Assembly: GCA_030704615.1 (NCBI GenBank)
Contig: CM060733.1
Coordinates: 3,286,001 to 3,350,000, forward strand
DNA: 64,000 bases
Origin: Takakia lepidozioides
Taxonomy: Eukaryota; Plantae; Bryophyta
Direction: 5' to 3'
The first letter of the stretch is position 1. Every line of letters begins with the position of its first letter. Shown here one piece after another: positions 1-64,000 of this stretch. The notes beneath the pieces are model-generated. The model was not told the DNA's origin. It did not search any database and saw only the letters and a list, made by a program, of their open reading frames with translations. A program made the translations under genes and the position numbers.

Positions 1-12746: not shown

Positions 12747-15472
12747 GTGTTTCTGCTCGTTTGTGTCCAGACGACAACTCTTCCATCAGAAAGTTCACGC
12801 CCTCCTTCATCAAGCCTCAGAAGGTTGCAGCCACGGGAGCAGATTTGCAGCCCCGGTCTAAGCTTAAGGAGTCCCCCACATACAAGATGGAAAGCGGGAT
12901 CCCGCGACAAGTCTTATCTTAGCTCTAAGGAAGGTGTTTTGATTGACGTTGAAGGTAAAAAATTTGTATGGTGTTTCTTTTATCTTGCATGTGGGTTGTG
13001 GAAAAAAAATTATATAGTCTGGTGCGTAACTTTGTTAGATGAACTGGTATAGAGAGCTGGTGATACCAAGTCTGTATGGCCAAACACATGTTCCGTAATT
13101 ATGTCTCCTGTCCAAAACTCTTTTCACAGTTAAAAACGAAGCTCAAGTGAAGACAACCCCGCCAACTGGTTTTTCGGGAGCATTCTGTTTTCCTTTCATA
13201 ATGTGCACAAAGAAGTTACATATGATTCTGTTCATTTTGGACATGTCCCTGCCCTCGTAATTTGCATTTGGTGTGTTTCGAAGGCAATTGCTTACTGCTC
13301 TGCTTACTGCTATGTCACTTGGAATGATTACAGAGAGTCGTGAAGGTTCTGTCCTTTTCAAGTTCGGGCGGTTGGAGCAACTGCGGGCTCTGGATAAACT
13401 TCTTGGTTTTCTTTGCCGCGGAGATGAGGGCGTTCATGGCTGGACTGCTCGGGCATCCTCTAGTAACTCTTTAGTATCTAAACTTTATGAAATACTAGGT
13501 GTAGAGACACTTGTAGGGCGACTCAAAATCTCAGACTCTGTTCCGGCTTCCCTCAGATCTGACTTAGTGGGGAACTATGGTGAGGTTGGAACAGAGGAAA
13601 TGGTTATTCATATATTGGCAGCAGTGACCTCAGCGGGTGCAGTTGATTGTCTGCCTGGGTGCAATGCAGAGAGACTCTTCACACACTTCAAGGATGGGAC
13701 AGATGATGACTGGTGGGCAACATTTGATGGTGTGTTTGGACTTGCTGGTGATGGATGTGGAGGTGAAAGAGGCAGCAGGTCACTTGCTGGCCATCTACCA
13801 TATGGCTTTGTGTTCCAGCAGTCGGCAATGCCAAGGGAGGGTGACCTTGATGGTACAAGCCTTACAAAGAAGCTGGAGGGATCTGATGTAGGGGACTTTC
13901 ATCTGTTAAATTCTGGTCCTGTGCAAAGCCTGGGCATTGAAAGCATGGAGAATTTCAGCCAGAATGTGGATAGGCTCTCTCAGTTGGATTTGCAGTCATC
14001 AGTTCCGTTAGCCCGACAAAGTGATCTAGTTCCTCAAGTGGATGTGATGTCTGAAAGGGATCTGCCACAAATTGACATAACAACTCAGATGTATCTAGCC
14101 TCACAAACTGATATGACTTCCCAACTTAGTCTAGCTTCAGAAGCTGTTGGGGTACTGAGACTCTCATCTACAGAATTCAATTGGACTCGGTCTCTTTTAG
14201 GGATAGGGAACAAACAGCTAGAAAGGAGTTTGACAAGTTTCCTGTGGCTACCATGGGAGTCCGACGCATTGCAAGATTCAGTCCAGTTGAAGTTGTCCAA
14301 TACCTCATTGACTCCTGCTGCGAGTATGGCACTAGAGAGACGTGGAGCACCTGCCGTGTTTTCTTCTGTTGCGACCATGTAAGTTCCTAGATGTTTTTGT
14401 GGTGTTCTTTAACATATCGAGTACAGTAGGTCAGTAGGGTAACTCACAGTAACTCCCTATTACTCACCGTAATAGGGAGGGGAACTCCAAAACAAAAAGA
14501 GTTAAATGAAATGAAGGAGGATACAGAGTAAGGAAAGAGAACAGTGAAAGACAGTACGGTTCCTGTCCACCAAGAAACTAAGAGGATGTGAGATGGTTTT
14601 GTGACAGTGAACAAATTGTGAAATCATCTTCAATTCAAGAAAAGTTGGGAGAGAAGAAGAAGCGCAAGACTCTCAAGAATGGCCCCCAGGCTTCTAGGTG
14701 AGTCACTTTATCTGGGCTATTAAAACCATTTTGTTCATTTTCCTTCTGCAAGCGCTTGGTCCATTATTTTCTTTATCTGCTCATGCAATCTGCCTAGATA
14801 CTGCATTTGTGGTTGGGTTCAGCTAGAATGCACAGAATTGAATTTTCTCATCCCCTGCCCTACCTCAAATGCAAGGTAGACAGTGCAGGAAAAATGTTGT
14901 CGTATGGTTAAACCATACATACACCCTCACATTCTGTGTTCCTTGTCTTCAACAGGCGGCAACAGACGAAGGCCAGCAGCAGCTCCAAAGAGAGGACCTC
15001 TCGACAGTCGAAGGCCACTGGTGGTCGCAAAACTTCAACGAAATCAAGGAACCAGTATAGAACAAGTCCATTTGATTTCATGTTCTCTTCTCGCCCTGAA
15101 CACGTGAAATCTGGGGCTTTGTATCTGCTAGAAATGCAGAAAAGCTACTCCCAAGAGCTAGCAGGGGGATTGAATCAAATTGCTGTGGGACTGGCGGGGG
15201 GCGGTCTGGCAATGATTCTGCAGATCATTGCTCGCATGTTTTCCTTAAATCCCTCTTTTGATTATGCAAAGATTGCTATGCTGGTGAGAGGGCTTGCCCT
15301 CATATGGCTTGCAACAGCTGTCCATAGCCTCCGGAGGGTGCTTAATGCACTGCCCCAGGCTTGTTCACCTAAAGGCAAAGAGCAGGTGATGTGTGTCTCC
15401 AAGGAGTTGAGACATCTCACTGTGAGGGCAGTTACTTTGGTGGTTATCTGCCTTGTTGGGTGCGGGCTGTAA
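12747..15472 (+). CDS. Uncharacterised spliced host gene with C-terminal hydrophobic (probable transmembrane) helices
   Basis: Long ORFs 13273..14382 (ends at a GTAAGT donor) and 14936..15472 (hydrophobic segments IAVGLAGGGLAMILQII, IAMLVRGLALIWLA, AVTLVVICLVG). Start uncertain; family not recognised. Confidence 0.55.
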
Positions 15473-16958
15473 TTTATGTTATGATGGAGTTGCTCAAAGC
15501 TTGTCGGGGTGGTTGATGTAAAGACATCAGTAACAAGTGTGATCACTTATGTTATGCATTCGGTGCAGTTTGACAGCAATCTAGCTTTAAGGTGCTTGAT
15601 TCACTTGGTGTTTTCGGTAGTCAGGGCAACAATTGTGGCTTGCATAGAAAAATGCCTGTGAATTTGGACCTTGAACAATTTTGGTAGACATACTGCAAAA
15701 AATGTCAATAATTTTGACATGATGTGATGATGCACGTTGAATAAACCTCTAAAGGAATTGACCATGCTCTTATACCCAGCTTTGTCAGATATGTTTGTGG
15801 TCACGAGGAGAGACTAACCTGCTTGGACAGGATCGCACATGTCCGTGCATGATTGATCAATCCCATTCCCAAACATGAATATAGTGCCAAAGTATTATGC
15901 TCAAGTCAAGTTACCCATTTGAGTGATACTGCTGTCCTTGTAGCAACCAAAGCGTGGCATTTTCTCAATAATGAAACATCTTAGTTAGGTGTCAATTCAC
16001 TCTTTCAAAATTCTAGCCGTTGTTGACTGCTGTCGTTGCTTAGAAAGATTATTTGTGATGTCACTGGCATAGCATGACACTGCCACATACAAATAACCTC
16101 TCTTCTCATACTCAATATCAACTTCATGATGTTTAGAAACAGGTAGTAATGTAATAGTTTGAGTAGTTTGATGAGAATGAAGTTTCTAGACTTACCAAGA
16201 CATTGCAAAAGCCCTGGCAGCACCAGATCACATTTTCTGGTCACAAGATTATCACGCAAATATTTTTTTAAATCATGATAGTATCATGATCGCGTGGTCT
16301 TAACACTATGACACGAATATAGTTTGAACCCATGGAACTCCGGAAAAAGTGCCGTATTTGTTGGGTATATGTGGCATGGCAATTGGAGGAAGCTTCAGCC
16401 ATAAAAATAGAAAGTAAAAAAAAAATGGAGATAATAATATAGGGCTCATAATGATTGACATTGCCCATTATCTATTTAATCGTTCTAGGATGACATGAAA
16501 ATGAGGATCTATCAAAGAACTTTTAGAAAATCTCAAAAGAAAATGAGAGCTTCCGGTTATATTGTATTCAAATGGAGATTGCAAGATGAGCTATAATACT
16601 TTCCAAGAAAATGTTTGCATCTTCTTGATGTTTGGGACCTTACTCGGGAAGTGTATTACTTTCGATGCTAGAGATGTTACATGCATATGATTGTACTGAA
16701 GAGCATGTGCAGTGTTTGTAGAATATCCTTAGTCTTGTTGTTTTCGGTGACATAAAACCCTTTGAGTTTTTTCTCTTTGTTATTATCTGTTCCTTCCAGA
16801 GCATATTGGCACTCTTGGCCACGGCAGCGCACTACACGCCGGCGTAATGCACTTGTACGCGAGGGCGGTGCATTACACTCTAGCGTAATGCATTGCCGTA
16901 CCTTTTTTTGTTGCACGTGCTTTATGTAGGGGAGGGCCCCGAGTGGAGGGCCCCGAAT

Positions 16959-17037
16959 GGAGGGCATTCCTCGATATAAGGGCATTCCCTCGGGCTCCTG
17001 CCCTCGGGCAGTGCCCTTATATCGAGGAATGCCCTCC
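16959..17037. repeat. Perfect 26-bp inverted repeat (hairpin or collapsed TIR pair)
   Basis: GGAGGGCATTCCTCGATATAAGGGCA (16959-16984) and TGCCCTTATATCGAGGAATGCCCTCC (17012-17037). Confidence 0.9.
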
Positions 17038-18779
17038 CGTATACATCTGATATTTGTTTTAGAGTTCTTGAAATCAGGTCAAAAGATTGGTGCAGCCTTG
17101 GAAGTAATGGAGTTTACTAACTACATAAGTCACTCAATTTATGATATTGGAGGCACAATCAAGATGATGGGGCAAGTTCCTCAGGTGGAAACACCTTATG
17201 TGCTAAGCAAATCAGACTATCACATGCTAGAAAATTGGGTTGATACACCTGCCAATGTTCCATACTGGTTTTATTTTAGTAGGATTCTTAAGGGTGGCGG
17301 ATGCTTTAGAAAAGATCGATGTGAATTGGGTTGAGGATTTGAAAACGTCTAGAGACGTAGTTTGTAGTTTGAGGCTTAGTGGGCTAGAATGTAAGTTAAA
17401 AAGGAAAGAGGTAGATGAAGAAGGAGAGGGAGACGGGAGCGGGAGAGGGAGCAGATGAATCATGAGAAAGACTTCAAAGCAATCCAGGTCTGACCTTTCA
17501 TTTGGTCCGGATTCCATGTTTTTGTGTGATGTAGGGGAAAAGAGATTGTTGGTTTTTTTTCAGGTAAAAACATGAACTCATTTCAAGAAATGCCAAGCTT
17601 GGGACAGTCTCAACCCCCAAAAATTGTTTGTACACGGAAGAAAAGAAATTGTAGAAGAGGAAAAGGAAGCACTGTGAAAACTGGATGATTCTGGGAGTGA
17701 TGGTTACTTATGCCTCGTGGTATCAGCTTTGGAAATGACAATTACATGTCATTTTCAGAACGCCACTCCTTGCGTGCACCTGTAAGAGCACACACAAAGT
17801 GTGTGCTGTATGGGGTCGTTAATATGGATTCATGATTTTGTACTGGTGTGAAGGAGTTCTTTGACACGGTGAAAGAGATCATTAAAAAGAAGAACTGAGT
17901 TTTTGTTGGACATCTCTCTTAGGATGAGGAATCTCTACGATGAGATGAAGATAATGCAACTATAAGTGGAATCGTTGTTTACTCTATGATCTAACATACG
18001 AATTCGAAGAAAGGGTGATCAAATGCATGGTTGTGGATACTCCTAAGAAGAAATACATGTTGTTTTGACGTGTATGCATTGTTTCATTTTCCCCGTTCGA
18101 CGAAGATTCGAACATTAATTTTATCAACTTTATAACGATATGTCTAATTGTAGATATGCTAACTTCGACGAAGTTTTACGATATGGTTTGCCAAATGCCC
18201 CCCAAATTATACAAGTAACAGTACCATTTGTTGATCATTTTTTTTTATTTCTATATCAAATCATAAATTTGCGGCCTCTTATTTTGCAACCCAATGGAAG
18301 TCGCAACTAGTTGCAATTGTATGTTGTATTTTAATTAATTCTGGACTTTTGGCTTAAATCCGGACTAAACTTAATATATATTTGTATTAAATTTAATTGA
18401 AATATTAATAATATCATGGTGTAATGTGTGATTGAACTTTGTGAAGTTTCATGTGATGTCATACTTCTTTTCAAAATGTGTCATAGAAGAGGTCCATTTG
18501 ACATTGAAGTGCTCAATGTGAAGTAGCAGTATTGAACAATTCATTGAACGTCCACTTGGAAGTCGAATAAAGTAATATTCCATTGCAGGTCATCATGATA
18601 AACAAATGGGTCGCATCGAACATGGGCCAAACTCGTACTCTACCATACTCGATACAACTTGCTAGTAATTTTGATTGAATCTTCATATGAAGCACAATGT
18701 TCACATACCACGCCATTGGAATGAATCATGTTTTGGATGTGACAAGGGCAGTAAAATATTAGAATAGCATGAAACATTC

Positions 18780-20150
18780 GGAAGAGGTACTAGGGTAGTA
18801 CAATAAGGTTTGGGGTGTAACTAGGGTAGTACACTAAAGTTATTGGTTTATGGTAAGATTAATGGTTTAGGGGTGATGGTAAAGGTAGGGTTTTCGGTTT
18901 GTCAGGTTTAAGAACACTATTGGACAAACAAATGTGAAAGACTCACAGTCGCTAGAACTTGGTGTGTGTTAGAAGGATAAAAAATAAAAATAAAAATGGA
19001 GAAACAAATATTATGGAAGAGTCATTGGGCCGGAGAAGTATTTAGATTGAGGATTCGTCCTTGGAACCTGGTATTAAGATATATATGGTTATGGTATGGA
19101 TACTTCATTCCCATTTGCAAGGGAAGGGTAAGGGTTTAGACGTAACAATGGCGTAGGGTTTTGTTTAGGGTTCCCGACGAGGGTTTAGGGTTTGGGTTGA
19201 AGGCAGAAATGGTGAGCATACATGTCGGAAGACTCGCACTCGCTACAACTTAGTGTTGTTAGTAAGGTAGTACTAAGCAAAATAAAAATGAATAACCTAA
19301 TATTATGGAAGTGTAGTCATTGCATTGGACAAGTATTTAAATGAAAGACTCGTCCTTGGAACCTGGTATTAAGATACATAGAAAGCAAAGTTCGATAAAA
19401 AAGGTAAGTGCATGTCAATCCAAACCAAAGGCAAAACCTTGCGCAAGGTGAAGGGCGAAGAGATTTGAATAATCATAAATAGTTATGGTTATGGTATGGA
19501 TACTTCATTCCCAGTTGCACGGAAGGGTAGGGGTTTAGACGTAACAATGGCGTAGGGTTTTCCTTAGGGTTTTCGACGAGGGTTTAGGGCTTGGGTTGAA
19601 GGCAGAAATGGTGAGCATACATGCCGGAAGACTTGCACTCGCTACAACTTAGTGTGTGTTAGTATGGTACAAAATGTAAATTTGGTTACATTGAAGAGAT
19701 TTGGATAGCCAAAATGGTTATAATTATGGTATGGATAGTTGATTCCCATTTGCAAAGGGAAGGGAAAGGGTTCTGGGGTATTGGGTTAAGGGTAAATGTT
19801 TAGGGTTTTCTAGTAAGGGTTTAGGGTAAGGATTTAGGGTTTTTGTTTAAGTTACAAAATAGACAAACAAGAAGTCTTATGGAAAACTCTAGACTTCGCT
19901 AGAACTTAGTGTTGTTAGTAGGGTAATAGTAAGCAAAAAAAATGAATAACCTAATATTATGGACAAGTATTTAAATGAAAGACTCGTCGTTGGAACCTGG
20001 ACCTAGTATTAAGATGTAACATAGAAAGCAAATTGTAACATGCCTAAATGCATGTCAATCCAAAACAAAGAAAAAAACTAGCGCAAATGTGAAGGGAGAA
20101 GACATTTCAATAACCATAATGGTTATGGTTATGACTATGGTTATGGTATG
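18780..20150. repeat. Degenerate ~260-400-bp repeats rich in telomere-like TAGGGTT motifs
   Basis: TCGCTA(C/G)AACTT(A/G)GTG recurs at ~18950, 19240, 19640, 19897. GGAACCTGGTATTAAGAT and TATGGTATGGATACTTCATTCCCA also recur, with interspersed GGGTTTAGGG. Confidence 0.7.
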
Positions 20151-20899
20151 AATAGATTTGGAAAGTAAATGGCGTTATATAAGGACTTTTGGGAAGCGCC
20201 TGGAAACATGAGAGAGGATAAAAAGTCAGACCACCAAAAAAAAACTATGAGAAATAAAAATTGCTTAAAATTTGAACAACGGAAAAGGACATGTGAAATT
20301 CCCTCTTAAACCAGGGCCAAAGATGAGAAGTATGAAAATGAAATGAAATGAAAATTTGGTGCAGAAAAGTCGTAGAGGTTAGAGGGAAAATGGAGGAAAA
20401 CCTCATAGAAAAAACTTGAGGACTGGCAAATTGAAAAACTGTATATCAACAACGATTGAGTAAGGCTCTTCCTAGTGTGAGACTTCAGTGGGAGAATTGG
20501 TTATGCGAAAAGCAAGTCCAATGTTCCAGAGAAGGATTGGAAATGGGCTATTTTCTTCCGTTGTTAAAAACCTCTTTGACCGAATTTGAAGACTCCAGTG
20601 GTCGTGCCCACCCATTTTGTTCTTGTGATCTATATGTTATGTAGGCGAAACTCCCCCACAGGGTCATCATTGTTGACCAGGACGTACAGCAGGCCAGCAT
20701 CCAGCAAACCAGAAACAAAGGACGAGAACATCCACTAGACATTCGAGGTTCAGTGCGACATAAGAAGATAACAAAAATGATCCCCAAACGCAAACAAGAA
20801 GGGCCATATAGAGAAGAAAAATTTATTTCTTAAATCGAAATACTGGAGTTGACCTCAACAATATGTCCTTAGTCTGGAACTCGCTCGCACGACTCATTT

Positions 20900-23800
20900 T
20901 CTGATTGACGATTAGCCTCCTCCAAATTAGCGCGCGCCTTCACTTCGGCGGCAGTAATTCTCTTAGTGCTATTCCTTGTCGTATTTTTTCATGGAGACAT
21001 TGTCCACACAACATTGTTCACGTGGATCCATTGAAAAGGATCTGACGAGTTATACTCCCAAAGTTTTGACCAACAGTCCCTGTACCTTTCCAAGTCTGTT
21101 GGGTTACCACCTTTTCTCGGTCTCCACCACTCCACCTTCACCTTCTTAAAATTAGGATCCTCCCTTTCGCGGATCACGTCAGATATTGCCACCCCCATCC
21201 AGACCAGGCACGTACTTGGGTCATAAGGGCGAACGAGCACAAAAAAACCCTTTCTCAATATCCTTGAACGGATTCAGGGATATTCTTGGTCGCTCACACC
21301 TCGGGCCACAGTAAGGTTCTAGGATTTCATCCTCCTCTTCCACATCTGGCAATATATGTGGATGGATTCCATCTCTGTGATGATCTTGGACCAATTTGAT
21401 TTCGGCCAGAATCCCTCAAGAAGCTGAATATGGTCGGGAGCTTCTGGAATTGGCTTATCCAGCTCGGCGAGAATGTTTCCCCAGTACTGGTCGTATTGTT
21501 CCATTCGACCTCTGTAATGATCGTCAATCATCATTCATTTCGTCCAAAAATCCCTGTATTTTTTATTCCATTATTAATGAATGACTGTTTTTCGGAGGAG
21601 TCGTCCCCGACTCCCCAGATAGGTCTCCTTGGAATGGCGTTTGGGTCTCCTTCAGGGAGCTTCGGAGTCCCGTCAGGATTGGACTTCCACATCTTCACGC
21701 TATTGTTTGTTGGAAGCCAATCCGAATCAGTAGCAGACTTCTTGTACTTCATGACGGGCCAGCCCTCCGCATCCTTAAAAAAACGGAAGATATGCATCTC
21801 CGAAATCCCGACCAATGCCTCCTTTCCATCCAGAATACAGCCCTTGACAAAATTCTTGAAGTCGAGAACCTCCTGAATAATCTGTGGAATGAACTGTAGA
21901 TCTTGCGAGGTCATAAAAGACCTCATCAAATCCGAAAGAATGTAGGTGTTTCGTTCCTTCAGTTTCTTCGAAAGGTAGCTAAAAAACCCGTTGATGTCCT
22001 CATGCGACCATCAGGAACCCTAGCTGGATTTCTTCAAAAACATCTTTGGCGGTCAGGAGGGATAGAAAAGCAAGCATCCATCTGTTCTTATTGTCCTTCG
22101 CAGAGTTGTCCATTTGCAAGTACAGTCTTCTCGGAAGTAGACGAGCACCACGTTTGTCTTCCGGCCTGCAGGGTTTAAGAGCATCCAAACATCTCGATTT
22201 ATCTCTTAAAAGTGATTCGAAGAACTCGTTTTGAAGTCGGTAATCGAAAATGTTCCTGGACTTGCAACAGGTTGGCTTCTCCAGCTGGCGCAAGCAACGT
22301 GCCAAAGAACCAATTGTAAAGTTTGAATTTCCCTTCCAGAACTCAAGAGAATACTGACCGTAAGCTCTATCACAGTGTTCGTGCGTGACCATTCCCGTTA
22401 GTGAAACTGGAATTTGACCCAATCCAGAAATCATCTTATTTGGAGTCTGTAGCCTTGGAACAGCTGTTGTCGTGAATAATACAGAGAAACTCCTCCGGAA
22501 TCATAACAGACTCATTCCTCCAGCTATGGTACAGTCTTCTGCACGACTCTTGGTGCCTCAAATGTTTATCAAGTGCTCGTTTGTGTGTCACCTGTTCCGC
22601 ACTTCTCTTGACAGACTTTCTGATCAGGTCCTTGAACATCTCACACTCCGTACAGTTCGCAAATGTACTCGCAGTTTTACGAACCTCCACGTTAGGAAAA
22701 ATCCGACTCCGGATGCGGCTAACAGCCGACTGCGAGACTCCTTCCAACCCGAAAAGTCTGTTGGTCTGTTACAATAAGGCAGGGTCAGGAAAGGAACGTC
22801 CATTGGACAGTGGAGGTTCATGAAGCTAGAACCACAGTCGAAAGAGACAAAATCGAAGGGAGGATCATCCACATTGAATCAGAAAAATATTCCAGGAAAG
22901 AAATTGAAGAATGGAGATTTCATACCTTGTTGGACTCGTCTCGTATTCGCTTCCAGTTCATTTCAGGTGTTAAGACTCTCAAAGTATCCCTCCTTCCCTC
23001 CCAATGCATCTTGTCTTATGGGGCATAAGGTCAGTATTTCCGTTGACAATGGACATAATGTTACCCTCTGCTTGAAGCGTCCTTGGGCGTGGCCTCTTCA
23101 CTCCACGGTTCCCATGGAGACTTGACAACCAACCCTGTTTACTCAACTTTTTGTACTCCATGTATGTGGACCTGCCAATTCCAAGAATTATCCACCAAGC
23201 AGTCTCACATACATCCACACCCTTAATCGTAACGTATGCCCTGCGAGAGGTCCCTTCCACCATGTGAAGTCGTTTCGAAACATTCAGTCCGTGTTCTCTC
23301 CTCTCATCGAAAGTGGATCCCCAAAAAGAAGTACGGATAGCCAAAGTTTTTTGCCAATCGAAATATTGACAGCAGTGAAGTCTGCAACAAGGTTTGCTGC
23401 TCACGGACCGGACTTCCTCCAGAGTAAGATTCTTCATTCTTTTTTTGGAGTGTTCCAAATCTCAATCCCTCTTCTTTCTCGTAAAATGCCGATACGCCCC
23501 TTTCTTCACACTTGCCTCGTGATCTTCGTACAAGATACTGTCAGAGGATCTAATAAAATTCTCCAGATCATTTGAGAGTAGTTTCCCACTTTCCAAAAGT
23601 CGTGATTTTGTTAAAGGCCATTTTACAAGAGACATCAAAGATCTTGAACCTCCAGAAAGTATTCTGGTGACAAGAACTCCAACATCGTCCTCTCCCAGTT
23701 TGTCATTGAGGATCACCTCGTCCGGAATGCAGGCTTGAATCCCCCCCCCTCGAATAGTGCACCCCCATCATCACCCAACAGTACGCACTGCAAGTTTCTC

Positions 23801-25100
23801 CAGTTGATTCTTCCGAGTTCTCCGCTCGGATTCCCGGAACTCTTCGATGGTCTGCGGTTTGATTCATCCTCGTCGTCGTCAGAATTCTCGGCAGTATCTC
23901 TTGTCTCCGGCATAAAATCAGGATTCATGTCAGGCCCTCCTGGATACTCGTTATTCTCCGCAAGAACTTTGCCAACATTCCACATCACCGGGGTCCCAAT
24001 GGCCTCCTTCAAGGTGTCAGCATCCATATGTCCATAAGGAAGAGGACATAATGAGTGTGCTTCATCACAGGAGATGAGAACTACTGAAATGGTTGAGGAA
24101 GATAATTGTTGTCCATGACATGTCCCAACCCCGGAGACATTAAAGCAGTCCCCAGTGGCTACTGGAGATGAGGACCCGGGAAGAGTAAGAAACACTCTTT
24201 GACCCGTCTCTAAAATCATGATCACCGGAACCTCCACTGCACACGCGAGGTTCAAGAAACTGGAAACCCCTCCGTGACGACCTTACTGACAGTAATAAGC
24301 AGTATGAGTGAAGACTCTATTCAGAGATGAATCAATTCAATAAAAGGAAATACACTCGCGTATGAACGTTTCAGAGAAGTAGAATAGAAATGGAATTGTT
24401 GTTTGGTCTGGAACATGTCATTTGAAGATTGTGTCTAATTATATAACCTCCACTGTACAGTGGAGGTTAGATGAGATACAGAAAAAGTCGGATGGATGAA
24501 TATTAGTGGATGAACATGGTTACGTGGATGAATAATTGTAATGACGGATGGATGTGAGCATTGTCGCGACTGTCCAGTGGAGGTCCACGACTTCAGGTAT
24601 AACGAAATACATAAATCGGAGAGAATTGGACTGTAATTTCTAAACATGCAGATGACAAATAAGTAGATTTTCCTGTAGAGTATAGAAAACACATAGATGT
24701 CTTAACATTTTCTACGGGTGAAAATGCAGTTCACACGAGAGATTATGGAAATTCAGATAATTACACCTGCGATGGCCGCAGAGGTACTGGATGCTTAGAA
24801 AGGTGCAGTATGGGAAGCGAGGTGGGAGATGACCAGAGAGGTGCGGGGAACACAATCTGCAAGTGAGCGGTATGGAGATAGAAGTTTGAACAGTTTGCAC
24901 TCAGACCTTATATAGAGGTGGAAACCAGGTTGCCCGCTGGAACTCCTCCAATGGGATAGTGCGATACATTGTCTCCCAGATCGATTTCTGTCGCCGTTGA
25001 TATCCGGTATGGCCACAATCGAACGGTTCTGGATGGTGCAGGAGTGCATTCTTTGACCGATTTCGGAAAAGAGTGTCATTTACTGGTAGATCCCTATGTA
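20900..25100 (-). pseudogene. DUF7869/Sola-like DDD transposase pseudogene (element 1), several frameshifts, with N-terminal En/Spm TnpA-like domain
   Basis: Collinear fragments: PCCRLHCCQYF..VCETAWWIILGIGRST (22979-23458), FANCTECEMFK..IIHD (22436-22747), LYLQMDNSAKDNKN..FEEIQLGFLMV-(H)EDI (~21990-22434), HIFRFF..MKYK (21531-21929), beta-rich C-terminal domain (20989-21258). Confidence 0.75.
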
Positions 25101-25965
25101 ACAATTATGATGCCAGAAAGATAACGGCCGATAACGGTGGTTCAATGGTCTCGCACTCGTGCTTATAAAGCAGTTTGTATTTTGCATTCAATGTTGTCCA
25201 AGTGGATGATGGCCTGACGCCGATGACAAGGTGCAGCTATGACACTCAGCCGAGAATGTGGCAGGCGTAAATGAGTGACAGTGGAAATATTCCAAGCCTT
25301 AATCCGCCGAATGTAGACATGGTCAGGAGCAATTATTCCCAGCGACAAAACGCCGCAAGAGGATCTGGCTTGTACATTTCATTTATCGTCACGTGGGGGG
25401 TGTGGGAAATATCCCACGGGGTTATAATTGATGATCCTGTACAAGGGATCATTAACGTTATATTTTCTCGTTCATTCATCTAATTTTTCATTTCATCTAG
25501 TCATTCGTAAAATGGATGGATAGAATGAAAAGATGAATTGGATGATATTTGCATAGATGTTGGATGGAACACGCGCGACCGTTCGATTTCGAAAGGACGC
25601 GATGGTTCAGATCCTTTGCGACGGCACCATATAAGGGGTGTGGTCGTTCAGCCCACCCTTTCACCACTCCATTGTGTACGCGGAAGCGCTGCGGAAGTGG
25701 TAAGACCGAGCAGCGCTAGAAAAAAAAGAGTTTTGAAGAGCGGAGAGTGTGAAGAGCAAAGACTGTGTTGTGCATGGTGCCATGAGAGCTGAGAGAAGAG
25801 AGCGTGCAGTTCAGTGCAGCGTGAGAGTGCAGTGGAGGAAAGGAAGCAGACAGCGGATTCAAGTGCAGACAGGAGACGGGAAGGAAGCAGAGCGTAAGGG
25901 AGAGCGGAGCGGAGCGGTGGAAGCTTAAGGGTCAGGCGTTTCAGGTCAGCAACAGAGGCACCGAA

Positions 25966-26948
25966 ATGGCTCACGCATCTAGCAGGTAATGTTCTCGTTT
26001 ACGCATGTGGTTTGATGTCATTCTCTCTTGCTCGCTTGTCATTATCTCATTCTCTCTTTGTTCCGTTTGTTGATTTGCTTTTCTTTTTGTTTTGCTGTTG
26101 CTTTTGTTGGTCATCATCGCCCACGTCGCTGTTGTTTTGCTTCTCTTCCTCACTCGCTTTCGTTCCAGAGGTTATAGAGCACAATTTGATTCTTGCATGT
26201 CATGTTTCGTGAGTGTGTTGTCTTGCCTGATGCGGAGCATCTCTTTTCAATTCATGTGGTTCCAAAGCTGTTTCAATTAGTTTGAATTGATTAAAGTTGT
26301 TTAGGTGTTTCAATGCATTGCTGCTTCTCTGCTGGTGGTTTGTATGGTGGTTGGTATGGGTGGTTTGTGGTCCTGCTTTACTGGCGCTGCTGGATTATTA
26401 GGGTTATGGATTAGGGTTATGGCGGGTTAGGATCATGGTTTTTAGCGATTGTTTTTCCGAATTTCCGATATTTGATAACGGGTTTTTCTTCGGGGCTAGG
26501 CAACTCTAGTAGACTAGTCTTCGTAGACCACTAGACCTCTACTTGACCTCCATAAACTCCGACAGGACAAACCACACGAACCTCGCCTGCCCAGTGGAGG
26601 TTCCTGCGTGTTACTATGCCAAGGCACAACATAAGAATGTATTGAGATAGACTTATGTAGGTTCCTCCCCTGCGTTGATTTTTTGTTCTGTCAGTTTAAA
26701 AAGAACGGGAGTAGGAGTTCACACGGTGGCCAAAGATGGTTCTGAGACCGTTGTTGACATCTGTAAAAGGCCAAGGAGACAGAATCCAGTAAGCATCAAC
26801 GAAGCAGAAAACCAAGACGAATCACTGGTTGTATCGAAAACAAAAACCTTCAAGAAGAGATCTAAGAATCAAATATCAGATGTGGGCTTTGATGTGCGAA
26901 CCTTCATAAATCCGGGCACTGACGAATCAATGTTCGAGGGAGTTATTC
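25966..26948 (+). pseudogene. Putative small element-1 gene interrupted by an LTR
   Basis: ATG at 25966, donor AG|GTAATG at ~25986, acceptor TGTCAG| at 26694. Phases join to give MAHASSSLKRTGVG...; the frame runs into the LTR at 26949. Confidence 0.35.
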
Positions 26949-27909
26949 TGTCGCGGCCCTTTGCCTTGAGGGCAGGGGGGTCGGGACACATGAAGGGTTG
27001 CCCCTGTGGTGGGGGCAGCGGCAGCGATAGGTATGGGGGGCTAAAGCACCCTTGAGTGCCCAAGGCACCCAAGGAGGCGAAGGCGCTCACTAAGGTGGAG
27101 CCCCGCACACCGGGTTGCGGTGGGGGTGGCTCCACAAGGGGTGGTGGTAGCTTAGCGGGACTTAGTGGGGGTGACATAGGACTCACCATGGGGGCGGAGA
27201 CGTCGTGGTGGGAGTCGTGGGGAGTCTTGGGACTCATCACGGTCCATAGGGGCCGTGGTGAGTGGGCCAAGACTCACCGCGACTCATCACCGGGAGTCGA
27301 GGGTTTTTGTGGTGGTTCGCCATAAAATGGCATGGCTGGTTGTGAAAACCCGCGGACAGCTACATAAGTATATATAAGGGGAGTAGTGTCGCGGCCCTTT
27401 GCCTTGAGGGCAGGGGGTCGGGACACATGAGGGGCTGCCCCTGTGGTGGGGGCAGCGGCAGCGATAGGTATGGGGGGCTGAAGCACCCTTGAGTGCCCAA
27501 GGCACTCAAGGAGGCGGAGGCGCTCACTAGGTGGAGCCCCGCACACCGGGTTGCGGTGGGGGTGGCTCCAACAAGGGGTGGTGGTAGCTTAGCGGGACTT
27601 AGTGGGGGTGGCATAGGACTCACCATGGGGGCGGAGACCTCGTGGTGGGAGTCGTGGGGAGTCTTGGGACTCATCACGGTCCATAGGGGCCGTGGTGAGT
27701 GGGCCAAGACTCACCGCAACTCATCACCGGGAGTCGAGGGTTTTCGTGGTGGTTCACCATAAAATGGCATGGCTGGTTATGAAACCCCCGCGGACAGCTA
27801 CAGAAGTATATAAGGGGAGTAGTGACCCCGAGAACGGTGCAAGCCCGTTGGTGACCAAAAACTAGTGAGTAAGCGAGCGAGCCGGAAAGCGACCAAAGAG
27901 TGGGGAGCT
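26949..27909 (+). mobile_element. Truncated solo LTR of the Ty3 family at 33197-38890, opposite orientation
   Basis: Starts TGTCGCG. Near-identical inverted copy of 33401-34362, with two ~438-bp tandem units (26949, 27387). Lacks the last ~200 bp; no clean TSD. Confidence 0.85.
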
Positions 27910-28330
27910 ACAATCCCTGCGTCCCTTGATGGCAACGTCGACTAGACAGTGGAGGTTACTTGCGGAACCGGCTCAGGTGACCTGGCCCTCACTGTCAGAT
28001 CCACGTGTCTCTTCACCGTTTGAGTGTCCTTTGATCCTTTTCTTGTGTGTGTCATTTCCTCTGAATTGGATTCTTGGATCTACAAGAAAAGTTATCCAAA
28101 TCGGTTAGTGGCTGTCCACAAAGGTGTGCGAACGGAAATATGTATCCGGGTGGAAATATGTTTTATTCGGAAGTCCAGAAAGACGGATATAAGGAAAATA
28201 TTGGGATTATATATAATTACAATATTGTCTTATGGAAATAACATTCGGATTATTCCACTCACAAGTATGTATAATTACAATATTATCATATTGTATTCAG
28301 AAGTGTGTATGAATAAACTTTCACTAATTG

Positions 28331-31300
28331 TCATTCGTTACCTACATCCAGAACCAGATCCTGGGTGACATTCTGGGACACCAGCTCACGACGATTGTTA
28401 ACGGGATCCGGTGACATAATGAATGGCTCGTCACCTTCCACAGGTGTGAACCCTTGACCGAGGGTTTCAACGAACTCCGTCGATGTCGCTTCTTGTCCGC
28501 TTGGAGAAGCCAGATTCTTATTCGTGGTGTTATCGGAACTGGAGGAAGAGCTGTCCAGATTGTGTACATCTTGTGGCGCAACGCGTTCTTGGGTATTTGG
28601 AGTACTACCTAGATTATCCAACCGTGAAATTTCCTGGCCCTCTCTTTCCCTTTCCAACATTAGCCGCATCTGCCCCTGGACTCTGTTGACGATTTCCATG
28701 TTCTCATCTTCGTCTTTCTCCTCCTCCTCGTCCTCTTCTTGTTTCTCCTCCATTTCCTCGTCCTGATCCTTGTCGTGCCCTTCGTCATCATCTTCTTTGT
28801 CCACTTCGTCATCATGCAATGAGTCTCCGTCATCTCCATCTCCTGTGATAGTCTGATTGTCAATCTGGAGGGTCCTGAAATAGGCCTCCACCTTGCTTCT
28901 ATAAAATTTCTTTTTTGTTACAAAGTTTATGTCGAGCACACGAATATTTCTTTCCTGCAATGAAACCAAATAATGATATCAAAATAAATCCGACGAACAC
29001 CAACCATCGATAGATTGAAAGGGTTAGGCTTTCTTTTGAGAAACTACCAAATACACCAATCTGCAGAATAACAAACACCCACAACTCCAATAACATGAAC
29101 CTCCACTGCCCAGTGGAGGTTAAAAAAATGGAACAATCAGACACAGGTTAAACACGCTTTTCCGACAACGTCAATAATACGAGAGTTAAATCCGGAAAAC
29201 TGAAAACACAGACAATTCCAAGATGCAGAATCCGCTTACAAGAAGAACGTATGTCATTGCCAGTCCTCCGAAAATGTTCACACAAGACATCCCGTCCCTA
29301 CAAAAAAAAATGACTAGGTAATCGCAGGTGTCCGGCCTCAGCTCATGATTGTAAGTCCTGCACTCCATCTCCTGCGAGGTCGGGTCTACATCTGGTCCTT
29401 GGATAACGGGATTAATTGGGTCCGGCGATAACAAAACAGTTTGAATGTGGTCATCCGGATTCACCATCTCCTCAACTGTTGCCGAAAATACGTAGTTGAG
29501 GCAGAGGACCATCCGGAAGAATATAGTCGTGCAGCTCTTGTAAGGTGATTCAAACTCGCCGGGAATGTAATAACCCTGTCGGATAATAAACGATTTTGAT
29601 CCAGGGCCATTCCGGATGTATGACACAAGATTTCCCGATGATTCTTGTGTGGAGAAAAACACAAAAGCATTGGACATGAGTTGCTGAGCCACAAAAGCAT
29701 CCAAGATATTTGAGTAGTCATTTGTCTCGAAGACAATAAAGTCATCATCACAAACTGTATTGACGAATACCATGGATATGTCGTCGAACCGATTCTTTGG
29801 TGCAAGTCCCAACCGTGATCTGGCATCAGCAAATTTCTGGTTTCCCCCCAGCTGTGTGTAATGGGACCTGAAGCTCGTGCGTAGAATCGCCAGGGCATTC
29901 TGGTTATCCTCGAAGGTCTGCTTGCACGACAAGATATACTTCTTGAAGGCAGCAGTCATTGGCTGCGTCTCCATATTCATCTTCTGTTTGCTAACAATGT
30001 AGTCGTTCCCGAGCCTATCTCGAAATGTTTCAAACTCAGCTTTGTTGAAGTTGTAATTTTTTTTAACATCACACCACTCTTGTTTGGTATACAGTTCCGG
30101 GTTCTGTTTGCTCCTCCGAGGCCACCCTAAGACTTCCATTACATCGTCGATAATAAACCGTCGCAATTTCATTTGGTCAATATACGCGCTCATTGTGTTT
30201 TTGGATTTGTCCGCGCCCTTGAATTTCGTTCCCCGAATGCAAATGTCTCTGTTTAGGATTTTCTCCGCCACTCTTTTCAACTGCCTTGGTATTAAGTCCT
30301 TGTAGTTTCACGATAGCGGTTTTATTCAACGGTAGCTGTTCACCCTTGCACTGAATCCCGAAAATATCAATAAGCTTTCCTTGTTCCCACTGTTTGAAAA
30401 CCTCCTCCCACAGGTTCCATACGTCTTCGTCACAGAGAACCAGAACCATGGCCTCCTTCAGGCTACTCATCTCCAGTATGAGTTGACATCCTTGCATAAA
30501 TTCCTACAAAAAATATCAGGGCCAAAGTTAGAAATTTCATTCAATATTTGATATTAATCTTGAGATGAAACAATAATCACAACTATCTTGTCAATTATAC
30601 TATACACCAAGTGATGATTCGATTGTGAATTCATCTTCGTCCATCTTGTTGTGCCTTGTAATTTGAAGCTCTTTCTGTAGTGTCTCCTGCTTCGGAATGC
30701 GGTGCTCCTCCAAGTCAAATTTGTCCAATCTGTTCATGTTCTCCACTAGGAACAGTTCCAAGAGTGTACCTAGAAAATCCTTGAAAAACCCAATGAGCAT
30801 GAAAAGTTTTGGAAGCGTTCTCCGCAACATCACGTTTTCATGATCATATGATGTTTCAAGTATTTTTGCGGCACATTTGCGGAACTGTTACAGGTGGAGA
30901 ACATAAATAGATTGGGAAAATAAGAACTGGACAAGCACCTCATTACCAAACAAGACACATTACAAAAGACCCCATCATGTCGAATTTCCAAATGCTGAAC
31001 CATCCCGCTCGTTCATTGTAGCACCCTCCCTTATGAAGGTTTTTTTGTATTGTCTCCTGCTTCGTAATGCGGTCTCCGTTCGTCACATTAAATCCAAGCT
31101 TGAGAATATTTTTGTTCTCTAGCAAAATGAACGGAAAACACAATGAATCATTTACCTTCCATTGTCTAGTCTCCGACTTCGTTGTGTGATCGTTGTACTT
31201 TTTCGGCCTCCCCCTCAGCTCGAAGAAATTTCGGGCATGTGCAACTTTCTCGGGAAATGTTGTGTCAAATCTCTGCGCCTTATTCGGGTCGTTTAGGAGC

Positions 31301-32627
31301 TTAGATAGCTTCACGAGCCTCATAAGATCCTTTGACCATATAATCTTTGAGGGCCAGTCAGTGTAGTACTTCTTAAGATTGTCGTCGTCTACGTCTTGCA
31401 CAAGTTCCTGCGACATAATTGAATAAGGTCAGAAATGATATCGACCTAACAAGCATGTTGTTTAAAGTTCATGAACCTCCACTGTTCAGTGGAGGTTCAT
31501 GTTGTTACAAAAATTGGATTTTGTCGGGAAATTTACCTTGGCAGCAATGATCGTGTGTTGTCCACCGATGACGAAGAATCTGGAATTTTCCACCTCCTTC
31601 CAGTTTCGAGGTTTCGAACTAGAAACCTCCATAGGCTTCTCGGGGTTTGCGGGAATCAAATAAACTGGATGTTTGGAGTCGAACACCCGGAGCTGGTAAA
31701 GACGCGCTTTGACTTCGTCTTTGTGCTTCACATTTAGGGGCCTGTACACCATATCTCTGGGAGCAAGCTCCATCATGGAAACTTTGACGTCATGGGTCGC
31801 CTCAAACCCAAAAGGAAACATGTCCTTGTAGTCTTGCTCCAGCCTCTCCAGCATCTTCTCACACTTGTCTTTGTCGAATATGTCTGCAGCCTTGGGTTTC
31901 TTGGTATCTGTCATGAACGCATGATCCATCTCCTCCTTTTGTTTCTTCTTTCCCCTGATATACCGGCTTCATTGTCATCACCACCGGCGTCAATGGATTT
32001 CCGTTTTCCCTTCTTTGGCTTCGCTCTTGCAGCCTCCTCCTCTCGCGTCTTTGCAATCTCCTTACCCTTTAAGTAAAGCACATCCAAGAAATACCCCAAG
32101 CCATGCAAAAACCTTCATCTGTAAATTGAGTACCCTCGTCGCAATATGTGAACCCCGCCCGAATTGGACTCTCTCATCATGGCCTTCCTTAGAATTCGTA
32201 CCTTCAGTTTGAAGCCAAACGTTCTGGGAAATCTACCATCTTCCATCATGAACATTACCAACATCGGAAATTCCACATCCATCTCCAGCTCTATGTCGAC
32301 CACATCTGCATATTTGAGCTCGGCGACCTCTGCACCAATCTTGTATTGGAACCGGAACTTATGGTCCGGAGGTGTGCCAACGAGTAAAATGCCCCATTCT
32401 GTGATCTCCGGGTTCAGCTCAAAAATTGCCAGGTGATCATTCTTGAAATTCGGAGATTTTCGAGAAACAAATGAACCACAGATAGGTTTGCACATTCCAA
32501 CAATACAATCCCTCGGGGTAATGTTGTTGTCCACAGAACAAACCACCTCGGTCCTCAGACACATATCATGACAACCATACAAGATTCCCAGGACAGTAAC
32601 CTCCACTGTCCAGTGGAGGTTCAACAA
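28331..32627 (-). CDS. Element-1 accessory gene: ParB/Srx-like N-terminal domain, degenerate beta-class DNA amino-MTase-like fold, acidic tail (multi-exon, partly decayed)
   Basis: 31486-31929 has VYRPLN..FFVIGGQHTIIAAK (ParB-like boxes). 29186-30280 ends HELRPDTCDYLVIFFCRDGMSCVNIFGGLAMTYVLL, spliced to ERNIRVLDIN, resembling KP..L..LI....GD.VLDPF.GSG.T....GR..IG.E. The DPPY-equivalent position is degenerate. Confidence 0.6.
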
Positions 32628-33196
32628 TTCATACGCTCATAGCTGACAGATAAAAGAGTTCAATTCAGGAGGAGAAAACGATTTCACTTATAAGAAGAAT
32701 AATACATTTATTCAGAGAAGGCTCGTCTCGCCATTCCATACATCATGCGGTCTCAAAATTGTTCCTATAACGAATATATAATTTCTACAAGAAATCGATA
32801 TTCTTTTGTAAGATGAGTTTCATCTTTTCATTTTCTTGTATCTACAATAACTACAAGAGGCTCTCTCGAATCATCCTCAAGGTTTCAGGGGAGTACTCTC
32901 TAGGTGTATATGTCGTAGAATTTCCAGAGATGTATTCTGGAGAATCTCCAAGGTCGTACTGAGGAGAATCTGCGGGGACATATTCTGGAGAATCAGCAGG
33001 GACATATTCTGGAGAATTTACAAGGACTGCATACTGAGGAGAGTGAGGACTGTATCCTGGAGAGGACGGAAGGACGGATCCCGAGTACTGTTCACTATCT
33101 CCTACAGAAATGTCATTATCTGAATCAGACTGAAGATTACAATCATCACTTTCATCTTTCTCTTTCTCTGTTTCCTCCGTCGTCTCCCGTCAAATA

Positions 33197-34362
33197 TGTC
33201 GCGCACCTCACTTCGGTAAACTCCCCTTCAAGTCATAGTTACTCGCTTTGATGCGCGCGCCTGACTCCCAACCTGGCCGCCGGGCCAACTTGGAGCTTCG
33301 GCTGCTCACCGGGACATAACGGTCCCCCTTCGCTCCCCCACTAAACCCTCCACCTATTTGGGCCTAGTGGAATTCCCTTTGGTAGATGGCAGTCCGGAAC
33401 AGCTCCCCACTCTTTGGTCGCTTTCCGGCTCGCTCGCTTACTCACTAGTTTTTGGTCACCAACGGGCTTGCACCGTTCTCGGGGTCACTACTCCCCTTAT
33501 ATACTTCTGTAGCTGTCCGCGGGGGTTTCAGAACCAGCCATGCCATTTTATGGCGAACCACCACGAAAACCCTCGACTCCCGGTGATGAGTCGCGGTGAG
33601 TCTTGGCCCACTCACCACGGCCCCTATGGACCGTGACGAGTCCCAAGACTCCCCATGACTCCCACCACGAGGTCTCCGCCCCCATGGTGAGTCCTATGCC
33701 ACCCCCACTAAGACCCGCTAAGCTACCACCACCCCTTGTTGGAGCCACCCCCACCGCAACCCGGTGTGCGGGGCTCCACCTAGTGAGCGCCTCCGCCTCC
33801 TTGAGTGCCTTGGGCACTCAAGGGTGCTTCAGCCCCCCATACCTATCGCTGCCGCTGCCCCCACCACAGGGGCAGCCCCTCATGTGTCCTGACCCCCTGC
33901 CCTCAAGGCAAAGGGCCGCGACGCTACTCCCCTTATATATACTTCTGTAGCTGTCCGCGGGGGTTTCACAACCAGCCATGCCATTTTATGGCGAACCACC
34001 ACGAAAACCCTCGACTCCCGGTGATGAGTCGCGGTGAGTCTTGGCCCACTCACCATGGCCCCTATGGACCGTGATGAGTCCCAAGACTCCCCACGACTCC
34101 CACCACGAGGTCTCCGCCCCCATGGTGAGTCCTATGCCACCCCCACTAAGTCCCGCTAAGCTACCACCACCCCTTGTGGAGCCACCCCCACCGCAACCCG
34201 GTGTGCGGGGCTCCACCTTAGTGAGTGCCTCCGCCTCCTTGGGTGCCTTGGGCACTCAAGGGTGCTTCAGCCCCCCATACCTATCGCTGCCGCTGCCCCC
34301 ACCACAGGGGCAACCCCTCATGTGTCCCGACCCCCCTGCCCTCAAGGCAAAGGGTCGCGACA
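33197..34362 (-). repeat. 3' LTR of Ty3 chromovirus (1166 bp) with internal ~438-bp tandem duplication
   Basis: On the minus strand it starts TGTCGCG at 34362, just after a PPT-like GGTAGGGGTGTG, and ends CGCGACA at 33197 (7-bp terminal inverted repeat). Confidence 0.85.
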
Positions 34363-35012
34363 CACACCCCTACCAACAGGGAGTCGATGTCCTCATCGAC
34401 TTGTCCATTTTGTAGAAACAAACATCCAAGTTGTGGCGTCCCACATCAAGGAGTTTGTTTCCGTACCATGGCGTCCCATGGCAAAGAACCAAAACCCCAC
34501 ACTTGACTCTACTCTCCACTAGCTAGTTCGGCCGACTTCCTCCAAGTTCCGGCCAAGGGTGGAGCCTCTCAAGCTCCTCCCAGTGCACTCTTCTTGGCCT
34601 ACTTCAAGGCCAAGGAACGATCCTCCCTGAGGATCGAATCGCCTTACTGCAACAACATTGCTTGCGATCGCTCATGATGCCGCTTTTGGCATCACCTTGA
34701 GCAAGGGTTCACCTGGAACCCTCTTTGACTAGGAAGATAACCTTGAACCAACCGTGCGCCCCAATCACTACAATTGGGTCCGCCTTGGAATGCTGGCCTG
34801 AGGTACGGGAACACGCCGAAGCCGCACTACGACTTCGTCCCGAGGCTACACGATTATAGTACGTGAACGGAAGCACGTAGCTTCCACGTTAGCCAGCACT
34901 ACAAGGCAACCCCCTCGGTAGCGCAGTTATAGTACGCGCACGCGCCAGGTGCGCACTAGCACGTGAACTCCCAAAGAAGGTCACCCGATTTTGGCACTAC
35001 GCAAACACACGA

Positions 35013-37535
35013 TTAAGCCAATTTACCTCTCCCACTTTTATAAGCTAGCAGCCTCGTCCCCATCTTCTTCCAAAGTGTCCTCCAAAATTTACTCGTAAAC
35101 TTTGGATCGCGGTCCGAGACAATATCCTTCGGGACTCCATGATGTTTTAAGACGTGGGCGAAGTAAAGTCGCCCTGTCTCTTGCGCCGTTGCCGTCTCCT
35201 TGGTGGGGATGAAATGGCCCATTTTACTGAACCTATCCACCACCACCATGATTGCATCGAATCCTTTTGACAGCGGCATAGCAGTCATGAAATCCATCGA
35301 GACGCTTTCCCAAGTCCCCTCTGGAATCGGCAAGGGTTGTAACAGCCCCGCTTGCTTTTTGTACTCGCTCCGGTTTTGTTGGCATGTGGTGCATGTCTTG
35401 ACATACTCCTTTGCCTCCTCCCTCAGTTTGGGCCAGAAATACTCTTTCTTTAAGAGTGCCGTAGTGCGCTTGGCTCCGCCGTGGCCCGCAAGCGGGCTAT
35501 CATGGCATTCTCTCAAGAGACTATCTCTGATCCCTCCCTTCGGCACGTAGAGACGCTTTTGCTTATACCGGAGCAGTCCATTTTGTAAGTGGAATTGCGA
35601 TTTAACCCCCCTCCTCAAGTCTTGCATCACGGACTTCGCCAGCTCATCCTTCTGGCAAGCCTTCCGGATCTTCCTTTGGAGCGCCGTCTCGCCCCTGTAC
35701 ACCATCAGGAGCTGCTGCTTTATACTTAAAGCATCGGCCACCACATTGTCACGTCCCGGTTTGTATTGGATATCCACGTCAAACACCGCCAAAGTATCTT
35801 GCCACCTAAGTTGTTTTGGGGACAACTTGGGCTGCGTGGCAAAATACTTCACCGTAACATTGTCCGTGAACACCTTCACTGGGTTGGAACCAACATAGTG
35901 GCGCCAAAGCTCAAGACAGTGCACCACCGCCTTCATCTCTTTTTCGTGCGTCGGCCACCGTCGCTCCACTTCGTTCAGTTTCTTACTTTCGTAACCCACT
36001 GGACGTCCATCTTGCATCAGTACACCCCCAATCGCAAAGTCCGACGCATCTGTATGAATCTCGAACGGCCGATCGACCTCCGGGATTTTCAAGACTGGAG
36101 CTTCCGCCATCCGCTGCTTCAATTCAGCAAAAGCTTGGCCACACAAGGTGTTCCATACCCAGACTTTGGATTTACACAGAAGGTCTGACAACGGCCCCGC
36201 GATCTTGGCAAAATTTCTCACATACTTCCGGTAATAGGAGGCGAGTCCTAGGAAGGATCGCACTCCCGGGACCGAAGTCAGAGGCTCCTAGTCCAAGATC
36301 GCCCTCACCTTTCTGTCATCCATTTTGATCCCATCCTGTGTAATCACATGCCCCAGGAACTCCACTTTTGTGACCCCGAATTCGCACTTTGAAGCTTTGG
36401 CATACAGCTTCCCTTCCCGCAATTTCTGGAACACCCTTTTGAGGTGCTCCAGGTGCTCTTCTTTTGTTTTCGAATACACCAAGATGTCGTCGATGTACAC
36501 GATCACAAAATCATCCAACCACTCCTGGAAAAGGCTGTTCATCAGCGTGCTAAAGGTCGTGGGTGCATTGGTGAGCCCAAAAGGCATCACCAAGAACTCA
36601 TATGAACCATACCTTGTCCTGCACGCGGTCTTCTCCTCATCTCCTTCCGCCACTCGAATTTGATGATAGCCGGAGCGCAGATCGATCCGGCTGAAATACT
36701 TCGCTCCTGCCAACCGATCGAAAAGGTCGTCGATCCTTGGCAAAGGATACCGGTTTTTGATAGTCACCTTATTCAAAGCCCTGTAATCGACACACATCCG
36801 TAGCGTCCCATCCTTCTTGTCTGCGAATAGCACCGGGGCTCCGTAAGGTGACTTACTCGGCCGGATGTACCCCTTTGACATTAGATCTTTGAGCTGAGTC
36901 TTCAGCTCGACCAACTCTCTGTGGCTTAACCGGTAGGGCGCCTTGGCAGGCGGTTCCGATCCCGGTATCACCTCAATCTTGTGGTCAGCTCCTCTTCGTG
37001 GTGGCAAGCCGCTTGGTAAATCCTCCGACATCACATCCTGGTATCTCTCCAAAATCCCCTTGATCCAATCTGGGCTCGGCTCCCCATCGCCTTCTCCCTT
37101 CACTTCTCTAATGTAAAGCAAAAACTGTGGCTCGTGTGCCTCCTCCACGGCCCACTCCCTTGCTGACAGAAGGTTCATTCGCCCTCCCACGGGTTTGGGC
37201 ATTTCCGACACTCGTAAGATCTCCCCACCATTCCCACATGACAGCGTGACTACTCTCTTGCGGCCATCTATGACCGCTCCGGATTTGCTCAAAAAAGTCA
37301 TCCCCAAAATGAGATCTACTCCATCGATCTCGCAGATGGTGAAGTTCTCACGTCCCTCCCAACTCCCCAGTTGAAGAGGAACATCAAATGCTAACCTTGT
37401 CGTCAATTGCGGTTCTCCTTTGGCAGAACGCACCTCAATAGAGGCCCCCACGTCACTTGTCGGGAGTCCCAACTTTTGTGCCGTTGCCGGTGTCATGAAG
37501 GAGTGCGACGCTCCTGTGTCCACCAAACGACACAT
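35013..37535 (-). pseudogene. pol: Ty3 Pol (protease, RT, RNase H, partial integrase)
   Basis: [40 protein letters not shown] zinc finger, VSMDF, IVSDRD. In-frame TAG between ORFs 36288..37535 and 35013..36263. Confidence 0.93.
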
Positions 37536-38799
37536 TAGTTCTGGATATTATCCCATCCACGAACAATAACTGACTCCCTTTACGTAAGGCGCCAATTTCC
37601 TGATACAACTCACAAGAAAATTTGCCTACCTTGCAAGTCCTGGCGACCACCGCTTCCACCAAGCGACTGATGGTATCTTCCGACAGCTCTGTGGTCGCCC
37701 GAGTCATGTTCAATTGCCGGGGCTTCGTGCACTTCTTGGCCATGTGCCCGGGCTCCCCACAATTGAAACACACTCCATCAAAGGTTGCCTTCTGTGCGCC
37801 ATAGGCCGCTCCACCCGCTTTTCCTTTCGAAGCACCGGGTGCCGCCTTGGCTTGTGATGGCCCTCCCTTTGATTTCCACGAGCCATTGTCGCCGCGTGGC
37901 CTATCCCACTTCTTTTCCGGTCGGAAGGAGCCACCTTCCCGCCGGGTCTTCTTGTGATTCAGCTCCGTACGGCCTTGTCTTTCACCCCTAGGGACATCTG
38001 AGAAACATTCAGCCCTCTCAATTGCCTCGTTCAAAGTCTTAGGTGGCTTCTCCTCCAACTTCCGCCTGGCCCATGGGGCCAGTCCCGCCACAAAGTTGAA
38101 GACCATTTCCGGTTCTGCCATGTCTGCGACTTCGAGCAAAAGCACATTGAAAGCCTGGACATATCCCCGAGTGTCGTCTGTTTGCTTCAAATTCCTCATC
38201 TTGTCCCGGGCAAGCCAGGACGCGTTGAGGGGCACAAACTGTCTCTTCATCAATTCCTTGAACCCACTCCAGTTCAAGGTTTCCGGGCTTGGACCTCGGT
38301 CATGAAGGCGTTTCTGCCACCATTGTTGAGCATAGCCCCTCAAATAGGTGGGAGCCACTTCCACCCGGTCCTCGTCACTCAACTTGGCCGCCCGGAAGTA
38401 CTGCTCTAGCTCCAGGAGCCAGGTGTTGAGTGCCTTCCGATTTCGGACGCCCTCGAAGGTGCCGGGTTCTTTAGGCTTCAACTTAAATTTTGCCTTAGTG
38501 GAAGTGTCATTAGCCGCCTTCAACACGTCTTTCAATGTCCCGCCAAATTGCGCCAATAACCCTTCCCAAAAGGCTGTCGGCATGGGAGGCATCTGTTGGT
38601 CGGTCGGAGCTCTCAGGGATTCCTCGGGCTCCGACTCCTCAGATTCCTCCTGCTCTTGAGCGGCCTCGTTTTTGGAGACATGCATCGCTTCCTCAAACGG
38701 CCGCCTCGGTGACACGTCGCCCCCATCGGGCTCACCAGGATGAGCGTAGCTACGGCGTGAGCCCAGCCCCGTGAGCCTGGGAGCTGAGCTCACGTCCAA
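37453..38799 (-). CDS. gag: Ty3 Gag
   Basis: Retrotransposon gag core ([14 protein letters not shown]...YVQAF) and zinc knuckle [14 protein letters not shown]. Confidence 0.92.
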
Positions 38800-39161
38800 G
38801 CTAGAAAGCGTGAGCTGAGCTCACGCTTCAGGGAAGCGTGAGCGGCACCAATCTGCTGGAGAAGAAGGTCCTATAGGCGAGGATTGCAGGAAGAGGGCCT
38901 ATTACCATGGACAAAACAAAGGGGGACCAACACACACCATGTGTGCAATGCCCGCTCAAAAACAGAAATATGAAAACATGGCAGATTTGAGCTCAGAATG
39001 ATTGTCACAGTTTATTTCAATTCACAGATAGACGCTTACAATGAATTGCATGTGCATTTGCCCTGGTTCCGTAAACGAAATCCATATGTTTGTCAGAAAT
39101 GCAAAGTCTTCACACGGCAACCTGCAAACCAGCATGGGAAGCGGGCATGGCTCGTATGTGT

Positions 39162-42100
39162 TCAAAGAGAAGTTGGCGGAGCTCCACGCGAGGTGTCCCG
39201 CTGTAGAAGGGTGTTCACTTCTCCATAGCCTAGTGTGGCTTGGTGGATGAATTGGTCTCTCTTACCGTTGCAACACATAATCACAAGGTATATGTAATAT
39301 TGATGCTTGCAGGGGACCCACTTCCCTCTCATGCCGAGAGCGCCCTCACGCATCGTTACAAAGTCCGGACAAGTGCACGAAGGGAAATTCCCGACGGTAA
39401 CCTGATATTCTTTGCCATGAAGAACTGACCCAATTGACAGCACTGTGTAAATCCGTCCATACCCCGGAGAAGGGACTTCGGTGATACGAGACACCCGAGC
39501 CTGCAAAATTCTAGCAGATTCCATCTTGCATTCGTGATCTGCACCCGAAGCGAAACGGCGCACTGTTTTTCCATCTCTTTTTGTTGGGTGGGAGTCGGCA
39601 CCGGGTGGCGGCATTGCCGGAGCATGTGGCACATCTGTGCCGACAGTGCATGAGGGCACCACCCGGGACCGTGCAAGACAGAACCCTCCCTCCTCCAGCA
39701 TGCTTATCTCGGTTGATGACAGCGACGTCCCAATTTGCACAGGCCAAATTGTGGGGGGAGGGGGTTTCATTATCACCGAAGGACGAACTGTTCCCTTCAC
39801 GCATTGTGCCATATCGTCCGGGCAGAACCAAAATTTGTGGTCCTTTGACTCCCCACTATGATAAGGTCGGAACAACCCTGTGAATGTTGGAGCTGGAGTC
39901 CCCCTGGAGCCTTTGCATATCTTTGATTTGCATTTCTTGAATGAGGGGGTCCGAATTGCCATGCAAGCCACTCTAGATCCTGGTGGGGTGCGTTCTATAT
40001 GCCACTCACTATCAATGCAATCGGATTCCTGCACCATGGCCACCGCCTCCTCCAATGGGATTCCCGCTGTTGTGCTTGTATGTTCTGCACCTGCTCCACT
40101 GGAGGAGGACCCACCTGGGAAGGGGCGGGCACACGACTCAGTCTGCAGTGGAGACACCTTTGATACAGAGAAATTGACCCTGTCTGGCCGATGGGAATCT
40201 CCATCTGACCCTGGAAGAGTGTTCAATTTCCTTTTGCATGATCCAAATCTTTCCTCGCCTTCCAAATGGGGGATCCTGGATTGTAGAGCGGACCCTTCAG
40301 TGCATCTGTTTAGAGCTCTGGCCATCTTCGACGGGACTCCGGACCTACTCGCAGCCCTTAGCATCAACAAAGTCGTATCAGGGCCCTTGCCTCCACCCCG
40401 TCCCATCAGAAAATTGCGGTACCTGGTTTGTTGTGTAAGTGCACGCACCATGTCATCAGCAGTGGCCACATACAAGTCACGACCTGCTTTGGTAGACTGC
40501 TGCATCCAGGCGTTGTGAACAGTCTCCACCAAATTACATGATGGCATGTCGGCCAAGTCCTCCAAGGACATGTCCTGCAGGAGGCATTGCATGGATATGT
40601 GAGGAACGAAAACAAATGGTAGAGGTTCTTCAAGTGACAATCGAAGAACCCCAAATGAACAGGCACGATGCAAAATTTCTGTTTTTGGGATTGAAGAGGC
40701 TTACCGTCGTCATGAAAGCTCCCCACTGTCTGTACCTGAAGTGCCAGAAAACCAACCAGTCCTCCAACTCCTTTACGTGGGTACCTGTTGCAGCACCAGA
40801 GGAGAACCACCAAGCCCGGATTGCCTGGTAAGTGCTCTCAGCTTCTCCCATTGAGGTGACATTCTTGTACTTGAGACAGAGCCTTCTGTGCTCCAACTGC
40901 AGGTCAGGGCGAATGCAGCGATTTGTATGACGTGCCAGAGATTGAGTCCAATGGAAGAGGCATGTGCGCTCCCTATTTTCCATTGGGACCTTAGGATCCC
41001 CCAAACCAAACACGCGTCGCACTGCATTGAAATTTGCCTGTGCACTATCAGCCATGAAGCCCGCAAAATTTGTGTTTTGTATTCCATTGCGCTGCATGAC
41101 GGCCAAGAGCGAATTCCACATGAGCATTTGGGATTCAGTGTCCTCCAACTGCATATCACAAATTGCTATGGAGAGCACACGCTGGTACGCCGGATCATAC
41201 ACATGGCACGCCATGGTTGTCCAACCCTTCACCCGTTTGCAGTGATCAAACATTAACCAACATTTAGCCAAATCTCCTCCTGGTTGCATACGGCGGACAA
41301 TGCTCACACCACTGCCTTCGCCCACAGCGGACATCTTGAACAAATACACCTTGGACGAGCCCTGGCCAGGGAAGACACTGTTTTGAATGAATTCATAGCA
41401 ACTCCTCCGCTTCAGGTCCATAATGTTGTCCATGAAGCCAGCAGTGTCTGTGCCCATTCTGAGTGCATTCACCTGGTTTCGAATATTGGGAGAGCTCAAC
41501 ACGGAGAAATGGTCCATGACTGCATTAAGCGAATCTGCATCCAGCATAAGTTGTGTCGCATCCCCTTCACCCAGTATGTGTTTCTCCAGGAATGCCTTGC
41601 TAGCTGCAAGCGCTATAGCAGAAGGTGTTGCAGAAGGGGCATTGTGGAACTCCTGCTTCAGCAGATTTCTAGCGATGTCCACGCTATCCCTGCAACTTCC
41701 TTTGGACACAGGATGCTCGTGTGCACCCATATGAATGCAGGCACGAGTCATTGTCTTGCATCGGTGTGCCACCTGATACATACGAGCGTGGCACACAGAA
41801 ACACAGGACGGGGAAAGTTTGCAGAACCTGCACACGAAAGTATTGGTCCTGGGAGGGGCAAGCTCTGGGGTGAAAGGATTCAGGGGCACACCTTCCCACT
41901 CACTTTCGTTTGCTTGAGCGCTGTTTCTCAGGCGAGGGCAAGAAATATTCTGGCACTTACAATGCCCAATGCAGACCGACCTCCAAAATTTCAAGCCAAT
42001 GTCGTTATGGATGTTCGACGTTTTTGTCCTGCACCAAGGATGTCCGTCATGTTTCTTGTCCATGCCCTGTAAAAGCCCAGCCAGTCCAGTGGAAGAGGTG

Positions 42101-42738
42101 GGAGGGTTGAGCTCAAATAGGATGTCCCCATCAAACTGTGCTGGCACGTATTGAACCCGTTGCACAGGAATGGACTCCCAATCAACAAAACGCAGCTCGC
42201 TCTTGCACCCAGGCACACCTGCAAGGGCTTTCAATTTTGGAATGACACTCGTTATCTCTTGCAATTCGTCATCATCCAATGACGGAGTCTGCACTGGCGG
42301 AGGAATCTCATAAACATCCTCCGAGGACGAGTCTGAAAGAGTCACGAAGGTAGTGGATGTGCTCACCTCTTGTTTCACAGGAACTGTGCCCTTCTGTTGC
42401 ACGACCGATGCTGCAGTGCCAGGGGTAACGACCGATCCTGCTGATTATCTTCTCTCTTTTCCAAGGACACGGTATGTGCCTGGAAGGACTCTCCATTTCC
42501 TTCCACACTTGCCAACCAATGGTTTCTCCAAGTGCCCAGAATCCAAATTCCCATCCTCGTCATACACCTCTTTTTGAACAAGGAGAGAACCCAACTCCAG
42601 CGGGAACACTGTAACCAGCTCATCCTCATGAACAACTGCAAACCCATTGTCGTCTGCAGTGGCAGTCAGTGGAAGAGTACCTGCATTGGAATGGAATCGA
42701 GCAAGTGTATCTCGCTCCCTCGACATGTTTTCCCTCAC
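39162..42738 (-). CDS. Mutator-like DDE transposase A with Cys/His-rich (GCM/WRKY-like) N-terminal region and C-terminal SWIM finger
   Basis: WLMFDH (D1), FMADS (D2), CLFH (Mutator CxxH), NLVETVHN (E); SWIM CTCPDF..CKH. Intron ~40574-40703; possible frameshift near 42445. Confidence 0.85.
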
Positions 42739-43789
42739 TGAACGAAAGTTGCGGAATCCTCGAACTGATAGCCCGCAATTACCGAAAGGGGTATTAAGAC
42801 AAGCAAACCGAGGTCAACAAGGGTAGCTCCAATCCAAAGGTTGCAGGTGATGCATGCAAAGGATGTAGGGATGAGATGCACCTTCATTTCGGAAACAACA
42901 ACGCCAAGAGGCACTAACCAGAAAAACTGTTTTGAAATACTACAAGAAGCCGTGCTGTTTATGGATGAAAACAAACACTGAAAACGACATGAAACCAACC
43001 ATTATGAAAAGACGGCAACAACCCTGGAGAGCAGTAAACAGGAAGACCACAAATGTCATGAGGTTGTGTTGTGCCAGAAGAGCACAGCACAAACACTGAC
43101 ACTGCAGAAGATACCTCGCACGAATGCGTGGCAGACATGGTCGTATCCGATAGAACCCTTTATGCCGAATGACCCCATGGCGACGGTAACGGTAAAATGC
43201 AAACCACAGGGTAGGCAGTACAACACACGTGGATGCATATGTGAAGCATAACAATTATTGCGGATCTGCAAGAACTGCTCGAAAATGAACTAGCATTAGA
43301 TTTCTACGGCACATCCGAATTTGAAAGAAAGCAAGAAGGCCGCGGTGTATTGGCAGGCGACGCAGTACATCTGACATATATCGCTAGTGCATGCAACGGG
43401 TGTACTATTTTTCTAGCGCTTTATTGCTTGGATAATACGGAGACGACGGAATGGATGAATTCCGTTCGCACACAATAACAACACCCGCATCCAAATATGG
43501 TTGACAACGTCCAATTTCGATTTTGGTTACATGCCATAGCAGCACTTGTTACAAACGTCAAACGAGGTTTGCTATTTCATGAGCATGAGCGGCATGAGCA
43601 GAGTAGTAACACAATCGGTTTTCATGAGCAGAAGTACAAATTTCGAAAATAAAAAACAATAAAAAACAATAATTTAATGCAATGTGTCAGGAAAAACAAA
43701 TATATTATTCGGCCCCTTGAAGGGAAAATTGCACTTTTGACAGTTGTGCTCATGATATTTCGTCTTCCGCTCATGCCAATTCCCAGCGA

Positions 43790-44385
43790 TGTGCGAATAT
43801 GGCGCCGAATTTCGCGGTAATAGGGTCCGTAACCTGAAAAAACGGCGACGTATTTCGCGGCAATAGGTCTCTCTGGCGAAAAATGGTGCCGAATTCCGCG
43901 GCTATAGGTCCCCTCATGACAGGTAATTCGGCGCCATTTTTCCAGTGCATGTTCGGACTTAGCCAGTTTTCGGCGCAAAATAGGGAAATTCGGCGCCATT
44001 TTTCCAGACACTGTACCAGTGCATGTTCGGACTTAGCCAGTTTTCGGCCCAAAAAAGAGAAATTCGGCGCCATTTTTGCAAACACGGTACCAGTGCATGT
44101 TGGGACTTAGCCAGTTTTCGGCCCCAAAAAGAGAAATTCGGCGCCATTTTCCCAAACACAGGTACCAGTGCATGTTGGGACTTAGCGAGTTTTCGGCCCC
44201 AAAAAGAGAAATTCGGCGCCATTTTTCCAGACACGGTACCAGTGCATGTTGGGACTTAGCCAGTTTTCGGCCCCAAAAAGAGAAATTCGGCGCCATTTTC
44301 CCAAACACAGGTACCAGTGCATGTTGGGACTTAGCGAGTTTTCGGCCCCAAAAAGAGAAATTCGGCGCCATTTTTCCAGAAATGG
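43790..44385. repeat. ~74-bp tandem array (about 6 copies plus degenerate flank) containing GAAATTCGGCGCC and GGACTTAGCCAG
   Basis: GAAATTCGGCGCC at ~43985, 44059, 44133, 44208, 44282, 44357. Confidence 0.92.
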
Positions 44386-44535
44386 CCCCACAACTGCTTC
44401 TGTTGGATCTCAGTTTGAATGGAATATTGCCTCATTCCAGGAGTTTTGGGGTGCATTTCATTACACTGCAAAAAAAAAGTCTGATACAGCAAAATGCATT
44501 TGAAAATATCCATATGGAGGATTCCGTTTGCCCCA

Positions 44536-47500
44536 TCAATGATTTCTGGAATCCCTAAGGAGGAGTTTGTGCAGCTCGTTCACGCTCAACGCCGGTGCAT
44601 GAATAAAGTCATCAATAGTCACGTTCATCCTCAACCTCTTCAGGTAAATGTAATACAGATGCTTGCACGGATAATACTTCGAACCCTTCTTTGCTTCCAT
44701 CAACGAGAAGTCCGTACAGTTGCAAGTCGGCTCCACTCCAATCGTAATTGTGTATACATCGTCGCGTACAGCCGAGCCGGCCGTTGCCATCCGATACACA
44801 CGCCCAAGGCCGGGTGGGGGTACGTCCACGGAGCTCTGAATAGTGCAAGCCATCCCAAGAGCATTGGCAATCCGAGTCTCATTCAACTTGTTGGGAGGGT
44901 GTCGTCTCTTCACTCTTCCGAATCGCATTGTGGGATGTGCAGAATTGTCCAATCCGTCTCTACTGGACCGAGCAGTCTGCAATGGCTGGGTCTGAGGAAC
45001 CGGAAATGCGTGGGCCGGGATGTCTGTGCGTTGCACCATTCGAAATCCTGCTGCAGATAGAGCATCCGCCTCATTCTGAGAGAGGCTGCAACCCGGTGCA
45101 ACAGGCCAGACGCCCGGAGGCTCCGGCATTCCCTGAATCCCGTACTTGGGCTTGCCAAATACACAGGTCATTATGTCGTGCCTACAGAACCAAAATGTCT
45201 GCGTTGTGGCGTGAGCAAATGTGGGAGTCAAAAATCTGCCGCTGAAACAAGGTGCAGGTACAGCACCGTGTGGGTTCCTCCGAATCATCTCACCACAGCG
45301 TGCTCTCGTATCCACCCGGATGGCGCAACACTTCCCTCGAAATGCCGGCAATGTCCTCGCAATTCTCCACTGTGACTCCGACACTCTTGTCTCCACAATG
45401 GGAATGTTGTATTGCTTTACTACAGATGGCTCGTTATGTTGCCGGGGCACGCGCCCTCTGCTCAAAGGAGATGACGATCTTGAACGTGCAGGACTTCCGG
45501 TGCTCGACGAGACCTCCTCGGACAACATCACCGGACCACGAGGGAGCGTGCGAATATTCTTGTCAGCTCGCCATGAATCCTCTTCTCCGCCAGGTGCCTC
45601 GTCAAGTCTTCGTCTCACTGGACGGGTATGAACATCTCCTTCCAAATGTTGGCCTCTTCGCAGCAATGGCGTGTCCCGAAGGCCCTCTCGCAAGGCCGCC
45701 GCCCACTTCCGAGGATTCTTCGATCTGGAGGCAGTCCGCATCAGCATTTCCTGCCTGTCCGGACCCAAGCCCCACTGTTTCCCTTTCAAGAACTCGTTGT
45801 ACCTGCATTGCTGCATAATTGACCTCACAATGTCCTCCGTTGTGGCAGTGAGGATGTCCACCAGATGCGCCGCAGAGGAGGCACGCCAGGAAGAGTGCAC
45901 TGATTCGGCCATGTTTGTCGTGGGCATGTCGGTGTCGGAGTCGAGACACATTTCCTGCACAAGCACATGTTCAGGTTACAAGCAAGTTACAAATATGGCC
46001 AAGAATAATATCCAACGGGACGCGAATTCATGCAACTCACCTCCCGCATATAGTCACCGAACTGGAGGAAATGATAATGCCACCATGCTAGCCAACTGAC
46101 CATTGCTCCTTCGTCTGATTTCCTTACAGCACCTGACGATGTCCACCAAGCCCGTATGCATGTAAACTGTGTCTCTGCATCATCCAAGGTGGGAGCGCGC
46201 TTCCACGCAAGGCACATGGAACGGTGCTCCTCTCTGAAATCTGGCGCCACGAGCCTGGTTGTGTATTGCGAAAGGCTCTGCAGAAAATGGAACCCACAAG
46301 ATCTCTCCTTGCCTTCCATGGGAACATTGGGGTCTTGCCCGTACACCCTTCGGATAGCAGCCCAATTTGCTTGTGCGTTGTCCGCCATGAAACCACGGAA
46401 ATTGGGAGGGGGCAATCCCGCCTTGGCCATCTGTTCGTTTATTCCCTGCCAAAGAAGCATCTCCGATTGTGTGTCCTCTCCTTTCATCTCACAAATAGCA
46501 ATTGTCATTAGCATCCTGCAGTGGGTGTCGTAGACATGTGCACCCATTGTCACCCACTGGTGATTTGTAATTCGCTTGATATGGTCGAACATGACCCAAC
46601 TGTTTGACAAGTTTCCACTCGTCATCCTGTCGACCAGTTCGATGCCACTGCCAGGTCCACACGTGGACATTTTGAATACGAAACAACGATCTGCCTCAGT
46701 CCCTTGTCCTGGAAACCTACTTCCATGAATGTAGTCATATCCACATCGTCGCTTCACCTCCAGAATGGAGTGCATATCCGAGCCACGCCCAATTTTCTGT
46801 TTGCATGAGACAATGTGGTTTCGGACATTCGGTGAACATACGTGGGACACCGACTCCAGCAATGCCTCCATTTCCTTCTCGTCGAGAGGAACTCTATCGG
46901 AGCCGTCTTCCGACATAATTCTGGCCAATGCCATCTTATGGGCGGCTTGGAGCTGTATCTGTTTGGGTTTGGCACCCGGTCTCAACTTAACCTCCTCCTG
47001 AACGAGCTGCTCTGCTTCGTGGGCAGCCTCCCGCGAGTTCCCCCTCGCCAATTTGTGACAATGGGAACCAACGTGTATGCAAGCTCGGGTGAGGTCAGGG
47101 AAACGGTGCAATACATAGAACTGCTTGGCATTACAAACAGACATGCAGTGTGGTGGTTCTTTGCAATGCGCACACTTAAATGTGGAGTTCGGAACCTTCT
47201 CCTGAGCTCGAAATGGTTGGTGAGCTGTGCCTGTCCAATCGGTCTCGTTCCTGTGACCTCTGGATTTAAAGTGGAAGCAAGTTGGGGAGAAACACCGCAA
47301 CGCGCCCGCACAAACAATGTAGCGCACCCGCACACCATCAAGCATCTTCATGCTGGTGGTTTTTGGTAACGCACCAAGGATGACCGTCATGTTTTCTATC
47401 CATATTTGTCAACATTCCGGACGCCCTCGAGTAGTCCGCCCGAGGAGGGAACTCAAAGAAGATATTACTGTCGACGTCGGCGGGAAGGCATGTAACCAAT

Positions 47501-48246
47501 TTAATTGTGAACTTGCTGTAGTCCAGCCCGGCCAGCTCCGACCGGTGTCCTTCCAGGTGAAGCCCTCGCATAATTTCTAGAATAGATCGAACTGCGGTGC
47601 TCGTGCTGGGAATATGACTCCCTCCTCCACTGACGTCCATTGAGGACTTGCCTGATCTCCAGGACGACCTCGGAACTTCCATGACCTCGTCTAAGTCGGA
47701 CAAGTTGTGAACAACCCGGTTCTCGGTCGTCTTCATGGATGGGTTCGGCTCTGGATTTACTTCGTTGCGGACTTCTCTCTTTGAGGTACCCACTCTCTGA
47801 TTCGCGGATTGTTTCGTGGAAGGCGCCAGGATAGACGGTGCATTTGGCGAGCAAATGAAGTCCCCAACAGCCCTGTATATGACGCTGTCCGATGGTGGAA
47901 CTCGCCATTCCCTGCCATCGCCGAAATCATCGTGGAGCACAACAATACTCTCGACAACAAGGCCGTTTGAGTCCTTCATTTCCTCCTCCAAAAATACCGA
48001 CCCCGGTTTCAGGTGGTATCGAACGCACAGATATTTCTCCATCACCCGGCAGGTGTCCCCTCTGCACGGAAATGAAGCTCTATGCTCGTGAGGAGGGCAG
48101 TACACTGTAGTGCTCGGGTTTTCCGCCATGGGAGATGTGCACACAAGACTGCCAGGATGGCGTGCGGGGAAGCTCCCTGGTAGAAGGGGGTGCAGCGATG
48201 GGAATGAATGCGATGCCGTTTGTCCGAGCGACGAAGCCTGATCCAA
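44536..48246 (-). CDS. Mutator-like DDE transposase B, paralogue of A, with SWIM finger; one frameshift at ~47360
   Basis: WVMFDH, FMADN, CGFH, NMAESVHS; SWIM CNCTDF..CKH. KHDGHPWC is shared with A, and the intron at ~45955-46040 is in the same position as in A. Confidence 0.87.
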
Positions 48247-48429
48247 ATCCAGGGAGCCAACTATCTCAAAAATCCACAGTCAGAGTGTTAATGAACCTTG
48301 TCTCCGGAATGCGGCCCCTCGTCTTTGTGCAATAACTGCCAACGGTATGCAGTCAGAAAGTGGGGGGCCGTCCGGATGATGACGGCTGAAGGGGAGAAGC
48401 CGGCACCGTGCCGTCACATTACTACCCCC

Positions 48430-49340
48430 GAATGGAAATTCGGCACCCAATATCCAACAGAGGAAGCCCGGATGAAGTCGCCTCGGGCGCAGAGGCCGGA
48501 GTGTGTGCGACAGAGAACATCCCTGGATGGAGATTCGGCGCCGAATTTCCATCCGGGCCCCCCAAAGGGAGTCGTGTCGGGGGGTCAGGCCGAAAACTGG
48601 ACGGCATAAAAACATCCCCAGATGGAAAAAACGGCGCCGAATTTCCATCCGGGGCGGTTTGGATGCAGTCGGGGAGGGGGGAGTGGCCTGCACTTGGCCG
48701 TCACATTTCAACCCCCAGACGGAAATTCGGCACCGAATATCGAACAGGGGACGCCCGGATGAAGTCGCCTCGGGCGCAGAGGCCGGCGAGTGTGCGACAG
48801 AGAACATCCCCTGGATGGAGATTCGGCGCCGAATTTCCATCCGGGCCCCCAAAGGGAGTCGTGTCGGGGGGTCAGGCCGAAAACTGGACGGCATAAAAAT
48901 CCCCAGATGGAAAAACGGCGCCGAATTTCCATCCGGGGCGGTTCGGATGCAGTCGGGGAGGGGGGAGTGGCCTGCACTTGGCTGTCACATTTCAACCCCC
49001 AGACGGAAATTCGGCACCGAATATCGAACAGGGGACGCCCGGATGAAGTCGCCTCGGGCGCAGAGGCCGGCGAGTGTGCGACAGAGAATATCCCCTGGAT
49101 GGAGATTCGGCGCCGAATTTCCATCCGGGCCCCCCCAAAGGAAGTCTTGTCGAGGGGTCAGACCGAAAACTGGCCGACATAAAAACCTCCCCAGATGGGA
49201 AAACGGCGCCGAATTTCAATTCGGGGCCGTTCCAATGCAGTCGGGGAGAAGGGAGAGTCGGCACCTGGCCCTCATATTTCAACCCCCGGGACGGAAATTC
49301 GGCACCGAATATCCAACAGAGCGGCGAGAGGCGGCACCTC
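48430..49340. repeat. ~286-bp tandem repeat (about 3.2 copies), each with three copies of the element-B palindrome
   Basis: GGAAATTCGGCACC recurs at ~48434, 48721, 49006, 49293. Confidence 0.9.
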
Positions 49341-49359
49341 TCCACAGAGACCATCCCCC

Positions 49360-51610
49360 GGATGGAAATTCGGCGCCGAATTTCCATCGGGGGGTAAGTG
49401 GAATCCCGGATGGATGGAGATTCGGCGCCGAATTCCCATCCGGGGGGTAAGTGGAATCCTGATGGATGGAGATTCGGCGCCGAATTCCATCCGGCAGGTA
49501 AGTGGAATCTCTCGATGGATGGAAATTCGGCGCCGAATTTCCATCCTGCAGGTAATTCGAATCCCGATGAATGGAAATTCGGCGCCGAATTTCCATCCAG
49601 CAGGTAAGTGGAATCCCGGATAAATGGAAATTCGGCGCCGAATTTCCATCCAGCACGTAAGTGGAATCTCGGATGGATGGAGATTCGGCGCCGAATTTCC
49701 ATCCTGCAGTAATTCGAATCCCGGATGAATGGAAATTCGGCGCCGAATTTCCATCATCAGCAGGTAATGGGAATCCCGGATAAATGGAATGTTCGCCCGA
49801 ATTTCCATCCTGCAGGTAATTCGAATCCCGAATGAATGGAAATTCGGCGCCGAATTTCCATCCAGCAGGTAATGGAATCTCGGATGGATGGAGATTCGGC
49901 GCCGAATTTCCATCCTGCAGGTAATTCGAATCCCGGATGAATGGAAATTCGGCGGCCGAATTTCCATCCAGCAGTAAGTCGGATCGGTGGCGTATGGATA
50001 TTCGGCGCCGAATTTCCATTCGCCATGTATTTCATCGCTCAGATTACCTTCCTGCAGGTAATTCCCAATGGAATTACCTTCCTGCAGGTAATTTTCCAGA
50101 TGAGAATTACCTTCCTGCAGGTAATTCCATCTATGCCGGTAGGATGTTAATTCCCGATGAGAATTACCTGCAGGAAGGTAATTCTCATCTGGGAATTACC
50201 TGCACGGAGGAAATTCCTCGCTCAGAAATACTTGGCGAATGGAAATTCGGCGCCGAATATCCATACGGCACCGATCCGACTTACCTGCTGGATGGAAATT
50301 CGTCGCCGAATTTCCATTCATCCGGTATTTCGAATTACCTGCAGGATGGAATTCGGCACCGAATTACCTGCGTGAGGGAAATTTCGCGCGCCGCCCTACC
50401 TCCGCGATGGAAATTCGGCGCCGATTTCCATCCGAGCGCTTTCCGAATTACCTGCTTGAGGAAATTTCCAGCCCGCCTACTTTGGCTGGATGGAAATTCG
50501 GCGCCGGATTTCCATCCGCGCGCTTCCGAATTACCTGCTTAAGGGAAATTCGGCGTGCCGCTCTATCTCCGCGGATGGAAATTCGGCACCGGATTTCCAT
50601 CCGAGCGCTTCCGAATTACCTGCTTGAGGGAAATTCGGCGCGCCGCCCTATCCCGCGGATGGAAATTCGGCGCCGAATTTCCATCCGCGCGCTTCCGAAT
50701 TACCACCTGCGTGGGAAATTCGGCGTGCCGCCCTACCTCCGCGGATGGAAATTCGGCGCCTGATTTCCATCCGAGCGCTTCCGATTACCTGCTTGAGGGA
50801 AATTCGGCGCGCCGCCCTGTCTCCGCGGATGGAAATTCGGCGCCGGATTTCATGCGCGCGCTTCCGAATTACCTGCGTGAGGGAAATTTCCAGCGCGCCC
50901 TACCCCACCTGCTGGATGGAAATTCGGCGCCGGATTCCATCCGCGCGCTTCCGATTACCTGCGTGAGGGAAATTCCGCACCGCCAACCTGGCTGAATGGA
51001 ATTCGTTGCCGGATTTCCATCCGCGCGCTTCCGAATTCCTGCGTGAGGAAATTTCCAGCGCCGCCCTACCGGCTGAATGGAAATTCTGCGCCGGATTTCC
51101 ATCCGCGCGCTTCCGAATTACCTGCGTGAGGGAAATTTCCAGCGCCGCCCTACCTGGCTGGATGGAAATTCGGCGCCAGATTTCCATCCGCGCGCTTCCG
51201 AATTACCTGCGTGAGGGAAATTTCCAGCGCCGCCCTACCTGGCTGATGGAAATTCGGCGCCGGATTTCCATCCGCGCGCTTCCGAATTACTTGCGTGAGG
51301 GAAATTCGACGCTTCGCCCTACCTCCGCGGATGGAATTCGGCGCCGATTTCCATCCGCGCGCTTCCGAATTACTGCGTGAGGGAAATTTCCAGCGCCGCC
51401 CTACCTGGCTGGATGGAAATTCGGCGCCGGATTTCCATCCGCGCGCTTCCAATTTACCTGCGTGAGGGAATTTCCAGCGCCGCCCTTCCTCCGCGGATGG
51501 AAATTCGGCGCCGGATATCCCATGCGGCGCTCCAGAATTACCTGCAGGATGGAAATCCGGCGCCGGAATTTCCATCGTGCAGCGCTCCGAATTACCTCTA
51601 CTTGGAAATT
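49360..51610. repeat. Dense array of the palindrome ATGGAAATTCGGCGCCGAATTTCCAT (~55-85-bp units), unit polarity flipping at ~50040-50220
   Basis: Left units carry GCAGGTAA(T/G)T, right units carry AATTACCTGC. The centre has repeated AATTACCTTCCTGCAGGTAATT. Confidence 0.92.
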
Positions 51611-52872
51611 CCGGGACTGTTTACGTCGATTTTCATTTCCGACCTGGAGGGCTTCATCCGACATTTAATTGCGCAGTTGGGCAATAAATGTCGACGGCTG
51701 TCGGTTATTATTTGGGCTGGCGACGCATGGCTTCCTGGACACGTACCCTAATCTCATGCTAAACTTGGCTAACATGGTATTCCAGGCATGTACCCCCAAA
51801 AAAGAGATCTTTTGTGCTGGGACTTATGCCGCCTGAAGGGCGTGGCTCTCCTGAGAGAGACCTCACATCCAGACCGCGGCGGAAGTTGAAAGCTCTGTAC
51901 TACGGACGACGGCCATCTCTCGCATGGCCAAACTGAAGCTCCAGCAGAAGATTCCAGTGTCTTGCTCACAACCTGCGCCACTGAAGCCGAGTACTCTCAG
52001 GCAAGCCACTTCTGCTTTCGGTTTGTTCGATTTATTTTTTGCTTTCGCTTTGTTACCTCGCTTTGTTTTGCATCTTCATCCTGGCTTTGCTGTATGAGTG
52101 AACTTTAGATAGTTGAGTGAACCTTAGATTGTTTGCAATGCGTGTGCAAATCCGGCAGCTCTAGAGAAGGCTGCTTGTGCATGTCATTCTTAGGCAATGT
52201 TGCATTTGTTTTCATTGTTGTTTGCATGGCTCTCCATACTTCCTAAACTTGTTATGTTTTCATTTTTGCTACATGATTGTTGCTATGGTGGATGCGCTGC
52301 TCGTTGCGATGCTGCTTTTTGCACCGATGTTGGTTTTCACGATTTTTTGTCATGACAGAGTGACGACGAGCCCGGCACGCTGGTGGTATCATCGACAGCT
52401 CCAACTCATCGCATGTTTGAATCGCCCAACTTGGGCGAGAGGGCAAACTTAAACCTTTTGTTGGTGGACGAGAGGACTTGCAACGAGATTACGACAGAGT
52501 AGGCATTGGGGAGGTTGGTGCAGGCGGCATGGCAGGTGAAGGGCGTGAGGACATGAGGACACAGCAGATCCCGCAATGGAGGTTGTTCATGCACATGCAG
52601 TAGGGCCCGCCCACGCAAAGAAAAAGAAGAAAGCTAAGCACATGCAATCCCCGGCGAGAGGCAGTCACGGGCTGCGGAGGGGGGAGAGCATGCGCGCGAG
52701 GGTGTCAGTTCGCCTCAATCAAAAGGTGGTCGTCCTGGAGGGCTCCCCTGCTGCTAGCCCTAGTAAGAAACAGAAGCCCGTGAGAGGGCAAAAGAGAGGG
52801 CAAAAGAACAGACGAGACAGAATGCTAGCCAGAGGAAAGACAAAAGGCAGCTGAACAGAGGCCAGGTCCCAA

Positions 52873-55800
52873 ATGACAGATGCCAATGTAAGCGAGGGAC
52901 ACACAGAGACGGTGGATCCCTACAAGACACCACAGAGAGGCAGTAGCACACCGGTTAGACCATCGCGGGCAAGAGCAGCCCCCGCAATTACCCATACGGT
53001 GGAGAGTGGAGGAGAGGAAAGAACACCTGAAAGAGCACGGATTGTGGCAAGTTCGAGGTGAAGCCAGGGAGAGGGCAGTAGAGACGACGAAGTGCTGGAG
53101 GTGGTTTCGCAGGTGCTGACCCGTTGAGAGGACGACATGGAGGTTTCCTGACCAGGATGACATCCTCTCGGACATCCCAGGCCCCAAACCCGGAGCATAC
53201 AGGCTGGATTTGCGTCCTGGTGGGCTGCCGGAAACCCCTCTGCAGCAGACGTCATGTCTGAGGCGGATATGAAGTTGGCCGCTGCCAAGATGTTGGAGGC
53301 AACCCACAGCAACATTGGCAGGGTGTTGGGGGCATGGTGTCCCCGCCAAGCTTCGAATTCCCCTTTGCCGCTTGGTGTCATTGCAGTGGTGAGACCTGCC
53401 CTCCCAGGCGATATCGACAAGCTGAAATTCTCTTTTCGGGATGGATATCGAATGGGGTCTGCCGCCTTTTACGTTTTCCATTGAGAACGACCACGGAGCT
53501 TCCCGTGCCCACACTTCCGATGAGGTGGACAAATGGGGTCCCCATTGGCAAACGCGAAATGAGGAGTTCGAGAGATCGATTGCTAGTGATCCTCTTTTCC
53601 AGCACATGTCCGGTAAGATGTTCTACGTGTGGGACGGCAATCATCGCCTCCTGGCATGGATGGAGCACATTGCCCAAGCCCACCCCAACGATCTCGATTG
53701 GCATTTCGCCGTCGATTGTGTTGTGCTGAAGGTTGCGCGGGGCCCAAAGATCGCAGTCTTCTCAAAGCTGCAATGGCCGACATCAACTCGTAAGCTACAA
53801 CCCCTCTCGCTTTTGGACTTTGAATTTGGAAGTCATTTCATTGCGAATCCTCATATATGATGAAAATTCCCATTTCAGTATTGTTTGATGGAAATGTGGC
53901 ACTGCAGGGTGACTGAGAATGCCTTCATTGCCATCAACTTGTCCCATATGCTCTTTCCGAGTGAAGGATGTCGGGAAGCAGGCAAGCAAGAGTTTTGCCA
54001 ATTCCCTCAGTGCCGACCTCCTGCGCAAGTCGGAGCAAAGGCAGACAGAACGTGGTATAGGCTGAGCGTCGACGCCATGGTGGACTACATATTTCGGGTA
54101 AAGCTCCTGACAGTTTTGTTGAGCTAATCTGTCTCTCCTCCCCCAATAGAAGAAATTGTGTTGAGCAGGATCTCTAATCTTATGTGCGCATTCTTGACAG
54201 ACGAAAATACAGCAGGATTTGGCACATGCGCGGAGGTTCTACATGGAGTCAGAGGAGAAGAATCCAACCCTCCCGGAACTCGAATCATATGTCAAAGCTG
54301 CGGAGGTGAGGGCCCGCATAAAGTACAAGTCGCGGATGGTAAAGTACGTGGCCATAGCTGATCCCGCCCTTGGTGCCGACTTTCTGGTGGAGGTGGGAAG
54401 CACTACTCTCGCGCTCTGAAGCCCACGATGACATTGGAGAAGCTCCATCGTCTAGCCACATCCTGTGTGGATGCAACAGAAAAGGTGATATATTCTTAAC
54501 AAAATTGTGGTGGCAACAACTCCTTTTTGTGGTGTTTGGCGCTTACGAATATGCTGGGTGGTTGGACAGACCCGGTGGCTCCAAATCTGGAATGGTTCCC
54601 AAAGTACCAGGGACATGTGGAGCTTCCCCAAACCGGACAAACTCTCTGACCCCACATTCGACATGTGGATGAACCGCATGACATGGTGGTTTCAGGTACT
54701 TCCCCACGCTTCGTTTGGGGCTTCTACTCTAGTAGGGGGTGGATTCATTGTATTTTTTTGAGGAAAGCGATCTGATGGACAATCTCCACAGGTGACGACG
54801 AATGCGCAAGAGCAGCTGGACACACAAGCACATCAGTTCAAGATGGAGATATCTCCTGCAGCAGAGAGCCTACGTGACTATGTGACGAGGTACTTTCTGC
54901 TCTACAAAACCAACCTATTCTTTCGGGAGATAGCAGATGCTCGCCGGAGCCACGAGTTCACCGACTAGCCGAACGCGGACAAAGCAGCAATGCGCCTTCT
55001 GTACAGGTACATACGCGCTGCCTTTCTTTCAAGTCCTGGCATTTCAGGATGTTAGAGGCCTCAAGTGGTGTTAGGGAAAATGGCGCCGAATTTCCAGTCA
55101 GGGCTCCGAAAATGGCTAAGTCCCTAGACTGGCTGGCCCGGAACTGGAAATTCGGCGCCATTTTCCAGTTCCAGGCCCTATTGCCGTTCAGGGACTTAGC
55201 CATTTTCGGCCTAAGTCCCTAGACTGGCTGGCCCTGAAGTGGAAATTCGGCGCCATATTCCAGTTTTAGGCCCTATTGCCGTTCAGGGACTTAGCCATTT
55301 TCGGCCTAAGTCCCTAGTGTGGCTGGCCCGGAACTGGAATTCGGCGCCGTTTTCCAGTTCTAGGCCCTATTGCCATCCAGGGACTTAGCCATTTTCGGGC
55401 TAAGTCCCTAGACTGGCTGGCCCTGAACTGGAAATTCGGCGCCATTTTCCAGTTCCAGGCCCTATTGCCGTTCAGGGACTTAGCCATTTTCGGGCTAAGT
55501 CCCTAGACTGGCTGGCCCTGAAGTGGAAATTCGGCGCCATATTCCAGTTTAGGCCCTATTGCCGTTCAGGGACTTAGCCATTTTCGGGCTAAGTCCCTAG
55601 GGTGGCTGGCCCGGAACTGGAAATTCGGCGCCGTTTTCCAGTTCTAGGCCTTATTGCCGTCCAGGGACTTAGCCATTTTCGTGCTAAGTCCCTAGGGTGG
55701 CTGGCCCGGAACTGGAAATTCGGCGCCGTTTTCCAGTTCTAGGCCCTATTGCCGTCCAGGGACTTAGCCATTTTCGGGCTAAGTCCCTAGACTGGCTGGC

Positions 55801-58345
55801 CCTGAACTGGAAATTCGGCGCCGTTTTCCAGTTCCAGGCCCTATTGCCGTTCAGGGACTTAGCCATTTTCGGGCTAAGTCCCTAGACTGGCTGGCCCTGA
55901 AGTGGAAATTCGGCGCCATTTTCCAGTTGTAGGCCCTATTGCCGTTCAGGAACTTAGCCATTTTCGGACCTCATTGTGTTTTTCATGAATGCAGGTACTG
56001 TAAGTTCTCCCTTTTGGAGAAAGGTCATCTGTCTTTCGAGCCACCATTCTTCCTGGCATGGAGGAACCCTGGGGCTGACTCCATGTACACTGACGATATT
56101 GTGAAGGAGTGGCATCTGGAACATTTGCGTGATTGCCCTTGGTATGTGGACCTTCCGCCCGGCTCGCTCGACCCATCCGAGTTTCAATTGAAGCTGGATG
56201 CTGAATTCCGACGAAACCGGGCTCCGCTGCCTCCATTGGGTGCAAAAGAGGCAAAAGCGCTTGCGAACTCCAGGAAAGTGGCAGAGCTTGCTCAGGCAGG
56301 AATTCAGGAGAAATTGCATGAGAAGAGTAAAGGTCAAAGGAAAAGGACAAGGAAACAGGTGACTGCAGTAACACCCAAAAGAAGAAAACCATCGGGGCAT
56401 CGGAGGAGGCGCAGGAGGGGACCCAAGAGAGTGACTCCGACGCCGATTTTGTTCAAGGTCCTGCGACTGCTGTTGCTCCTACCCAGTCACCGGTCGTCCG
56501 GGTTCCCAAGTCAGTTCGGAGTGGGACTGGCTCTGCCAAGAAGTTGGCATTTGAGGGCGAGCCTACACGCCGGTATTCGGCGGTGACGTTTACGCACAGG
56601 CCAAAGCTAGAACCTCCAACCATCATCCAATGCGTCAATGAGAGCTTCCTTGACGCTCTCGCTGCCAGGGCGAAGAAGATGGCACACAACAAGTCTCTGG
56701 CGGAGCAGAAGGGGAAAGCCAAGAAGAGGGCTGCCGGTACAGAGCCTAAAGACACCCCTGGTTTTGAAGCCGTGATGGAATTCTTCACGGCTGTGAGCAC
56801 GAATTGCAAGAGCACTCGGGGGGGGGGTTGAGGTGGAGAGAGCTTGCGACATGATTCTCCTCGACATTCCAGATGGGGAGCTGCTGGAGGGCCTGGATGG
56901 TGTGCCCACCTGGAACAGGTTTACTGAGGACTACTGGAAAGCCGGGTTTGGGCTGGCGGGGATGCTTATGGATGACGGTGGATGTGTGGTTGTCCTTGCC
57001 ACGAGAGGGAAGACCACAGAGAATGCGGTGGCAAGGTGGACACCGAAAAGTGTCACCCCGGTCCTCCTCAGAAAATGGTTCTGCATCAGTACGCAGGGGT
57101 TGCGAACAGAGGGCCAAAGTGTAAGTTATCAATCTATTGCATTCACTTCATATTGTGGTGTATGTTAAGTAGACCCTGGAATTGATCCCTTCTTTGTTGG
57201 ATGTGCAGACATTGGTGTTTGAGGCATATTGCTTTGTGAAGAGAGGGTCTACGTTCAAATTCCGCAACGACGGTCGTCTTGTTGATGCCGCTGTGGACCC
57301 TGTAACCTACGATGTCCTCTACAACTATGTGCCCCACTCTAGTATGCCGAAGGACACAAAGACAGGCAAACCGTGGCGGTACAGCCGGACCCGGAGCCCT
57401 GCTTTCATCCAAACCCTCATGGAGACGTGCTCGGATGTCCAAGGGCGGATTCTGGACCTCACATGCGGCACGGGTAAGCCTTCACGTGCTCAGTTTGTCC
57501 CCTGGCCCCATTGCAATTGCATGCCGCAAGCTATTAACCGCCCGCTTTGTTCCTCAAGTGCTTCAATGTGGGCAGGGACGTTGTCCGACAGGCATGTGTT
57601 CGCCTTCGAGCCAGATACTGCCCTCCACAACTCGGAACTTGCAGCGGCTGAACGTCTGCCGAAAGAGGAAGAGGCATCCTCGGAGGATGAGGAAAAATCC
57701 GAGAAGGAGCAGGGGGAGGAAGTTGGGATCGAGGCCGAGGAGCCCCCACTTTACGAGTGAGTGGTGGCATTGTAAGTTGCCTCCAGATTTTGTGAGGCAC
57801 CTCCCTCCGCTCTCTTATTTCATTGAAAACCATTTCTGCTTGTGCTGGTATTGACATTCTTGAAGTGGATTTGTTCTTACTGTAGGATGCCAAGTACTGC
57901 CGGAGGGACGTCTACACCGGAGTTCATGGGCAGGAGGAACGTGCCTTTTTTTGCCAGGGGGGATTTCATGCCTAGTCCAGAAAGGGAGTACATCCTTCCT
58001 ACTTATGCTGCCCGGCTTGCTTCGGTGTCCATTAGGAGGTGTTCCGAACGTAGTCGTGTACAGCAGATTTTAGACGAGGCAAGCCTCAAGAAAATGAAGA
58101 TGAGGGAGGAGGCAGCAGCTATTAGAGCCCGTCGGGCTCGTAGATTTGTGTTGGATTCTGCTGAGGAAAGTGGGGGAGAAGACGCAGAAGATTCCCAGGA
58201 GGTGAGGTGGACAGTCCTCCAAGGAGAGGACGGGATTTTTGAGAGGCATAGTGGAACTGATGCATCACAGAGCTCGGAGGATGAGGGGGATGAGGGGGAT
58301 GAGGAAGAAGGTGGGGCAAGTTCCTCGGAGGGTGTAGGAGAGTAG
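52873..58345 (+). CDS. Element-B accessory gene: ParB/Srx-like domain, helical region, beta-class DNA amino-methyltransferase-like domain (multi-exon, several frameshifts, start uncertain)
   Basis: VVRPALPGDIDKL..GY and MFYVWDGNHRLLAW (53250-53730). Motif IV-like CDMILLDIPDG (~56845-56877). RSPAFIQTLMETCSDVQGRILDLTCGTG..ASMWAGTLSDRHVFAFEPD (57390-57620) matches motifs X, I and II. Confidence 0.75.
55070..55970. repeat. ~94-bp tandem array (9 copies) inside intron 55007-55994 of the element-B accessory gene
   Basis: Unit CTAAGTCCCTAG..AACTGGAAATTCGGCGCC(A/G)TTTTCCAGTT..AGGGACTTAGCCATTTTCGG, with nested inverted repeats. Confidence 0.93.
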
Positions 58346-58685
58346 TGCCCATTCCGGCTATGACAGTTAGAACACACTTGTATAGACGTGGCTTGCCACA
58401 AAATTTGCAATAAAATGTTGCATTTCAAGTCCACTGGTGCCACATTCCAACTTCACATGACCCTATTTCCGTGCCTCCTAACCCTATTTCCGTGGACTCA
58501 CAATGGTCTGCTCATGCTTTTTTTTTTTCCGCTCATGCTCATGCCGCTCATGAAATAGCAGCCCCCCGTCAAACTGGAGAGCTCTAGAGGCATCGTGGGG
58601 AGCCCTTGTTTCCAGCGGAGGAGGAAGAGAAGGAAGTCACTATACTTCACGAACTCTAGAAACAGGAATAGAGCCAGAGATAGAA

Positions 58686-61600
58686 TGAGGATGGAAAGAG
58701 TGGACGAAGAGGAAAAGGAGGTAGAAGAGGGAGTAGAGGAAAGTGTGGCGATGGAGGAGCAGGAATCAGCAGAAGAACAGCAGCCCGCCATAGTTCCAAG
58801 AACAGATGAAGAGGACACCGCATCTGAGGGAGAGACAGACGAGATGGAAGAGGATGTTGAAGGTGGCCTCACGAGGAGTCTGCCTGCGGGAAAGAGGAAG
58901 GGGGAGAGGCTCACGTACACGCTCGGCGCAGAGAGCAGCCCGAAGCGCAAAGGGTCCCCGACAATTGGGGAGTCTTCTGGAGCAGCCAAGAAAAAGGTGA
59001 AATCTTTAAGACCCACATTTGTGTTTCGATGCTGATATAAATATAGCCCACACAGGACCAATCTGCACCAAGCCGATAGCACCGCAAACTGGAAGCCCAA
59101 ATAGTGTGCGGCAACGCACACTGTTTGGGCCTACCCATTTGGTTGATTGTTCAGGTGCGAAACGCCCAAACTTGGGCACTACAGCAGGTTCAATACAACC
59201 CAAATTGCAAGCTCAATCAGAGACAGTTGAGCTGAACATTTCACTGTTGTTTCCGTCTCGATATCGATTTTCCAGGACATGTATGTCAGGACGACAAAAC
59301 CCTTCATTGGCAGCTCAAATAGTGTGCGATGGCGCACACTGTTTGAGCTCTACATGTCACGGTTTTGTCCTTGTTGAATTCGCCCTTTAGAGCACGTTTA
59401 TGATGACGAAATAACCATTCAGTGGCAGCTCAAACAGTGTGTGTTGGCGCACACTATTTGAGCTGAACATGTAAGTGTTTTTTCCGATTGAAATTCGGCA
59501 TTTAGGGCACGTTTCTGAGGATGAAATAACCATTCAGTGGCAGCTCAAACAGTGTGCGCCAACGCACACTGTTTGAGCTGTACATGTCACTGCTTTTTTG
59601 GTGTTAAATTCGGACTTCCAGGGCACGTTTATGATGATGAAATAACCATTCAGTGGCAGCTCAAACAGTGTGCGCCAACGCACATTGTTTGAGCTGAACA
59701 TGTCACTGCTTTTTTGGTGTTAAATTCGGACTTCCAGGGCACGTTTATGCTGACGAAATAACCAATCAGTGGCAGCTCAAACACTGTGCGTTGGCGCACA
59801 CTGTTTGAGCTGAACATGTAAGTGTTTTTTCCGATTGAAATTCGGCATTTAGGGCACGTTTCTGAGGATGAAATAACCATTCAGTGGCAGCTCAAACAGT
59901 GTGCGCCAACGCACACTGTTTGAGCTGTACATGTCACTGCTTTTTTGGTGTTAAATTCGGACTTCCACGGCACGTTTATGATGATGAAATAACCATTCAG
60001 TGGCAGCTCAAACAGTGTGCGCCAACGCACACTGTTTGAGCTGAACATGTCACTGCTTTTTGGTGTTAAATTCGGACTTCCAGGGCACGTTTATGATGAC
60101 GAAATAACCATTCAGTGGCAGCTCAAACAGTGTGCGCCAACGCACACTGTTTGAGCTGAACATGTCACTGCTTTTTTGGTGTTAAATTCGGACATCCACG
60201 GCAGGTTTATTATGATGAAATAACCATTCAGTGGCAGCTCAAACAGTGTGCGCCAACGGACACTGTTTGAGCTGTACATGTCACTCCTTTTTTGGTGTTA
60301 AATTCGGACTTCCACGGCCGGTTTGTGATGATGAAATAAACATTCAGTGGCAGCTCAAACAGTGTGCGCCAACGCACACTGTTTGAGCTGTACATGTCAC
60401 TGATTTTTTGGTGTTAAATTCGGACTTCCACAGCACGTTTATGATGAGAAAATAACCATTCAGTGGCAGCTCAAACAGTGTGCGTTGGCGCACACTGTTT
60501 GAGCTGAACATGTAAGTGTTTTTTTCGATTGAAATTCGGCATTTAGGGCACGTTTCTGAGGATGAAATAACCATTCAGTGGCAGCTCAAACAGTGTGCGC
60601 CAACGCACACTGTTTGAGCTGTACATGTCACTGATTTTTTGGTGTTAAATTCGGACTTCCACGGCACGTTTATGATGAGGAAATAACCATTCAGTGGCAG
60701 CTCAAACAGTGTGCGTTGGCGCACACTGTTTGAGCTGAACATGTAAGTGTTTTTTCCGATTGAAATTCGGCATTTAGGGCACGTTTCTGAGGATGAAATA
60801 ACCATTCAGTGGCAGCTCAAACAGTGTGCGCCAACGCACACTGTTTGAGCTGTACATGTCATCGCTTTTTTGGTGTTAAATTTGGACTTCCAGGGCACGT
60901 TTATGATTATGAAATAACCATTCAGTGGCAGCTCAAACAGTGTGCGCCAACGCACACTGTTTGAGCTGAACATGTCACTGCTTTTTTGGTGTTAAATTCG
61001 GACTTCCAGGGCCGGTTTATGATGATGAAGTAACCATTCAGTGGCAGCTCAAACAGTGTGCGCCAACGCACACTGTTTGAGGTGTACGTGTCACACTGTT
61101 CGAACTCACCTTTTCACTTTTTTCATCCAAAATCGGCCGCATATCTTGGAGTTTACAATGAACACTTACCTGGCACAAGTAGATGTTCAATTATCATTTA
61201 CATGGCAAGTGAAACAGTGTGCGTCAACGCACACTGTTTGAGCCCACTTTTACATTGTCTATTTTTGTGGAATTCGGCAACATAGGACATGTCTGTGAGG
61301 GTCAATGTACACTTACCTGGCAGCTTAAAATACTGTGCGTCAACGCACAGTCTTTGAGCCCACTTTTTCATGCCTAAGCCGACGTTTCATGCCTCTCTAA
61401 TATCAAGTTGAATGAACAACCCTGTAGGAGAAGATGCAAAGTGTGGCAGATGAGGTCCCTTCGGGTCAGGAGAAGGAGATAATTGTTGATGTGGACGATG
61501 AGTTCTATGAAAGCAAAGCCGCTGAGATGCTGGGGGGTCAGAAGGTAAACTCTCAGCTTGTGGTGCAAAGTCTGCTTGCCCCGGGTGGGAGGTTGAAGAT

Positions 61601-64000
61601 TCCCCTGTGTAGGTTGGTTTCCATGCCCGTCGTTCGTACACCCCTCGTCAAGGACATTCTCAAGCTGGAGGCCGAGTTTGTGCATGGGTATTTGGATGGA
61701 TCCGCAGTCTTTTACGTTTCTACTAGGGATTCCAAAGGTAATGAGCTCCTCGTGGATCAGTCAATCGTGGACTCCTGGGACCCCATTTGGAGACAGCTGA
61801 ACGAATCCTTCGAACTTCTTCTCTCCAGGAAACCTTCCACCCAGGCATTCTCGGGAAAGATGTTTCACGTTTGGGATGGGAACCACCGCTTGCTTGCATG
61901 GATGGCTGTCATTGGGAGGCTGCACTCACAGGAGGAAGAGTGGCATTACTCTGTTCGATCGATGGTGTTGGATTGTGACGGGAACATGATGGGTCTTCTG
62001 ACGGCAATGAATGATGTGAACATGTTGGTTTCTCATTCTACATGTTCCACTTGTGGTTCCGTTCTTTTTTGATTGAAGACCTTGAATTTCATTCTGACTT
62101 ACAGATATCATTCTGCAGAGGAACGGAGACATCGCATGTCAAAACGAGTTTGGTTCACACACTGTATAGGATACAAAGGATAGGGCAGATGCCCTTGACC
62201 AACTTCAAGACCATCCTTTCAGCAGAGATGTACAAGAAGTGCGAAAGCTCCAAGACATCGGAAACGTGGTACTCGTTGACCCGTGAGGCTTTCATGGAGT
62301 ACATGTACACGGTGAGATACATCTTCCTTCATCTGGTCTTCCATATTCCACATGTTTGTTTCTGTTTGTTTCCCTTGACCTTGTGCTGATGCAACTCTCT
62401 TGCATTCCCTTGCAGCAAGACATTGCAGATGCAGGGGAGCGTGGCAAACTGGAATACTACAGCTCTACCCCTGAGGAGAGAAGGACAGCAAAGGGGGTTG
62501 AGAGTCGCATCCAGAAAGAGATGACCTCTACAAGAAGGACTATAATGAGTGCTTTCGTGAAGCAGTTGAGAATTGCCGACCCATCATTCGGACCGCAGTT
62601 TCTCCTGGAGATAAAAAAAACCATTATAACAAGCCAGGCAAGCCAGAAATGGCCCAGGAGAAGTTGCACAGGCTGTCTACCGCCGTTGTGTCTCCAGAAC
62701 AAAAGGTGAAGTGGCTGCAGATATGGAACTCCGATCCCACAGTTAGGGATACCCACATGTTCCCAAGGCCGGAGAAAGAGAAGAAGACCCAGCGTGTCAT
62801 TCCTGTCAGTGACAATGTGCTGGACACCTGGCTTCACAAGGCCACTTACTGGAGCCAGGTGTGATGTCCTTCCCTGTGTCACTGTCTTTTCTCTTTTCCT
62901 GTCCTTATCTTTCTATTGCCTCTTACATTCGCTGTGATTGCTTTTGGTTTCATTCTTGCATTTGTATTGTTTTGCAGTTGGAAGAAAGGGCCAGATCGGT
63001 TCTGCATACTCAACTGGCTGATTATGGCATCAGTATGATAGCACCAAAGGTGTCCTTCGAAGCATACATGAGGAAATGGAGAGCCACAGTGTGGCACTCT
63101 TGTTTCTTTAGAGAGTTCAGCAAGGAGGGTGGCATCAGTCGAACAAATGAGCTGGACCAGCAAGAAAAAGGAGAGGAAGCCTGGAAACGATGCCTTTACA
63201 GGTGCACACTCTTGCACTACTTATTTGTGCTGTGGTTGCAATGTGTTGTGTGGCATACTGTTTAAGGGGGTCTTCCTGGTGTGATGGAAAAGTTGCCACA
63301 CAATATTTCCATTGTAAAATGAGGTTGTCTCTGTTGCTGCAGGTACATAAAGTTTGTTCTCCTGGAAGAGCTGGACAAACATCCAGATTTCGTGGACCTG
63401 TGGCTTGTCCCTGCTGGCAACCAGACCATGTTCACTACTGGGATCTTGCATGACTGGGGCCCAGACCATCTTTCTTCTTGTGGTTGGTATTTGGATTGCC
63501 CTCCTTCTGAGACCCCAGCTCCAGAGGTGTCTTTGAGGAGAGAGAATGACCGTATTGCAGCCACTGCCGCAGCAGCCGACCTCGACATTCATGAACGAAA
63601 TTTGAGGACTCTTGCAGAGAAGGAGCCTCCCGCTCACGATACCCCAGGTAGAGGAAGAAAGGCAAAGGGAAAAGATGTTGCTGGTGTTGTGGGGAAGGGA
63701 AGGGGTAGAGGGAAGGTGGCACAAGGGCAGGGAAGTGTTGCAGATATTGGCCCTGTGGAGCATGTCCAGCAGACTCCACCGCATGGTAGGGGATCCGGGA
63801 GAAAAAACAAGGGGGTGGTTGATCCCAAGGACCCGTACCATGCAGTGGAACATCCCACGAGGGTCATTCGCCCAACCAGGTTGGAGATGGCCAACGTCGG
63901 GTTCCTTGCCATGATGGAGTCGAAGAAATCTGATTACAAGGGCGAGCCATCACCAGTGTGGGACAGGATTGTGCAGTTCCTCAGCACGGTGCGTGTTCTC
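58686..64000 (+). CDS. Element-A accessory gene C, paralogue of the element-B ParB-like gene; 3' end (expected MTase-like domain) beyond window
   Basis: Acidic exon to 58996, phase-0 intron 58997-61427, then VVRTPLVKDILKL..GY..MFHVWDGNHRLLAW. Later LYR|YIKFVLLE matches LYR|YCKFSLLE of gene B. Confidence 0.78.
59090..61360. repeat. ~115-bp tandem array (about 19 units), each with an 18-bp-stem hairpin CAGCTCAAACAGTGTGCG-(CCAA/TTGG)-CGCACACTGTTTGAGCTG, inside intron 1 of gene C
   Basis: Hairpins every 114-116 bp from ~59311 to ~61045, with degenerate copies at ~59095, 61205, 61321. Two spacer variants. Confidence 0.95.

Follow-up and report, generated by a model that had tools for sequence, protein, structure and literature searches.

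A damaged ParB/Srx-like and methyltransferase-like accessory gene in a Mutator-like transposon of Takakia lepidozioides

In a stretch of 64,000 nucleotides from Takakia lepidozioides (contig CM060733.1, positions 3,286,001 to 3,350,000; hereafter the window, in whose coordinates all positions are given), an intron-containing gene combines a ParB-like sequence with a sequence resembling bacterial beta-class amino-methyltransferases, and this raises the question of whether the locus is a DNA methyltransferase gene of the plant or belongs to another genetic entity. Comparison of both ends by blastn and reading of the flanks delimit a Mutator-like DNA transposon of 15,003 bp at 43564..58566 (unstranded), which ends in imperfect terminal inverted repeats of about 40 bp (..TGCTATTTCATGAGC.., from blastn of the two ends) and is bordered by an 8-bp target-site duplication, CGTCAAAC, read directly from the sequence at 43556..43563 on the left and 58567-58574 on the right. 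The transposase region occupies 44536..48246 on the minus strand as three ORFs (47338-48246, 45987-47390 and 44536-45966). Among named ESM-Atlas clusters, those of MULE PF10551 come closest to the middle ORF (score 0.92-0.93, a lead only), and ORF 44536-45966 matches a SWIM-type zinc finger below the Pfam cut-off (E 0.0038, 17.2 bits). The ParB-methyltransferase-like gene is the second gene of the element, head-to-head with the transposase and transcribed away from it. This locus is an accessory gene of a Mutator-like transposon and not a host methyltransferase.

The gene lies on the plus strand and comprises at least eight exons, from the ATG at 53254 to about 58345; the start of the interval 53254-57640 given in an earlier note stands, but its end does not, as the gene continues beyond it. 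Exon 1 (53254..53789) carries the ParB/Srx-like domain, with YVWDGNHRLLAW at 53624-53659 and DGNHR at 53633-53647. Intron 1 (53790..53907, 118 nt, GTAAGC..TGCAG) is placed from sequence and homology only, and L001 reads the flanking residues continuously, without the intron. The middle exons (53908..55006), whose borders are defined outside 54098-54570 only, carry the conserved blocks RVTEN.., WYRLS.., ADPALGADF.. and ..WLQIWN.. and are interrupted by a 96-nt GT..AG intron at 54696-54791 (joint 54692>54789 in run X2). A 988-nt GT..AG intron (55007..55994, joint in run X1), across which splicing goes from frame 0 to frame 1, leads to the large exon (55995..57120), which holds the block WRNP..CPWYVD (56059-56151), a charged linker and the first half of the methyltransferase-like domain. 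After an 88-nt GT..AG intron (57121..57208, run X1 contig) come the exon of motifs X and I (57209..57473), the final Gly codon of which is split by the following 84-nt intron (57474..57557), and the motif II exon (57558..57771), where RHVFAFEPD precedes an acidic stretch. A 114-nt GT..AG intron (57772..57885, public-run contigs) separates the latter from the last exon (57886..58345), which encodes a C-terminal acidic tail; X1 contigs span 57902-58357, and this exon shows homology to the C-terminal extension of paralogues in the liverwort Riccia (E 3e-05 to P0184 residues 311-354).

Five splice joints, four GT..AG and one GT..AA, were found in the contigs of X1 and X2, two public runs classed as RNA by an automatic guess, and the reading frame is kept across all four joints traced (96, 988, 88 and 84 nt). 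The 84-nt intron with an AA acceptor, previously proposed as probable, was recovered in one X1 contig that skips exactly 57474-57557; it starts with GTAAGC and ends with CTCAA in the window copy, and moving the cut never yields GT..AG. The same X1 contig, of 770 nt, lacks the 88-nt intron too. In L004, a distant relative, the intron of equal position and phase is a canonical GT..AG one. The ParB exon and the methyltransferase exons do not meet on any single contig of the public runs.

As assembled, exon 1 contains five frame-breaking indels (about 53327, 53340, 53385, 53474 and 53735), and indels present in the public runs bring it back to one frame. Further frame breaks occur in the middle exons (53954, 53985 and 53993, with an in-frame stop at 54963-54965) and in the large exon (56376, in an A run, and about 56818-56827, in a G10 run), and a TGA at 57758-57760, four codons ahead of the next splice donor, is probably premature. 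The window copy carries eight or more frameshifts as well as two premature stops and as assembled cannot make the protein, so no activity is demonstrated at this locus. Other copies or strains are the most likely source of the transcripts in the public runs.

The organisation of the protein is better seen in intact relatives, of about 1,100-1,200 residues, in which an N-terminal ParB/Srx-superfamily domain is followed by a long conserved middle, a charged linker and a C-terminal methyltransferase-like domain. At E<=1e-3 the profile of exon 1 matches 716 representatives, the named members of the family being from Riccia sorocarpa, with many paralogues, and from two Adiantum fern species. In four blocks, the window runs colinear with P0155, a Riccia protein of 1,207 residues. 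The earlier reading of an intron-containing fusion of a ParB/Srx-like part with a circularly permuted beta-class N6/N4 amino-methyltransferase-like part is upheld.

All motifs quoted earlier for this fusion were found on the plus strand at their places: MILLDIPDG at 56851-56877 (frame 1, DIPDG itself at 56863-56877) and, in frame 2, motif X RSPAFIQTLM at 57392-57421, motif I ILDLTCGTG at 57449-57475 and motif II RHVFAFEPD at 57590-57616; DDGGCVVVL lies in the large exon at 56971-56997. From these coordinates the order is ParB-like, then motif IV, then X-I-II, as had been claimed, and in L004 a natural single ORF (L004:9872-11134) spans motif IV to motif I. The Riccia paralogues P0177 (31.7 bits) and P0183 (27.0 bits, covering profile positions 16-217 of 221) pass the gathering score of PF01555 (N6_N4_Mtase), with P0153, P0155 and L006 just short of it. 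The only top matches of the family profile among PDB sequences are M1.HpyAVI and CcrM. Foldseek with the AlphaFold model of P0156 (Riccia), which is confident only at residues 20-135 and gives TM-scores of about 0.3, places CcrM first (6.6e-05), then M1.HpyAVI, M.BceJIV, M.MboIIA and METTL3/14. DNA methylases are the annotated features beneath all weak tblastn phage matches listed. The permuted order and these best profile and fold matches liken the domain to CcrM, M1.HpyAVI, M.BceJIV and M.MboIIA (PF01555), whereas motif IV is D-x-P-x-G here and (D/S)PP(Y/F) there, and the window exons stay below the Pfam threshold.

The SAM-binding motifs I and II are intact here, as had been noted, and conserved family-wide, and the aromatic residue of motif IV is indeed replaced by D (DIPD). 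This replacement is no peculiarity of one locus, since D-x-P-(D/E/H/T/S/I)-G is the norm of the family; when homologues were examined for the D(I/L/P)P(Y/F) form, an aromatic was present in one of about 18 aligned sequences. With the SAM-binding motifs retained and the motif IV aromatic absent from nearly all lineages, the methyltransferase-like domain is either altered or non-catalytic. A domain that may still bind SAM but has lost or changed the classical base-flipping amino-methylation has our slight preference, given that the SAM motifs are kept and the stacking aromatic is absent. An active 6mA or 4mC methyltransferase with a non-canonical motif IV, by which the transposon would mark its own palindrome arrays, is possible, yet we would not expect it. 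It would agree with the preservation of motif I (D-x-x-x-G/S-x-G-A-S/T) and of the motif II glutamate across distant lineages, the pattern expected under selection for SAM binding, as well as with the predicted activity of the algal counterparts (PMC12477816). Motif IV also keeps its D and P, and one Adiantum member has DVPF at this position. However, nearly all lineages miss the base-stacking aromatic and have D, E, H, T, S or I instead, and in the MT-A70 family the partners that lost the motif IV aromatic (METTL14, EPPL) are inactive.

The N-terminal domain shows weak but convergent signs of membership in the ParB/Srx superfamily, and would belong to its DGxHR (DndB/DGQHR-like) branch. The WDGNHRLxAW block keeps its G, N, H, R and W with little or no variation across 51 sequences, 16 of which match phrog_1033 ('ParB-like partition protein'); TIGR03187 DGQHR is matched at E 3.4e-04, the commonest weak Pfam matches are DndB and DUF1015, and ESM-Atlas gives ParB_N as a lead. 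The term 'ParB-like' holds at the superfamily level and no further. The first model of the domain, with a pLDDT of 50, gives no confident fold, and the family profile found no ParB among PDB sequences. Among 185,579 prokaryotic genomes, a pattern scan returned no close relatives of this exon.

What such a domain could recognise is suggested by the element itself. Its palindrome gives 75 half-site matches against 0.02 expected, in four arrays and none outside the element. The first array (43801..44380, unstranded) has a 74-bp unit with the core GAAATTCGGCGCC; large intergenic arrays (48364..51614, unstranded) with the palindrome GGAAATTCGGCGCCGAATTTCC and units of 284/96, 52 and 84 bp separate the transposase from the ParB-methyltransferase-like gene; and nine copies of a 95-bp unit lie inside the 988-nt intron of that gene (55114-55967). 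A paralogue of 42% identity, 3 kb away, has its own, different palindrome array, which makes two gene/array pairs within the window. We consider it probable that the locus is a damaged accessory gene whose ParB/Srx-like and beta-class methyltransferase-like protein would recognise the palindrome of its element. From the co-occurrence in the two pairs and by analogy, the ParB-like domain would recognise GGAAATTCGGCGCCGAATTTCC, the binding would bring the methyltransferase-like domain onto the DNA of the element, and the recruited domain could mark this DNA or shield the element from host silencing.

The ParB-like domain could instead be an NTP-regulated nicking nuclease that aids transposition or DNA processing and does not bind the palindrome sequence-specifically, which we hold to be unlikely. 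Non-partition ParB/Srx domains are often DNases or NTPases, the best weak profile matches are to the DGQHR/DndB branch and not to partition ParB, and the ParB domain of Bacillus cereus Bce_0392 nicks DNA non-specifically, according to a review (PMC5512222). Specific recognition nevertheless fits better, since each paralogue of the window adjoins its own distinct array and the red-algal ParB-like accessory genes adjoin inverted-repeat arrays too (10.1101/2025.02.11.637652).

A comparable accessory-gene design is already published for algal transposons. Sola1-1_Ec32 of Ectocarpus encodes a ParB-like and N4/N6 DNA-methyltransferase accessory protein of 1,104 aa, which its authors propose to bind and modify its own element (PMC12477816), and green-algal cases (Iyer et al. 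2011) are reported as cited there. Sola1-1_Ec32 and the Takakia element are both DNA transposons with one large gene on the strand opposite the transposase, but that element is Sola-type and from a brown alga, whereas ours is Mutator-like with named relatives in a liverwort and ferns. In red-algal Plavaka elements, PAG2 has a PF01555 methylase domain and PAG3 a ParB-like domain; the ParB-like gene has tandem inverted-repeat arrays beside it, and the authors propose self-binding (10.1101/2025.02.11.637652; Petroll et al. 2025, Curr Biol). The Takakia element likewise carries methylase and ParB-like domains as transposon cargo near inverted-repeat arrays; Plavaka, however, divides the two domains between separate proteins, where SET and 2OG-oxygenase domains are fused to them, whereas the Takakia gene has both in a single polypeptide and one array within an intron. 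The order of ParB/Srx and adenine-methylase-type domains on mobile DNA also recalls bacterial and phage fusions such as Bce_0392 (reviewed in PMC5512222), which are prokaryotic, intron-free, of a few hundred residues and with canonical DPPY.

Marchantia MpDN4MT1a/b are, like the present gene, a case of an N4/N6 methyltransferase domain of prokaryotic type in a land plant outside the seed plants, but they are host genes, sperm-expressed and with canonical TSPPY, and the text of that paper makes no mention of a ParB domain (10.1101/2021.02.12.428880). The likeness to these 4mC host enzymes drawn earlier does not hold for a transposon accessory gene. A domesticated plant methyltransferase of this kind, which splicing, apparent transcription and an old conserved intron position might favour, is very improbable for a gene with frameshifts and stops, inside an element with terminal inverted repeats and a target-site duplication, and with a paralogue close by and many more in Riccia. 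Chance motif matches in decayed repeat DNA, with no real family behind them, are refuted despite the fact that no window exon reaches the threshold in Pfam/NCBIfam searches, given the hundreds of homologues, the spliced contigs and the relatives above the Pfam threshold. Run against all six frames of the window, family profiles without its own sequence matched only these exons of the ParB-methyltransferase-like gene: exon F (motif IV part) with E 9e-16 and exon G (motif X-I part) with E 8e-07.

The + strand from 53254 to 57760 carries, on direct reading, all the pieces described in the earlier note: a DGNHR block (YVWDGNHRLLAW, 53624–53659), a motif IV-like MILLDIPDG (56851–56877, with DIPDG itself at 56863–56877), RSPAFIQTLM as motif X (57392–57421), ILDLTCGTG as motif I (57449–57475) and RHVFAFEPD as motif II (57590–57616). 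The permuted order claimed there is confirmed, DIPDG lying upstream of motifs X (57392), I (57449) and II (57590). The SAM-binding motif, described as intact, indeed reads LDLTCGTGAS...VFAFEPD once the window is spliced, and its loop is kept across the relatives. When the separate ORF pieces and exons of the window were compared with Pfam and NCBIfam, no match was found at E<=1, and the case was therefore built via the relatives of the gene. A homologue search with the exon holding motifs X and I, whose query included the read-through intron, found no homologue.

Contigs from four public sequencing runs of the same organism align to the window at 90–99% identity, and two of these runs, guessed to be RNA, contain five splice joints in the gene. 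Four of them are of the GT..AG type and remove 96 nt (54692 to 54789), 988 nt (55003 to 55992), 88 nt (57120 to 57209) and 114 nt (57771 to 57886). The remaining joint removes 84 nt (57473 to 57558) and is present, together with the 88-nt joint, in one 770-nt contig. As the earlier note had proposed, it follows motif I and has an AA acceptor: the contig skips exactly 57474–57557, with GT..AA ends, and no canonical acceptor for this intron is found in the window at any shifted cut position. The protein across the spliced joint reads ..LDLTCGTGASMWAGTLSDRHVFAFEPD.. and agrees with the relatives, which have no insertion at that point. At the locus L004, a relative approximately 30% identical, a canonical GT..AG intron (11100–11215) occupies the same codon and phase as 57474–57557 and splits the glycine codon of motif I. 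Judged from these positions, the intron splitting this codon is old, since the distant L004 has it at the identical codon and phase, and its AA end in the window is probably an acceptor that has mutated or is of an unusual kind. Removal of the 988-nt intron preserves the reading frame, and this intron holds an entire 95-bp palindrome array (55114–55967).

To which extent the ParB-like and methyltransferase-like parts form one protein can be addressed from the same contigs and from the liverwort Riccia sorocarpa. The Riccia protein P0155 (1,207 aa) is colinear with the window over four blocks, namely the ParB-like domain, WRNP..CPWYVD, motif IV and motif X-I, and its annotated model contains both domains. 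The run contigs cover the gene piecewise, and none among them reaches from exon 1 to the exons of the methyltransferase-like part. The fusion claimed earlier agrees with the colinearity to P0155, and a single transcript is likely.

The methyltransferase-like part was compared with PF01555 (N6_N4_Mtase, beta-class), whose gathering score is 26.7 bits. Two Riccia proteins exceed this value, P0177 with 31.7 bits and P0183 with 27.0 bits (profile positions 16–217 of 221), and three relatives fall just under it (Riccia P0153 and P0155 with 26.2 and 23.7 bits, and the locus L006 with 22.4 bits). All five align to the C-terminal X-I-II end of the profile, as expected because the beta class is permuted. 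The putative membership of the window gene in PF01555 rests on its homology to these relatives. Profiles made without the window sequence match only the two methyltransferase exons in the window (E 9e-16 and 8e-07), and at L004 the same permuted order is found within one ORF. The three best matches of the family profile among PDB sequences are to M1.HpyAVI and CcrM, with motif I-II of the window and family aligned to D-x-F-x-G-S-G-T-T..G-I-E of these enzymes; Riccia and the loci L001, L004, L006 and L009 all retain the motif I glycine loop and the motif II glutamate. The Rossmann-type methyltransferase fold was examined on an AlphaFold model of P0156, a relative standing in for the window protein; its mean pLDDT is 56, it is confident only for residues 20–135, and in it a D-x-P-x-G loop comes after strand 26–30. 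The best Foldseek matches of this model are CcrM, M1.HpyAVI, M.BceJIV, M.MboIIA and MT-A70 enzymes (E down to 6.6e-05, TM approximately 0.3).

Motif IV of the window is non-canonical as the earlier note stated, DIPD and not (D/N/S)-P-P-(Y/F/W). The possibility raised with it, that homologues usually have D(I/L/P)P(Y/F), is contradicted by the alignment, in which an aromatic residue occurs in one of approximately 18 sequences. The family has DIPD, DHPH, DLPD, DMPE, DMPD, DLPT, DLPS, DMPS and DMPT, further variants being DLSS, DMSS, DFPI and, once, DVPF. Since these variants extend across the family and DVPF appears a single time, the absence of the aromatic residue is, on the aligned sequences, a family trait.

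The first domain would belong to the ParB/Srx superfamily, in its DGQHR / DndB-like branch, four libraries agreeing on this placement, each weakly. The profile phrog_1033 ('ParB-like partition protein') is matched by 16 of 51 family members (best E 7e-04) and TIGR03187 DGQHR by two (best E 3.4e-04), and the commonest weak Pfam matches among the 51 are DUF1015 in five and DndB in four, both of which we take to be members of the ParB clan in Pfam. Of the window block VWDGNHRLLAW, the N is the same in all 51 sequences and four further residues (G, H, R, W) are each at least 90% conserved, WDGNHRLxAW being nearly invariant in the family. A language-model search of the Atlas with the exon of a neighbouring paralogue (61434–62072) returned fungal DUF3723 proteins as the nearest named clusters (0.96), ahead of ParB_N (0.90), which is a lead only; fungal Starship elements recurrently carry DUF3723 as an accessory gene, and no Pfam match supports this lead. 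For the ParB-like exon, AlphaFold with a 4-sequence alignment gave a poor model (pLDDT 50), for which Foldseek returned nothing meaningful; in this model the D-G-x-H-R motif lies between strand 95–99 and helix 103–115. No significant match to the ParB-like part was found in phages by tblastn, nor any close relative of its exon in a pattern scan of prokaryotic genomes. The only match of the ParB profile among PDB sequences, eL24, was rejected as spurious.

At E<=1e-3 the exon 1 profile retrieves 716 cluster representatives, of which 35 also reach E<=1e-30. The members are mostly exon-sized metagenome ORFs, and the long named ones belong to one liverwort, Riccia sorocarpa, and two ferns, Adiantum nelumboides and A. 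capillus-veneris. The Riccia proteins P0153, P0155, P0156 and P0178–P0180 bear the automatic UniRef name 'Trimethylguanosine synthase', which we rejected; it looks like an automatic mis-annotation, because N6_N4_Mtase (PF01555) is the only methyltransferase family that Pfam finds in P0153, P0155 and P0156, the three proteins scanned.

As assembled, the window copy is a pseudogene. Exon 1, a single ORF in the relative P0001, requires frame changes in the window at about 53327, 53340, 53385, 53474 and 53735, and the run contigs carry a frame-restoring indel at all five sites, with which exon 1 can be read in a single frame from its ATG (53254). More frame breaks are found at 53954, 53985, 53993, 56376 and in a G10 homopolymer (56818–56827), where reading passes from frame 0 to frame 1 just upstream of motif IV and on either side of which the contigs of one run (X1) end. 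An in-frame stop lies at 54963 and a TGA at 57758, four codons ahead of the last splice donor; the last exon (57886–58345) retains homology to the C-terminal extension of the Riccia paralogues. Most of the indels fall in short homopolymers, and they may reflect either assembly error or real decay.

The gene is carried by a Mutator-like element of 15,003 bp (43564–58566) with imperfect terminal inverted repeats of approximately 40 bp, flanked on both sides by the 8-bp target-site duplication CGTCAAAC; terminal inverted repeats with a target-site duplication of approximately 8–10 bp are a feature of MULEs. The transposase ORFs lie on the − strand and have a probable SWIM finger and MULE-like features, the ParB-methyltransferase-like gene being on the + strand. 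The SWIM match reaches 17.2 bits, below the cut-off of 19.6, PF10551 gives no match in these ORFs even at E<=10, and the nearest named Atlas clusters of the transposase are MULE (0.92–0.93). The element has its own palindrome, GGAAATTCGGCGCCGAATTTCC. The 75 occurrences of its half-site GGAAATTCGGCGCC, where 0.02 would be expected, all fall within 43801–55917 and form four arrays.

Comparable arrangements are known from algae. The Ectocarpus transposon Sola1-1_Ec32 encodes an accessory protein with a ParB-like and an N4/N6 methyltransferase part, green and red algae being also referred to (PMC12477816), and the window gene resembles this accessory type in being part of a DNA transposon, where it neighbours the transposase on the opposite strand. 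Red-algal Plavaka elements have one gene with a PF01555 domain and another, ParB-like, that adjoins inverted-repeat arrays (10.1101/2025.02.11.637652), and ParB-methylases are known from bacteria (PMC5512222). Among the top-ranked literature for ParB, transposon and bryophyte or fern, ParB is not mentioned. On a further reading, which we regard as rather unlikely, the family would be a self-recognition system encoded by land-plant transposons. The ParB-like domain would load on the element-specific arrays, as ParB does on parS, and the attached SAM-binding domain would write a non-5mC mark, or block host marks, over the element; the outcome would be an anti-silencing device co-evolving with its own binding sites. 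To our knowledge, few transposons bring along helper genes for the modification of chromatin or DNA, and the main tested case of such helpers is the plant VANDAL anti-silencing factor. If the helper binds its own palindromes, the Mutator elements of bryophytes and ferns would gain sequence-specific self-recognition and protection, and since the design occurs in brown, red and green algal transposons, the strategy would be old and widespread. The loss of the catalytic aromatic residue throughout the family, with the SAM pocket kept, poses a clear biochemical question. Because it is broken, the window copy matters only as one further dated member of the family.

The neighbouring paralogue, 42% identical, starts at 61434, reaches past the end of the window and has an intact first exon of 212 aa. 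Its palindrome differs: 18-nt arms (CAGCTCAAACAGTGTGCG) flank a spacer of 4 nt, and 59541–61045 contains 13 exact copies; the array before the paralogue has a 116-bp unit in approximately 15 copies. The stretch 59298–64000 looks like a second element inserted directly after the first. When the whole window was searched with tblastn and the family profiles, no similar cargo was detected at 20900–32627. Short arrays of palindromic units, unrelated to the window palindrome, also lie near the gene at two related loci from another sample (L001:14240–14490 and L002:6845–6999). Rfam matches the window only once, at a tRNA gene (4853–4924).
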